The notes below the pieces were generated by a model that saw only the letters and a list, made by a program, of their open reading frames with translations, did not search any database and had not been told where the DNA came from. The position numbers and the translations under genes were made by a program. From Anaerolineales bacterium (GTDB taxonomy: Bacteria > Chloroflexota > Anaerolineae > Anaerolineales > UBA4823), in contig DAOTVW010000195.1 of assembly GCA_034436035.1 (NCBI GenBank), positions 1-53,854 on the forward strand: a DNA stretch of 53,854 nucleotides, written 5' to 3'. Positions 1 through 53,854 of the stretch are shown in pieces; the stretch's first letter is position 1; every line of letters starts with the position of its first letter.

Positions 1-7
1 GATGAGG

Positions 8-81
8 CTCCTCGACCAGGACTCGAACCTGGAACCTAGCGGTTAACAGCCGCCCGCTCTGCCGAATTGAGCTATCGAGGA
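8..81 (-). tRNA. tRNA-Asn (anticodon GTT)
   Basis: The reverse complement folds as a cloverleaf: acceptor TCCTCGA/TCGAGGA, T-arm CCAGG-TTCGAGT-CCTGG, anticodon loop CTGTTAA. CCA is not encoded. Confidence 0.9.
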
Positions 82-136
82 ATTTAGCACCGTGATTATA
101 GTATTAAGCCATATCACTGTCAAGGAATCATTACAC

Positions 137-1186
137 CTATTTCTCCAACTGCAACCAGCTTTGGATTGGATCCACTACCCGAACTCGCTTCATTCCTGCG
201 CGCCCGTAGCGATCAAATGCCTCTTCTGCTTGCGGGCTATAATCCACCACGCCCGGAATGACCACTGGAGACATGCAATCTTCTAAGATGTAAATCTTCT
301 TTGCAAGCTGGGGATCGGTGTTTTTAATGTCTTCTAACCAATCACCCAATGTCCAATTCACGCAATGGCTTTTTGCCTGTCCGGCAACGAGAACCGCGTC
401 CATCTCGTGGATCAGGCGCATAAAATACGGGTTCTCTCGCCCGATGGGTTCACCTTGTGCACCGCGGATGACTTCCGGACGGATCGCGGAATAATTCTCG
501 GTAAGGGCTGCATCTCCTTTGAGCTCATACCGCGCCTGGCTATAGCGTGCTACGGTGTGGAAAAAGACTGCCTCTTCGACAGCCGATACCATTGCATGCC
601 CAATTCCGCCCAACATAGCATGGTATGGCCAAATGGTTAAATCAAATTTACCCTTGCGTGCTAATTCACTCACGTAATGGAATAATTGTTGCTGCCCTTG
701 CTCCACCGTTATCCCTAACGAAAAAGCTGCGCTTGGATTGAATCTCCATTTTCCATCCCGCACGTCTTGGATGGTGATCGTGGTCATCGGGGCAGGATGT
801 TCTCCTTTATCATTGATGAGCAGCAGCGGGTGAAAAATTTGGAAAGCCCGATGGGTATCCAGTGTTGCTACAATGGTCGTGATGCAGTTTAGATGGCGGT
901 AAATGAATTCACACAAGCGGCGGTTATCTTCCACTGCTCCTATCCCAGAATGCCCGCCCACAAATAACTCAAAGCCAGGGATGCAAAAGGTATTTTGGAT
1001 ATCAATTAACACTAATGCTATTTTTCGGCTATCCTCTTGAGCAGGGCTAATGTGATGCTGCTTTGCCCACGCCATTGCATCCTCTGCGCGTTGCTGATAG
1101 GGTACGCGCCAGACTTCACCAACTCGGTTGGCATCAAAGAAAGGGGGGATAGGCAGCGGTTCGTATGAAGGACAATTTGTGCTCAT
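137..1186 (-). CDS. Isochorismatase/cysteine-hydrolase family protein (nicotinamidase-like), long form
   Basis: 349-aa ORF. Cysteine-hydrolase hallmarks LVLIDIQNTF (Asp) and AGQAKSHCV (Cys nucleophile context). SD GGAAGGAG lies just upstream of the ATG. Confidence 0.7.
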   Translation of the reverse strand: MSTNCPSYEPLPIPPFFDANRVGEVWRVPYQQRAEDAMAWAKQHHISPAQEDSRKIALVLIDIQNTFCIPGFELFVGGHSGIGAVEDNRRLCEFIYRHLNCITTIVATLDTHRAFQIFHPLLLINDKGEHPAPMTTITIQDVRDGKWRFNPSAAFSLGITVEQGQQQLFHYVSELARKGKFDLTIWPYHAMLGGIGHAMVSAVEEAVFFHTVARYSQARYELKGDAALTENYSAIRPEVIRGAQGEPIGRENPYFMRLIHEMDAVLVAGQAKSHCVNWTLGDWLEDIKNTDPQLAKKIYILEDCMSPVVIPGVVDYSPQAEEAFDRYGRAGMKRVRVVDPIQSWLQLEK

Positions 1187-1218
1187 CTTGACTCCTTCCA
1201 GTTCGTGACTAACTCAAA

Positions 1219-2658
1219 TCAATTAACAGGCTTTTTTCGCGGTCTAACCGATTTCTCAACTTTGCGTTCCACTGAAGTATAAGAAGGGACGATTAACGGG
1301 TAAATTTGACACAAGCGGCGATCATCGATGCGGGTAAGCAAGCGCGCATCCATGTCGTCACGTAATTTTCCGAGTGTGATTACAGTAGGTAGTTCTGCGA
1401 TATAACGGAAGTTGATGATTTGATAGAGTTTTTCATTCGCCCATGGGGATGCCATTTGCCCGCCCAAATCGTCGAGAATCAAAAAAGGAGAACGGCGGAT
1501 ATCTTCAAAGCGTTCATCTAAGGTTTCGGCACTGCTAGGATTGAAAGTCGCTCGTAATGCACCGAGCATTTCGGTGACATCAATATATCGGGATGGATAA
1601 CCCATATCACGGCGGTAATTATGGATAGCGGCGGCTAAATGGGTCTTACCACTTCCGCTTGGGCCGTTAAATACAATCCATCCAATCGGGTCTTCGGCAA
1701 ATTTACGGGCTGCCTGAAATGCCTCTTCTAATGATCGAATTTGATCTGCCGATAAACCCTCATTTTTCCTTAGTTCAAAGGTAGCAAAAGTGCAACGCTG
1801 CAATTTCGGAAAACTAGAAAATTCATGCATCCCTAACATGTCCGTTGGGCGGCGATAATCGGGAGCATTAATTGTCACCTTTGTAACTAGCTCGGGATCT
1901 TCCAATCTGGAGCGAATGCGTCCTTCGATTTGGTCAAGGCGCATGTTGGTGGTGACGATGGTTGGTAAGCGATTGATATAACGATAATTGATGATCTGGA
2001 ACAGTTTTTCCTGCGCCCAGGGTGTGGCATTTTGTGTGCCTAGATCATCCAGGATGAGCAGGTTGATCTGGCGGATCTCGTTGAATTGTTCTTCGAAGCT
2101 GTTTTCCACTTCCGATAGGGCATAGCGGAGGCTATCCAATAAATCGGGTACTGTGACGAATAAAGTCGGCACACCAATTTGAACCGCAAAATTGGCAATG
2201 GCTGCAGCGAGATGTGTTTTTCCACAACCGTATCCTCCTTGCAAGAACAACCAACCCTGCAGGTTTTCGGAAAACACGCGAGCTTGATCATAGGCAAGCT
2301 CAATAGATTTTGCTTCTTCGGGGTACAATCCCACCCGGCCATGCGGTTCAAAGTTATCAAACGTCATGTGGCTTAATTCGTTCAAGTGGCTGAGGGCATA
2401 TAATTGATCGTAAATATCCTGGCGAGCTTGAGAAGCACGGCATTCGCAGATTTGGATTTTGCCAAATTTCGGATGGCCTAAAGGGACATCCAAGCGAACA
2501 TAACCCAATCCATGGCAGATTGGGCAATTGGGATCGCCGGCAAAGGGTTGTTCTATTGCGGTAGTATTACCTTTTTCCTCTTGTGGCGGTTGGTCTTTTC
2601 CATTGCTCTGCATATTTTCGGAGAACCTCTTCAGAGTCTTGTCCAGTTTTTCGCTCAC
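1219..2658 (-). CDS. Tandem double DnaC/DnaI/IstB-like AAA+ helicase-loader protein with N-terminal 4-Cys zinc ribbon
   Basis: 479 aa. Two complete modules: GGYGCGKTHLAAAIAN...LLILDDLG...TTN and GPSGSGKTHLAAAIHN...FLILDDLG. N-terminal CPICHG...CEC. GTG start preceded by GAAGG. Lies downstream of dnaB and the DnaD-like gene. Confidence 0.8.
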   Translation of the reverse strand: MSEKLDKTLKRFSENMQSNGKDQPPQEEKGNTTAIEQPFAGDPNCPICHGLGYVRLDVPLGHPKFGKIQICECRASQARQDIYDQLYALSHLNELSHMTFDNFEPHGRVGLYPEEAKSIELAYDQARVFSENLQGWLFLQGGYGCGKTHLAAAIANFAVQIGVPTLFVTVPDLLDSLRYALSEVENSFEEQFNEIRQINLLILDDLGTQNATPWAQEKLFQIINYRYINRLPTIVTTNMRLDQIEGRIRSRLEDPELVTKVTINAPDYRRPTDMLGMHEFSSFPKLQRCTFATFELRKNEGLSADQIRSLEEAFQAARKFAEDPIGWIVFNGPSGSGKTHLAAAIHNYRRDMGYPSRYIDVTEMLGALRATFNPSSAETLDERFEDIRRSPFLILDDLGGQMASPWANEKLYQIINFRYIAELPTVITLGKLRDDMDARLLTRIDDRRLCQIYPLIVPSYTSVERKVEKSVRPRKKPVN

Positions 2659-3295
2659 CTTTACCTTCTTCCTTCCAGCGCTTTAAGATTGCTGCAACAT
2701 AACGCCAACTTCGTTTATTGTTTTCAACCGCAAGGCGGATGGCTTCCTCGATCCAGCTAAACGGATAGGTTTGCTCAGCATCTTTGAGTGTCTCGACGAT
2801 CATCGGTGTCAAAGGTCCAATATGGTTTTCATATAATTTAAAGATATTTGTTAAATCCGATGGTTGTGGGATCACTCGTGGGATTCGCGGGTCGATTTTC
2901 CAATGTCCTTTGGCTAATGCTTCGACAGAAGCTCGACCCAAGGGAGTATTTAAGAATATCAGGGTTTCTTCCTCTTGCTGTTGATGATAAATTCCAATTA
3001 GGAGTATCCCCCGCTCAACCGATTTATGAACCGCGTTGTGGATTACATTTGTACAATCATCCCCATCGCAGATGAGTCCACTGACCAAGTTTTCATCCTG
3101 GATTAAATCCGTTATGCGAATATATTTAACTCTGCCGTCCCCTAACTGAAGGAGACGAAATACAGTGAGAATTACCTTGATCTCATTGATGTCCGTGATA
3201 TCCCGCATTAATTCTTCGATAAACAGACATGGTACGGCGATGGATGGGATATTCTCTTCTTCAAACCCAGAAAAGACTTTTTGTGCTTTCATCAT
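2567..3295 (-). CDS. DnaD/DnaB_2-domain replication protein (helicase-loading accessory)
   Basis: 242 aa. The C-terminal segment WIEEAIRLAVENNKRSWRYVAAILKRWKEEG is typical of the DnaD-like domain. Its ATG overlaps the dnaB stop (ATGA). Confidence 0.6.
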   Translation of the reverse strand: MMKAQKVFSGFEEENIPSIAVPCLFIEELMRDITDINEIKVILTVFRLLQLGDGRVKYIRITDLIQDENLVSGLICDGDDCTNVIHNAVHKSVERGILLIGIYHQQQEEETLIFLNTPLGRASVEALAKGHWKIDPRIPRVIPQPSDLTNIFKLYENHIGPLTPMIVETLKDAEQTYPFSWIEEAIRLAVENNKRSWRYVAAILKRWKEEGKGERKTGQDSEEVLRKYAEQWKRPTATRGKR

Positions 3296-4677
3296 CGAAT
3301 TTGGGATAAATCAATATGATGCGTCGCTGCGTTTTCGAATTTGGCAATCTTTTCACGGAAGACCAATTCGATGTTGCCGGTTGGGCCATTGCGATGTTTC
3401 GCTACTCTCACCTGGGTAATTTGCTGGCGTTGATTGTCTTTGGCATATTCCTCAGGGCGATGTAGGAACATCACGATATCTGCATCTTGCTCGAGACTGC
3501 CGCTTTCGCGTAAATCTGCCAGTTGTGGTTCTTTTCCAGCCCGCTGCTCCACCGCTCGGGAAAGCTGGGCAGCAACCAGGACGGGAACATTCAATTCACG
3601 AGCTAATATTTTCATGTTGCGAGAAAGGTAGGAGACTTCCTGAACTCGATTTTCCTGGCGTAAACCGCTGGACATCAATTGTAAATAATCCACCAGAATT
3701 AAATCTAAGCCATGTTCCAAATGCAGCCGGCGGCATTTCGTGCGCATTTGCAATGGTGTTAGTGCTGGCGTATCATCGAGGAATATGGTCACGTCGCGGA
3801 GGGTTTCGATTGCCTGGGTTAGGACTTGCCATTCCTCCGGTTGCAACTTCCCGGTGCGCAGGCGTTGTGAATCGATCCCCGTTTCTTGCGCAAGCAGCCT
3901 TTGCACTAGTTGCTCATTGGACATTTCAAGAGAAAAGATTGCCACATGTTTGCGCTTGACTTGGGCAACAAATTTCGCCACCGACAGCAAGAACGCAGTT
4001 TTACCTAATCCAGGTCTGCCAGCCAGGATAATGAAGTCGGAGGGTTGCAACCCAACCAACAGGCGATCGAGGTCAATGAAACCAGTTGGTACACCAGCGG
4101 TATCCTCGCCGCGGGCTAATAATTCTTCGAGGTGGTCATAATAATCACTTAATACTGTACGAATGGTTTTGAGATCGCGTTCTAAACGTCGCTCACTGAC
4201 GCCAAAGATGGCTTTCTCTGCCTCATCCATGATGTCATCGATGGTGGTGTCTTGTTTGAGGGCTAATTTGGCAATGTCGTTGGCTGCAGTCATCATTTGC
4301 CGTCTGACGGATGCAGCTTCAATCATTTTGCCATACGCTTCGGCGTGGAGCGAACTCGGTACGTTCGTGATGAGATAGGAAATATACGCTGGACCACCGA
4401 TTTCATCGAGCTGCCCTCTGCGGGCTAGTTCATTGGTGACGGTTAAGAAATCAATCGGGGTACGCGTTTCATGTAAATGGGTAATGCATTCCCAAATCCA
4501 ACGATTGCGGTGGATGTAAAAATCCTCCGCGCGTAAAAAATTTGCGACATCAAAGTAGGCTTCGGGGTTGATCAGAATCGAGCCCAACACAGCTTCTTCT
4601 GCTTCGGCATGATGCGGAACGATAGCTGGGGATGAGGTGAGTGGCTCCTCAGGAAGGAATGCTGGTTCCATATCCAA
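3292..4677 (-). CDS. dnaB: Replicative DNA helicase DnaB
   Basis: 461 aa. Walker A GRPGLGKTAF, Walker B LILVDYLQLM, typical DnaB N-terminal domain (EEAVLGSILINPEA). Start is TTG at 4677 or ATG at 4671. Confidence 0.95.
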   Translation of the reverse strand: MDMEPAFLPEEPLTSSPAIVPHHAEAEEAVLGSILINPEAYFDVANFLRAEDFYIHRNRWIWECITHLHETRTPIDFLTVTNELARRGQLDEIGGPAYISYLITNVPSSLHAEAYGKMIEAASVRRQMMTAANDIAKLALKQDTTIDDIMDEAEKAIFGVSERRLERDLKTIRTVLSDYYDHLEELLARGEDTAGVPTGFIDLDRLLVGLQPSDFIILAGRPGLGKTAFLLSVAKFVAQVKRKHVAIFSLEMSNEQLVQRLLAQETGIDSQRLRTGKLQPEEWQVLTQAIETLRDVTIFLDDTPALTPLQMRTKCRRLHLEHGLDLILVDYLQLMSSGLRQENRVQEVSYLSRNMKILARELNVPVLVAAQLSRAVEQRAGKEPQLADLRESGSLEQDADIVMFLHRPEEYAKDNQRQQITQVRVAKHRNGPTGNIELVFREKIAKFENAATHHIDLSQIR

Positions 4678-4745
4678 TTGAATTCAGAAAAAACAAAGGT
4701 ATACCCAATCTCGGCTGAGTCAGATAAACAATTCGATTAAAACCG

Positions 4746-5330
4746 TTATTCTTCTTTATCCTCGTCATCTTGTTCAGAGGAATCATCCAGGTCTAATTTT
4801 TCGAGGAAATCTTCAAAGATGGATAGCCTTTCGTCACTTTCTGTGCTTTCTTCCACAGTTGGTTTGGTTGACTTTTGCGTGGAAGGTAAACTGGAGGGGA
4901 GTTCTTGTTGCAAATCTTTCTCTGGGATAACCCCTGCTACATCCATCACAGAGCGGGCTACGAGAATGGGGACATGGGCACGGACGGCTAAATTAAGGGC
5001 ATCCGAAGGGCGAGAATCGATATTGACAATATGGCCATTGACCTCGGCGACAATGTTCCCGTAAAATGTGTCGTCTTTTAATGCAGAAACTTCCACTCTT
5101 AAAATACGAGCATTAAACACGTTAAATACGTTTTTTAATAAATCGTGCGTGAGTGGTCGTGCCACTTCTACTTCTTGAAGGGATATTGTGATAGCTTCCG
5201 CTTCGTACACACCAATCCATATCGGTAAATAACGTTCTGCTCCAATTTCACGCAAAATGACGATCCGTTGTTGCGACATTAAGCTTACCCGGATACTATC
5301 AATTACAACTTCAATCATCTCTTCCGACAT
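4746..5330 (-). CDS. Bifunctional nuclease family protein (BFN/DUF151) with acidic C-terminal tail
   Basis: 194 aa. Family motifs RPLTHDL and DSRPSDALNLA. SD-like AGGGAAG upstream. Confidence 0.8.
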   Translation of the reverse strand: MSEEMIEVVIDSIRVSLMSQQRIVILREIGAERYLPIWIGVYEAEAITISLQEVEVARPLTHDLLKNVFNVFNARILRVEVSALKDDTFYGNIVAEVNGHIVNIDSRPSDALNLAVRAHVPILVARSVMDVAGVIPEKDLQQELPSSLPSTQKSTKPTVEESTESDERLSIFEDFLEKLDLDDSSEQDDEDKEE

Positions 5331-5645
5331 AATAATCTTCCCTGCTAAACAATAGACTGTTTAGAATTATACCTCTCAAACTTAGATTCTAACATGTGCT
5401 GGCTGGCTGTGCAACAATAAATCAATATTTCTCCATTGATTTTTAATGCCCTATGCTAATTGGAAAATAAATCTGACAAAAATATGACAAATCATTTTTT
5501 CAACTGCTGTTTCCAATCATCCCTGGGGTGATTTTCGTGTCCCGTTGCTTATCGAGTCTTTATCATGAAATCATTGCTGCTAAAAGAGTTAAAGCCGATA
5601 TTGAAAAAATCACCCGTTTAAATTAAATTAATGTTAAAAAAATGG

Positions 5646-5675
5646 TTGACTTAAATTTAAGATAGCTAGTATAAT
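5646..5675 (+). promoter_or_regulatory. Sigma-70-like promoter candidate (TTGACT-18-TATAAT) for the response-regulator gene
   Basis: TTGACT at 5646-5651 and TATAAT at 5670-5675, about 65 nt upstream of the ATG at 5742. Confidence 0.45.
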
Positions 5676-5741
5676 GCACATCCCTGCCAATTAATACATT
5701 GCAAAACAAAGGGGATTTTTTTATTCTCTTGGATGGTGATA

Positions 5742-6398
5742 ATGCAAGCTAAAATCCTATGGATTGAGGGAAAACGTGCCGAAGGAAATCTATTTGCAGA
5801 GGCCTTAGAGAAGAAAGGCTTCGAGATAACGATTGTCTCCACCGGAGAAGCTGCGTTGGCGCAAATCGAGCAATGTGACCCAGATGTGGTGGTTCTCCAT
5901 GCGGCCTCTTTGCGTTCTAACGGGAAACGAATTTGCAAATCCATCCATGCCAAATCAAATGGGTTGCCCATTATCCTGATTGCTGATGCAGCATACAAAA
6001 ATGAGGATCTCCCTGTAAATTCCGTCCTTATCCTTCCTTTCACCATTCGTAAATTGATCAATCGGATTGTCCCGTTACTACCCGGCGAAGGAAAGAAATT
6101 TATTCATCGCGGGCCTATTCGGCTCGATTTAGAGTTAGGGCGCGTGCGTTGCCAGGGACGAGAAGCGAAACTCACTCCGCGCTTGGTCAAAATCCTGCAG
6201 ATTTTATTACAAAATGCCGGGGCGGTTGTCGAAAGGGAAAACCTGTTCCGCGAGGTGTGGAATACGGATTATGTTGGCGATACCCGGACTCTCGATGTGC
6301 ACATTAATTGGCTGCGTAAAGCAATCGAGGAAGACCCGAAAAATCCTCGCTTTATAAAAACTTTACGGGGAGTTGGTTACCGTTTGGATATTTCTTAA
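5742..6398 (+). CDS. OmpR/PhoB-family winged-helix regulator with degenerate (pseudo-)receiver domain
   Basis: The C-terminal trans_reg_C-like segment (LTPRLVKILQILLQN...TLDVHINWLRKAIE...IKTLRGVGYRL) is canonical. The receiver lacks the DD pair, phospho-Asp, Thr and Lys. An alternative ATG lies at 5733. Confidence 0.8.
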   Translation: MQAKILWIEGKRAEGNLFAEALEKKGFEITIVSTGEAALAQIEQCDPDVVVLHAASLRSNGKRICKSIHAKSNGLPIILIADAAYKNEDLPVNSVLILPFTIRKLINRIVPLLPGEGKKFIHRGPIRLDLELGRVRCQGREAKLTPRLVKILQILLQNAGAVVERENLFREVWNTDYVGDTRTLDVHINWLRKAIEEDPKNPRFIKTLRGVGYRLDIS

Positions 6399-6401
6399 TA
6401 T

Positions 6402-7703
6402 CTAGGCTGACTTTTCAGGAACAGGAACGACAAAACTTTTTTGACTTCCATCGGCATACACCAGCCGCACCGCCATTTCTTCCCCGATGGATGCGCCGGA
6501 TGCGATAATTTCTGGGGTGATACCTTCTTGCCGAAACGAGCGGGAGGCAAAAAACTGGCAGCGAAAATATTCCCTATTCCAATCCGGGTCGATTTCCCAA
6601 TAGTCCAATCCTTTGACTAATTCATCGTCCAAACGTACACGAAACCCATCTTTTGTTTGAGAAAGGGAAAGCTGTCCTGCGGTAGGATTCGTAGTTGGAA
6701 TAGCGTTTGCTGGCGCAAAACGCTTCTCGTGATAGATTTGGAAAGGGCGTGAGGCGATGCTTAACAGTCTCAATCGGGTAGTATGAATTGCCCTCCAGGA
6801 GGAATCACTCAAGATAAATTTGCGTCCTAATTTAGAAGCAGTGAATGCGGTTGTGCCCGAGCCGCCAAAGAAATCACCCACTAAACTACCCGGATTGGAG
6901 GATGCCCGGATAATCCTTTCCAGCAACGCAGCTGGTTTTTGGGTTGGATAACCGGTGCGTTCACGATGCAACCGGGCGACTACGGGGAAATACCACCAAT
7001 CTTCAGGAACTTTGCCGCGCGCTAAATCGGGAACTTTTCCAAACCCTGCTTTAGGGGATGAATGGAAGGTTTGGACAGTATTTTCTGCATAAGGCAAACG
7101 CACATCATCTACATTGAAAATATAATCATTGGTTTTTGTGTAGGCTAAAATTGTGTCATGCTTGCGATTGAACGCTCTGCGGATCGGTGAGGGTCCATGG
7201 TAAATCCAAATAATCTCATTCAACAAATGGTCTGCTCCGAAAATTTCATCGAGCAAGATGCGCGCATACGCATCAGCATGCCAATCCAAATGCAGGTAGA
7301 GCGTTCCTTGTGGGGATAGCAGGCGATACATCGCTGCCAGACGTGGATAAAGCATATCGAGGTAGTCGTCGAGGCTCTCCCATGCGTCTGGATAACCATC
7401 GCCCATTTGCCATTCCTCGGGTTTGCGCGAATCTTCCCCTCGCCCAATGCGCGTTGCATAATGCCGATTGGTAAAAAAAGGTGGATCGGCATAAATGAGG
7501 TCAAACTTGTTTTCATAACCAGGTAAAAGGGCTTGCATTACCGCCAAATTTTCTCCCAATATCAATTGGTCTTCCGCAGCAGAATCACGAGGAATTTGTG
7601 GAGAGGGAAAGGCGATGCTATCCAGATATAATTCCGCTGGAAGGGATAGGGGGGTGTCTTTCTTTTGCCAGTATAGGCGCGGCATAGCTCGATAAATCAA
7701 CAA
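6402..7703 (-). CDS. Beta-class N6-adenine/N4-cytosine DNA methyltransferase (N6_N4_Mtase family), orphan
   Basis: 433 aa. Motif IV IYADPPF precedes motif I DFFGGSGTTAFTA (beta-class order). Start is TTG at 7703 or ATG at 7685. An uncharacterised C-terminal tail of about 100 aa follows. Confidence 0.85.
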   Translation of the reverse strand: MLIYRAMPRLYWQKKDTPLSLPAELYLDSIAFPSPQIPRDSAAEDQLILGENLAVMQALLPGYENKFDLIYADPPFFTNRHYATRIGRGEDSRKPEEWQMGDGYPDAWESLDDYLDMLYPRLAAMYRLLSPQGTLYLHLDWHADAYARILLDEIFGADHLLNEIIWIYHGPSPIRRAFNRKHDTILAYTKTNDYIFNVDDVRLPYAENTVQTFHSSPKAGFGKVPDLARGKVPEDWWYFPVVARLHRERTGYPTQKPAALLERIIRASSNPGSLVGDFFGGSGTTAFTASKLGRKFILSDSSWRAIHTTRLRLLSIASRPFQIYHEKRFAPANAIPTTNPTAGQLSLSQTKDGFRVRLDDELVKGLDYWEIDPDWNREYFRCQFFASRSFRQEGITPEIIASGASIGEEMAVRLVYADGSQKSFVVPVPEKSA

Positions 7704-7791
7704 TTAATATCATAGCGGGAGGATGTCCGAAAAGTGTTTGGCATTATGAAGCCTGGCTTTTTGGATATCCTCCCAGAGAAGCGCTGAAAAA

Positions 7792-9114
7792 TTATTTTGG
7801 AGCGAATTTCGATTTCAAGATGTCTTGCAAGGTGGGCTGGCCAATCTCTTGTAACTCATATCGCACCCGCTGCCAGGGTTTATTCATTTTCACTACTCGG
7901 CTTAAATCAATTGGAGTGCCGATAATGACTAAATCCACAGGAGTTCGGTTAATGGTTTCCTCTAATTCACGGGTTTGTACGTCGCCGTAGCCCATTGCGG
8001 GAAGAATAGCGCCGGTCTTTGGATATTTTTCGAAGGTAGCTTTGATGGAACCAACCGCATAGGGGCGCGGGTCAACAATCTCCGCAGCGCCAAAACGGCG
8101 GGCAGCAATCCAACCAGCGCCATAAGCCATTTCCCCATGGGTGAGGGTTGGACCATCCTCCACTACGAGCACCTTTTTCCCTCGAATTTGAGATGGGTCA
8201 TCCACAAACAATGGGGATGCCGCTTCAATGACAATGGCATTGGGATTTAATTGATGCAAGTTCTCCCGAACCTGGATTACCGCCTCGGGGTTTGCGGTAT
8301 CCACTTTATTGATTACAAAGACATCAGCGGCACGGGCGTTGGCTTCGCCTGGATGATATTGCATCTCATGACCGGGGCGGTGGGGATCTGCAACAACGAT
8401 ATGCAGGTCGGGGACGTAGAAGGGTAAATCATTATTACCACCATCCCATAAAATAATGTCGACTTCTTGCTCGGCTTGGCGAAGAATGCGTTCGTAGTCC
8501 ACACCTGCATAAACGATTACGCCGTTATCCAAATGGGGTTCATATTCCTCGCGCTCTTCAATGGTGCATTCGTACTTGTCCAAGTCACTGTAATCCGCAT
8601 ACCGTTGGACAGCCTGTTTAACCAAATCCCCATAAGGCATAGGGTGACGGATCGCTGCCACTTTATATCCCATTTCGCGCAAGATCATTGAGACACGGCG
8701 GGTGGTTTGGCTCTTTCCACTGCCGGTGCGCACCGCACATATTGCCACAACAGGTTTGGTTGATTTAATTTGAGTATGATGGGTTCCCAATAAGGCGAAA
8801 TCTGCGCCGGCAGCCAGAACCGTAGAAGCTTTGTGCATTACATATTCATGGGGAACATCGGAATAAGCAAAAACGACCTGATCTACTTTTTTGTCTTTAA
8901 TAAGCTTGACCAGATCGTTTTCGGGGAAAATCGGGATACCTTTTGGGTAACGGTCTCCGGCTAATTCCGGAGGGTAAACCCGCCCTTCAATGTTGGGAAT
9001 TTGCGTGGCAGTGAACGCAACGACTTCCACATCCGGATTGTTGCGGTAAAAAACGTTGAAATTGTGAAAATCGCGCCCTGCAGCGCCCATGATTAAAATA
9101 CGAGTTGAAGTCAT
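7792..9114 (-). CDS. Cyclic 2,3-diphosphoglycerate synthetase-like P-loop protein (often annotated GTPase); function in bacteria unknown
   Basis: 440 aa. N-terminal IMGAAGRDFHNFNVFYRNNP and P-loop RTGSGKSQTTR resemble the cDPGS-like family as I recall it. SD AAGGAG upstream. Confidence 0.55.
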   Translation of the reverse strand: MTSTRILIMGAAGRDFHNFNVFYRNNPDVEVVAFTATQIPNIEGRVYPPELAGDRYPKGIPIFPENDLVKLIKDKKVDQVVFAYSDVPHEYVMHKASTVLAAGADFALLGTHHTQIKSTKPVVAICAVRTGSGKSQTTRRVSMILREMGYKVAAIRHPMPYGDLVKQAVQRYADYSDLDKYECTIEEREEYEPHLDNGVIVYAGVDYERILRQAEQEVDIILWDGGNNDLPFYVPDLHIVVADPHRPGHEMQYHPGEANARAADVFVINKVDTANPEAVIQVRENLHQLNPNAIVIEAASPLFVDDPSQIRGKKVLVVEDGPTLTHGEMAYGAGWIAARRFGAAEIVDPRPYAVGSIKATFEKYPKTGAILPAMGYGDVQTRELEETINRTPVDLVIIGTPIDLSRVVKMNKPWQRVRYELQEIGQPTLQDILKSKFAPK

Positions 9115-9144
9115 GTCTTTTTATACTCCTTGTAAATAATTTTT

Positions 9145-10926
9145 TTACATCACCTCGGGTGCCAATATACCGAGGAGACTTAACACATTTGCAATTGCCT
9201 GGCGAGCAGCCGCAACCAGGCGCACCCGTTCTGCTCGTACGCTGTCCTCCGCTTTTAGCACCGGGCATTCTGCATAAAAATCATTAAATGCGCGGGCTAA
9301 TTCATAGGCAAGATTGGTGAGATGGAGAGGTTTCATCTCTTGAGCAGCTCTTTGAATTTCTGTTGGGATGCGTGCAATCAGTTCGATGAGCTGTATTTCG
9401 GTTGGGTGTAATTCATGATGATGGGTTGATGTTTCGGGAATAGAATTTTCTAATTTCCGAAGAATGGAATTCGCACGGACATGTGCATATTGAATATATG
9501 GAGCCGCCTGCCCGTTGAAATCTAATGCGCTTTGCCAATCAAAGGTCACCACCTTGGTGTTATCGCGTGCCAGCATGGGATATTTGATTGCGCCTAATGC
9601 CACAATGCGGGCAACTTCATTCATCTCTTGGTCCGTAAGCGATGGATTTTTCTCTTTGACTACTTCCAATGCCCGCCGGCGAGCTTCGCGCACTAAATCT
9701 TCCAATAGGACAACGGTGCCTTCGCGGGAGGCGATGGTGACATTCCCGGGTAAATTGACGATTTCATAACTGAAATGGTAACATCGCTCTGCCCAATCCG
9801 GATGTCCCATTAACGCAAGTGTTTTATAGATTTGTTGCAAGTAAAGGGATTGGCGAACGTCAATGACGTACACAGATAAATCTGGGTTGAATAACTCAAA
9901 CTTTTTGATCGCTAAAGGTAAGTCCTTTGTGGCATACAAGGAGGTCCCGTCGGAACGGAGCACCACTAAAACCCGATAGGTTTCTTTTTTCAGCCCCAAT
10001 AAATCATCGATACGGATGATTACGGGTCCTTGTGGTCTTTCGTCGATCGCAATACCTTTACGAATCAATTCTTCCACCAATTCCTGACCCGGTTTTTCCA
10101 GTTCATGATCGTAAAAAATGTGGTCGAAGCGCACACCTAACATGGCGTAAATTTGATCAAACCCCTCTAAAGACCATTGCCGGGTTTTCTCCCATAGTGC
10201 CATGATATCTGGATCGCGTCGATCCCAGCGGGCATACAAAGCCCGAACCTCTTCTTCTAATTCGGGGTTTTCTTCCAGCCGTTTATTTGCCTCTGCATAG
10301 AGATCTCCCATCCAACGGGTTTTGTCTTCTCCGGGTTCTTCTCCGGCATGGAATTTTTGGTAATTCCAGAGCCATTTTATGACATGCAAACCGGTATCAT
10401 TTATATAGTTTGCCCGAATTACCTCATTGCCAGCTGCTTCTAAAATATTACATAATGCGTCGCCCAGCACCACATTGCGCAAATGCCCCACATGAAAAGC
10501 CTTATGGGTGTTCGGTTGAGAAAATTCGACGAGAATGCGTTTTCCGGTTTTTTGTCCCCAGCCGAAATGTTCTCCTTGTTCTAAGACTGTGTCAATAACC
10601 CGGCGGCTGAATTCTAATGGATCATAAAACAAATTCAAATAACCGCGTACGGCTTCAACACGTTTAAACCCGCTGGGTAACCCGATCTGATCGCGCACTT
10701 GATTGGCAATAGTTTGAGCGAGTTCGCCGACGGGTGAGGCTTGGATCCCTTTTTGACGGAGATCTTTGGCATGTTTCGCAGCAATTTTGAAAAATGAAGT
10801 CGAGATACCCCAGTCACCCGCAAAAGGGATGGCACTCCACTCCAATCCTTCTTCGCAGGGGTATCCTTGATCTTTTAGAAAAGCGATTATTTTTTGGTTT
10901 ATCTGCTCTTGTTCTTTCAAAAACAT
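9145..10926 (-). CDS. argS: Arginine--tRNA ligase
   Basis: 593 aa. Class I HIGH motif HVGHLRN, ArgRS N-terminal domain and C-terminal DALR-type anticodon-binding region. Confidence 0.95.
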   Translation of the reverse strand: MFLKEQEQINQKIIAFLKDQGYPCEEGLEWSAIPFAGDWGISTSFFKIAAKHAKDLRQKGIQASPVGELAQTIANQVRDQIGLPSGFKRVEAVRGYLNLFYDPLEFSRRVIDTVLEQGEHFGWGQKTGKRILVEFSQPNTHKAFHVGHLRNVVLGDALCNILEAAGNEVIRANYINDTGLHVIKWLWNYQKFHAGEEPGEDKTRWMGDLYAEANKRLEENPELEEEVRALYARWDRRDPDIMALWEKTRQWSLEGFDQIYAMLGVRFDHIFYDHELEKPGQELVEELIRKGIAIDERPQGPVIIRIDDLLGLKKETYRVLVVLRSDGTSLYATKDLPLAIKKFELFNPDLSVYVIDVRQSLYLQQIYKTLALMGHPDWAERCYHFSYEIVNLPGNVTIASREGTVVLLEDLVREARRRALEVVKEKNPSLTDQEMNEVARIVALGAIKYPMLARDNTKVVTFDWQSALDFNGQAAPYIQYAHVRANSILRKLENSIPETSTHHHELHPTEIQLIELIARIPTEIQRAAQEMKPLHLTNLAYELARAFNDFYAECPVLKAEDSVRAERVRLVAAARQAIANVLSLLGILAPEVM

Positions 10927-10967
10927 CGTTTCACCATCATGGATTCAAGTTCAATACCAACCAAAAG

Positions 10968-10995
10968 ATTATAACATGCGCAAGAGTTTTTCTAA
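10968..10995 (-). promoter_or_regulatory. Candidate argS promoter (TTAGAA-16-TGTTATAAT, extended -10)
   Basis: The minus strand reads TTAGAA (10995-10990) and TATAAT (10973-10968), with TG one base upstream of the -10. Confidence 0.35.
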
Positions 10996-11020
10996 AAAGG
11001 TTAATGGGATAACCGTTCAA

Positions 11021-11054
11021 TTAACAACAAAAGCGGGAGAGTTTCCCTCCCGCT
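11021..11054 (-). terminator. Rho-independent terminator downstream of rpsT
   Basis: Stem AGCGGGAG (11032-11039) pairs with CTCCCGCT (11047-11054). A T-rich tract (TTTGTTGTTAA) follows on the minus strand. Confidence 0.6.
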
Positions 11055-11139
11055 CATTTTTCGTATACGACTTGATACAGGGTTAGATTAGCTTATTAAA
11101 CAATAACGCTATTCACTATGCAGGATGCGCTTTTCCTGT

Positions 11140-11415
11140 TTAAGCAACCTGTTTCTCTAAAGCTGCTAAGCGTTTCATTAAGCGGCTTTTCCGCCGGGCA
11201 ACATTGTTCTTGTGTAAAACGCCTTTTTCTGCAGCTTTATCCAAAGCACTCACTGCCATCATAACGGTTTGACGAGCTTGATCCAAACCGCCTTCTTCCA
11301 TACTGCGGCGGGCTTTTTTCACAAATGTGCGCGCTCGCCCACTAAAATAGCGGTTGCGTAGACGGCGTTTTTCATTTTGCCGGTTTCTTTTTATTTGAGA
11401 CTTAATATTTGCCAA
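11140..11415 (-). CDS. rpsT: 30S ribosomal protein S20
   Basis: 91 aa, ANIKSQIKRNRQNEKRRLRNR. TTG start preceded by GGAGGA. Confidence 0.95.
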   Translation of the reverse strand: MANIKSQIKRNRQNEKRRLRNRYFSGRARTFVKKARRSMEEGGLDQARQTVMMAVSALDKAAEKGVLHKNNVARRKSRLMKRLAALEKQVA

Positions 11416-11523
11416 AGCATTCCTCCAACGTTCTATAACCTGTTTCGCGGTCTTTGATTTTACTAGAAATATCTATTTTTGTCTAGCAAAATTTTGTGGT
11501 AATTATTGTTGTTATGGTTACTG

Positions 11524-11552
11524 TTGACGTCTGACAAAGTTAGTGATAGAAT
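11524..11552 (+). promoter_or_regulatory. Sigma-70-like promoter for tRNA-Lys (TTGACG-17-TAGAAT with TGn extension)
   Basis: TTGACG at 11524-11529 and TAGAAT at 11547-11552. The tRNA 5' end is at 11564. Confidence 0.6.
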
Positions 11553-11563
11553 GCAATCCGTTC

Positions 11564-11635
11564 GGGCGCGTAGCTCAATGGCAGAGCAGTGGCCTTTTAA
11601 GCCATTGGCTGAAGGTTCGAGTCCTTCCGCGCTCA
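11564..11635 (+). tRNA. tRNA-Lys (anticodon TTT)
   Basis: Cloverleaf: acceptor GGGCGCG/CGCGCTC, anticodon stem GTGGC/GCCAT with loop CTTTTAA, T-arm GAAGG-TTCGAGT-CCTTC. CCA is not encoded. Confidence 0.9.
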
Positions 11636-11716
11636 TTTTTTCTTTAACAAAGTAAGTGCAACAGCACTATAATAATAATTTGTTTGACAAAAAATCAATC
11701 TATAGGAGGTTAATCT

Positions 11717-12895
11717 ATGCGCCGCATAATTGTTGCTTTCTCAATCCTTGTCCTTACCTTATTCTTCATTGCCACTGTCAGCCCAGTGGTGGCTCAGGAT
11801 TCCACTCCCACGCCAACGCCGGGACCACTGACTTTCTTCACCGAGTTCCCAAGTCAGGTGGTGGGGTTGGGTGAGACCATTTCTATAGACGCAACACTGC
11901 GGGGAGGTAAATCACCCCAGATTGTGCAATTGGAAACGGTTACTGTGCCGCAAGGCTGGACAGTGACTTTCCGTGGGCAGGGAAAAATGGTTAAATCTGC
12001 CTATGTTGAACCTACAACGGACACGAATATCGAGATTCGCCTGGAGCCACCAAAAGACGAAAAATCGGGTGATTATACCTTTGTGGTGCGCGCGAAGGGC
12101 GAGACAGAGCAAAGTGAATTAACGATCCAACTCACTGTTCAAGAGAAATTGCCCCCGTCGATTAGTTTAAGTTGCGATCTTCCTACCTTGACAGGATCGC
12201 CGACAACTACTTTCCGTTACAATGTCACCTTGAAAAACGATGGTAGTGATGAACCTTCGGTTAATCTAACCGCCGATGCCCCGAATGTTTTTCAGGTGAA
12301 ATTCCGTCTGGCGGGTCAAGAAATCACCAATTTACCGCTTCCATCGAAAGATGTTAAAAATCTTTCGATTGAAGTTTCGCCAGTCGCTGATGTTTCTGCT
12401 GGCACTTACCCAATCAAAATTATGGCGCAGGGGTCACAGGCTAGCGCGGAACTAGACCTGACTGCTGAAGTGACCGGTCAAGCGAGCCTGACTGTTACTG
12501 CGCCGGATGGACGTCTTTCTGGTCAGGCTTATGCCGGTAAAGATTCCTCCATCAAAGTCACCATTCGGAATGATGGTAGTGCACCCGCCCGTGGTATTGA
12601 ACTCAGCTCGACTGAACCCACTGGCTGGACGGTAACCTTTGATCCAACGAAAATCGATGAAATTGGACCAAATCAACAAGTGGATGTCACTGCCCATATT
12701 CGTCCAAGTGACAAGGCGGTTGCTGGGGATTATATGGTCGATATCACCGCTAAACCCAGCGAGGGCGCGTCAAAGACTGCCGAGTTCCGTATCACAGTCC
12801 TTACTTCAACGCTATGGGGCATTGTTGGGGTGATCTTGATCGCCATTGCAGTTGGCGTTGTGGCATTAGCGGTAATGCGCTTTGGACGCCGCTAA
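11717..12895 (+). CDS. Secreted/cell-surface protein with repeated beta-sandwich (NEW3/CARDB-like, COG1470-like) modules and C-terminal TM anchor
   Basis: 392 aa. N-terminal signal peptide, repeated TV/TF-rich modules, C-terminal hydrophobic helix followed by RFGRR. SD AGGAGG upstream. Co-oriented with the ABC-2 exporter genes. Confidence 0.6.
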   Translation: MRRIIVAFSILVLTLFFIATVSPVVAQDSTPTPTPGPLTFFTEFPSQVVGLGETISIDATLRGGKSPQIVQLETVTVPQGWTVTFRGQGKMVKSAYVEPTTDTNIEIRLEPPKDEKSGDYTFVVRAKGETEQSELTIQLTVQEKLPPSISLSCDLPTLTGSPTTTFRYNVTLKNDGSDEPSVNLTADAPNVFQVKFRLAGQEITNLPLPSKDVKNLSIEVSPVADVSAGTYPIKIMAQGSQASAELDLTAEVTGQASLTVTAPDGRLSGQAYAGKDSSIKVTIRNDGSAPARGIELSSTEPTGWTVTFDPTKIDEIGPNQQVDVTAHIRPSDKAVAGDYMVDITAKPSEGASKTAEFRITVLTSTLWGIVGVILIAIAVGVVALAVMRFGRR

Positions 12896-12913
12896 CAAGA
12901 AAGGAGGTCAGGG

Positions 12914-13864
12914 ATGGGCGAAAATGTAATCGAAACGTTTAACCTGACCAAAAAATATGATCGCTTTATCGCAGTGAACAACCTAAATTTGCGTGTCCAG
13001 CGTGGAGAAGTCTTTGGTTTGCTTGGACCCAATGGTGCTGGGAAAACTACGACTATCTTGATGCTGCTAGGCTTAACGGACCCGACTTCTGGGAAAGTCA
13101 GCGTGTTAGGAATGGACCCTTCACGCAAAACCCTCAGCGTAAAATCTCGAGTGGGTTATATACCAGATACAGTTGGTTTTTACGAAGAATTGACTGCTCG
13201 AGAAAACCTGATCTACATAGCGAAACTCAACGGCTTATCCGGTAACCAAGCATACCAACGCATCGATGAGGTATTAACCCGCGTTGGCTTACATGAAGAA
13301 GCAGATCATCGTGTTGCAACCTTTTCGCGCGGTATGCGTCAGCGATTAGGAGTAGCAGATGTGCTGATAAAGCAACCTCAACTCATTATCATGGATGAAC
13401 CAACCCAAGGGTTAGATCCGGAAGGAGCACGAGAGTTCTTGGAGCTGATCCGGGATTTGAAGAAAGAAGGGATTACCATTCTGCTCTCCTCCCACTTGCT
13501 CCACCAGGTTCAAGCAGTATGCGATCGAGTGGGCTTATTCCACAAAGGTCGGATGGTGCTCGAAGGCTCTGTCACGGAGTTGGCAAAACAGGTTTTAGGG
13601 CGTGCCTATCGTGTCGTGCTTGAGGCGGATGGCGATAAAGAGGTCATCATAAATGCATTGAAGAAAATACCTGGTCAGGTTGGTGTGCATGCGAAAGATG
13701 GCAAATACTATGAAGTCGAGGCTGAACACGACATTCGTCCTGATGTAGCACGTGCTGTTGTACAAAGCGGAGCAGCTCTTTTACGCTTAGATGTAGAAGC
13801 GCAGAGTCTGGATGATATCTATGCCCGCTATTTCGAGGAGGTGAAACATGCCCCGCAAAACTAA
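12914..13864 (+). CDS. ABC transporter ATP-binding protein (ABC-2/NosF-like)
   Basis: Walker [10 protein letters not shown], signature [12 protein letters not shown], Walker [21 protein letters not shown] upstream. Confidence 0.9.
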
Positions 13865-14834
13865 ACAACCCACTCCTCCGGTCGAAAGGGAGGGTTCGCC
13901 TTGGACTGGTCTTTGGGCAGTGGTCACAAAAGAAATGGCAGACCACATGACCAGCGCCCGCATGCGCATCCTGGAGGTTTTGATTGTCCTCACCGCTGCA
14001 GGATCGGTCTACTCGGCAATGCAGCAGTTGCGCGAAACCGTGGGGCAGGATCCTTACCTCTTTTTAAAGCTCTTCACAACCGCTCGGGATCCTTTGCCTT
14101 CGTTTATCAACTTCTTGGTCTTCTTAGTGCCGCTGATCGCTATCGCATTGGCGTTTGATTCCATTAATGCGGAGTTTAGTCGGCGTACCTTATCGCGCGT
14201 GTTAGCTCAACCCATTTATCGCGATGCCCTGTTGATGGGAAAATTTTTAGGAGCCTTCTTTACGCTTTCACTCGTGCTGACGGCGATATGGATGCTCATT
14301 TTTGGGTTGGGTATTGTCGGACTGGGTCTACCCCCAAGCACAGAAGAAGTGGCGCGCAGCTTGTGGTTCCTCCTCGCCACCATCTTTTACGGTGGTATTT
14401 GGCTGGCGGTGGCTGTGGTTTTTTCGATTGTCTTCCGTCAGCCGGCAACCGCGGCATTGGCTTCGATCGCGGTTTGGTTGTTTTTCACCGTGTTTTGGGG
14501 TATTCTTGCCAGTCTATTTGCGCAAACGATCAGCCCTGTTCAATACGGAACGATGGACGAAATTATCCGTCAAACAGAAACCCAAATCGCACTATCAAGG
14601 CTCTCTCCAAATACCTTATACGCGGAGAGCATGATTGCGATCTTACAACCAACCGTACGCACGACCAGCTTCCTGCTTCCGACCCAGTTGGAAGGAGCGG
14701 TGATGGGTTCTCCATTGCCATTGCGGCAGAGCTTGCTCTTGATTTGGCCGCAATTTACGGGCTTGATCGCGGTAACCATATTGTTGTTTGCATTAGGTTA
14801 CGTACTCTTCCAACGGCAAGAAATACGAGCTTAA
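13848..14834 (+). CDS. ABC-2 family permease (NosY/COG1277-like)
   Basis: 328 aa, polytopic and hydrophobic. Overlaps the ATPase gene by 17 nt. SD GGAGGTG upstream. Confidence 0.75.
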
Positions 14835-14851
14835 TCTTCTCCTTTTTTTTC

Positions 14852-14891
14852 AAAACTTCCGAAGGTAATCCACCTTCGGAAGTTTTATTTT
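14852..14891 (+). terminator. Rho-independent terminator (perfect 15-bp stem, 5-nt loop, T tract)
   Basis: AAAACTTCCGAAGGT (14852-14866) pairs with ACCTTCGGAAGTTTT (14872-14886), followed by ATTTT. Confidence 0.75.
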
Positions 14892-14916
14892 AAGGGTGAT
14901 TTTAATGTTTATATTG

Positions 14917-14957
14917 ATGTATGAATATGTTATGAAATGTTATGAATATGTAATAAT
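14917..14957. repeat. Four tandem 10-11-bp units, consensus ATGT(T)ATGAA(T), upstream of the importer-operon promoter
   Basis: Reads ATGTATGAAT ATGTTATGAA ATGTTATGAAT ATGTAATAAT directly. A fifth degenerate unit starts at 14905. Confidence 0.6.
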
Positions 14958-14982
14958 AATAAATAAATAATAGCGCAATATG

Positions 14983-15011
14983 TTGACAAAAGCGAATAAA
15001 TTCTGTATAAT
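14983..15011 (+). promoter_or_regulatory. Consensus sigma-70 promoter TTGACA-17-TATAAT for the ABC importer/catabolic operon
   Basis: TTGACA at 14983-14988 and TATAAT at 15006-15011, 33 nt upstream of the ATG at 15044. Confidence 0.65.
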
Positions 15012-15043
15012 AATAACAAGATTAACAAAGAGGAGCACGGATA

Positions 15044-15916
15044 ATGGCTTCTATTAAAGCGAGGAATCGCAACAAATTAGATTTATTAGGTGTTGTTCCT
15101 TTTTTGCTTTTTTGTCTTGCTTTTGAAATAGTGCCAATAATTTTGTTGATTCGGGGGAGCCTAATCGATAAAGCAACGAAAGCTTTCACCATTAAACATT
15201 ACCTCGCCCTAGGCGCTCCTTTATACATCAATTCTTTTTGGAATAGCATTAAATTATCGGGGTTAACTGCCTTGATCGGATGCATTTTAGGGACATTAAT
15301 TGCCTATGCTATCTATCGCTGGCCATCAACCAGAGTTCAACATGCCTTGGTTACCCTTTCAGATGTGACAACCAATTTCGCCGGCGCGCCGCTCGCATTT
15401 GCCTTCATCGTAATATTGGGTATGAACGGGGTAATTACCCAATTTCTATTGCGCTTCTTTAACTTACAGCTCTACCCAAAATTCAGTATTTACTCTTTTT
15501 CTGGCTTGGTCCTCGCTTATGTTTATTTTCAAATCCCGCTCATGATTTTGTTAGTTATCCCAGCTTTCGAGGGATTGAAAAAAGAGTGGTTTGAATCCGC
15601 CCAAAGCTTAGGAGCGAGCAACTTTCAATATTGGTGGAGGATTGGGCTGCCCTTGCTAATGCCTTCCATTATCGCTGGCTTAACTCTATTATTCGCTAAT
15701 GCATTTGGCGCTTATGCAACAGCCTATACACTGGTTGAATCACAGCTCTCGTTGGTGACTCTCCAAATTGGTTTCATGATTGCTGGTGAAGTCCGCCATG
15801 ACCCGGGCATTGGTATGGCAATGTCGGTGGTATCTTTAATCCTCATGGGGTTGAGTATTGGTATCTATCAACTCTCTGCCCGCAGAGCAAAATGGTTAGT
15901 TAAGTCATCATCCTAA
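15044..15916 (+). CDS. ABC importer permease (PotB/AfuB/CysT-type binding-protein-dependent family)
   Basis: 290 aa, about 6 TM segments, EAA-type loop SAQSLGASNFQYWWRIGLPLLMP. SD GAGGAG upstream. Confidence 0.85.
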   Translation: MASIKARNRNKLDLLGVVPFLLFCLAFEIVPIILLIRGSLIDKATKAFTIKHYLALGAPLYINSFWNSIKLSGLTALIGCILGTLIAYAIYRWPSTRVQHALVTLSDVTTNFAGAPLAFAFIVILGMNGVITQFLLRFFNLQLYPKFSIYSFSGLVLAYVYFQIPLMILLVIPAFEGLKKEWFESAQSLGASNFQYWWRIGLPLLMPSIIAGLTLLFANAFGAYATAYTLVESQLSLVTLQIGFMIAGEVRHDPGIGMAMSVVSLILMGLSIGIYQLSARRAKWLVKSSS

Positions 15917-15930
15917 ACAGGGAAGTTAAA

Positions 15931-16752
15931 ATGAACCCTTCGCGGAAAAATAAACCAAGCACTTGGCAGTACATCTTAATTGGTGTTTTCCTTTTTTATA
16001 TGTTTGTACCGATTGTATCCACTTATATTTTCTCAGTGGCAACACGCTGGGATCGTACCATCCTTCCTGAAGGATACACATTAAATTACTATACTCAAGC
16101 CTTTAAAGCCTCTTATTTTATTTCTTCATTAAAAAATTCTTTTATCTTATCCATTGCTACCGTATTAGTTGGGTTGATTATTATTGTCCCAACAGTATAT
16201 TGGGTGCATGTTCGGGTACCTTATACTAAACCGTTGTTGGACGTCCTGATGATTTTACCTTTCGGGATACCTGCGGTAGTACTGGCGCTCGCTTTGGTGC
16301 AGGTTTATAACTTTGCCCCATTAGCCCGCTCGCCGGTTTTGTTGATTGGTGCAGTTGTGATTTATTCCATGCCCTTCATGTACCGCCCGGTTTCTAATGC
16401 GATTCAAGCAATCGATGTCATCACACTCACCGAGGCTGGGCAAAGTCTGGGAGCAAATACTTTTCAGTTGCTGCGTCGGGTCATTATCCCGAATATCCTA
16501 ACCGGGATTTGGAGCGGTAGTCTTTTGGTTTTTGCCACCGTTTTTGCTGAATTTACTTTGACAAAATTGATCGTGGGAGCTCGCTTCAAGACTTTCCCAA
16601 TGTTACTCGTCGAATACACCCGCATCAATGGCAATACCGCCGCGGCATTTTCAGTGATTTCGTTCACAATTGCTTGGCTTGCTTCTCTTCTCATCCTTTG
16701 GGTGGGGAGCAAGGGGCAGGCTTCGTATCAAAAAGCCATCGGCGCACGCTAA
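15931..16752 (+). CDS. ABC importer permease (PotC-type)
   Basis: 273 aa, EAA-type loop EAGQSLGANTFQLLRRVIIPNI. Confidence 0.85.
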   Translation: MNPSRKNKPSTWQYILIGVFLFYMFVPIVSTYIFSVATRWDRTILPEGYTLNYYTQAFKASYFISSLKNSFILSIATVLVGLIIIVPTVYWVHVRVPYTKPLLDVLMILPFGIPAVVLALALVQVYNFAPLARSPVLLIGAVVIYSMPFMYRPVSNAIQAIDVITLTEAGQSLGANTFQLLRRVIIPNILTGIWSGSLLVFATVFAEFTLTKLIVGARFKTFPMLLVEYTRINGNTAAAFSVISFTIAWLASLLILWVGSKGQASYQKAIGAR

Positions 16753-16769
16753 CTCTACAAGGATTTAAC

Positions 16770-17834
16770 ATGGCATATTTGGAACTGAAAAACGTCTCAA
16801 AACAATTTGGAAATGTCACCGCTGTCCGTGATTTCAACCTGGATATCGAAAAAGGGTCATTGGTTTCCTTTCTTGGCCCTTCTGGTTGCGGCAAGACCAC
16901 CACATTAAGGATGATCGCTGGCTTTGAGCAGCCCGATCAAGGAACGATTACTTTAGATAATATCGATATCACGACCATTCCTCCCAATAAGCGGGATATC
17001 GGTATGGTATTTCAAGCATACGCGTTGTTCCCGAACTTAAGCGTCAGAGAGAATGTCGCATTTGGGTTGGAAATGAAAAAATTTCCGAAGAATGAAATCA
17101 ACCAGCGTGTTTCAGAAGTCCTTGAAATGGTGCGTTTAACAACTATCGCTAATCGTTTTCCTCATCAATTATCTGGAGGACAACAGCAGCGAATCGCGCT
17201 TGCCCGTGCGTTAGCAGTGCAGCCACGGGTTCTATTGCTGGATGAACCACTTTCCGCTTTGGATGCAGAAGTACGCGTGGCGTTGCGCGCAGAAATTCGC
17301 CGCATTCAAAGTCAATTAGCCATCACGACTGTTTATGTCACCCATGACCAAGAAGAGGCGCTTTCTATTTCTGATAAAGTGGTCGTGATGAATAATGGAT
17401 GCATTGAGCAAGTCGGATCTCCCGAATCGATTTATCGGCAGCCACAAACACGCTTTGTAGCCACCTTTATTGGCACGGCAAATCAATTCAGTGGAAAAGT
17501 CTCAGATGATCACAGTGTGCAATGTGAACATGCCCAATTGCAGGTTGCAGATATGCGCCAGTTTTCGAAAGGGGAAGATGTGGTCGTGTTGGTACGGCCT
17601 GAATCCATTCAAATCCAATTCGAACCTACTCACGAACCGAATTGGAATCTCCTTGAAGGCGTTATCGAAACGGTGACATTTCATGGCGCAGTTACGCGCA
17701 TTGGAGTAAATGCCCATGGTCAACGTATTGTGGCAGATATTACCTATTCCTCTTCCACCCCTATTTCCTTAGGGCAACATTGCTGGTTGGCTTTTCGGTC
17801 TGAGAGTTGTCAGGTGATGGGGTTAGAAAAATGA
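16770..17834 (+). CDS. ABC importer ATP-binding protein (PotA/FbpC-type with C-terminal TOBE-like domain)
   Basis: Walker A GPSGCGKTT, signature LSGGQQQRIALARAL, Walker B LLLDEPLSALD. Start set at ATG 16770 (MAYLELKNV), because the ORF-track extension overlaps the upstream permease. Confidence 0.9.
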   Translation: MAYLELKNVSKQFGNVTAVRDFNLDIEKGSLVSFLGPSGCGKTTTLRMIAGFEQPDQGTITLDNIDITTIPPNKRDIGMVFQAYALFPNLSVRENVAFGLEMKKFPKNEINQRVSEVLEMVRLTTIANRFPHQLSGGQQQRIALARALAVQPRVLLLDEPLSALDAEVRVALRAEIRRIQSQLAITTVYVTHDQEEALSISDKVVVMNNGCIEQVGSPESIYRQPQTRFVATFIGTANQFSGKVSDDHSVQCEHAQLQVADMRQFSKGEDVVVLVRPESIQIQFEPTHEPNWNLLEGVIETVTFHGAVTRIGVNAHGQRIVADITYSSSTPISLGQHCWLAFRSESCQVMGLEK

Positions 17835-19330
17835 TTACCATCAATGAGCATGAAATTGTTTTAGATAAACAGGAAAGGTTGGAGCCGTGGACGAGCTATG
17901 GCAATGTGGTTCGTTACGCCATGGAATTTATCAAACATTGCCCGCAGGATGAACACAATCATCTTCCTTGGTATCTTCAATATTCATGCTTTTGGACGGA
18001 TCCCCTCCGACCAACGATTTGGCCAGATAACCCGGCTGGAAAATTTGCTTGGGCTATGACAACTTTAGCAAAATATTATCCTTACTCGGGTGATCGCGCT
18101 TATGTGGATATTGTTCAACAAATGCTGGATCGCTTATGGGATTACCGCACTCCTGATCATTTTGAATGGAAGGATGTCCCTTATGCCTCAGCTCATCCTG
18201 GAACAGGGGTTTATTTTGGTGCGAGGGCTGATGGTGAATATGCCACTGAATGCGATAAGATTGCCCAAGCGGGGCGGGCTTATGTAGATTTTTACGAACT
18301 CGGTGGTGCGGAACGCTACCTCCGTTACGGAATCACCTGTGCCAACGAACTGGTACGGCACATCCGCCAGGGTAATGAATATCAATCACCATTGCCTTTC
18401 CGAGTAGATGTCCGTAACGGCGACATCATCGAAGAATATACCGCCGATATGATCCAACCCATTCGGTTATTGGATGCCTTGATCCAGTTGGGATATACCA
18501 CTTATCAAACTTATCGCGATCAACTGTGGGATTGGATTGTCGAATACCCTCTAAAAAATAATGTTTGGAAGGGATACTTTGAAGATATCCGCCTGGATGC
18601 GGAGAACGCAAACCGTGATCAACTTTCTGCTCTTGAAACCGCCCGGTATATCATGGAAAATGCCTCTGTTTTCCCTCATTGGCGAGACACTGTCCGTAAC
18701 CTCATTGAATGGGTGAAAGAGACACTTGGCGGGCACCCATTCTTTACGGCTATCCCAATTCACGAGCAAAAATTTTGTTATTACCCAATGGGCAGCCATA
18801 CTGCGCGCTTCGGTAGCATTTGTTGTATGTACGCTGCCTTGAGTGGAGAGGAAGATTATCGCGAAATGGGTATTCGCTCATTAAACTGGGCAACTTATAT
18901 GGCGAATGAAAATGGCATCGTTACCGTAGGGGTAGACCGTCCAGATTATTATAACCAATGCTGGTTTACGGATGGTTATTTCGATTACGTCCCGCATTTC
19001 ATCGACGCCATGGCATTTGTCCCTGAGGTTGCCCCGTTTGATGAGGATCATTTACTTTATTCCACTTCCATTGTCCAATCCATCCATTATCAACCGATGT
19101 CCATCCGATACCGGCTATTTAATCCAAAAAGCGTGCAAAAGTTACGCTTGACTTTTCTGCCAGTTAAAGTGATCGTAGATGGACAAGAAATACCTCAACA
19201 GGAGATCACACCCACGCAAGCTAGCTGGGTGATCGAAAACAACAATTTGCGTGTGATCCAAATTCAACCCTTCGGGAAAGACATCACGATTCTCGGTCGC
19301 CATGAATTATCACACACACAAACGGTTTGA
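17831..19330 (+). CDS. Cytosolic protein of unknown function, 499 aa (possibly an alpha/alpha-barrel glycoside-hydrolase-like fold plus C-terminal beta domain)
   Basis: The ATG at 17831 overlaps the ATPase stop (ATGA). No signal peptide. Trp/Tyr-rich sequence with no motif I can name. Confidence 0.5.
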   Translation: MITINEHEIVLDKQERLEPWTSYGNVVRYAMEFIKHCPQDEHNHLPWYLQYSCFWTDPLRPTIWPDNPAGKFAWAMTTLAKYYPYSGDRAYVDIVQQMLDRLWDYRTPDHFEWKDVPYASAHPGTGVYFGARADGEYATECDKIAQAGRAYVDFYELGGAERYLRYGITCANELVRHIRQGNEYQSPLPFRVDVRNGDIIEEYTADMIQPIRLLDALIQLGYTTYQTYRDQLWDWIVEYPLKNNVWKGYFEDIRLDAENANRDQLSALETARYIMENASVFPHWRDTVRNLIEWVKETLGGHPFFTAIPIHEQKFCYYPMGSHTARFGSICCMYAALSGEEDYREMGIRSLNWATYMANENGIVTVGVDRPDYYNQCWFTDGYFDYVPHFIDAMAFVPEVAPFDEDHLLYSTSIVQSIHYQPMSIRYRLFNPKSVQKLRLTFLPVKVIVDGQEIPQQEITPTQASWVIENNNLRVIQIQPFGKDITILGRHELSHTQTV

Positions 19331-19422
19331 TAAAAAAAAGGAGGTGCACAGAGATATTAACATCATCTTATGGAAAATATAAAAAAACAAATAAAAACTA
19401 TTTTGATTAAGGAGAGTAAGAG

Positions 19423-20592
19423 ATGACCAAAAAAATTGTACTTCTAATGAGCTTTGTGCTCAGCCTAGCAATGGTATTAAGCGCTTGTCAACCCGCTGCA
19501 ACCCCCACTACTGCTCCCGCAACGGAAGCACCGGTTGTCACCGAAGCTCCCGCAGCGACGGAGGCACCGGTAGTGACCGAAGCCCCCACACCTGTGCCAC
19601 CTACTCCAACAGTAGATGTGATGGCGCAGCTCATTGAAGCAGCGAAGAAAGAAGGCACCTTGGTCTCGTATGGTTTACCTGATGATTGGGTGAACTATGG
19701 GCAACTTAAGCAAATGCTCAAAGATAAATATGGAATAATTGACCAAGATACCGACATGTCCTCCGGTGAGATCATCGCTGCCCTGGAAGCAGAGAAGACC
19801 GCTCCTGTCGCCGATATCACCGATTTGGGCTTGAATTATGCCAAGATTGTCGAAGACGAACAACTTTCCCAACCCTATAAAAATTCCCACTGGGATGAAA
19901 TACCGGACTGGGCGAAGGATCCTGATGGACGCTGGTCTGCGGCATACTGGGGCGCGATTGCTTTTACTGTCAACGCCGATATCATCAAAAATGTCCCGCA
20001 AACCTGGGACGATCTTTTGAAGGACGAATTCGTCGGTAAGGTTTGCATGAAAGACCCACGTTCCTCGGCGACAGCCAATATGGTGGTGCTTGCTGCTGCC
20101 ATCGCCAAAGGCGGCGATGAGAAGAATGTCCAACCCGGTTTGGATTTCTTCAAGCAAATGATTGATAAGGGTATATTGAATGGGGTTAAACCATCGGTTG
20201 CGAATATCCAAAAAGGAGAATGCCCGGTTTCATTATTCTGGGACTTCGATGGATTGAGCGCGAAAAAAGAAAATCCCAACATGAATATCCAGGTGATCAT
20301 CCCTAAAGATGGCACTGTGGCGGGTGTTTATATTCAATTCATTACTGCCGGCGCTCCTCATCCCAATGCAGCTAAATTAATGATTGAGCTGGAATATTCC
20401 GATGAGGGACAATTGGCTTATGCTAATGGGTTTGTCCATCCCATTCGGACGAGTGTCACACTGCCGGCGGATCTATTGGCGCAATTTCCCCCCGAAGCAG
20501 ATTACTCAGTGGTGAAGTTCCCCAAAGATTACAAGGCTTTGGATGCGGCCGGAACCGCTATTTCGGACGGTTGGGCTTTGATTCAAAAGTAG
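19423..20592 (+). CDS. ABC importer substrate-binding lipoprotein (PotD/AfuA-like family)
   Basis: Signal peptide with lipobox LSAC, a TEAP-repeat linker, then a periplasmic-binding-protein fold sequence. SD AAGGAG upstream. Confidence 0.85.
   Translation: MTKKIVLLMSFVLSLAMVLSACQPAATPTTAPATEAPVVTEAPAATEAPVVTEAPTPVPPTPTVDVMAQLIEAAKKEGTLVSYGLPDDWVNYGQLKQMLKDKYGIIDQDTDMSSGEIIAALEAEKTAPVADITDLGLNYAKIVEDEQLSQPYKNSHWDEIPDWAKDPDGRWSAAYWGAIAFTVNADIIKNVPQTWDDLLKDEFVGKVCMKDPRSSATANMVVLAAAIAKGGDEKNVQPGLDFFKQMIDKGILNGVKPSVANIQKGECPVSLFWDFDGLSAKKENPNMNIQVIIPKDGTVAGVYIQFITAGAPHPNAAKLMIELEYSDEGQLAYANGFVHPIRTSVTLPADLLAQFPPEADYSVVKFPKDYKALDAAGTAISDGWALIQK
19522..19593 (+). repeat. In-frame 36-bp x2 tandem repeat encoding the (TEAPVVTEAPxx)2 linker
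   Basis: Direct reading gives TEAPVVTEAPAA TEAPVVTEAPTP. Confidence 0.8.
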
Positions 20593-20605
20593 ATTAAAAC
20601 AGACT

Positions 20606-20634
20606 TTGGAGATGGGGTAGCCCCCCATCTCCAA
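20606..20634 (+). promoter_or_regulatory. Intercistronic stem-loop after the SBP gene (12-bp stem, no T tract)
   Basis: TTGGAGATGGGG (20606-20617) pairs with CCCCATCTCCAA (20623-20634). Confidence 0.5.
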
Positions 20635-20675
20635 TCGATGTGGTTAGATAAAAATGGTAAATTGAAGGAGTTGTT

Positions 20676-21494
20676 ATGCCAACTACAGGTGAAAGTATAC
20701 GCGCAGCACGTTTATTTTCGGAAAACAAAAATGCCGTTGTCATTGCGGTAGATCATGGTTTATATTTTGGACCATTAGCAGGGATGATTAACCTCCCGGC
20801 AGTAATAGACAACCTTGCCGAAGCCGATGCAATCTTGATGAGCCCTAATATGCCGAGCTATTGTTCTTCAGTCTTTTCTAAAAGGGGCGCACCCGCATTG
20901 CTCATTCGCCTTAATTGGGCGTCAAACTACGTCAACGAATGGAATTATAAACACTCATACAGCGTAAAAATGATCTCTGTTGCCGAGGCGGTCGCCCAGG
21001 GGGCTGATCTGGTCATGTGCAGCTTAACCCTTAAAAATCCAGAAGAGGCAGAAGACGCCGGTAATGTGGCTGTATTTTCCCAAGCCGTTTCCGAAAAACG
21101 CAGCTTAGGCATTCCGATGGTGGGTGAATTCTATCCGACCGGGGGGGATGATCGCCAGCCTGAGGATATGCAGGAAGAAATCTTTATCGGTTGCCGCATC
21201 ATGGCTGAATTAGGTGCTGATATGGTAAAGACATTCTACACCGGCAAACGCTTTTCGGAAATCACCGCAGCAACACCAGTGCCAGTGCTGGCTTTAGGCG
21301 CTAAAAAATTACCAAAAGAAAGCGATGCATTAAAGTTAGCAGCCGATGCTGTTCAGGCTGGGGCACGCGGGATTGTCTTTGGGCGGAATGTCTTGCAAGC
21401 AAAAGAGCCCAAACGATTGCTTGAAGCGCTTAAAGAAGTAGTTAAAGAGTTCAAAGCACCCGATAGTGTTGCACGAACTTTTCATTTAGATTAA
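20676..21494 (+). CDS. Class I aldolase of the DhnA/FbaB/LsrF (DeoC-like) family
   Basis: 272 aa. AVDHGLYFGP near the N-terminus and the DMVKTFYTG Schiff-base lysine context. SD GAAGGAG upstream. Confidence 0.75.
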   Translation: MPTTGESIRAARLFSENKNAVVIAVDHGLYFGPLAGMINLPAVIDNLAEADAILMSPNMPSYCSSVFSKRGAPALLIRLNWASNYVNEWNYKHSYSVKMISVAEAVAQGADLVMCSLTLKNPEEAEDAGNVAVFSQAVSEKRSLGIPMVGEFYPTGGDDRQPEDMQEEIFIGCRIMAELGADMVKTFYTGKRFSEITAATPVPVLALGAKKLPKESDALKLAADAVQAGARGIVFGRNVLQAKEPKRLLEALKEVVKEFKAPDSVARTFHLD

Positions 21495-21503
21495 TGTAAG
21501 CTT

Positions 21504-23024
21504 ATGGAACTATTACTGGGAATTGATGCTGGTACAACTTCTGTTAAAGCGGGTTTATTTACCTCTGATGGTAAGTGTTTGGCAGTCGCCCGCTATGAAT
21601 ATCAGCTGGATACACCTCAGCCAGACCGGGCAGAGTTGAACCCGGAAATCTATTGGCAAGCATGTTGTGCGGCAGTTAACCAAGCTATCCAAAGCGCAGC
21701 AATCCAACCGCACCAAATCATTGCCTTATCCGTATCCAGCCAGGGAGAAACGATCATCACTTTAGATAAGTTTGGCAAACCAATCTACCCCGCCCTCATT
21801 TGGTTGGATAATCGAGCCGTTAAAGAAGCGGAAAAGCTGGCGGGAATATTTGCAGACGATGTTTATCTTACCAGCGGCATTCCGGAGGTTATTCCAACCT
21901 GGAGCGCCTGTAAAATTTTGTGGATAAAAGAAAATGAACCCCGAGTTTTCTCCCAAGCAGCAAAATATTTACTCGTTCAGGATTATCTAATCTATCGTTT
22001 AACCGGTCAATTTGTCACCAATGCTTCTGTGGCATGCACCTCAATGCTCTATGATATTGTTCATGACAAGTGGTGGCAGCCGGTTCTCGCTGAAATTGGG
22101 ATAAGCGAAGAACAGCTTCCTCAAATCATACCTTCTGGAGCGTTAGTTGGGGAAGTCTCCAAAGAAGCTGCTCAACAGTTAAATCTCTCGCTGAGTACAA
22201 AAGTAATCGCCGGGGGAATGGACCAATGTGTTGGTGCGATCGGCGCCGGGAATATTCAACCAGGCACGATATCCGAAACTACCGGTGCGGCATTGGTCAT
22301 CCAGGCGACGATCCCTGCACCAGATTTAGATAAAAGCAGGGTTATCCCGGTTTATTCTCACAGCATTCCGAAACGCTATCTCTTTGCGCCGGTTTGCCCA
22401 ACGGCTGGTATGGCATATAAATGGTTTCGCGATACATTTGGACAATCGGAGATAACCCTTGCACAAGCGCAACAGGAAGACCCCTTTGAATTATTGAATC
22501 AATTGGCACAAGAAGCCCCTGCCGGTTGTGATGGATTGGTTATGCTGCCGCATCTCATGGGTGCTTTTAGCCCGATACCTAATCCGGCTGCGAGAGGCAC
22601 TTTTTTCGGCTTTACCTTACACCACCAACGCTCCCACTTTGCGCGAGCGGTATTGGAAGGAGTTGCTTTTCTACTCAAGCAAAATTTGGAGCGCATCGAG
22701 CAGAGTGGTATCGTTATCAGCGAAATTCGTTCTACAGGTGGAGGAGCTCGTAGCGCACTCTGGAATCAAATCAAAGCCAATGTCTGCGGGTTGCCGATCA
22801 TCACCCTGGAAAATGAGGAAACAGCTCTCCTTGGGAATGCAATCTTGGCAGGAATCGCAAGCAATGTTTTTCCTTCCGTCCAGGATGGTGTTGACGCGAT
22901 GGTTAAAACCAAAGCCAAAATCCAGCCAAATCAAGACCAGGAAAAGTATATCCAACCTTATCAGATCTATCGTGACGTGGATGAAACATTGCGTCCGGTT
23001 TTTATCCGTAGTTACAAAAGTTAA
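21504..23024 (+). CDS. FGGY-family carbohydrate kinase (xylulokinase-like)
   Basis: 506 aa. N-terminal GIDAGTTSVKAGLF and C-terminal STGGGARSALWNQIKANVCGLPI signatures. Confidence 0.9.
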   Translation: MELLLGIDAGTTSVKAGLFTSDGKCLAVARYEYQLDTPQPDRAELNPEIYWQACCAAVNQAIQSAAIQPHQIIALSVSSQGETIITLDKFGKPIYPALIWLDNRAVKEAEKLAGIFADDVYLTSGIPEVIPTWSACKILWIKENEPRVFSQAAKYLLVQDYLIYRLTGQFVTNASVACTSMLYDIVHDKWWQPVLAEIGISEEQLPQIIPSGALVGEVSKEAAQQLNLSLSTKVIAGGMDQCVGAIGAGNIQPGTISETTGAALVIQATIPAPDLDKSRVIPVYSHSIPKRYLFAPVCPTAGMAYKWFRDTFGQSEITLAQAQQEDPFELLNQLAQEAPAGCDGLVMLPHLMGAFSPIPNPAARGTFFGFTLHHQRSHFARAVLEGVAFLLKQNLERIEQSGIVISEIRSTGGGARSALWNQIKANVCGLPIITLENEETALLGNAILAGIASNVFPSVQDGVDAMVKTKAKIQPNQDQEKYIQPYQIYRDVDETLRPVFIRSYKS

Positions 23025-23049
23025 ATCAATCAAAGAAAGGAGCAATTCT

Positions 23050-24438
23050 ATGTCTACAAAACCTAAAGTCGGCGTGTTAGTGATGGCACTTTTGGAGGAT
23101 GATTACAATAAGACTGCGCACATTCGCCCGGTAGCTCAGCAAGCGGTTAACCGCATCAATGGGATTATCAGTGAGTATGCAGAAACAGTTTGTCCACCGT
23201 TAGTGGAAGAAGAGCATCAAGCCGAGGCAGCAGCGCAAATGTTTAATGCCGCTGGCGTTGATTTAATCATTGCGGTTGAACTTGCCTATACCAAGGGCAT
23301 TGTCCCGGTACGTTGTTTCCTCAACACCACTGCACCGGTATTAGTCTGGAATACCCAACAAATCGAATTCTTGCCAGAAGATGCTGACTTTGATTTAATC
23401 ATGGTTAATTCCGGAATGGCGGGAGTACCAGAAATGACATCCGCTTTATTGCGACTTGGACGGCCCTTCTGGATCGTCACCTCGCAAATCGATGACCCCG
23501 CTGGTAGAGAAAAACTGAAAGAATATATCAAAGCTGCTGGCGTTGCGCGACGGTTGAAGTCAGCTCGCATTGGCATTGTTGGGCATGCATTTGAGGGAAT
23601 GACGGACTTGATGGTGGATTTACTGAGTTTACGTCAGCATGTTGGACCTGTCTGCTGGCCAGTTGAACCAGAAAAATTCGCAGTGGCAATGCAGGCTTTG
23701 CCCGAAGATGAAGTGCAAAACTTGATTAAAAGTGAATCCGCTCGCTACAAAGTGGAAATGGATGCGAAATTATTTGATCGCTCTTGCCGATTGGCATTGG
23801 CGTTGGAAAAAGTTGCCAAGCAATATCAATTTGATGCCTTAGCGACCTTTGATCAGGTTTGGTTAACAGACCCACGCGTTGGAATTATCCCCTCTTATGG
23901 GACGGGGCGTTTGTGCGAAATCGGAATCCCATGTTCTACAGAGGCGGATGTCTCGACGTTAGTGGCGATGCTCATTTTACAAGAAATTGCTGGCAAGGCG
24001 ACTTTCTTAGAGAATTATGTGATTGATTTCAAACGTCAGTCCATAATCTTATCTCATGATGGGCATGGCAACCCAGCCTTGGCAGCTAGTCCAGCGGATG
24101 TAAAGGTGAAGCATAGCATCTATTACCAAGGCGTACATGGATTTGGTGCCTCATTTGAGTTTGCTTATGCCCCAGGCCCGGTCACAATGCTTTCACTTGT
24201 CCCAGTAAATCAACGCTGGCGCTTGATTCTCTCTGAAGGGGAATCCTTGCCCATTACACCAAGGCCAATCTCAGCGCCGCAGATGCTGTTTAAACCAAAA
24301 TCCCTGCCTATCGCCGATTGGTGCGACGCATGGTGCAAGGCTGGTTCACCCCATCATCAGGCTTTGGCTTATGGTCATCTTGCTTCACAAATCAAGACAT
24401 TTGCTGCTCTGCAGAATTTAGATGTTTTTGAAGTATGA
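23050..24438 (+). CDS. L-fucose/L-arabinose isomerase superfamily protein (short form)
   Basis: 462 aa from ATG 23050 (SD AAAGGAG upstream). N-terminal KVGVLVMALLEDDY and a Fucose_iso_C-like C-terminal region. The longer ORF-track start overlaps the kinase gene. Confidence 0.7.
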   Translation: MSTKPKVGVLVMALLEDDYNKTAHIRPVAQQAVNRINGIISEYAETVCPPLVEEEHQAEAAAQMFNAAGVDLIIAVELAYTKGIVPVRCFLNTTAPVLVWNTQQIEFLPEDADFDLIMVNSGMAGVPEMTSALLRLGRPFWIVTSQIDDPAGREKLKEYIKAAGVARRLKSARIGIVGHAFEGMTDLMVDLLSLRQHVGPVCWPVEPEKFAVAMQALPEDEVQNLIKSESARYKVEMDAKLFDRSCRLALALEKVAKQYQFDALATFDQVWLTDPRVGIIPSYGTGRLCEIGIPCSTEADVSTLVAMLILQEIAGKATFLENYVIDFKRQSIILSHDGHGNPALAASPADVKVKHSIYYQGVHGFGASFEFAYAPGPVTMLSLVPVNQRWRLILSEGESLPITPRPISAPQMLFKPKSLPIADWCDAWCKAGSPHHQALAYGHLASQIKTFAALQNLDVFEV

Positions 24439-24472
24439 AAGGGTTGAAAATGGGCAAGCAGGATTGGAGGAA

Positions 24473-25267
24473 ATGGTTGTGAATGAAATTAGCGCCGCCG
24501 AGCGTCGTTCACAAATAGCACAGCTAGTACTAGAACAAGGCAAGGTCACTGTAGCGGAATTGGTTAAGAAGTTTCAGATCACGGAAACATCTATCCGCCG
24601 CGACTTGCTGTTGCTAGAAGAAGATAAACGTCTAAAGCGCGTTCATGGCGGCGCTGTTTCGATCTCAGACAATTTCCGTTCCGAAACCTTTTCTGAAAAA
24701 GGGAAGCTCCATATCCAAGCGAAGGAAAAAATCGGAAAATATGCCGTTGAATTAATCCAACAAGGAAATATCGTTTTACTCGATTCTGGGACAACCACAT
24801 TACAGATCGCGCGCCAGATGCCAGCCAACTTGCGTCAGAACAACCATATTACCCTCGTAACGAATTCGCTGCCCATTGCACAAGAAGTCTTAAATTGGCC
24901 TTCCCCCAATTTGACGATCTTGGGGGGTATTTTCCTTCCCGATTATCAGGCTACTGTGGGTCCTCAAACTATTGCGCTGCTACGTGATCTATCTGCGGAT
25001 ATTGCTTTTCTTGGCGCCGATGGATTAACTTTAACTGGTGGTGCTACCACAGCGAATGTATTGATGGCAGAAGTGGATCGGATGATGGTAGAACGAGCTC
25101 GGAAAGCAGTATTAGTCACAGATAGTTCCAAGATTGGACGGGCAGGGTTTGTAACCATCAAACCGGTAAGCGCCTTTGATCTCATCATCACCGATGACAA
25201 AGCACCAGCAGAATTTGTCCAAACAGCTACAAATATGGGAATTAAAGTTATTTTAGTACCTGATTAA
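24473..25267 (+). CDS. DeoR-family transcriptional regulator
   Basis: HTH VTVAELVKKFQITETSIRRDLLLLEE and a DeoR C-terminal sugar-phosphate sensor domain. SD GGAGGAA upstream of ATG 24473. Confidence 0.9.
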   Translation: MVVNEISAAERRSQIAQLVLEQGKVTVAELVKKFQITETSIRRDLLLLEEDKRLKRVHGGAVSISDNFRSETFSEKGKLHIQAKEKIGKYAVELIQQGNIVLLDSGTTTLQIARQMPANLRQNNHITLVTNSLPIAQEVLNWPSPNLTILGGIFLPDYQATVGPQTIALLRDLSADIAFLGADGLTLTGGATTANVLMAEVDRMMVERARKAVLVTDSSKIGRAGFVTIKPVSAFDLIITDDKAPAEFVQTATNMGIKVILVPD

Positions 25268-25303
25268 ATAATATAAATAGACAGGAATGGATCAAAACGA
25301 AGC

Positions 25304-26020
25304 ATGTATAAAGGAATGAGTATTAGACCACCTTTTTTCGAATTGGGACCGAAAGCGTATCTGTACGGTCGGCAATTATTGGAATTAGCACTTTTTGCCG
25401 ATGAGCTGTGTGAAAAATATGATGTACGCATTATTTTCACCCCGCAATGCGTGGATATCCCTCTGTTAGTGAAGGAAACAAAACACATTCTGGTATTCGC
25501 TCAACACATGGATCCATTACCTATTGGGCGTGGAATTGGTTCCGTTTTGCCGGAAGCCATAAAAGAAGCAGGAGCAGTTGGCACATTACTCAATCATGTG
25601 GAAAAGAAATTGACCATGGCAGAGATTGAACGAACGATTCAACGTGCGGATGAAGTAGGTTTGATGACCATGGTATGTGCGGATACCGCCGAGGAAGCGG
25701 TAGAGATTGCCAAAATGAGTCCCAATATCCTGCTGGTTGAATCTCCAAGTATGATCGAGGCCGGGAAACGGGAGATAGCGGATCCCCAGGAAATCGAAAA
25801 TATTAATCGTCTTATTTGGCAAGTTAATCCCGAAATCCTCGTCTTACATGGCGGAGGCATCAGTAGTGGAGAAGATGTGTACAATATCATTAAATGTGGT
25901 GCGCAAGCGACCGGTTCAACCAGTGGGGTTATTCTTGCAGCAAATCCAAAGGCAAAACTAGAAGAAATGATCCAAGCCATGCGAAAAGCATGGGATGAAA
26001 TTCACCCGCGAGGAGCATAA
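25304..26020 (+). CDS. Triose-phosphate isomerase family protein, archaeal-type short form
   Basis: 238 aa. LLNHVEKK (NH-x-E), LLVESPSMI (catalytic Glu context) and VLHGGGISSGEDV (phosphate loop) resemble archaeal TIMs rather than the bacterial AYEPVWAIGTG type. An alternative start lies at 25316. Confidence 0.65.
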   Translation: MYKGMSIRPPFFELGPKAYLYGRQLLELALFADELCEKYDVRIIFTPQCVDIPLLVKETKHILVFAQHMDPLPIGRGIGSVLPEAIKEAGAVGTLLNHVEKKLTMAEIERTIQRADEVGLMTMVCADTAEEAVEIAKMSPNILLVESPSMIEAGKREIADPQEIENINRLIWQVNPEILVLHGGGISSGEDVYNIIKCGAQATGSTSGVILAANPKAKLEEMIQAMRKAWDEIHPRGA

Positions 26021-26022
26021 CT

Positions 26023-26517
26023 ATGACGGTTTATCATCACACTTGTAAAATCCAATCTGATCGGCTGCCCACTTTTCACGATGTCACCGATGAAGCCATT
26101 CAGGCAGTTCAAGCTTCGGGAGTGAAAAATGGGATCTTAGTCGTATATTCGCAACACACTACGTGTAGTGTCTTAATCCAGGAAGATGCCGATGATGTTA
26201 ATTATTGGGGAACGAAACTGCTTTTGCAAGATTTAGTCAATGCATTAGAGAAAATTATCCCCACTTGTCGTACCGAAGGGCAATATCTCCATCCAGGACC
26301 AAAGCATATTGAAATGGCGACTCACCGGAACGAATTACCATCCTGGAGCCTAAACACAGATGCCCACCTCCGTTCCGTCTTGTTAGGACGCTCTGAATCG
26401 ATTCCAATTGTGGATGGCAAGTTAGAGCTTGGTGAATTCGGGCGGATTTATTTTGCCGATTTCGATCAGGTGCGCGCCCGTGAGAGAACGGTACGATTTC
26501 AAGTTGTTGGAGAATAA
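26023..26517 (+). CDS. YjbQ/UPF0047 family protein (secondary thiamine-phosphate synthase enzyme family)
   Basis: 164 aa, VVYSQHTTCSVLIQE core. SD GAGGAG upstream. Confidence 0.75.
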   Translation: MTVYHHTCKIQSDRLPTFHDVTDEAIQAVQASGVKNGILVVYSQHTTCSVLIQEDADDVNYWGTKLLLQDLVNALEKIIPTCRTEGQYLHPGPKHIEMATHRNELPSWSLNTDAHLRSVLLGRSESIPIVDGKLELGEFGRIYFADFDQVRARERTVRFQVVGE

Positions 26518-26545
26518 TGAAGAAATATCAGTTGGTAAATGTAAA

Positions 26546-27310
26546 ATGAAAAATAAAATTGAGATTGCAGTCATTGGTTCTGGGACGGCGATACCAACAA
26601 AGAATCACTCACCTGCTTCTATCTTCATGAGTGCTGATGGGTTCAATGCTCTTTTAGATATCGGACCTGGTTCTATATCTAAATTACCATATTATGACAT
26701 AAATGTATTTACTATTGAAAATATTTTTATCACCCATTTCCATCCTGACCATATCCTTGACTTAGCAACATTCTTTTTGATTTGTGATTTTGGGGCCAAA
26801 GAGCGAAATGGCTTGAATCTCAATTTGGTTGGTCCAATTGGTATGAAAAATTTTGTAACCAACTTAATGCAGCTATTTCCAGATATTCAATTTCCCTCAA
26901 ATCCGATTAATTACATAGAAATGGATCAAAGTGAGATAAATATTAATCAATGCCGGGTTCAATCTATTTTATCCGGTCACACTAAAAATAGTATATCCTA
27001 TCGTTTTGAATTCAATCAAACAACTATTATCTATACTGGAGATTGTATTTATAGCAAAGGATTAGAAGATTTTTCTTATAACTCAGATCTATTGATATGT
27101 GAATGTTCATTTCCTGAGGGTTGGGAAACAAAAGATCATATGACATCACGGGAAGTGGGTTCTTTAGCTCAAAAAGCTCACGTGAAAAAATTAATTGTGA
27201 CGCATTTATACCCTCCAGCATTTGAAGTTGATATTAATTCTCAAATTGCTAAATATTATTCCGGAGAAATCCTTATAGCAACGGATGGAGATCGTATTAC
27301 TATCCAATAA
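26546..27310 (+). CDS. MBL-fold metallo-hydrolase (RNase Z/PhnP-like phosphodiesterase type)
   Basis: 254 aa, HFHPDH motif. First gene of the AT-rich block. Confidence 0.75.
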   Translation: MKNKIEIAVIGSGTAIPTKNHSPASIFMSADGFNALLDIGPGSISKLPYYDINVFTIENIFITHFHPDHILDLATFFLICDFGAKERNGLNLNLVGPIGMKNFVTNLMQLFPDIQFPSNPINYIEMDQSEININQCRVQSILSGHTKNSISYRFEFNQTTIIYTGDCIYSKGLEDFSYNSDLLICECSFPEGWETKDHMTSREVGSLAQKAHVKKLIVTHLYPPAFEVDINSQIAKYYSGEILIATDGDRITIQ

Positions 27311-27345
27311 AGTTGATAAGTTTACGAATTATGGGCATGATAAAT

Positions 27346-28212
27346 ATGAAAGTTATAAATCGAAATAGAAGCAAACCGAGATATTCAATAATGGATTGGC
27401 TGCCACTTTCACCTTTAATTTTATTTGCCCTCGGTTTCCAACTTATTCCGGTCATTTCTATCATCATATCTAGTTTTAATAGTAAACATGGTTACACACT
27501 TAATAATTATGAACGTGCATTCACACCGATGATTTTGAATGCATTTAAAAACTCAATCCAGCTTTCAACAACCACTGCTACATTGGGTGTAATCATAGGT
27601 GCTTTTGTTGCTTATGCGATTATCTCATCACCCAACAAATTCATTCAGAATTCATTAATTGCGTTAGCAGATGTAACGACTAATTTTGGGGGAGCGCCAT
27701 TAGCCTTTGCTTTTATTATTATCCTTGGATCAACCGGTGTAATAACGATTTTATTAAAAGAAGTGGGAATTAACCTTTACCCGAAATTTCGTATTTATTC
27801 GATATCTGGCTTAACTATCGCTTATCTCTATTTTCAAATTCCATTGATGATCATGTTGATCCTACCATCTCTACTTGGATTAAAAAAAGAATTATGGGAG
27901 GCAGCAATAAATTTAGGGGCAACAACCTTTCAATATTGGTGGTATATTGCACTACCTACTCTTGCCCCTGCTTTATTAAGTAGTTTTTTCATCCTATTTG
28001 TAAATTCTTTTGGCGCTTATGCCACTGCCTGGACATTAACTGGTCCAGATGTCAATCTCATTACGGTTCAGATTGCAGCATTAATTCGTGGTGAGGTTCA
28101 ACTTGAGATTGAGTTGGCTGATGCATTATCGGTAGTGTCCATGTGTATAACATTAATTGGGGTTATTGGATATCTCAGTTTAGCAAGAAGATCCAGGAGA
28201 GCATTATCATGA
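27346..28212 (+). CDS. ABC importer permease, paralogue of 15044-15916
   Basis: Aligns by eye with the first permease (DVTTNFGGAPLAFAFIIILG, YFQIPLMIMLILP, FQYWWYIALP). Start chosen by similarity to the paralogue N-terminus. The ORF extends to TTG 27313. Confidence 0.8.
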   Translation: MKVINRNRSKPRYSIMDWLPLSPLILFALGFQLIPVISIIISSFNSKHGYTLNNYERAFTPMILNAFKNSIQLSTTTATLGVIIGAFVAYAIISSPNKFIQNSLIALADVTTNFGGAPLAFAFIIILGSTGVITILLKEVGINLYPKFRIYSISGLTIAYLYFQIPLMIMLILPSLLGLKKELWEAAINLGATTFQYWWYIALPTLAPALLSSFFILFVNSFGAYATAWTLTGPDVNLITVQIAALIRGEVQLEIELADALSVVSMCITLIGVIGYLSLARRSRRALS

Positions 28213-29021
28213 GAATGCACCCTCTATTAAGGTCAACTATCCTGTTAATTTTTATTGCTTTTATGATCATCCCAGTAATTGCAACAATGGTGTTTTCTAT
28301 TTCTACGCGTTGGGATCGTTCTATATTGCCAGAAGGGTTAACTTTTGAGTGGTGGCAAAAAGTAACTTCTAATCCTGCATTTAAAATGACCTTACGGAAT
28401 TCCTTCTATCTTTCCTTTGGAACTGCCATTGCACTGGTTTTATTAGTAACTCCAAGCGCTTATTGGGCTCATATTCGAGTGCAAAAAAGTAAGGCGATCT
28501 TTGAGATCATGTCAGCATTATCATTTGGCATACCCGGTGTCATACTAGCGCTATCATTAATCCGCTTTTATTCAAATATCCCAATTCCTTTAGTAAATAC
28601 ACCAAATATCCTATTGTTGGCTTGTATGGAATTAAGCTTTCCTTTCATGTATCGTCCGATAGCAAATGCTTTGGATAGTATCAATCTTAAAACTCTTACG
28701 GAAGCCTCGATGAGTCTAGGCAGTAATTGGATACAGACACTATGGTATGTAATATTGCCGAATATCATGCCAGGCGTATTAAGCGGTTTCCTATTAGTCT
28801 TTTCCACTGTTTTTGCTGAGTTCACGTTGACAAATTTATTAGTTGGTGCTCGATTTAAAACTTTTCCGATTTATCTTGTTGAATTCACTCGTTTTGATGG
28901 ACGTCAAGCGAGTGCTTTAGCAACCATTAGTTTTGTCGTTGCATGGATTGTCTCGCTATTAATTTTATGGATAAGTGGAAGAAAAGCGGTATCAGCAGGA
29001 GGTGCAGTTGTTGTACATTAA
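28209..29021 (+). CDS. ABC importer permease, paralogue of 15931-16752
   Basis: STRWDRSILPEGLTF, FPFMYRPIANAL and VFAEFTLTNLLVGARFKTFP match the first copy. The ATG overlaps the upstream stop (ATGA). Confidence 0.85.
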   Translation: MRMHPLLRSTILLIFIAFMIIPVIATMVFSISTRWDRSILPEGLTFEWWQKVTSNPAFKMTLRNSFYLSFGTAIALVLLVTPSAYWAHIRVQKSKAIFEIMSALSFGIPGVILALSLIRFYSNIPIPLVNTPNILLLACMELSFPFMYRPIANALDSINLKTLTEASMSLGSNWIQTLWYVILPNIMPGVLSGFLLVFSTVFAEFTLTNLLVGARFKTFPIYLVEFTRFDGRQASALATISFVVAWIVSLLILWISGRKAVSAGGAVVVH

Positions 29022-29149
29022 ATCTTTATCATGAAGATTTGAATGAAATGACTGTTTCATGTTTGTGCTTTTCAAAAAGAAAGGAGTAAAAAAATAAATT
29101 AATCATAAACCTATCCCAATCCTATCAAAATTTTAGAACGGAGGAAAAA

Positions 29150-30331
29150 ATGAAGAAAATAATTTCCACAATAATGATTCTATTTTTAGTAGGTTTACTT
29201 ATTGCAGGATGTAAACCTGCACAGGTGACCGAAGCCCCAAAAACCGAAGCTGCAATTACTGAAGCTCCAGTTACGGAAGCCCCAAAAACTGAAGCAGTAA
29301 TGACTGAAGCTCCAGTTACGGAAGCCCCAAAAACCGAAGCAGCCGGTTCAGAGTTGGAAATGCGGATTGAAGCGGCTAAAAAAGAAGGACAGATCGTAAG
29401 TTATGGAATGTCGGATGACTGGGTTAATTTAGGAAATATTTGGAAAACAATTCAAGACCGTTATGGTGTAGTCCATACTGATGTAGATATGACCAGTGCG
29501 GAACAAATAACGCACCTGCTGGCAGAGAAAAATGCTCCAGTTATGGATGTTGCCGACATTGGGTTTGATTCTCTAGGCTTACTCCTTGAGAATGATCTTG
29601 CGATGGAATATAAAAACGCTTACTATGATAAAATCCCAGAAAATTTCAAAGATCCACAAGGCCGATGGGCGATTGGGTATTGGGGAGCAATCGCATTCTT
29701 AGTCAACAAAGACCTTGTTCCGAATCCTCCAAAAACCTGGGATGATTTACTAAAACCAGAATATCTGGATAAAATATGCAGTCGCGACCCTCGTGTATCC
29801 ACTTACGCTACTGGTTCTGTTTTAGCTGCTGCGTACGCCCATGGAGGTGGAGAAAGTAACGTTCAACCGGGCTTGGATTTCTTCAAGAAATTAAAAGATT
29901 CTAAGAACTGGCGAGAGGGTGTTGTATTGAATGTCGCAGCAGTACAAAAAGGTGAATGCCCGATATCCATCGTGTATGATTTTGATGGATTCAATAAACG
30001 CGATGCAACTGGTCTCCCATTAGAGGTTATCATCCCCGAAGATGCAACCGTGGGGATGTTATTCGCTCAATATATCAATAAGGTAGCACCGCATCCCAAC
30101 GCTGCCAAATTGGCTATTGATTTCTTTTACTCAGATGAAGGCCAGATTATGTTTGCTCAAGGGTATGCTCATCCTGGAAGAAGTGATGTTACGCTTCCTT
30201 CAGATGTAGCGAGTAAAATACTACCACAATCCGCCTACAAAAACATCTATTTCCCTTCTAATCTCGAAAACTTCTCGAAGGCAATTAAACAAATCAAAGA
30301 TGGATGGGAAGCGATTGTTGGCGGATCATAA
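29150..30331 (+). CDS. ABC importer substrate-binding lipoprotein, paralogue of 19423-20592
   Basis: Lipobox IAGC, TEAP-repeat linker, conserved blocks EAAKKEG, GRWAIGYWGAIAF, NVQPGLDFFKK, QKGECP and APHPNAAKL. SD GGAGGA upstream. Confidence 0.85.
   Translation: MKKIISTIMILFLVGLLIAGCKPAQVTEAPKTEAAITEAPVTEAPKTEAVMTEAPVTEAPKTEAAGSELEMRIEAAKKEGQIVSYGMSDDWVNLGNIWKTIQDRYGVVHTDVDMTSAEQITHLLAEKNAPVMDVADIGFDSLGLLLENDLAMEYKNAYYDKIPENFKDPQGRWAIGYWGAIAFLVNKDLVPNPPKTWDDLLKPEYLDKICSRDPRVSTYATGSVLAAAYAHGGGESNVQPGLDFFKKLKDSKNWREGVVLNVAAVQKGECPISIVYDFDGFNKRDATGLPLEVIIPEDATVGMLFAQYINKVAPHPNAAKLAIDFFYSDEGQIMFAQGYAHPGRSDVTLPSDVASKILPQSAYKNIYFPSNLENFSKAIKQIKDGWEAIVGGS
29228..29344 (+). repeat. In-frame 45-bp tandem repeat (2.6 copies) encoding the TEAPKTEAxxTEAPV linker
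   Basis: Direct reading gives TEAPKTEAAITEAPV TEAPKTEAVMTEAPV TEAPKTEAA. Confidence 0.8.
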
Positions 30332-30355
30332 TTAATAATTTCTTTAACTTGAATA

Positions 30356-30385
30356 ATCTGGGGTGGCAGAGTTGTCGCCCCAGAT
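30356..30385 (+). promoter_or_regulatory. Stem-loop downstream of the second SBP gene
   Basis: ATCTGGGG (30356-30363) pairs with CCCCAGAT (30378-30385), with extra inner pairs. No T tract follows. Confidence 0.4.
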
Positions 30386-30418
30386 GTACATTAATGATAC
30401 CTTCACAAGGAGTCGAAC

Positions 30419-31888
30419 TTGAATAATGACCAATATGCTCCATTAAAAGATTTACCTGATACACAGCGATTCATCCGGCAAGTCCTTCAATTGCGCAAGG
30501 AGGGTGGCTATTTTGATCCAACTCAGCGCATATTTATCAATCGCACTCCGGGCCGTTTGGATTTATTAGGAGGCAATGACGATTACACCGGTGGATTGGT
30601 TTTCGAAACGACAATACAGGAAGCAACCCATGTTGCGGTGCAGGCACGCCAAGATAAACGCATTATCCTCTATAACCCGGCTGTAAAATCATTAGGTTGG
30701 GAAGATTTTGTTGAATTTTCATTGAACGACCTGCAATCTGGAACTGGGATAAAACCTCTTCAAAGCGTGCGAGCATGGATTTACCAAAAACCTGAGCGGG
30801 CATGGAGCGCTTACATCATCGGGGTTCTGTATTTTTTACTGAAAGAATTCCCTGCAAAATTCACTAACGGATTCACTCTTTATCTTGAATCCGATGTCCC
30901 GATCGGCAAAGGTGTCAGTTCCTCTGCTGCTTTAGAAGTCTCCGCCATGAAAGCTATTGCCCATATCTATGGTATTCAAGTTCAGGGTATCGAACTTGCT
31001 AGTTGGACACAATGGGTCGAAATAGCTTTGACTGATTCGGCGTGTGGGATAATGGATCAACTGGCAGTCACGATGGGAGATCGGGATCAGTTTTTGCCGA
31101 TATTATGTCAACCAAGCACGCCATATCCTCTGGTACGGCTGCCAGATCGTTTACGGGTTTGGGGAATCGACTCAGGAATAAAGCATGCGATATCTGGGAT
31201 TGAATACGAGGTGGCGCGGGCAGCGACTTTTATGGGATATCGTTATCTTATCAATTGGGAAGGATTGCCAATCCAAAAAGTGGAAAGTGGTCCTTTACAA
31301 CGCTATACCGATCCGTTGTGGAATGGCTACCTGGCGAATCTCTCTCCATCTTTATTTCGCAATCGTTACGAGGCAAGGTTGCCAGAATATATCTATGGAA
31401 AAGAGTTTTTAGCTTATTTTCCTGATCATGCTGATCCATATACTCCTCTCCGCCCAGAAGTGCTATATCCGGTACGTGCAGCAACACGGTATGCTGTGGA
31501 AGAGAATTGGCGGGTGCATTGTTTCTATAACATAATTGCCACTGCATCAGATATCACCGCGGAAGTGGGAAATTTACTTGGAGAACTCATGTATCTCTGC
31601 CATGAGGGATATTCTCAATGCGGATTAGGTACTTCGGCGACTGATCAAATTGTCGATTTGGTCAGAGAAGAAAAAGAAAATGGGTTAATCGGGGCAAAAA
31701 TCACCGGCGGTGGAGCTGGGGGGACGGTGGCGATACTAGGGTATAACACCCCCTCTGCAGAAGCGGCGTTCCAACGAGTTGTGCAAAAATATGGCGAATG
31801 GAGTCAAAATCCTCCTTATGTTTTTGAGGGATCGTCCCCTGGAAGCGATGCCTTCGGCATCTATGAAATAAAACCAGAGCAGCTATAA
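30419..31888 (+). CDS. GHMP-family sugar kinase (galactokinase/L-arabinokinase-like anomeric kinase)
   Basis: 489 aa. GRLDLLGGNDDYTGG (galactokinase-type motif I) and PIGKGVSSSAALEV (GHMP motif II). TTG start with SD CAAGGAG upstream. Confidence 0.8.
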   Translation: MNNDQYAPLKDLPDTQRFIRQVLQLRKEGGYFDPTQRIFINRTPGRLDLLGGNDDYTGGLVFETTIQEATHVAVQARQDKRIILYNPAVKSLGWEDFVEFSLNDLQSGTGIKPLQSVRAWIYQKPERAWSAYIIGVLYFLLKEFPAKFTNGFTLYLESDVPIGKGVSSSAALEVSAMKAIAHIYGIQVQGIELASWTQWVEIALTDSACGIMDQLAVTMGDRDQFLPILCQPSTPYPLVRLPDRLRVWGIDSGIKHAISGIEYEVARAATFMGYRYLINWEGLPIQKVESGPLQRYTDPLWNGYLANLSPSLFRNRYEARLPEYIYGKEFLAYFPDHADPYTPLRPEVLYPVRAATRYAVEENWRVHCFYNIIATASDITAEVGNLLGELMYLCHEGYSQCGLGTSATDQIVDLVREEKENGLIGAKITGGGAGGTVAILGYNTPSAEAAFQRVVQKYGEWSQNPPYVFEGSSPGSDAFGIYEIKPEQL

Positions 31889-31999
31889 AGGATTTCGTTT
31901 TCCTTAGCGAAAAAATATTACCCTTTTGGGATGCTTTTTTTCAACCTATAAAATATAATATTTTTGTATCCCAGCATTGCATTGTGGATGCGCACAGCT

Positions 32000-33412
32000 A
32001 TGCGAGCTTTTTGTGTATTCGAACCAGAGGAAATAGAATCAATCCACCACGCCACCTTGAGAGTCTTGATGGAATGTGGCGTCATTCTCACCCATCCGGG
32101 CGGCAGGCAACTCTTACAAGAGCATGGCGCGATTGTTGCTGACCGATTTGTTCGCCTCCCGCCTGAGATGATCGAGAGAGCCATCTCTACTGCCAGCGGG
32201 AAAGTTACTCTGCGCGGTCGAAACGGCGTCATCCAAACACTTGGTGATGGTCATCTTCACTGGCACAATCTCGGTGGCGCACGCGAGATTTATGACCATC
32301 GTATCAAACAGCGCCGCCCAGCTGTAATCCAAGATTTAACTGACGCCACCCGATTGTTGGATGCGATAGAAAGCGCCACCACGGTGACGCCGCTTTTTAC
32401 GCCAACCGATGTGCCTGGTTCGCTGATGTCTCTGGCAATGTACCGCCATACTTTGCCGTGTACAACCAAACCAGTGCAGGGTCCGGGTGTCCAAAATGCA
32501 ACAGAAGTTACATATGCGATCCGCATGGCAGAGGTGCTTGGCCCACCAAAACAAATGCTTTCGCTCAGTGTATCGCCAGTGAGCCCGTTAACCTTTCCGG
32601 ATGATGCTGTAGAAGCGATCATTGCTATAGCCCGGAATGGTATCCCTTTCGCTCCATTGCCATGTCCTACCGCTGGTACAACCGCTCCTTTCACGTTAGC
32701 TGGTGCTTTGGTGCAGCAAAATGCGGAAGTCCTGGCTAGCCTGGTATTAGCGCAATGTGTTCAGCCTGGATTACCGATTGTTTATTGTGGGCGGTTAGCG
32801 ATGATGGAACCGCGCACCGCCATCTCCGTTTGGGGCGGGGTGGAACTAGGGCTTGTCTCCGCCGCCACTGTTCAAATCGGACACCGTTATAGGCTGCCAG
32901 TGAATGTATATGGTTTTTCCACCAATGCGCATAGCTTCGACCTGCAAAATGGTTATGAGCGCGCCATCAATGCCATATTACCGGCTTTGGCTGGGGCTGA
33001 TGAGCTTTCCGGCATTGGAGAAATGGAAGCTGGCGTAAGCAGTTCCCTCGCCCAAATCGTCGTAGATGATGAAATAGCTGCCAGTGTTCAGCGGGCACGG
33101 GCGGGTATCGCCGCTGATGAAAATTCGCTGGCGGTGGAAGTAATCCTCTCGGTTATGAAAGGCTCTCATAATTTCCTGGCTCAAAAACACACTCGCGAAG
33201 CCATGCGCAGGGGTGAAATCCTGTTCACCAAATTGGCTGATCGAAACCCTTGGGAAGTATGGGAGAGGGAGGGAAAGCTGGAGTTAGCTGATAGGGCAAT
33301 GGCTCGCGTCGAGCAGATACTGACAACGCAGCCTGTCACTCCATTAGATATCGATCAGGAAAGAACCCTCGATGAAATCCTGAACGCTGCCCAGCGTGAG
33401 TTGGAAAATTAA
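32000..33412 (+). CDS. MttB-superfamily methyltransferase homologue (non-pyrrolysine type)
   Basis: About 470 aa with MttB-like length and N-terminus (EEIESIHHATLRVLMECGV). Uninterrupted frame with no internal TAG. Possible starts at 31964, 31988 or 32000. Confidence 0.65.
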   Translation: MRAFCVFEPEEIESIHHATLRVLMECGVILTHPGGRQLLQEHGAIVADRFVRLPPEMIERAISTASGKVTLRGRNGVIQTLGDGHLHWHNLGGAREIYDHRIKQRRPAVIQDLTDATRLLDAIESATTVTPLFTPTDVPGSLMSLAMYRHTLPCTTKPVQGPGVQNATEVTYAIRMAEVLGPPKQMLSLSVSPVSPLTFPDDAVEAIIAIARNGIPFAPLPCPTAGTTAPFTLAGALVQQNAEVLASLVLAQCVQPGLPIVYCGRLAMMEPRTAISVWGGVELGLVSAATVQIGHRYRLPVNVYGFSTNAHSFDLQNGYERAINAILPALAGADELSGIGEMEAGVSSSLAQIVVDDEIAASVQRARAGIAADENSLAVEVILSVMKGSHNFLAQKHTREAMRRGEILFTKLADRNPWEVWEREGKLELADRAMARVEQILTTQPVTPLDIDQERTLDEILNAAQRELEN

Positions 33413-33499
33413 ATCTTTTCAGACTGATTCTTGAGCCCCGTTTAAATTGACGAATAAGGGGGTTTGGCATATGATTAATGAAAAACCCGGGAGGGAATC

Positions 33500-33973
33500 A
33501 TGGCAAAGAAAAATACCTCTAAAAAATCTTCATCGAAACAGCATGTCCGCAAAGCAAAGCAATCCTCCCTGTTAACCTGGATTGTGTTGGGGGCACTGGC
33601 GGTTCTCGTCGTATTCGGTATTGTCCAGCAATTTTCTCACTCAACGGTGCGCAATATTACCGTGCCCGAAATTACTGCGCAAGAAGCCTACCAGAAATAT
33701 CAAGCAGGGGCATTAATCCTGGATGTACGCACCCCAGAAGAATGGGCGCAGGGTCATATTCCCAATGCAATCTTGATCCCATTGGATGAGCTGGAGAACC
33801 GATTGAATGAACTTCCTAAAGACCGGGAAATCGTGGTCATTTGTCACACCGGAAATCGCAGCCGCGAAGGCGCGGTGCTATTGTTAAAGGCTGGATTTAC
33901 CAAGGTCAGTACGGTCGTTGGCGGGATGAATAACTGGCAAGCAGCGGGATACCCGCTGGTGAATGGGGAATAG
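33500..33973 (+). CDS. Membrane-anchored single-domain rhodanese sulfurtransferase
   Basis: 157 aa. Lys-rich N-terminus, one TM helix, active-site loop CHTGNRS. SD GGGAGGGA upstream. Confidence 0.85.
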   Translation: MAKKNTSKKSSSKQHVRKAKQSSLLTWIVLGALAVLVVFGIVQQFSHSTVRNITVPEITAQEAYQKYQAGALILDVRTPEEWAQGHIPNAILIPLDELENRLNELPKDREIVVICHTGNRSREGAVLLLKAGFTKVSTVVGGMNNWQAAGYPLVNGE

Positions 33974-34172
33974 GAAATATCCTCTTACTTCAATTAGAAC
34001 GAAGGGAATCCTAAATCAAAAATACTCATTGCGAATAAACCTTGCTGAATGAGATAAATTAATGCATTTGTTCTTTACCAAACATAAAAATAGGTATTAT
34101 AATATTAACAAACGTTAAAATTATTAATTCATTTAACACTTATTCAATCATTTCTCGCCAGCAGGAGGAATT

Positions 34173-35120
34173 GTGCTAAATCGTTTTCGTGGTTGTCTCT
34201 TGGGTTTAGCTTGTGGCGATGCGGTAGGGTCTGCAGTGGAATTCAAAAAACCGGGTAGTTTTGAGCCCTTGATAGATATGGAGGGCGGTGGACCATTTAA
34301 CCTCCGTCCTGGAGATTGGACCGATGATACTTCGATGGCGCTGTGTCTGGCAACCAGTTTACTCGAGAAAAAGGGGTTTGATCCATTGGATCAAATGAAA
34401 CGCTATTGTCGCTGGCAAGAAGAGGGTTATCTGAGCAGCACAGGCGTCTGTTTTGATATTGGGTTTACTACGGCAGCGGCTCTGCAGCATTTTCGGGAAA
34501 CCGGCGATCCTTTTTGTGGTTCAACCGATCCATTTACTGCGGGAAATGGTTCTCTGATGCGTTTGGCGCCGGTGGCGATGTTCTATATGGAAAACCTTAA
34601 ATTAGTTGCGCATTATTCCGCTGAAAGTTCGCGCACCACCCACGCAAGTTTGGAAGCTGTGGATGCTTGCCGTTTGTTTGGGGTGATGTTAGCATTGGCA
34701 TTGCGCGGAGCGACCAAAGATGTGATCTTGTTTAGCGGTCATCTCCCGATCTTCCAAAGGCGGCGCTTAGCTGATTCGATTGCAGCGATTGCCAGCGGAA
34801 GTTATGTAAAAAAGTCGGAAAAGCAAATCATTGCCAAAGGATATGTGGTCAACACATTAGAAGCTGCTTTATGGAGTTTTTGGAAAACCAATACCTTTCG
34901 CGATGCTATTCTCTGTGCAGCGAACCTCGGTTATGATGCGGATACGACTGCCAGCGTTTGCGGGCAGATCGCCGGTGCATTTTATGGAGCGGAAAAAATT
35001 CCCAAAGGCTGGCTAACCCGTTTGGCAATGGCGGATGAAATCCGAGCGATAGCGGATAAATTATTCGAAGAACGTTGGCATGAGGAGAAACTAGCACTTG
35101 AGCAACACGAGATAGAATGA
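34173..35120 (+). CDS. ADP-ribosylglycohydrolase family protein
   Basis: 315 aa. GDAVGSAVEF, GDWTDDTSMAL and YDADTTASVCGQIAGAFYG motifs. GTG start with SD AGGAGGA upstream. Confidence 0.85.
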   Translation: MLNRFRGCLLGLACGDAVGSAVEFKKPGSFEPLIDMEGGGPFNLRPGDWTDDTSMALCLATSLLEKKGFDPLDQMKRYCRWQEEGYLSSTGVCFDIGFTTAAALQHFRETGDPFCGSTDPFTAGNGSLMRLAPVAMFYMENLKLVAHYSAESSRTTHASLEAVDACRLFGVMLALALRGATKDVILFSGHLPIFQRRRLADSIAAIASGSYVKKSEKQIIAKGYVVNTLEAALWSFWKTNTFRDAILCAANLGYDADTTASVCGQIAGAFYGAEKIPKGWLTRLAMADEIRAIADKLFEERWHEEKLALEQHEIE

Positions 35121-35133
35121 GGGGAAAAGATTT

Positions 35134-35415
35134 ATGGAAATTTTATTCGGATTAGCCCTTTTTGGATGTTATATATATTATATAATTAAGCACAAAGAAA
35201 TAGACGAACAGATGCATTTGCGGGAAGAAGAAACTCGCCGGAAGAGAGAAGCTTTTTTGCGATGGTATGAAACCTTACCAGATGAGCAAAAGTATTTGGT
35301 AGACCAGCAATTGGCGCAAGCAAATTCAGCACGGGCGATGCAAGCATTAATGGGTTTGTACTTGATGAATAATATCATGTCTCACGATCATCATAAAAAT
35401 TTTCCATTTCAATAA
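35134..35415 (+). CDS. Small hypothetical membrane protein (93 aa)
   Basis: One N-terminal hydrophobic helix and a charged coiled segment. Lies 13 nt after the ARH gene. No recognisable motif. Confidence 0.4.
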   Translation: MEILFGLALFGCYIYYIIKHKEIDEQMHLREEETRRKREAFLRWYETLPDEQKYLVDQQLAQANSARAMQALMGLYLMNNIMSHDHHKNFPFQ

Positions 35416-35416
35416 A

Positions 35417-35830
35417 TCACGTGTGGATGATGATGTTGCCGTTGCTGGTGGTTTCGACGGATAAACGGTTGAGCGGTTTTTCTGCCGGACCATGCAAGAC
35501 TTTCCCGTTTTGATCAAATTTAGATCCATGGCAGGGACAGGCAAATTGGCTGTCTTGGGCTGCTACGGTGCAACCTAAATGAGTGCAGATCAGGCTTATG
35601 GCGATGAATCCATTCGCGGTGTGATAAAGCACAGCTGGAATATCGCTTAAAATAGTTCGTGAACCGATGGGGTAATTACTGGAGGGTCCGATATCAAAGT
35701 CGTGTTTAGAAGTTGCCGGTCCACTGTAATTCAGAAATCGAACAATCATACCCAAACCAAGCAATCCTGCAATGGAAAGGATCGCTTGAGAAATTAATCG
35801 TAGAAAATCACGTCGGGTAAGTTTATTCAT
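35417..35830 (-). CDS. Rieske [2Fe-2S] protein with Tat signal
   Basis: TRRDFLRL twin-arginine motif, and CTHLGC...CPCHGS cluster boxes. The ATG at 35830 lies 2 nt after the multihaem gene stop. Confidence 0.9.
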   Translation of the reverse strand: MNKLTRRDFLRLISQAILSIAGLLGLGMIVRFLNYSGPATSKHDFDIGPSSNYPIGSRTILSDIPAVLYHTANGFIAISLICTHLGCTVAAQDSQFACPCHGSKFDQNGKVLHGPAEKPLNRLSVETTSNGNIIIHT

Positions 35831-35832
35831 TG

Positions 35833-37119
35833 TTATCGTTTCACAGAATGACATTGGTGACAATAGTCAGAGGATTGATCCTGTCCACTTTGCGTGCAGC
35901 CGCTGCCCATGACCGGTTTGAATGTAAAATGGATTCCCGTTGCTTTTCCGATTAACTCGTAATTGCCATCTGGGAGTAGGCGTGTATTCCACAATGGTTC
36001 ACCTTTTTCGGTGATGATGATTGTATCTCCAATTTGAAGTTTGACGATTGGATTAACCAGCGCTAAGCGGAAAGCAATGTCATTCGGATCGGTAAGAGTT
36101 TTGGTCAATGGTAAAGTTGTAGGTGTGCCATGACAGGTGGAACAGCGGACATATTGGAATTCTTTCTGGTTTGGATGGAGGTCTCCGTCGCCCATGGCTT
36201 CGGTACGGGTATGGCAATCGATGCAGTCAAGTGTGTATTCGCATTGCGTGAATTGGGCAATGGGTTGGTAATAGTTATGCAAGCGGTCCATGGGATGATC
36301 GGTTCGTTCCTGAAAGGTCATACTGCGTAAGTCATAATTGCCGCGGTTGTGACAGGCATTACATTGTGTGTAGGGAATGGCGGTGGTGAGCTGGTGGACA
36401 AATTGACGGGGATTCTTTTCGTTGGTGAGGGTTGGCTGGTTGTGGCTGAGAGGAGTGTGGCAAGCGGCACAACCATTAAAGCGGGCATACGCTGCTCCCT
36501 CTGGGGCTTTGGACCACAAGTGACAGTTTAGGCAATTTTCGGCAAATTTCTGGATAGACGGATTACTATGATCGGCTTCTGAAAATGCCAGTAGAGATGT
36601 GATACCGGTTTTGGTGCTATTTTCGTCTTCGATGGTGGTGGTTGCGTAATGGGGAGTTAAATCTGCTTGAGCGCCGAAGGTGAACAGGACGCTGGTGATA
36701 GCGCCGGTATAGGTGGCTTGCAAGCTGGTTTTGACACGCTGGATATGATCACGCTGGTCAGCAGCACTGCCAGAATGACAGTTTTCTCCTCCGCAGGATT
36801 GTTCTACAACGGCTAAGTCCGAGGGATTATTGCCACCGCGCATGCTGGCGTGTGCTAGGTTCGCGTCCAATGCTAATCTTTCTCCGCCGTGGCAAATTAC
36901 ACAACCGAAGGTCTTTATGGGATGAGCAGGGCTAATTTCTGGCAAGTCAGCATGGCAGGTGAGACAATATTCGGTCTTGCCGGTCAGAGATGGGGTAAGG
37001 GCAATTGGGGTAGGCCGGCGGGATTCTTTCCACCAGCTGAGGGCTAAGGTGAGCAATAATAAACCACTCGCGGTTAGGATAAGGAAGTAGAAATTGGAAA
37101 TATTTGTTTTTCCCTTCAT
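35833..37119 (-). CDS. Membrane-anchored multihaem cytochrome c (8 CXXCH plus 1 CX4CH)
   Basis: 428 aa with an N-terminal TM helix. Motifs: CLTCH, CVICH, CGGENCH, CLNCH, CAACH, CNACH, CIDCH, CSTCH, CHQCH. Confidence 0.9.
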   Translation of the reverse strand: MKGKTNISNFYFLILTASGLLLLTLALSWWKESRRPTPIALTPSLTGKTEYCLTCHADLPEISPAHPIKTFGCVICHGGERLALDANLAHASMRGGNNPSDLAVVEQSCGGENCHSGSAADQRDHIQRVKTSLQATYTGAITSVLFTFGAQADLTPHYATTTIEDENSTKTGITSLLAFSEADHSNPSIQKFAENCLNCHLWSKAPEGAAYARFNGCAACHTPLSHNQPTLTNEKNPRQFVHQLTTAIPYTQCNACHNRGNYDLRSMTFQERTDHPMDRLHNYYQPIAQFTQCEYTLDCIDCHTRTEAMGDGDLHPNQKEFQYVRCSTCHGTPTTLPLTKTLTDPNDIAFRLALVNPIVKLQIGDTIIITEKGEPLWNTRLLPDGNYELIGKATGIHFTFKPVMGSGCTQSGQDQSSDYCHQCHSVKR

Positions 37120-38156
37120 GGTTTTGCTTTAGCGAGGAGGAATAACAGGGAAAGGGCTATCACCACGAAGCCAATCGTGGCAAGTAAAATCTGCGCGCCG
37201 CGGTTCGATTTGGGGAACCATCTTCCCAAATCCTGGACATTGGGTTGGGGGAAGATGTAGGGGATGCCGGTTATCAGTAATAGAAATAGCAAGGGAACGG
37301 TGATTCCCCATAAAAGAGGGTTGCCCCATTTGAGCATTTGCTGCACCCAGAGGAAGAACCAAGGCGCCTGCGCCTCTGCGTTTGGATTGGGTTTTCCAGT
37401 GATGGCTGGTGCAATCGGAGCGGGGAAAAACGTCGCTAATAAAATTAAGATACACCCGACTATCAACATTGCCAGCACTTCACGGCGCACCAACTCGAAG
37501 CGGTCGATGCGGGCAAGATCGGTTCGCAAAGAGGGAGGTGGAACAGCAATTCCTCCATCGCGGCGCACCCGAAAAATATGCCAGATGATTAGGATGATAA
37601 AGGCTAAACTTAAACCAAAGATATGCCAGGTGTAAAAACGCAGTAAGGCAGTAGCACAGGCTTGATCTCCGCCAATTGCTAATTTATAAAGAATATTACC
37701 AACCCAGGGGATGGTTTTAATCAGGTTGGTTCCGGTCAGTAGGGGCCAACAAATATCGATATCCCAGCGCAGAATATAGCCAGTGAAGTCAAAAAGGATA
37801 ACAAGGAGAAACAACCCCATCCCAAGCAGGTAATTGAAGCGGCGCGGTTTGGCATATGCCGCAGTAAATACGACGCGTACAAGATGTAAAACGCTGAATA
37901 AAACGAAGAGCTGAGCAGCCCAATAATGTAAGTTGCGGAGCAACCAGCCAAAGGGGACGTGATAGGTGATTGTTTGAACAGAAAGAGCAGCCTCTTCAGG
38001 GTTGGGGGCATAATAAAACATCTCCAAAATACCGGTGAAGCCCAATACGAGACTTAAGAAAACCGCGATTCCGCCTGCGCCTAAGGTATAACGCCAGCGT
38101 GCCTGAGCGGCCGGTATGGTGGGTGGATGTAGATGATGAAAAAAAGTAACCCGCAT
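37116..38156 (-). CDS. Cytochrome b of a Rieske/cyt b complex (b6-type His spacing, with an additional C-terminal membrane region, possibly subunit-IV-like)
   Basis: Helix B reads H-x13-H (HYWAAQLFVLFSVLH) and helix D reads H-x14-H (HIFGLSLAFIILIIWH). The stop overlaps the multihaem start (ATGA). The ATG at 38156 is preferred over the TTG at 38183, which sits inside a hairpin. Confidence 0.85.
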   Translation of the reverse strand: MRVTFFHHLHPPTIPAAQARWRYTLGAGGIAVFLSLVLGFTGILEMFYYAPNPEEAALSVQTITYHVPFGWLLRNLHYWAAQLFVLFSVLHLVRVVFTAAYAKPRRFNYLLGMGLFLLVILFDFTGYILRWDIDICWPLLTGTNLIKTIPWVGNILYKLAIGGDQACATALLRFYTWHIFGLSLAFIILIIWHIFRVRRDGGIAVPPPSLRTDLARIDRFELVRREVLAMLIVGCILILLATFFPAPIAPAITGKPNPNAEAQAPWFFLWVQQMLKWGNPLLWGITVPLLFLLLITGIPYIFPQPNVQDLGRWFPKSNRGAQILLATIGFVVIALSLLFLLAKAKP

Positions 38157-38170
38157 ACAAGGATTATAAT

Positions 38171-38202
38171 CAATCTCCCGCAAAACAGTTTGCGGGAGAT
38201 TG
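38171..38202 (-). promoter_or_regulatory. Perfect 14-bp stem/4-nt loop hairpin between the NrfD-type gene and cytochrome b
   Basis: CAATCTCCCGCAAA (38171-38184) pairs with TTTGCGGGAGATTG (38189-38202), loop ACAG. Confidence 0.6.
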
Positions 38203-38216
38203 TCATCTTGAGCATA

Positions 38217-39419
38217 TTAATCGCCGATTGAGGGTTCCATTACTTGGGATGGCGAAAATTTTTCTTCCGGTTTTTTCTCAACTCCCATTGTTTCAGAGAA
38301 AACGGGGAAGAAATGCGCCAATAAAGTATATACGAGCAATACACCTGAAAATACGCCGATAAGTAAAGATACTTCTATCCAAGAAGGAAAATAGGTCACT
38401 CCATTTAACGGTTTCAATGTAAACCAGCTGATGTCAAAGCGGTTTAATATCACGCCGATAGCTACGAAAGTGGCGGCGATTACAGAGCTTTGACGATTTG
38501 TGCGAACTTTTTTCATAGAAAAGAGAATTAACGGGATTATCACACCAATAACCATCTCTGTTAGATAAAGCACGCTGAAAATCCCGCTTGTAAATAAGAG
38601 ATTTAGCTCATGAGTGAATATCAATTCCCCAATTTTTATAATGAAGTAGAAACCAAGTAGCCAGGGCATTAATATCCCTAGTTTTTCGATGACTTTTTGG
38701 GGTAATGTTTTTCCATACATCCAGATACTTAAATAAGATCCGATGATGATGGTTGAGATACCGGCAAATAACGACGAGGTCAGGAAAAACTCCGGGGTCA
38801 AAATGCTGTACCATAATGGGTGAACCCGGGGTTTCATAATGACAAATAAAGCGCCCAGCGAAGATTGATGCATAGAGGAGAGAGTTATGCCGGCGATAAC
38901 AAATGGAATGGTTATTTTGGCAATAATGGAGAGCGCTTTTTGATTATTAAATCGTTCAAAAATAACTGGGCTAAATTCAAAGATCAGGATTGTGGTGTAA
39001 ATTGCTATGCACCAACTGACTTCGAAAAGGGCAGAGGTCAAATTTGGATATACTAAGAAATGCCAAAACCGATCAAAGCGTCCTAAATCAAAAAACAAAA
39101 TGACTAACACAGAAGAATAGCCCAGTAAACCAAACAAAACAGTTGGACGCATGGCTGCATGTAAATCGTGCTGATGAAAGATATAGACTAACGCTGCCAG
39201 TGTAAAAGCAGCCCCGGAAAATGCAACCATGGTGAGGTCAAAACTAATCCAGACACCCCAGGGGAAAACTGTGCTTAGATTGGTGGTTGCACCTAATCCC
39301 GCATACAACCGATATAGACCCGTGCTCATACCCAATGCGGTCAGAATGGCTAATATATAAGTAAATTTAGGTAATGAGCGAAGATCCTTTATTTCTTTAA
39401 TTTTTATTTGGATCGTCAT
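38217..39419 (-). CDS. NrfD/PsrC-type polytopic quinol-interacting membrane subunit
   Basis: 400 aa, multiple TM helices, the FPWGVWISFDL motif typical of NrfD-like proteins, and its position after the Mo and FeS subunits. Confidence 0.8.
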   Translation of the reverse strand: MTIQIKIKEIKDLRSLPKFTYILAILTALGMSTGLYRLYAGLGATTNLSTVFPWGVWISFDLTMVAFSGAAFTLAALVYIFHQHDLHAAMRPTVLFGLLGYSSVLVILFFDLGRFDRFWHFLVYPNLTSALFEVSWCIAIYTTILIFEFSPVIFERFNNQKALSIIAKITIPFVIAGITLSSMHQSSLGALFVIMKPRVHPLWYSILTPEFFLTSSLFAGISTIIIGSYLSIWMYGKTLPQKVIEKLGILMPWLLGFYFIIKIGELIFTHELNLLFTSGIFSVLYLTEMVIGVIIPLILFSMKKVRTNRQSSVIAATFVAIGVILNRFDISWFTLKPLNGVTYFPSWIEVSLLIGVFSGVLLVYTLLAHFFPVFSETMGVEKKPEEKFSPSQVMEPSIGD

Positions 39420-39422
39420 TAT

Positions 39423-40205
39423 CTACTCCTTCTCATGCGTAGATTCACTATGTTCGAGCTCTTCGATATGGTGAACTGGATTCTTCTTTTCAAGGTGTTC
39501 CAATGCAAGATAAATACCCGTCATTCCAGTCAATACACTACCAGCGATGATTGGTGTACCTTTTTCGGTAGTCATTCGATTGAATTCTGCTGGCGATTCG
39601 GTTAATTTTGTTGTAGGAAATCCGAGCTCTTCAAATGGAACCGGTGAAATATAAAAAGTGGAAGTGCCACCGTTTTCGTGTTCACCAAAAACATGGTTGA
39701 TATAACGGTTTGGTTCATTTTTTATTCGCTCATGGGCTAAGGCCAGCATATCATCCCGTTTTCCGAATTGGATGGCATCAGTTGGACAAGTGGCTGCACA
39801 AGCAGGTTCAGCTTGCCCTTCTTCCAAACGGTTTACACATAAATCACATTTATTGATTAAAGCAAGTTGCTTATCCCATTCAAAATGGGGGACTTCAAAT
39901 GGACACGCATACATACAATATCGGCAACCGATGCAGCGATCTTTATCGTAGGTGATAATACCATCTTTATTCATTTGAAGTGCACCTACGGTACAAGCAG
40001 ATACACAAGAGGGGTCGACACAGTGCATGCAGTGGTAAGGAGCAGTATAACGTTTAAGGTCGGGAAATTCACCTGTTACCCCGGTCTCTTTTATCCAAAT
40101 ACGCGTATGGGTCATCGGTACATTGTTTTCAGCACTACAAGCTACCAAACAAGCACGACAATCAATACAGCGCGAAGCGTCAATTAGAAATCCGTACTTA
40201 GCCAT
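39423..40205 (-). CDS. Four-cluster [4Fe-4S] ferredoxin subunit (PsrB/DmsB-type) with C-terminal TM helix
   Basis: CIDCRACLVAC, CMHCVDPSCVSAC, CIGCRYCMYAC and CDLCVNR...CAATC. Hydrophobic helix IIAGSVLTGMTGIYLAL near the C-terminus. Confidence 0.9.
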   Translation of the reverse strand: MAKYGFLIDASRCIDCRACLVACSAENNVPMTHTRIWIKETGVTGEFPDLKRYTAPYHCMHCVDPSCVSACTVGALQMNKDGIITYDKDRCIGCRYCMYACPFEVPHFEWDKQLALINKCDLCVNRLEEGQAEPACAATCPTDAIQFGKRDDMLALAHERIKNEPNRYINHVFGEHENGGTSTFYISPVPFEELGFPTTKLTESPAEFNRMTTEKGTPIIAGSVLTGMTGIYLALEHLEKKNPVHHIEELEHSESTHEKE

Positions 40206-40208
40206 AAT

Positions 40209-42434
40209 TTATTCTCCTAAATATAGCGGTTTGCGAGTTTTTTCTTGCGGCGCATCCGCTATCTTTGATACCGATACAAAAGTTTGGGTTAAAGCTTGAC
40301 TACCACTAACTGGGTCTGTATAAGAAACATGCAATACTGAATCGCTGGCACCTACTCCAAAAGCGGTCGTTAATCCTTTCGAGAGATGGCCATAGCCCGG
40401 AACGAGATATACACAATCCGGACGAATGGCTTCGGTTGCCAGCAAACGGATATGTACTTTTCCAACCTCGCTGGTCACTTCCACCCAATCCCCGTCTTTT
40501 AAACCTTGCTGGGCAGCAACTTTTGCGTTCATCCAAAGGCGTGGTTCGTCGGAGTACTTATGTAAGAGTTGATTGTTTTGGGTAGCAAATTGGGTTTGCT
40601 GGGCTACTTTGCCGGTGAGCAAATAGAATTGACCGGGAGCGGGTTGAGGGGGTTCCTCCCAGTTGGCACAGCCGGCAAAACCAGCCTTTTCTAAGCTATC
40701 CGAATAAAGCTCAATTTTTGTGCTGGCGGTATTCCACTTATACTCCGCACTTCCCTCATCGCCCTCCTCCGGCAGCTGGACATAGCCCTTAGCTTTGACT
40801 TCATCCAGACTCACGCCCAGTGGCGCCAGTTGTTGTTTGAGATAATCTTCTTCATCTTTATATTGGAAGTAATCCCCTAACCCTAACCGCTCGCCTAGAT
40901 TCTTGTAAATCCATAAAGCTGATTTGGCATCACCTTGCGGTTCGATGACGGGCTGGCGTAAAAAGGCTTTATCACCTACTGGCAGGAGTGGATCATATCG
41001 TTCTAAATAGCTGGCTTCGGGCAATACGACATCGGAGAACCAAGCGGTGTCATTGAGGAAAATGTCCACCGTGACAATGAAATCCATCTTACCAAAGGCT
41101 TCCAGCGTTTTATTGCGATCAGGCAGTGATAATATTGGATTTTGACGGGAGATAAACCAACCGTGAGGAGTATATGGATCTCCTTTCACAATGGCATCGC
41201 GCAGTTCCTGGAAGATACCGAGTTTCAATGGGACGAATGGGTATTTCCAAGGAACGCCATCAAGCCGCAGGGCGGAAACACGTGGGAAAGGTGGTTGGGG
41301 TGGAGCGCCCAGCGCGCCGCTTTCTTCGCCGCTTGAAGGGAACATGGTTGTACCCCAGTTACCCACGATGGCATTCAAGGCAGCAATGGCGCGTTCTGTA
41401 GCAAACGAGTTAACAAAATTGGAGGTTCGCCAGCCGTTGTGCGCTAAGGCATATTTACCTGCTGCCGCGAATTCACGGGCGATGCGGGTGATGGTATCAG
41501 CGGGGATACCGGTGATGGTAGAGGCCCATTCGGGAGGATATTTTTGAACTTCGCTTGCAAGTTTGTCGAAGCCAACTGTATATTGGTTTACAAAGTCCTG
41601 ATTGTAGAGGTTTTCAGAAATGATGACATGCAGCAGTGCTAAATGGAAGGCGAGATCGGTACCGGGTTTGATAGGCAGCCATTCCGTTGCTTTCGCAGCG
41701 GTCTTCGTGAAGCGGGGATCGAGATAAACCACTTTCACACCCCGATCAATGGCAAAGCTCAAGTCGTGGGTTTCAGAAGTGGAGATGGCTTCCATCAGGT
41801 TTCGCCCGGTAAGAATAATATATTTCACCTTATCATACGATCTTTCGGGTTCTTCCATGCCATACGTCATGATATTGGACACAATCATGGCATTGAAGCA
41901 GAGGGACCGCTGCGTGCCGTAATTCGGGGAGCCAAAAGCATAGAGCAGGTTTTCGAAAAGTGGTTGGCTGATATTATGGGTAGAGGAGAAAACCATTGCC
42001 TCTGGCCCATATTTTTGTTTGATGTCTAGCATCTTTTTTGACACCAAGTCAAGCGCCTCATCCCAGGTGGCTTTGCGGAACAAACCCTCGCCTCGTTTTC
42101 CCACACGGATCAGCGGTGTGAGAACCCGATCGGGATCATAGGTGTTCATCAAGCCAGATTGCCCGCGCGGACAAAGGTTGCCTTTTGAATGCGGGTGTTC
42201 CGGGTTACCATCCAATTTCACCACCCGACCGTTTTTTACTTTTGCAATTAAGCCGCAGCGCCAGACACACATTTCACACATGCTGGGGACAAATCCATCG
42301 CCCGCGGCATTGAGATAGCCCGATTGACGAGCTGCTTCGGCTACCATAGGAGGGAGCATTTGTCCTACCGCTAAAGCTGCTGTAAACGCTCCGCCTAATT
42401 TGAGAAATTCACGTCTTGATACAGTTGTTGTCAT
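40209..42434 (-). CDS. Tat-exported molybdopterin oxidoreductase catalytic subunit (DMSO-reductase family; PsrA/PhsA-like by size and context)
   Basis: SRREFLKLGG Tat motif. FS0 box CEMCVWRCG...C. About 740 aa. SD GGAGAG upstream of ATG 42434. Substrate cannot be assigned from the sequence alone. Confidence 0.85.
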   Translation of the reverse strand: MTTTVSRREFLKLGGAFTAALAVGQMLPPMVAEAARQSGYLNAAGDGFVPSMCEMCVWRCGLIAKVKNGRVVKLDGNPEHPHSKGNLCPRGQSGLMNTYDPDRVLTPLIRVGKRGEGLFRKATWDEALDLVSKKMLDIKQKYGPEAMVFSSTHNISQPLFENLLYAFGSPNYGTQRSLCFNAMIVSNIMTYGMEEPERSYDKVKYIILTGRNLMEAISTSETHDLSFAIDRGVKVVYLDPRFTKTAAKATEWLPIKPGTDLAFHLALLHVIISENLYNQDFVNQYTVGFDKLASEVQKYPPEWASTITGIPADTITRIAREFAAAGKYALAHNGWRTSNFVNSFATERAIAALNAIVGNWGTTMFPSSGEESGALGAPPQPPFPRVSALRLDGVPWKYPFVPLKLGIFQELRDAIVKGDPYTPHGWFISRQNPILSLPDRNKTLEAFGKMDFIVTVDIFLNDTAWFSDVVLPEASYLERYDPLLPVGDKAFLRQPVIEPQGDAKSALWIYKNLGERLGLGDYFQYKDEEDYLKQQLAPLGVSLDEVKAKGYVQLPEEGDEGSAEYKWNTASTKIELYSDSLEKAGFAGCANWEEPPQPAPGQFYLLTGKVAQQTQFATQNNQLLHKYSDEPRLWMNAKVAAQQGLKDGDWVEVTSEVGKVHIRLLATEAIRPDCVYLVPGYGHLSKGLTTAFGVGASDSVLHVSYTDPVSGSQALTQTFVSVSKIADAPQEKTRKPLYLGE

Positions 42435-42460
42435 ATTTCTCTCCACATCACACCATTGGT

Positions 42461-42519
42461 GTGGCTCATTCGAGTGGGCATTATCCACTCACAAATGAGC
42501 CACTTTTTATTTTATTTTT
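42461..42519 (+). terminator. Compound hairpin plus T tract, read as a plus-strand intrinsic terminator and so antisense to the surrounding operon
   Basis: The outer stem GTGGCTCATT (42461-42470) pairs with AATGAGCCAC (42494-42503). The inner stem is GAGTGG/CCACTC. TTTTTATTTTATTTTT follows on the plus strand. Confidence 0.45.
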
Positions 42520-43057
42520 CCTTGCGCTTTAATCCCGCTCGATCGATCAGATAGAACAAGAAGAGGGATATCAGCGCAAAGGTAAATACCGTTAAGTAAG
42601 GATTCAGATGCCAGAGATCTGGCAAAACTACATTTCCATAATTGGCGATCTTCGAGATGACCGGGAAGACCTGCTGATATGTCAAACCAAAAATCACTGC
42701 ACCGGTCAAGAAACCCAATAAACCAGGGATAAGATAATCAAGCTTTCCTTCGCCGGAACCGGCGACACAGGTGCCCGGGCAGTAACCGGTGAGTGCCATG
42801 CCAACGCCGAATATCAGCCCGCCGATCAAGTTGCCGGCGATATACGTAGCTGGTACGGTTGGGAAGGTGACCAGGCCAAGACCACGCAGGGTATAAAGGC
42901 CAGCCATGGAGACGACCAAAGCAGTCATCATGAATTGCAACACCGCCATATCAGTGAGACGAAAAACGTTGACAATTTTGTGATATTTGGTTAATCCGGC
43001 TTTGTTCAGCGAAAAGCCAAAGAACAAACCTAATAAAAGCATCATGATTGTGGACAT
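42512..43057 (-). CDS. YeeE/YedE-family sulfur-compound transport protein, half-size (second of pair)
   Basis: 181 aa, 4-5 TM helices, conserved Cys context LTGYCPGTCVAG. Confidence 0.8.
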   Translation of the reverse strand: MSTIMMLLLGLFFGFSLNKAGLTKYHKIVNVFRLTDMAVLQFMMTALVVSMAGLYTLRGLGLVTFPTVPATYIAGNLIGGLIFGVGMALTGYCPGTCVAGSGEGKLDYLIPGLLGFLTGAVIFGLTYQQVFPVISKIANYGNVVLPDLWHLNPYLTVFTFALISLFLFYLIDRAGLKRKEK

Positions 43058-43072
43058 CGTTTCTCCTTCTTG

Positions 43073-43618
43073 CTAAAAGCGATCGCGATAGATTACGAAA
43101 GCCGTGATAATACCGGAGATGAACATTCCGGCGATGAATAAGAACGCTGCCGGCGCCAGGAGCATACCGCCGGATATGGCTAATCCACTTGTGCAGCCAC
43201 CGGCAATCCCGGCCGCATATTCGAGGATGATGGCACCGATAAACCCGATTAGCCAGCGTTTCCAGGTTTGCGGTCCAAAGATTTGTTTCCATTGCGGGTC
43301 ACTGTTGGCGGCGTCTTTCTTGCCCCATTTGAGTGTTCCGCTTGTGGCTGCGCCAAGCATGCCGCCAAAGAAAACCCCCACCAGCAGGATGACATTGCTG
43401 GTGATGCCGGGCGGCATAATGAAATTGAAATACAGGTTGTCAAATAATTTCGGTGCAATGGCTTTTCCAATCAAGCCAGCCAGGTTCTCGAAAGCGCCGG
43501 AGGCTCCCAGTAGGCTATTGGTGAGCCACACTGCCAGGATACCAACGATGCCCAGCAGGATACCGGCGATATAAGGTGACCAGACTTCCTTGCGGATATA
43601 GTTCAAAATGAATTTCAT
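43073..43618 (-). CDS. YeeE/YedE-family sulfur-compound transport protein, half-size (first of pair)
   Basis: 181 aa, conserved Cys context IAGGCTSGLAISG. Confidence 0.8.
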   Translation of the reverse strand: MKFILNYIRKEVWSPYIAGILLGIVGILAVWLTNSLLGASGAFENLAGLIGKAIAPKLFDNLYFNFIMPPGITSNVILLVGVFFGGMLGAATSGTLKWGKKDAANSDPQWKQIFGPQTWKRWLIGFIGAIILEYAAGIAGGCTSGLAISGGMLLAPAAFLFIAGMFISGIITAFVIYRDRF

Positions 43619-43620
43619 GG

Positions 43621-44496
43621 CTATTCCTCTTTCTCTTCGGGGGATACAACTTCATCCAATAATTGGATTACTTTTTCAGCCTTCTTGGGATTGCTCAAGA
43701 TTTTCCGCAGCGTTTGGCGGGATTGCGGTTTGAGCTCGGTTAATTCAGGCAAAATATCCACCACGTCGGCAGGATATTCTCCTTCCACCGCTTTGGTGTC
43801 GCCAAATGAGATATTAATCCATTTCTCGTTGTGCAATACAAACACACCGCCGCCCACAAGGATTAAACCACTCAGCAATGCCAAAATAACATTTCCCCAG
43901 TTGACCGGTTTCTGGCCCAGGACGATTTCATTGTAGCGTTTGGTGTAATCCACTAAATTCGGGTCGTCGACCGCGATTGCAGGACTGGCAGGCTCATTAG
44001 CAACAGTTTGTGGGGCTGCTTGTCCGCTTGAGGTGCTTGCTGAAGGAGCACCTTCTGCTGGCGCTGCGGGTGCAGCGGTTGTTCCCGATGCAGCCGGCGC
44101 AGCGGGGGCGGCACCGCTTCCAATTTCGACGCCTAATTTGGTGGCATAGACCTGCGCACGTGCTTCTAAATCGTTGGGATGGCAGGATTGGCAGGAAGCT
44201 TTGATATCCGAGAGGGGCGGCACCATGCCATTATGGGCAGCGGTTTTATCGGTTGCTTGCTGATTGCCGCCGTGACAGATATAGCAAAAATCCCCAAATG
44301 CATGTGAAGTATGCCATGGGGTGCCATCGTTGTTGACCGGTTTCTGGCCCTGTACTTCGTGACAGTTCTTGCAGGAGGAAGCCTGAGAACCGCACTGCGC
44401 ATTGGCTGGAGGCGCCGTTCCCAGCCACAACGCGCTGGCAAGCACAAGCACCAGCCCGGCGAAGAGAAGGGAGATGATGGTGTTTTTCTGGATCAT
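43621..44496 (-). CDS. Trihaem cytochrome c with Ala/Pro-rich linker, C-terminal TM helix and charged tail
   Basis: Signal/anchor sequence, then CKNCH, CYICH and CQSCH. A low-complexity AAPAAPAASGTTAAPAAPAEGAP linker follows. TM helix VILALLSGLILVGGGVFVL. The tail ends EEKEE. Confidence 0.85.
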   Translation of the reverse strand: MIQKNTIISLLFAGLVLVLASALWLGTAPPANAQCGSQASSCKNCHEVQGQKPVNNDGTPWHTSHAFGDFCYICHGGNQQATDKTAAHNGMVPPLSDIKASCQSCHPNDLEARAQVYATKLGVEIGSGAAPAAPAASGTTAAPAAPAEGAPSASTSSGQAAPQTVANEPASPAIAVDDPNLVDYTKRYNEIVLGQKPVNWGNVILALLSGLILVGGGVFVLHNEKWINISFGDTKAVEGEYPADVVDILPELTELKPQSRQTLRKILSNPKKAEKVIQLLDEVVSPEEKEE

Positions 44497-44522
44497 TTCT
44501 TTCCTCGTAAGAGATATAGGAT

Positions 44523-44897
44523 TTAGATACCGACCTCGGTGACTAAACTGGCTCGTTGTACCAGACGGTCGCGCATAACAGCTCGAAGTAAGTCGAGGGC
44601 TTCGATCAAACGGTGATCGGTCAGGCAGTAAAGCATGGTGGTGCCTTGCCGTTCCGCTTTGACTAACCCACGATCCCGTAAAATTTTTAAATGGCGAGAA
44701 ATAGTGGGTTGGTTGACGTTTAAATCCGCGGCAAGTTCGTTGACCATGCGCGGTTTTTCATCTAATTCATAGAGGATCAAGATTCGGGTGGGATCCGAAA
44801 ATGCTGAACATAATTCAGCTTCCATCATGCAGATTTCTTGGCTAAGGTTAGGAGAGAGAGGATTGTTTTCCATTTTCTTATATTCGAATAAACGCAT
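44523..44897 (-). CDS. ArsR/SmtB-family transcriptional regulator
   Basis: 124 aa. SDPTRILILYEL...VNELAADLNVNQPTISRHLKILRDRGLV winged-HTH. No ELCVCDL-type metal site. Confidence 0.9.
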   Translation of the reverse strand: MRLFEYKKMENNPLSPNLSQEICMMEAELCSAFSDPTRILILYELDEKPRMVNELAADLNVNQPTISRHLKILRDRGLVKAERQGTTMLYCLTDHRLIEALDLLRAVMRDRLVQRASLVTEVGI

Positions 44898-45015
44898 AAA
44901 TGAATATATTTATCTATATCATATTCTGAGCAGGGTAATTCTTATAGTGAAATATGTCACAACCTGTCATGTGATTCGTCACATTTAGGTGACAGAGTAC
45001 ACAAGTGGAAAATTA

Positions 45016-45051
45016 AAAAGCCTTATTGAAAATAACTTCAATAAGGCTTTT
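45016..45051 (-). terminator. Bidirectional rho-independent terminator (15-bp stem) after the small membrane-protein gene
   Basis: AAAAGCCTTATTGAA (45016-45030) pairs with TTCAATAAGGCTTTT (45037-45051). T tracts lie on both strands. Confidence 0.65.
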
Positions 45052-45073
45052 GGTGATGCTATTTATTAATTGT

Positions 45074-45400
45074 TTATTGATTGCGGAGATGTTCTTCGAT
45101 ATCCATGAAGAGATAAATGCCCTCTCCGATAGCCTGAAGCAGAATGAAGAAAAATCCACCTACCAATAGAATGAAAAGATTGCTGATCATTCCTAAAATA
45201 CCATTGACCCCAGCCTGGAATGCTCCTTGACGGATTTGCAGGAAAACTACTGTGAGGGAGAAAATGGCAGCGATCACGAGGATGATCCATGCCACGGCAT
45301 TTGCCCAACCGGCAATGCGCATTAATTTGGTTTCGTCATGGTAAAGGTCTTCATCGACTTCTTCGACTTCTTCGTAAATTTGAACTTCTGGTTCGCTCAT
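45074..45400 (-). CDS. Small hypothetical membrane protein (108 aa) with acidic N-terminus
   Basis: Acidic N-terminus EEVEEVDEDLYHDE, then two or three hydrophobic helices. No recognisable motif. Confidence 0.5.
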   Translation of the reverse strand: MSEPEVQIYEEVEEVDEDLYHDETKLMRIAGWANAVAWIILVIAAIFSLTVVFLQIRQGAFQAGVNGILGMISNLFILLVGGFFFILLQAIGEGIYLFMDIEEHLRNQ

Positions 45401-45555
45401 GATATAAAATTCCTTCCTATGCTTTAGATAATATCTTGCTGCGGATGAAAATCAGCCCAGATGAATCCCATTCATCACAAGTTCACTAATGGACATCCAT
45501 CTTTGTTGCTTGAAAAGTAAAGGCTTTTTTATGTCGCAGTGACATTATTATAATC

Positions 45556-47340
45556 CTAAGTGCTTGCCTTGAGTAAATGTTGTAATAGTGCTTGAGCTGC
45601 TTCTTCAGGCCCTTTGCGTTCCCAGCCGGTTAATCCGAGACGGGTGCGCAACTGACCGACAAAGATGTTCTGTTGAAAAAAAGCCTGAAAGTATAGTTCC
45701 GCCAGCCGGTCATGGAGTTGACGATATTGTGGTGGGCCAAAAATATTAGTGAAGTAAGTTTGGACTAGTCCTGTGGAGGTGGTTGTGCCTTTGCTCATGG
45801 CAATGCCGCGGCGGAAGACGTCCACTGCCATTTCTGGTGTGGTAAATTGTTCGATGATGGGATGTTCATCATCCACTTGTTCGTAATTGTTTGCATAAAA
45901 AACCATATCGATGGGAATGCCTTGGACAATATTGCTATAAGATGTGACGGGTAAGACCACGCGTGCGTTCACTTGGCCAGGATTCATAATGATGGTGCGA
46001 TCGAGGTGTCCAAAGGCATAACCAGGATGCAAGTCATCTAAGCGCACAAATGCCCCCACCTCTGTCCCATAGCCGAGGATACGATTCTGCGCGGTGATAC
46101 GAAGCGAGCCCATGTCATCGGCGATGATCACCATTTGACGGATATATTCCTCCCCAATCGCTCGAAATGCTTCCAGAGTTTCAGATTTACCTGTACCGGT
46201 ATCTCCCATAATTAAAATTGTGGGTTCGCTACCATTTTTAAGCAGAAATCGCACCATCGCACCATGATAGGGAAAGTTACCGCGCTGCATCATGACGACG
46301 TTATGAAGGGTAAGCGTCATCTTTTTTAAGTACCCAAAGTAGCCATATTCTTTGCGGCGGGGGATCATCCCTACCAAGAGACCTTGTGAAAGGTCTTCAT
46401 AGAACTGGGTAGCGAACGCAGCGTTAGGGTCAAGGCATTCCTCATTTACTCCAAAGAGGAAAATTGCATCCGCTTTGCGATTCAGGACCTCATCTTCTGC
46501 CAGTTCGAATAGATTGCTCAGTGCAAAACCCAATTCATAGAATTCTTCATGAAAATAAATCAAGATCAAAAGTGTGCCAACTTTGGCTGGATAACAAAGC
46601 CATTGGTTTGGGTCTACTTGTAAATCATCTAAAGGATTGTGCTGGACGCGCACGAATTGACCGGTGCGTTTGTTCGTGGGTGGTTGGATGAGCAGAGGTG
46701 GATACATCAACACCTGGCGGATAATGCCGATACCATCCAGTTTATGGCAGCACTCACTTGGCTGAGGAATCAGCTTGGGCAATGCAATGACAGCAACCTC
46801 TGCACCAGCAGTCACCTGGCGGTAAATTTGGGGATGCCGCCCGCTGATGTTCTCCTGCACGTCGCGATATACACTGCGTACAAGGTGGGTGAGGGTTTCA
46901 ATCGTTTCGTTAAACGTGCGGTAAGGGCGCTTATCCAGCGCGTCGCCTTCTGAATCGCACACAATAAAACGTTCAAATTCCCGCCAGTAATCATAGAGCT
47001 GTTCAACGAAATTGGAGAGGATATCCGGCTGGCGGACAAAGCGATGGTCTTCTTCAACCAAGCGGGTGACATAATCCAATGGCATTTTTGCCAACAATTG
47101 TAAGACATGAGTGAGTTGATCGAGATCGCTTTCTGATACCGTTTGTCCTGCTGGCAATTCGAATATGGATAAGAGTGGGGAATCTTTCCGTAAGAGCTCC
47201 TGGACAAAGTGGCGCAGCACTTCGCGGAATAGCTCGCTGGCAAAAAGCTCATCTGCTGTTTCGCAAACGCGATTGCGAATGCGCAGGATAACCTGATGCC
47301 CAACGAACTTAAATTGCATAGGGGAATTGGGTGAAATCAT
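45556..47340 (-). CDS. Protein of unknown function with C-terminal HPr-kinase/PEPCK-like P-loop kinase core
   Basis: 594 aa. ILIMGDTGTGKSETLEAF...VIIADDMGSL closely resembles the HprK core (GDSGVGKSE...LVADD) as I recall it. The N-terminal region of about 350 aa has no motif I recognise. Confidence 0.55.
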   Translation of the reverse strand: MISPNSPMQFKFVGHQVILRIRNRVCETADELFASELFREVLRHFVQELLRKDSPLLSIFELPAGQTVSESDLDQLTHVLQLLAKMPLDYVTRLVEEDHRFVRQPDILSNFVEQLYDYWREFERFIVCDSEGDALDKRPYRTFNETIETLTHLVRSVYRDVQENISGRHPQIYRQVTAGAEVAVIALPKLIPQPSECCHKLDGIGIIRQVLMYPPLLIQPPTNKRTGQFVRVQHNPLDDLQVDPNQWLCYPAKVGTLLILIYFHEEFYELGFALSNLFELAEDEVLNRKADAIFLFGVNEECLDPNAAFATQFYEDLSQGLLVGMIPRRKEYGYFGYLKKMTLTLHNVVMMQRGNFPYHGAMVRFLLKNGSEPTILIMGDTGTGKSETLEAFRAIGEEYIRQMVIIADDMGSLRITAQNRILGYGTEVGAFVRLDDLHPGYAFGHLDRTIIMNPGQVNARVVLPVTSYSNIVQGIPIDMVFYANNYEQVDDEHPIIEQFTTPEMAVDVFRRGIAMSKGTTTSTGLVQTYFTNIFGPPQYRQLHDRLAELYFQAFFQQNIFVGQLRTRLGLTGWERKGPEEAAQALLQHLLKAST

Positions 47341-47346
47341 CGCTGT

Positions 47347-48747
47347 TTAATCTACCTCCACTTGCTGGTGGAATTCTGGATATTGAACGTTTTTAACACC
47401 TAATTCTGCTAATCGTTGCATGAAAATCGCTGCAATGGGGGGGTCGCCGTGAACGAGAAAAATCTGTTTGACTTGTGGCAAAGCTGATTCGGCATATTTA
47501 AGCAGGAGCGGTTGACCAGCGTGAGCAGAATAACCGCCAATGGTGACCACCTCCGCGCGGCGGATATATGGTTCGCCAAATATCTTGACTTTTTCAGCAC
47601 GGTCAGCGAGCTGACGGCCTAAGGTGTTGGGGGCTTGCCAGCCAACAATTAAAATCGTGTTGCGGGGGTCTTCGATGTTATTGCGCAAATGATGCAAAAT
47701 CCGCCCGGCTTCTGCCATTCCACTGGCAGAGATAATGATCATCGGGTCGTGCCGATCATTGAGCGCTTTTGACTCTTCGACCGAGCGAATATAGGTGAGA
47801 CGGCTGAAACCAAAGAGATCATGTTGACGGTCGTTGAGGATAAACTGGCGCGTCTCTTCATCATAGCATTCCGGATGTTCGCGAAAAATTTCGGATGTGT
47901 TTACAGCTAATGGGCTATCGACATATACCGGAATGGCGGGTAATTCACCCAGATTGAACATTTTATGCAATGAATAAACGATTTCCTGGGTACGCCCCAC
48001 GGCAAAGGCGGGGATAATGATCTTGCCACCGCGTTCAACGGTGCGTTTTACCGTAGAGAGAAGCTCTTGGTATGCCATCTCTGGATCGTCATGGGTTTTG
48101 TCCCCATAGGTACATTCCATAATCAAGTAGTCGGTCTGAGAGGGCATAACTGGATCGCGGATGATTGGCAGGTCTGGGCGGCCAATATCTCCGGAGAACC
48201 AGAGGCGGTATTTATGGTTGTTTTCTTCGATATCGAGGCAGACCGCTGCAGAACCAAGGATGTGGCCTGCTTCAATAAACCGTGCAGTAACGCCAGGGAC
48301 TGGTTCAAAAGGCTCATCATAATTGACTGGGTGAAAATGCTCCTGGACGTTTTGCGCATCGGCAATGGTGTAAATGGGTTCAATGGGAGGTTCACCGTTG
48401 CGTTTGCGCTTTTTATTGACATAGGCGGCATCATCTTCCTGGATATGTGCTGAATCGAGCAGCATGATTTTTGCTAAATGAGCAGTTGCAGGAGTAGCAT
48501 AAATTGGACCCTGAAAGCCGCTTTTGACCAGGTTGGGTATATTTCCGCTATGATCGATATGGGCGTGTGAAAGGATCAACGCGTCCACTTTGGATGCCGG
48601 GAATGGCAATTTACGATTGCGTTCAAAAGCTTCTTGTCGTTTCCCTTGATAGAGACCACACTCGAGCAAGAGCAGTTTGTTATTGACTTCTAGTAGGTGT
48701 TGTGAACCGGTGACGGTCTGCGCCGCACCATAAAAAGTAATCTTCAT
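47347..48747 (-). CDS. MBL/beta-CASP family RNA-metabolising metallo-hydrolase
   Basis: 466 aa. HAHIDHSG motif, a beta-CASP-type central region and a C-terminal His motif (VHGD). Confidence 0.85.
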   Translation of the reverse strand: MKITFYGAAQTVTGSQHLLEVNNKLLLLECGLYQGKRQEAFERNRKLPFPASKVDALILSHAHIDHSGNIPNLVKSGFQGPIYATPATAHLAKIMLLDSAHIQEDDAAYVNKKRKRNGEPPIEPIYTIADAQNVQEHFHPVNYDEPFEPVPGVTARFIEAGHILGSAAVCLDIEENNHKYRLWFSGDIGRPDLPIIRDPVMPSQTDYLIMECTYGDKTHDDPEMAYQELLSTVKRTVERGGKIIIPAFAVGRTQEIVYSLHKMFNLGELPAIPVYVDSPLAVNTSEIFREHPECYDEETRQFILNDRQHDLFGFSRLTYIRSVEESKALNDRHDPMIIISASGMAEAGRILHHLRNNIEDPRNTILIVGWQAPNTLGRQLADRAEKVKIFGEPYIRRAEVVTIGGYSAHAGQPLLLKYAESALPQVKQIFLVHGDPPIAAIFMQRLAELGVKNVQYPEFHQQVEVD

Positions 48748-48758
48748 AAAATTATCCT

Positions 48759-49901
48759 CTATCGCTTTTGAATGAGAGTTAGGATTTGGCTGCCAAAGTG
48801 TTCCAGGCGCCAGGGGACATCAGAGAGGAGCAAAGCGAGTTCCGCCTGGGTATGGGGTGGATTTTGCGTCAAACGCATCATCACATCACGGGGTAAGACA
48901 ACATCCGAAGGTACCCCCAAGCGGTTGGCAGTGGTTTTACGCCAGTTGCGTAAGCGTTCTAATCGTTCAAGATATTCATCGCTTGGGCGATTATTACGGC
49001 TTGGATATAAGGGTGGATTGCGCAGGCCGCGTTGGATAGCTTGCAAGATGCCATGTCCATAACACTCAATTTGGCGGCGAGAAAAAGCAGGAACGCGTTC
49101 CAGATCTTCCAATGTGGCGGGAGAAAAGCGGGCAAGGTTGAGCAGGGTTTGATCGGACAATACCTTGAAAAGCGGCCGGTCCAGTTTACGCGCCATGCGA
49201 TCGCGATAAGCGACCAGTTCCTGTAAAACTGCCGCATTTTGGGGGGATAAATCCTGTGCGCCATTGATGCGCCAAAGATCATCACTTTTTCCGTTGCCAT
49301 TGTTTTCATGATCGTTCACGCGGCATAAGCGGGTAAAATCTTCCATTGCCAAAGCCACTAAATTGCGTGATTGTAATTCCGCCAACAGTTTTTCTCGTAA
49401 TAGCAAAAGATAGTGGGTATCGTCTTGGGCATAAGCCAGCATTTCCTGGTTAAGCGGGCGCACTCCCCAATTGGCGCGCTGAAAGCGTTTGTTGAGGTGG
49501 ATACCAAATTCCGATTCGAGTAGAGAACCAAGCCCAATTTGTTTTCGCCCCAAGATGCGGGCGGCAATCATGGTGTCAAAAAGATGATTGAATTGAAATT
49601 GAAAATCACGATGCAGGCACAACAGATCATATTCCGCTGCATGAAATACTTTTTCTATTTCTGGATGGGTAAAGATTTTCCCTAATGGACTGAGGTCATC
49701 CAATGCAAGCGGATCGACGAGGGCGTCCAGCTGTGAGGTGGAAAACTGAATCAAACAAACCCGTTCCTGGTAGGCGAAAAGACTGTTTGATTCGGTGTCG
49801 ATCGCTACGAGGGGTTCGTTTAATAAGTGTTCGACAAGCGCTTCAAGCTGCTCCGATTGAGTTACGAGAAGCGCTGCTGTGGTATGTGTTTGAAAAACCA
49901 T
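48759..49901 (-). CDS. rnd: Ribonuclease D (DEDDy 3'-5' exonuclease plus HRDC)
   Basis: Exo motifs VAIDTESNS, HAAEYDLLCL and YAQDDTHYLL. HRDC-like C-terminal repeats. Confidence 0.85.
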   Translation of the reverse strand: MVFQTHTTAALLVTQSEQLEALVEHLLNEPLVAIDTESNSLFAYQERVCLIQFSTSQLDALVDPLALDDLSPLGKIFTHPEIEKVFHAAEYDLLCLHRDFQFQFNHLFDTMIAARILGRKQIGLGSLLESEFGIHLNKRFQRANWGVRPLNQEMLAYAQDDTHYLLLLREKLLAELQSRNLVALAMEDFTRLCRVNDHENNGNGKSDDLWRINGAQDLSPQNAAVLQELVAYRDRMARKLDRPLFKVLSDQTLLNLARFSPATLEDLERVPAFSRRQIECYGHGILQAIQRGLRNPPLYPSRNNRPSDEYLERLERLRNWRKTTANRLGVPSDVVLPRDVMMRLTQNPPHTQAELALLLSDVPWRLEHFGSQILTLIQKR

Positions 49902-49919
49902 ACCCCAATTATACCTAGA

Positions 49920-50387
49920 TTAATGAGAATTAACCTTTTCAAATATAAAGGCATCTTCTCCGTCTTCGTAATAATGGGGGATTGTTGAAATTTGGCGATA
50001 ACCTAAATTTTTATAAAGAGTGATTGCTTCCAGGTTCGAGCGGCGGACATTCAAACGCACCAATTGGGTGGCGAGACGTTTCTCACACTCCTGAAGCAGG
50101 CAGGTTGCTATCCCTTGGTGGCGAAATTGGGGTAGAACTCCAATTGTGGCTATCCAGCCAATTTGCTGATGATCCCGGCGGTCGCCGGCGATGAAACCAA
50201 CCATGTGATTCTCGATGACCGCTTTGAGTCGCACAATATTGGGATAGGTAAGCACGCCGATTAAATCTAGCAACGGCCAGGAATCTTTTGGAAAGCAGAT
50301 TTGTTCCAGCTGCCGCAAGCTGTTTAGATCTCGCCAGGTTGCGATTTCAATGGTGAAAGATGGTGGTTTGTAGGGCAGATAGGACAT
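49920..50387 (-). CDS. rimI: GNAT N-acetyltransferase (RimI-like)
   Basis: 155 aa with the acetyl-CoA motif QFRHQGIATCLL. The rimI-type assignment rests on size and motif only. Confidence 0.7.
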   Translation of the reverse strand: MSYLPYKPPSFTIEIATWRDLNSLRQLEQICFPKDSWPLLDLIGVLTYPNIVRLKAVIENHMVGFIAGDRRDHQQIGWIATIGVLPQFRHQGIATCLLQECEKRLATQLVRLNVRRSNLEAITLYKNLGYRQISTIPHYYEDGEDAFIFEKVNSH

Positions 50388-50403
50388 ACGGCAATGTAAA
50401 TCA

Positions 50404-50439
50404 CTCGGTGACGGTCACCGCCAAAAGACCGTCACCGAG
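50404..50439 (-). terminator. 13-bp perfect stem hairpin between the stomatin gene and rimI (weak or no U tract)
   Basis: CTCGGTGACGGTC (50404-50416) pairs with GACCGTCACCGAG (50427-50439), with a 10-nt loop. Confidence 0.4.
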
Positions 50440-50448
50440 GAAGGCACT

Positions 50449-51372
50449 TTATTCTTTTTTCAGGAAATTCTCCATCATGCTGGTAAATTCCATTGGAAAG
50501 ATAAACTTGGTTGATGCGCCTGTGCCGAGTGCTTTAAGCGTTTCAAAATATTGCAAGGTCATGGTTTTTTGGTCTACGGTTTGTGCAATTTCAAAAATCT
50601 TTTCTAATGCTGCAGCAAAACCTTGCGCACGCAGTAACTGGGCTTCTTTTTCGCCTTCTGCACGTAAGATAGCTGAACGCTTCTCACCTTCCGCTCGTAA
50701 AATAGCGGCTTGTTTCTCGCCTTCTGCCACATTAATCGCGGCCTCGCGGGTGCCGGTCGATTCGGTGACAACCGCACGGCGTATTCGCTCCGCAGACATC
50801 TGCCGGTTCATAGCGTCCTGAACCTCGCGCGGCGGGATGATTTCGCGGATTTCGACGTTGGTGACTTTGACACCCCAGCGTTCGGTCACTTCATCCAAAC
50901 GAGTGCGTAGCATGTTGTTGATGTGTTCACGTTCGGATAGCACTTCATCCAGCAAAATACCACCGATGACAGCACGCAAGGTGGTTGTTGCCATACCCTG
51001 AGCAGCCGCCTCAAAGTTGCCGACTTGTAAAACGCTCTCGGTAGGATCGAGGACTTTGTAATACCAAAGGAAATCAATCGAAATCGGAGCGTTATCTTTG
51101 GTAATCGAAGTTTGATGCGGAATTTCGCGCACTTGTTCGCGCAAATCGACCTTGACAGCTCGATCAACCACCGGTATCAACAATACAATGCCGGGACCAC
51201 GTGCGCCGATGCAGCGTCCCAGTCGAAACACCACCAAGCGTTGATATTCGGGTACGATACGGATTGCCGAGGCAAAGAAAAGGACTGCGAGAATGACGAC
51301 AAACCCAATCAGACAGGTCAGCACGCTGTACCATTGGGTTCCGCCGGTTTGGAATACTGTTGTGATAAACAC
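50449..51372 (-). CDS. SPFH/band-7 (stomatin/slipin-like) membrane protein
   Basis: N-terminal TM helix, SPFH core and C-terminal AEGEK repeats. GTG at 51372 with SD AAGGAGG upstream is preferred over the ORF-track ATG at 51423. Confidence 0.9.
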   Translation of the reverse strand: MFITTVFQTGGTQWYSVLTCLIGFVVILAVLFFASAIRIVPEYQRLVVFRLGRCIGARGPGIVLLIPVVDRAVKVDLREQVREIPHQTSITKDNAPISIDFLWYYKVLDPTESVLQVGNFEAAAQGMATTTLRAVIGGILLDEVLSEREHINNMLRTRLDEVTERWGVKVTNVEIREIIPPREVQDAMNRQMSAERIRRAVVTESTGTREAAINVAEGEKQAAILRAEGEKRSAILRAEGEKEAQLLRAQGFAAALEKIFEIAQTVDQKTMTLQYFETLKALGTGASTKFIFPMEFTSMMENFLKKE

Positions 51373-51505
51373 GCTAAACCTCCTTATCAAAAAACAATTT
51401 TGTCGAATGGTAAATCGCTTCACGCTTTATAAAAGGGTGAGGAATAAAGCTAGGTTTCTCCTTCGATCCTTTCTAATTAATGGAAGCTATTATTTTTATC
51501 CTCAC

Positions 51506-52117
51506 TTAAGAAGTTTGTTGATCGTCCTCCTTAATTACTTCTAGTAAAAAACCATCCCGATTGATCACGCGCACTCGGCTGCCATTTGGGATTGGAGACT
51601 TGCTATAAGCACTCCACAATTCACTTTCCACTTGGACCGTCCCTTCCTTGTAAATATCCGTTTTGGCTTCTCCGACAGCGCCGATCAACTGGGTCAATTC
51701 ATGGCGCGGGATGATCTGGCTGGCTTCGATGGCTTTTCGTCCGGCAATCCAGAAAAAACCTAACACAATTGCAGAAACAAAGGCCGCGAGCAGGGGGTTA
51801 ACCGCTGGTTGCCACCAGTATTGACCACGGAACAGATAGGCAGAACCGATGACAAAAAGGATTAATGAGATCCCTAAGGTGAGGAGATGTTTTGTGCGCC
51901 AAATTGCCAGTACAAACAAACCGGCTGCGGTTGCAATGACCGGCAGCGCCCACAGGTTGAGCGGGATTTGGATGATACTATAAGCAGCGGTTAGTAAAAT
52001 AAAGACGGCCGCGATTTCCAGGATACCAGTACCGGGGGTGATGACTGCTAGCATAATCAGCACGAAGCTAGCAACAAGGATCAAGTAGGCGACATCAGGA
52101 TTAAAAAGTATTTGCAT
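51506..52117 (-). CDS. NfeD-family membrane protein (short form, C-terminal OB domain)
   Basis: Several TM helices plus the C-terminal GTVQVESELWSAYS...RVRVINRDGFLLEV. Lies upstream of the stomatin gene, the classic pairing. An alternative start lies at 52159. Confidence 0.8.
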   Translation of the reverse strand: MQILFNPDVAYLILVASFVLIMLAVITPGTGILEIAAVFILLTAAYSIIQIPLNLWALPVIATAAGLFVLAIWRTKHLLTLGISLILFVIGSAYLFRGQYWWQPAVNPLLAAFVSAIVLGFFWIAGRKAIEASQIIPRHELTQLIGAVGEAKTDIYKEGTVQVESELWSAYSKSPIPNGSRVRVINRDGFLLEVIKEDDQQTS

Positions 52118-52206
52118 GACAGCATCTTTCTTCCCAAGCGATATATTCGCTACATTCATTATACTTTGATTAACCGAGCTTGGGTCGTTATGGTATCATT
52201 AGAATT

Positions 52207-53073
52207 ATGAAATTTCGTATCGCTTTAGCCCAAATCAATACCCATCTGGGAATGGTGGAGCAAAATTTAGACAAACATTTGCAATGGATCGAACAAGCAC
52301 GCCAGGGCGGCGCCGATTTGGTGATTTTCCCCGAGCTTTCTCTCACCGGTTATGTATTGCAGGACTTAACTCCCACGGTTGCCCATTCACCTACGGCTGA
52401 TGACCCGGTCTTCCAAAAGTTATTGCAGGAAAGCCGCTCGTTGGATATCGTGGTTGGGTTTGTGGATGAAGACCGCCGGCATCGTTTCTTCATTGCAGCG
52501 GCTTATCTTTCGCGCGGGGAGGTGATGCATGTGCACCACAAACTGTATCTTCCCACTTATGGTTTATTTGATGAAGGGCGCTTTTTCGCCTGGGGAGATC
52601 ATATCTCGGCCTTTGAGACCCGTTTCGGTCGGATGGGGATGTTGATTTGCGAGGATTTCTGGCATGCCTCTCCACCATACTTGCTTTGGTTGGATGGAGC
52701 AGATGTCTTTCTCTTTATGTCTGCATCACCCGGGAGAGGATTAAGCGCAAAACCGCAACTGGAGTCCGCCCGCTGGGTTGAACAGCTCAACCAGGCATAC
52801 GCCAGTTTGTTCACTGCTTTTGTTGTCCATGCCAACCGCGTTGGATATGAGGATGGTTTGAATTTCTGGGGCGGTTCGACAATATTTGATCCGGATGGAA
52901 ACGAATTGCTCAAAGCACCTTATCACCAGGAGAGTTTGGTATTTGCTGAAATTGACATGAACCAGCTGCACCGTACCCGGGCGCGTTTACCCTTGTTACG
53001 CGATGAACGCACCGCGCTGGTACAACGGGAACTGGAGCGCATTCTTAACCGTAGCACACAAATGAACCGCTAA
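52207..53073 (+). CDS. Carbon-nitrogen hydrolase (nitrilase superfamily), likely glutaminase partner of NadE
   Basis: Glu in FPELSLTGY and Cys in LICEDFWH. Lies 14 nt upstream of nadE. Confidence 0.8.
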   Translation: MKFRIALAQINTHLGMVEQNLDKHLQWIEQARQGGADLVIFPELSLTGYVLQDLTPTVAHSPTADDPVFQKLLQESRSLDIVVGFVDEDRRHRFFIAAAYLSRGEVMHVHHKLYLPTYGLFDEGRFFAWGDHISAFETRFGRMGMLICEDFWHASPPYLLWLDGADVFLFMSASPGRGLSAKPQLESARWVEQLNQAYASLFTAFVVHANRVGYEDGLNFWGGSTIFDPDGNELLKAPYHQESLVFAEIDMNQLHRTRARLPLLRDERTALVQRELERILNRSTQMNR

Positions 53074-53087
53074 AACAGGACGGAAAC

Positions 53088-53854
53088 ATGCACGAAATTG
53101 ACCTGACGATCGATACCGACCTTACCCGCCAAATCTTATGTGGCTTTTTAAAAACCGAAATCACCCGAGCTGGTTTTCAGCACGCCGTAGTAGGGCTTTC
53201 GGGTGGGATTGATTCGGCGCTTTCCTGTTTTCTGGCAGCGGAAGCGCTTGGCGCTCAGAATGTCTTGGCAGTGCGGATGCCGTACAAAAATTCTTCCGCT
53301 GATTCCCTGGAACATGCTCAGTTGGTGATTGACCAATTAGGGGTGGAGTCGGTCACCATTCCGATCACGGAGATGGTGGAACCGCTTTTTCAACGCGATC
53401 CGGAGATGAGTTCGATGCGGCGCGGGAATATTATGGCGCGGGCGCGGATGATAGTCCTGTACGATCAATCCGAAGTCTTCAAAGGGTTGGTGGTGGGAAC
53501 AGGGAATAAGACCGAAATCCTGCTTGGCTATACCACACTCTATGGCGATTCTGCCTGCGCGCTCAATCCCTTGGGGGATTTATATAAAACCCAGGTGCGG
53601 CAGCTTGCCCGCGCCATGGGTGTGCCAGAGGTGATTATCCAAAAACCGCCCACCGCCGACTTATGGAAGGGGCAAACGGACGAAGGTGAGTTAGGGTTCA
53701 CCTATGCCGAGGTGGATAAGCTGCTCTACTTGCTGGTGGATCAGCGCTACAGCCCGCAGGATTGTGTGGAAGCTGGTTTTGCAGAAGAGTTTGTGCGTAA
53801 GGTGGTGGAGAAGATTCGCCGCAATCACTTCAAGCGGGTGCTGCCACCGATTGC
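53088..53854 (+). CDS. nadE: NAD+ synthetase (PP-loop ATP pyrophosphatase), 3'-truncated by the window end
   Basis: Translating from ATG 53088 gives MHEIDLTIDTD...GLSGGIDSAL (SGGxDS PP-loop)...YGD. The frame stays open to the window end. Confidence 0.85.
   Translation, partial: MHEIDLTIDTDLTRQILCGFLKTEITRAGFQHAVVGLSGGIDSALSCFLAAEALGAQNVLAVRMPYKNSSADSLEHAQLVIDQLGVESVTIPITEMVEPLFQRDPEMSSMRRGNIMARARMIVLYDQSEVFKGLVVGTGNKTEILLGYTTLYGDSACALNPLGDLYKTQVRQLARAMGVPEVIIQKPPTADLWKGQTDEGELGFTYAEVDKLLYLLVDQRYSPQDCVEAGFAEEFVRKVVEKIRRNHFKRVLPPI

What the first reader, a model, noticed from the sequence alone, without database searches (positions are those of the whole stretch)
35417..44897. Ten-gene minus-strand array joining a Psr/Phs-type molybdoenzyme, a Rieske/cytochrome b complex, multihaem cytochromes and split YeeE transporters behind an ArsR regulator
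Ten co-oriented genes are packed with gaps of -4 to 77 nt. In order they are: an ArsR-family regulator, a trihaem c, YeeE half 1, YeeE half 2, a Tat-exported molybdopterin subunit, a 4x[4Fe-4S] subunit with a TM tail, an NrfD-type subunit, cytochrome b, a cytochrome c with 8 CXXCH plus one CX4CH, and a Tat Rieske protein. Psr/Phs/Ttr/Arr-type enzymes normally carry their own quinone-interacting subunit (NrfD/PsrC). A Rieske/cyt b complex is a second, independent quinol oxidoreductase. Two quinone modules plus about 12 c-type haems in one array is not a textbook arrangement and suggests a dedicated electron-transfer chain or supercomplex. One possible route runs from substrate to Mo enzyme to quinone pool to bc complex to multihaem c, or the reverse. 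Another speculative idea is that bc-type bifurcated quinol oxidation assists the energetically difficult menaquinol-to-thiosulfate/polysulfide step. The YeeE/YedE pair and the regulator point to a sulfur (or selenium) oxyanion or polysulfide substrate. The substrate cannot be read from the sequence, and I cannot tell whether this arrangement has already been described.
Basis: partly seen in the sequence, partly recalled or inferred. Interest (0 to 1): 0.75.

Follow-up and report, generated by a model that had tools for sequence, protein, structure and literature searches.

The report
Sulfur molybdoenzyme with its own bc-complex
A group of common but poorly understood filamentous bacteria (Anaerolineae) keeps a polysulfide/thiosulfate-reductase-type molybdenum enzyme next to a private cytochrome bc-type complex and many-haem cytochromes, a respiratory layout I found described nowhere and whose substrate and direction are still unknown.

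Summary
The window comes from an Anaerolineae (Chloroflexota) genome. The linkage is not a chance juxtaposition. In 46 species-level genomes with enough flank, 31 have cyt b, a nine-haem cytochrome and Rieske directly after the NrfD gene, and one has them after a 5-kb insertion. In the reverse test, 48 of 49 metagenome contigs anchored on this cyt b carry the Mo–FeS–NrfD genes upstream. One relative also has a second cyt b gene nearby.

Three refinements:
- The array is probably two or three transcription units. A conserved hairpin and a -10 box about 6 nt before the cyt b ATG suggest a separate, leaderless cyt b unit.
- The membrane subunit is HybB/HmcC/ActC-class, not PsrC-type.
- The invariant core is trihaem c, two YeeE halves and Mo–FeS–NrfD. 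Some lineages lack cyt b but keep the nine-haem cytochrome with a soluble Rieske protein.

Neighbouring rhodanese, TusA and FmdE genes point to sulfane sulfur or thiosulfate chemistry. The most likely mechanism is two quinone modules in series through menaquinone. Direction and substrate are unproven. Closest precedents are haloarchaeal Nar with NarBC, Geobacter Ext, and Hmc/Dsr/ACIII. I rate it a new variant of a known kind.

The parts
45016..45051 (-). Strong terminator-like hairpin (16-bp stem, T-rich tail) ending the upstream gene. It marks the 5' boundary of the island.
   Evidence: sequence
44523..44897 (-). ArsR/SmtB-family regulator. The start is probably at Met9 (44873), since relatives are 109-111 aa. 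It has a single invariant Cys (Cys30 of the ORF).
   Evidence: Pfam HTH_5 9e-18; NCBIfam HTH_metalloreg above cutoff, TsoR and BigR below cutoff; conservation; on the same strand directly upstream in 50 of 66 relatives
43621..44496 (-). Membrane-tethered trihaem cytochrome c. Layout: signal/anchor, 3 CXXCH, about 60 aa of Ala/Pro-rich disordered linker, a TM helix, then a small cytoplasmic helical domain. Cys35, His62, His65, His88 and Met91 are conserved.
   Evidence: present in 66 of 66 relatives with enough upstream flank; sources call it 'hypothetical protein' and it has no Pfam domain
43073..43618 (-). YeeE/YedE-type half-transporter a (matches the C-terminal half of the Sulf_transp profile). 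Cys142 is invariant.
   Evidence: 66/66
42512..43057 (-). YeeE/YedE-type half-transporter b (N-terminal half of the Sulf_transp profile, plus DUF6691). Cys93 is invariant.
   Evidence: 66/66
42435..42511 (-). Structured intercistronic spacer: an imperfect hairpin of about 17 bp with no U-tract, followed by the GGAGAG Shine-Dalgarno motif of the Mo subunit.
   Evidence: -27.5 kcal/mol, z -5.0; a stem of at least 8 bp occurs in only 21 of 81 relatives, and the SD is kept in 90 of 93
40209..42434 (-). Tat-exported Mo/W-bisPGD catalytic subunit of the PsrA/PhsA/SrrA lineage. It has the FS0 cluster motif and the Mo-ligand Cys.
   Evidence: Pfam; NCBIfam PhsA 591.6 bits, below the 694 cutoff; T. thermophilus PsrA 2VPW 458 bits full length, with the SLC motif aligned; 72-94% identical in 80 Anaerolineae species
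39423..40205 (-). Four-[4Fe-4S] subunit without a signal peptide of its own (Tat hitch-hiker), with a weakly hydrophobic C-terminal segment. It is FdnH/HybA/HmcB-like.
38217..39419 (-). NrfD-family membrane subunit of the large (about 10 TMH) HybB/HmcC/ActC class.
   Evidence: Pfam NrfD; NCBIfam HybB 252 bits and HmcC 235 bits, both below cutoff; no PDB hit as a single sequence; the profile hits only ACIII ActC, 6F0K_C, 3e-8; hydropathy
38171..38202 (-). 14-bp GC-rich hairpin between NrfD and cyt b. A hairpin at this position is conserved across relatives and is often terminator-like.
   Evidence: z -7.6; 53 of 70 unique spacers have an uninterrupted stem of at least 8 bp
38163..38168 (-). TATAAT -10-like box 6 nt upstream of the cyt b ATG (38156). 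It suggests a separate promoter and a leaderless cyt b-MHC-Rieske mRNA.
   Evidence: TAnAAT ends 5-9 nt before the start in 37 of 106 unique cyt b junctions and in 0 for the nine other genes. An SD-like motif occurs in only 11 of 74.
37116..38156 (-). Cytochrome b, a fused b6 + subunit-IV type with 7 TMH. The four haem-ligand His are invariant, there is no haem-ci Cys, the Qo motif is APWF, and an N-terminal FFHHLHPP motif is conserved.
   Evidence: (ExtP 202 bits, ExtQ 43 bits, both below cutoff)
35833..37119 (-). N-terminally anchored nine-haem cytochrome c (8 CXXCH + CX4CH; relatives have CXXCH at that position). It is distantly ExtM-like.
35417..35830 (-). Tat/TM-anchored bc-type Rieske protein with CTHLGC and CPCHGS-K-F boxes, all conserved.
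33500..33973 (+). Membrane-anchored single-domain rhodanese (active-site loop CHTGNRS), convergent to the island and probably facing outward. A rhodanese recurs near the island in relatives.
   Evidence: a rhodanese lies within +/-10 kb in 16 of 49 species loci

Best explanation
This is a conserved respiratory island specific to the class Anaerolineae.

Its invariant core is an outward-facing PsrA/PhsA/SrrA-type molybdoenzyme. It is wired through a four-cluster FeS protein to a large HybB/HmcC/ActC-class NrfD quinone subunit. With it come a flexibly tethered trihaem cytochrome, a split YeeE-type sulfur-compound transporter and an ArsR-type regulator. Next to it, as a separate and probably leaderless transcription unit, lies a dedicated Rieske/cytochrome b complex whose 'c1' subunit is a membrane-anchored nine-haem cytochrome.

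Most likely the two quinone modules work in series through the menaquinone pool:
1. The Mo module oxidises a low-potential sulfur species (sulfide, polysulfide-type sulfane sulfur or thiosulfate, possibly handed over by an outward-facing rhodanese).
2. It reduces menaquinone at NrfD.
3. The private Rieske/cyt b complex reoxidises the menaquinol by a Q cycle.
4. The electrons pass through the nine-haem and trihaem cytochromes to a terminal acceptor encoded elsewhere.

What is shown: the gene identities, the cofactor-binding motifs, the two-way conserved linkage, the separate promoter signals and the sulfur-trafficking neighbours. What is inferred: physical or functional coupling, series operation, the substrate, and the oxidative direction.
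For: Domain and motif evidence:
-. The Mo-ligand Cys, four FeS cluster motifs, four b-haem His, the Qo motif, the Rieske boxes and 3 + 9 haem-c sites are all intact and conserved.

Linkage:
- MoA to cyt b. Of 46 species loci with at least 7 kb downstream, 31 have cyt b-MHC-Rieske directly after NrfD, and 1 more has it after a 5-kb insertion.
- Cyt b to MoA. Of 49 metagenome loci with enough upstream sequence, 40 have NrfD immediately upstream and 8 have Mo-FeS-NrfD 1-7 kb upstream. Three further look-ups agree.
- The cyt b is not the only one in the genome: L087 has a second cyt b gene (cyt c-cyt b fusion) 9 kb away.

Class of the B and C subunits:
- They resemble HybA/HybB, HmcB/HmcC and ActC. 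By established knowledge, Hyd-2, Hmc and Qrc carry electrons from outward-facing donors to menaquinone.
- The Wolinella Psr reaction is reversible (sulfide oxidation with dimethylnaphthoquinone; my recollection of the Kroeger-lab literature, not checked here).

Sulfur context:
- An outward-facing rhodanese in the window.
- Rhodanese in 16, TusA in 5 and FmdE in 21 of 49 species loci.
- TusA with FlpD/HdrA-like genes, and DsrE, as neighbours.
- YeeE halves with invariant Cys.
- The closest genome hit is a sulfidic-cave Anaerolinea MAG.

Fit with series operation:
- A quinone reductase plus a quinol oxidase explains why two quinone modules co-occur.
- It also explains how cyt b can be lost in some lineages and why it has its own promoter.
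Against: - There is no experimental or transcript evidence.
- All characterised PsrA/PhsA/SrrA members act physiologically as reductases, and the lineage mixes polysulfide, thiosulfate, selenite and S0 specificities (PMC10100899). Neither substrate nor direction can be read from sequence.
- No terminal reductase or oxidase is encoded in the island.
- Multihaem cytochromes are usually low-potential, which fits awkwardly downstream of a Rieske centre.
- In the cyt b-less variants a nine-haem cytochrome and a soluble Rieske protein persist beside the Mo genes. This hints at a direct periplasmic haem/Rieske-to-Mo connection rather than coupling only through the quinone pool.
- Metagenome surveys have annotated these genes simply as thiosulfate reductase PhsABC (PMC9040765).
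Confidence: 0.4

Rival explanations
1. Reductive, pNar-like chain. Menaquinol is oxidised by the dedicated Rieske/cyt b complex (Q cycle, 4 H+ per 2 e-). Electrons then run Rieske, nine-haem c, tethered trihaem c, FeS, Mo, where a relatively high-potential chalcogen compound (selenite, tellurite, tetrathionate) is reduced outside the cell. NrfD would be a lower-yield alternative entry or a structural or proton-conducting subunit.
For: - Precedent: haloarchaeal outward-facing NarGH is encoded with its own Rieske/cyt b (narBC), and nitrate reduction there is antimycin-sensitive (as cited in PMC4683180).
- The cyt b and MHC are most similar to Geobacter ExtP/ExtQ/ExtM, whose cluster also has a rhodanese (ExtH) and is implicated in selenite/tellurite reduction (PMC5877670).
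- SrrA selenite reductase belongs to the same Mo lineage (PMC10100899).
- A Shewanella Psr homologue takes part in tetrathionate respiration (PMC12949373; title and abstract only).
- The trihaem c, with its 60-aa disordered tether, looks like a mobile shuttle, by analogy with Rhodobacter cytochrome c_y (my own knowledge).
- MHC and Rieske stay with the Mo genes even where cyt b is absent.
- YedE/YeeE relatives are also linked to selenium (NCBIfam hits).
Against: - It leaves the fully conserved NrfD subunit, with many invariant polar residues, without a clear role.
- It is thermodynamically impossible for polysulfide or thiosulfate, because bc-type Rieske centres lie at or above about +100 mV (established knowledge).
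- The island is widespread in ordinary sediments, sludge and sulfidic habitats where selenite and tetrathionate are scarce.
- All Ext family scores are far below the curated cutoffs.
Confidence: 0.25
2. Co-localised but functionally independent modules. The Rieske/cyt b-nine-haem unit is a general menaquinol:cytochrome c oxidoreductase of these bacteria. It is kept next to the Psr/Phs-type reductase only by shared ancestry or co-regulation in a 'respiratory island', with no specific electron-transfer relationship.
For: - Separate promoter and terminator signals between the units.
- Insertions of 1-7 kb are tolerated between them.
- 12-14 of 46 species keep the Mo module without cyt b.
Against: - This cyt b orthogroup (at least 64% identity) was found beside the Mo module in 48 of 49 informative metagenome contigs and never demonstrably alone.
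- A second cyt b exists in at least one genome.
- FmdE and MobA, which are Mo-enzyme-associated genes, sit in or after the MHC-Rieske unit.
- Synteny persists across orders, Anaerolineales and Aggregatilineales.
Confidence: 0.15
3. Bifurcating or quinone-cycling supercomplex. Qo-site oxidation of menaquinol sends one electron up the Rieske/MHC branch and uses the low-potential electron (haem bL) to drive the otherwise endergonic reduction of thiosulfate or polysulfide at the Mo site.
For: - Two quinone-reactive modules plus Mo in a conserved neighbourhood.
- Thiosulfate reduction by menaquinol is known to need energy input (established knowledge for Salmonella Phs).
- Non-canonical Rieske/cyt b complexes with extra redox subunits have been proposed to bifurcate in anammox bacteria (my own knowledge).
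Against: - There is no route evident in the sequences from haem bL to the outward-facing FeS chain.
- The high-potential branch would still need an oxidant.
- Cyt b is dispensable in a quarter of the species.
- The transcription units are separate.
Confidence: 0.06

Closest known systems
PsrABC polysulfide reductase (Thermus thermophilus 2VPW; Wolinella succinogenes) and PhsABC thiosulfate reductase
   Same: The catalytic subunit is a full-length homologue with a Tat signal, the FS0 cluster and a Cys ligand to Mo (458 bits to 2VPW_A; PhsA HMM 591 bits). It has a four-cluster B subunit and an NrfD-family membrane subunit. An outward-facing rhodanese nearby recalls Sud of Wolinella.
   Different: - It scores below the PhsA equivalog cutoff.
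- The B subunit has an FdnH/HybA-like C-terminal extension.
- The C subunit has about 10 TMH and is HybB/HmcC/ActC-class. It shows no detectable sequence match to PsrC in the PDB.
- It always comes with a trihaem c and split YeeE genes, and usually with a Rieske/cyt b-nine-haem unit.
Haloarchaeal outward-facing nitrate reductase cluster with narB (Rieske) and narC (cytochrome b)
   Same: A Tat-exported DMSO-reductase-family enzyme encoded together with its own Rieske/cyt b module. This is the only published design of this kind that I found (cited in PMC4683180).
   Different: - The Mo family is different (NarG type II rather than the Psr lineage).
- There is no NrfD subunit and no multihaem cytochrome of this kind.
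- The acceptor (nitrate) is high-potential.
- It is archaeal.
Geobacter sulfurreducens extHIJKLMNOPQS cluster (ExtO Rieske, ExtP/ExtQ cytochrome b, ExtM/ExtN multihaem c, ExtH rhodanese)
   Same: The best NCBIfam matches of the cyt b (ExtP, ExtQ) and of the nine-haem cytochrome (ExtM). It shares the combination of Rieske/cyt b, multihaem c and a rhodanese, and a chalcogen (selenite/tellurite) connection.
   Different: - All scores are far below the curated cutoffs (202/290, 43/150, 144/800).
- Here b6 and subunit IV are fused, and the cytochrome has 9 haems rather than 12.
- There is no porin, which is consistent with the conventional monoderm view of Chloroflexota (my assumption, not tested).
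- Geobacter has no Mo enzyme in the cluster.
NrfD + FeS + multihaem-c membrane complexes: Hmc/Nhc, DsrMKJOP, Qrc, Alternative Complex III
   Same: - The B and C subunits score best against HmcB/HybA and HybB/HmcC.
- The only PDB relative of C is ActC of ACIII.
- The trihaem c + FeS + NrfD trio recalls DsrJOP.
- Hmc and Dsr also combine an NrfD-type subunit with a b-type cytochrome membrane subunit.
   Different: - Here the Mo subunit keeps its active-site Cys and cofactor domains, whereas ActB and QrcB are inactive relics.
- The second membrane module is a bc-type cyt b with Rieske, not a NarI-type cyt b.
- There is no cytoplasmic HdrD-like subunit.
- There is only one NrfD subunit.
Non-canonical Rieske/cyt b complexes with multihaem subunits (Methanoperedens, anammox bacteria)
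   Same: A Rieske/cyt b core whose c-type partner is a multihaem cytochrome encoded in the same cluster.
   Different: Those clusters are not adjacent to a Psr-type molybdoenzyme or to an NrfD module.

Membership tests
PsrA/PhsA/SrrA lineage of the DMSO-reductase (MopB) superfamily | Twin-arginine signal, N-terminal FS0 [4Fe-4S] motif, molybdopterin and MGD-binding domains | tested here: met
   Pfam TAT_signal (E 5e-4, 20.4 bits against a 22.7 cutoff; SRREFLK motif present), Molybdop_Fe4S4, Molybdopterin, Molydop_binding; sequence
PsrA/PhsA/SrrA lineage of the DMSO-reductase (MopB) superfamily | Cys ligand to Mo at the position of T. thermophilus PsrA Cys173 | tested here: met
   The 'rSLCfna' segment aligns with 'vSLCtap' of 2VPW_A in a full-length alignment of 458 bits. 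The residue number comes from my memory of the structure paper.
PsrA/PhsA/SrrA lineage of the DMSO-reductase (MopB) superfamily | Placement inside the clade in a curated tree with characterised PsrA, PhsA, SrrA, aSreA, TtrA and ArrA | not tested
   No characterised reference sequences other than 2VPW were available. By score, PhsA (591 bits) is far above DmsA (262), ArrA (160) and TtrA (85).
Thiosulfate reductase PhsA (NCBIfam PRK15488 equivalog) | Score at or above the curated cutoff of 694 bits | tested here: not met
   591.6 bits in two stretches
PsrC-type (8-TMH) membrane anchor | Sequence relatedness to PsrC; about 250 aa and 8 TMH | tested here: not met
   400 aa with 9-10 hydrophobic segments. 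No PDB hit for the single sequence. The profile hits only ActC 6F0K_C, although 2VPW is in the library. The best NCBIfam matches are HybB and HmcC.
Rieske/cytochrome b (bc1/b6f-type) complex | Cytochrome b with two His pairs for haems bL and bH, and a Qo-site PEWY-type motif | tested here: met
   H86, H100, H187 and H202 are invariant in 108 sequences. The APWFFLW motif is invariant. It aligns to cyt b6 7R0W.
Rieske/cytochrome b (bc1/b6f-type) complex | Rieske protein with CxHxGC and CxCH boxes (ligands plus disulfide) and a Tat/TM anchor | tested here: met
   CTHLGC and CPCHGS are conserved at 99% or more. The RRDFL motif and a TM helix at residues 23-41 are present.
Rieske/cytochrome b (bc1/b6f-type) complex | Assembly into one complex with quinol:cytochrome c oxidoreductase activity | not testable with these tools
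   Needs biochemistry
b6f / Firmicute-type cytochrome b6 with haem ci | Conserved Cys (b6 Cys35) that binds haem ci covalently | tested here: not met
   That position is Ser in the alignment to cyt b6
Geobacter Ext selenite/tellurite cluster proteins (ExtM, ExtP, ExtQ equivalogs) | Scores at or above the NCBIfam cutoffs (800, 290, 150) | tested here: not met
   144, 202 and 43 bits
Alternative Complex III | ActB fusion that lacks the Mo cofactor ligand, two NrfD subunits (ActC, ActF), pentahaem ActA and monohaem ActE | tested here: not met
   A and B are separate, and A keeps the Cys ligand. There is a single NrfD gene, with tri- and nine-haem cytochromes.
YeeE/TsuA thiosulfate transporter | Full-length protein of about 330-350 aa scoring above the TsuA cutoffs | tested here: not met
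   Two 181-aa halves; TsuA scores of 34 and 22 bits against cutoffs of 400 and 645. Both halves pass the Pfam Sulf_transp cutoff, and each keeps one invariant Cys.
Two-Cys persulfide-sensing ArsR regulators (BigR/SqrR type) | Two conserved Cys; BigR equivalog score of at least 155 | tested here: not met
   Only one invariant Cys; BigR 45 bits and TsoR 59.6 bits, both below cutoff

The most novel reading that the evidence does not exclude
The Mo-FeS-NrfD module and the Rieske/cyt b-nine-haem module assemble into one supercomplex that cycles menaquinone locally. Either it is a self-contained redox-loop proton pump driven by sulfur-compound oxidation, or Qo-site bifurcation supplies low-potential electrons for thiosulfate/polysulfide reduction at the Mo site. 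This would be a type of energy-converting machine not yet described. It might also be a living intermediate between Psr-type molybdoenzymes and Alternative Complex III.
Probability: 0.1. Interest if true: 0.85.

Novelty: new variant of a known kind. Interest (0 to 1): 0.6.

Why it matters
Anaerolineae are among the most abundant bacteria in wastewater sludge, sediments and sulfidic habitats, and their respiration is largely inferred from generic annotation. These genes are currently read simply as 'thiosulfate/polysulfide reductase'.

A conserved, dedicated bc-type complex attached to that enzyme means the pathway is probably energy-conserving, and possibly oxidative rather than reductive. That would change how these organisms are placed in sulfur-cycle (or selenium-cycle) budgets.

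For bioenergetics it gives a second, bacterial example of a molybdoenzyme with a private Rieske/cyt b module, after haloarchaeal Nar. It also gives a natural series of variants (with cyt b; without cyt b but with a soluble Rieske protein; with neither) for testing how NrfD-type and bc-type quinone modules cooperate.

Tried and rejected
- **Chance juxtaposition with a housekeeping bc complex.** Rejected by the two-way synteny and by a second cyt b gene in L087.
- **Single ten-gene operon.** Judged unlikely because of the hairpin, the missing SD and the -10 box at the cyt b junction.
- **Known RNA element in the spacers, such as a Moco riboswitch.** No Rfam match at E <= 1.
- **Structure of the trihaem cytochrome.** The AlphaFold model has mean pLDDT 50.5, with the haem domain below 50. 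Only the TM helices, the disordered linker and a C-terminal helical bundle are informative, so I ran no fold search.
- **PDB search with the NrfD subunit.** The single sequence found nothing. A profile of 8 orthologues was needed.
- **Curated DMSO-reductase-family tree.** Not possible, because characterised reference sequences were not obtainable with the tools. The literature says the PsrA/PhsA/SrrA lineage is functionally mixed anyway.
- **Literature.** Seven full-text searches found no description of this Anaerolineae arrangement. A search for 'TsoR' explained nothing. One search failed on syntax.
- **ArsR as a BigR/SqrR-type two-Cys persulfide sensor.** Not supported, since only one Cys is invariant.

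Full report
**Observation**

The region 35417-44897 holds ten co-oriented minus-strand ORFs.

- an ArsR/SmtB regulator
- a cytochrome c with three CXXCH motifs
- two 181-aa Sulf_transp (YeeE/YedE) halves
- a Tat molybdopterin oxidoreductase
- a four-cluster ferredoxin-like subunit
- an NrfD protein
- a cytochrome b
- a cytochrome c with eight CXXCH plus one CX4CH
- a Rieske protein (motif counts)

After refining starts from ribosome-binding sites and homologue lengths, the gaps are 26, 2, 15, 77, 3, 3, 60, -4 and 2 nt. The refined starts are MoA ATG 42434, cyt b ATG 38156 and Rieske ATG 35830. The two longer spacers each fold into a hairpin far more stable than shuffled controls (z -7.6 and -5.0).

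A 16-bp terminator-like hairpin at 45016-45051 closes the upstream gene. A convergent gene closes the other end. The rest of the window encodes housekeeping, sugar-utilisation and transport functions and no other respiratory enzymes.

**Source organism and distribution**

The Mo subunit has more than 100 database relatives at 77-99% identity. Where they are named, they come from Anaerolineales/Chloroflexota MAGs. A scan of one genome per GTDB species found 207 relatives. The best 80 (72-94% identity) are all Anaerolineae-class MAGs apart from one labelled Bacteroidota. The closest comes from a sulfidic-cave Anaerolinea.

**Is the linkage conserved?**

I searched every fetched locus with the ten window proteins.

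Upstream of the Mo gene:

- The trihaem cytochrome and both YeeE halves are present in 66 of 66 loci with enough flank.
- The ArsR gene is present in 50 of 66.

Downstream, among 46 species loci with at least 7 kb:

- 31 have cyt b, the multihaem cytochrome (MHC) and Rieske directly after NrfD on the same strand.
- One has them after a 5-kb insertion of PadR, NifX-like, MinD-like and radical-SAM genes.
- Two have only the MHC.
- About nine, mostly Aggregatilineales, lack cyt b. They carry nearby a separate operon: ArsR, a nine-haem cytochrome (41-44% identical), a Rieske protein that seems to lack a membrane anchor, FmdE and sometimes MobA.
- Three have none of these.

I ran the reverse test on 80 metagenome contigs anchored on the cyt b (at least 64% identity). 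Of 49 with at least 1.3 kb upstream, 40 have NrfD immediately upstream. Eight have Mo-FeS-NrfD 1-7 kb upstream. One shows nothing within its 2.3 kb. Three look-ups of individual cyt b proteins on long contigs gave the same picture. One of those contigs carries a second cytochrome b gene (a cyt c-cyt b fusion) 9 kb away.

So this cyt b orthogroup is dedicated to the island, while the Mo core can exist without it.

**Transcription units**

Across unique junctions, the NrfD-cyt b spacer has a median length of 100 nt. It contains an uninterrupted stem of at least 8 bp in 53 of 70 cases (median 12 bp). Many of these stems have the AAAACCGC...GCGGTTTT form of intrinsic terminators. The comparison figures are 21 of 81 for the YeeE-MoA spacer and 11 of 53 for ArsR-trihaem c.

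The cyt b start has a Shine-Dalgarno-like motif in only 11 of 74 junctions, against more than 90% for the trihaem c, YeeE and MoA genes. A TAnAAT box ends 5-9 nt (mode 6) before the cyt b ATG in 37 of 106 unique junctions. It never does so before any of the other nine genes. The window itself has TATAAT, then 6 nt, then the ATG.

I therefore read cyt b-MHC-Rieske as a separate, probably leaderless, transcription unit that is kept next to the Mo unit. The YeeE-MoA hairpin has no U-tract, and MoA keeps its Shine-Dalgarno motif. That hairpin is more likely an intra-operon stability or processing element. No Rfam family matches either spacer.

**Anatomy of the parts**

*Mo subunit.* It aligns over its full length with T. 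thermophilus PsrA (2VPW, 458 bits), and the Mo-ligand Cys is conserved. It scores 591.6 bits on the Salmonella-type PhsA model, below the 694 cutoff, and far lower on DmsA, ArrA and TtrA.

*FeS subunit.* It has four cluster motifs, no signal peptide and a C-terminal extension. It resembles PsrB/FdnH in the PDB and HmcB/HybA in NCBIfam.

*Membrane subunit.* It is not PsrC-like. It has 400 aa and about ten hydrophobic segments. Its best NCBIfam matches are HybB and HmcC. As a single sequence it has no PDB match. A profile of eight orthologues matches only ActC of Alternative Complex III (6F0K_C, 3e-8).

*Cytochrome b.* It is a fused b6 + subunit-IV type with seven helices. The four haem-ligand His are invariant. 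There is no haem-ci Cys. The Qo motif APWF is invariant. An unexplained N-terminal FFHHLHPP motif is conserved.

*Rieske protein.* It has canonical bc-type boxes, CTHLGC and CPCHGS-K-F.

*MHC.* It is N-terminally anchored. In relatives, the CX4CH site of the window protein is an ordinary CXXCH, so this is a nine-haem protein. It is distantly ExtM-like.

*Trihaem cytochrome.* It has a signal/anchor, three haem motifs with three conserved candidate distal His plus a conserved Cys35 and Met91, a roughly 60-residue disordered Ala/Pro linker, a TM helix and a small cytoplasmic helical domain. This looks like a tethered electron shuttle.

**Context**

- A membrane-anchored, probably outward-facing rhodanese lies 1.4 kb beyond the Rieske gene in the window.
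- Among 49 species loci of at least 15 kb, a rhodanese occurs in 16, FmdE in 21, an XRE/cupin regulator in 19, MobA in 10 and TusA in 5.
- FlpD/HdrA-like and DsrE genes also appear nearby.

This points to sulfane sulfur or thiosulfate chemistry. It does not exclude selenium.

**Mechanism**

Shown:

- Two intact quinone-reactive modules.
- An intact outward-facing Mo site.
- About twelve haems c on the outer face.
- A dedicated, two-way conserved association.

Inferred: how the parts cooperate.

The most economical reading is series operation through menaquinone, with one module reducing it and the other oxidising it. It accounts for three observations:

- both modules are kept;
- cyt b can be lost, since another quinol oxidase could substitute;
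- cyt b has its own promoter.

Three arguments favour sulfur-compound oxidation at Mo, menaquinone reduction at NrfD, and reoxidation by the private bc complex with electron output through the cytochromes. All three rest on my own knowledge rather than on a test made here:

- The B and C subunits are of the Hyb/Hmc/Qrc/ActC class, which in characterised systems links outward-facing donors with menaquinone.
- The Psr reaction is reversible.
- A bc-type Rieske centre (+100 mV or higher) cannot donate to polysulfide (-260 mV) or thiosulfate (-400 mV).

I give this reading 0.4.

The main rival (0.25) is a reductive chain built like haloarchaeal Nar-NarBC (PMC4683180). Electrons would run Rieske/cyt b, MHC, tethered trihaem c, FeS, Mo. 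This requires a high-potential acceptor such as selenite, tellurite or tetrathionate. Three points support it:

- the Ext-like affinities of cyt b and MHC (PMC5877670);
- SrrA belonging to the same Mo lineage (PMC10100899);
- the persistence of MHC and Rieske next to Mo genes that lack cyt b.

Mere co-localisation (0.15) and Qo-site bifurcation (0.06) remain possible.

**Comparison with the literature**

The combination of a Mo enzyme with its own Rieske/cyt b genes is published for haloarchaeal nitrate reductase. Rieske/cyt b complexes with multihaem partners are known in Geobacter, Methanoperedens and anammox bacteria. NrfD + FeS + multihaem c modules are known as Hmc, Dsr, Qrc and ACIII.

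I found no paper describing a Psr-lineage enzyme that keeps an NrfD subunit and is tied to a dedicated bc-type complex, in Anaerolineae or elsewhere. A metagenome survey annotates these genes simply as PhsABC (PMC9040765). The library does not cover subscription journals, so prior description cannot be excluded.

**Verdict**

- Novelty: a new variant of a known kind.
- Interest: about 0.6.

Noticed in passing
L025:14270-17165, L041:5165-7778 (also L021, L029, L035, L042, L057, L065, L067, L068, L079): A cyt b-less variant of the island. Beside the same ArsR-trihaem-YeeE-Mo-FeS-NrfD genes sits a separate operon: ArsR, a nine-haem cytochrome (9 CXXCH, 41-44% identical), a Rieske protein without an obvious membrane anchor (one copy lacks a disulfide Cys), FdhE-unrelated FmdE, and sometimes MobA. 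A Rieske protein with a multihaem partner but no cytochrome b is unusual.
   Followed up: partly
All loci L004-L083 (table): The Mo subunit stays 72-94% identical to the window protein across species. The FeS and NrfD subunits fall into two identity classes (about 50-57% / 37-42% versus 63-91% / 53-82%), and this split does not track cyt b presence. It suggests two B/C lineages, or module replacement under a constant A subunit.
   Followed up: no
window 43621-44496 (residues 33-46 of the trihaem cytochrome): An invariant 'AQCGSQASSCKNCH' segment. The extra Cys35 lies right after the predicted signal peptide and 7 residues before the first haem motif. It could be a lipidation site or a His/Cys-type axial ligand, as in sulfur-converting cytochromes. 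Every database source calls the protein hypothetical, and it has no Pfam domain.
   Followed up: partly
window 38100-38156 (cyt b residues 4-12 counted from the ATG): A conserved His-rich N-terminal motif, FFHHLHPP (three His at 94-97% conservation), lies before the first helix on the cytoplasmic side. In b6-type proteins this is where haem ci sits. Its function is unknown.
   Followed up: no
L087:17388-19029: About 9 kb downstream of the island in one relative there are YwiC and DsrE genes and the start of a second cytochrome b gene fused to a c-type cytochrome domain (587 aa). This may be the organism's general bc-type complex.
   Followed up: no
L001/L010:14257-18813: A 5-kb insertion between NrfD and cyt b encodes PadR, two NifX/NifB-like (Nitro_FeMo-Co) proteins, two MinD/CbiA-type ATPases with ferredoxin domains, an FeS-assembly-P protein and a radical-SAM enzyme. 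The same gene set lies on the other side of the island in L002.
   Followed up: no
NrfD-cyt b spacers of L002, L017, L098, L110, L119, L050: Several species carry tandem heptanucleotide repeats in this spacer (GTTACGR runs upstream, ACCAATT/ACTGATT-like runs downstream of the hairpin), and many spacers end in a C-run just before the ATG.
   Followed up: no
window 44898-45015: The promoter region of the ArsR gene contains several GTGAC/GTCAC half-sites (CTGTCAC...GTGACG...TCACATGACAG...GTGACA) and an AT-rich near-palindrome. These are candidate operator sites.
   Followed up: no
window 31964-33412 (+) and 45556-47340 (-): Two genes flank the island. One is an MttB-superfamily methyltransferase, next to the rhodanese side. 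The other is a 594-aa ORF with no Pfam match, on the ArsR side.
   Followed up: no
window 1219-2658, 3292-4677, 6402-7703: An IstB/DnaA-like AAA ATPase, a DnaB helicase and an N6/N4 DNA methylase cluster at the start of the window. This could be a mobile or phage-derived segment.
   Followed up: no
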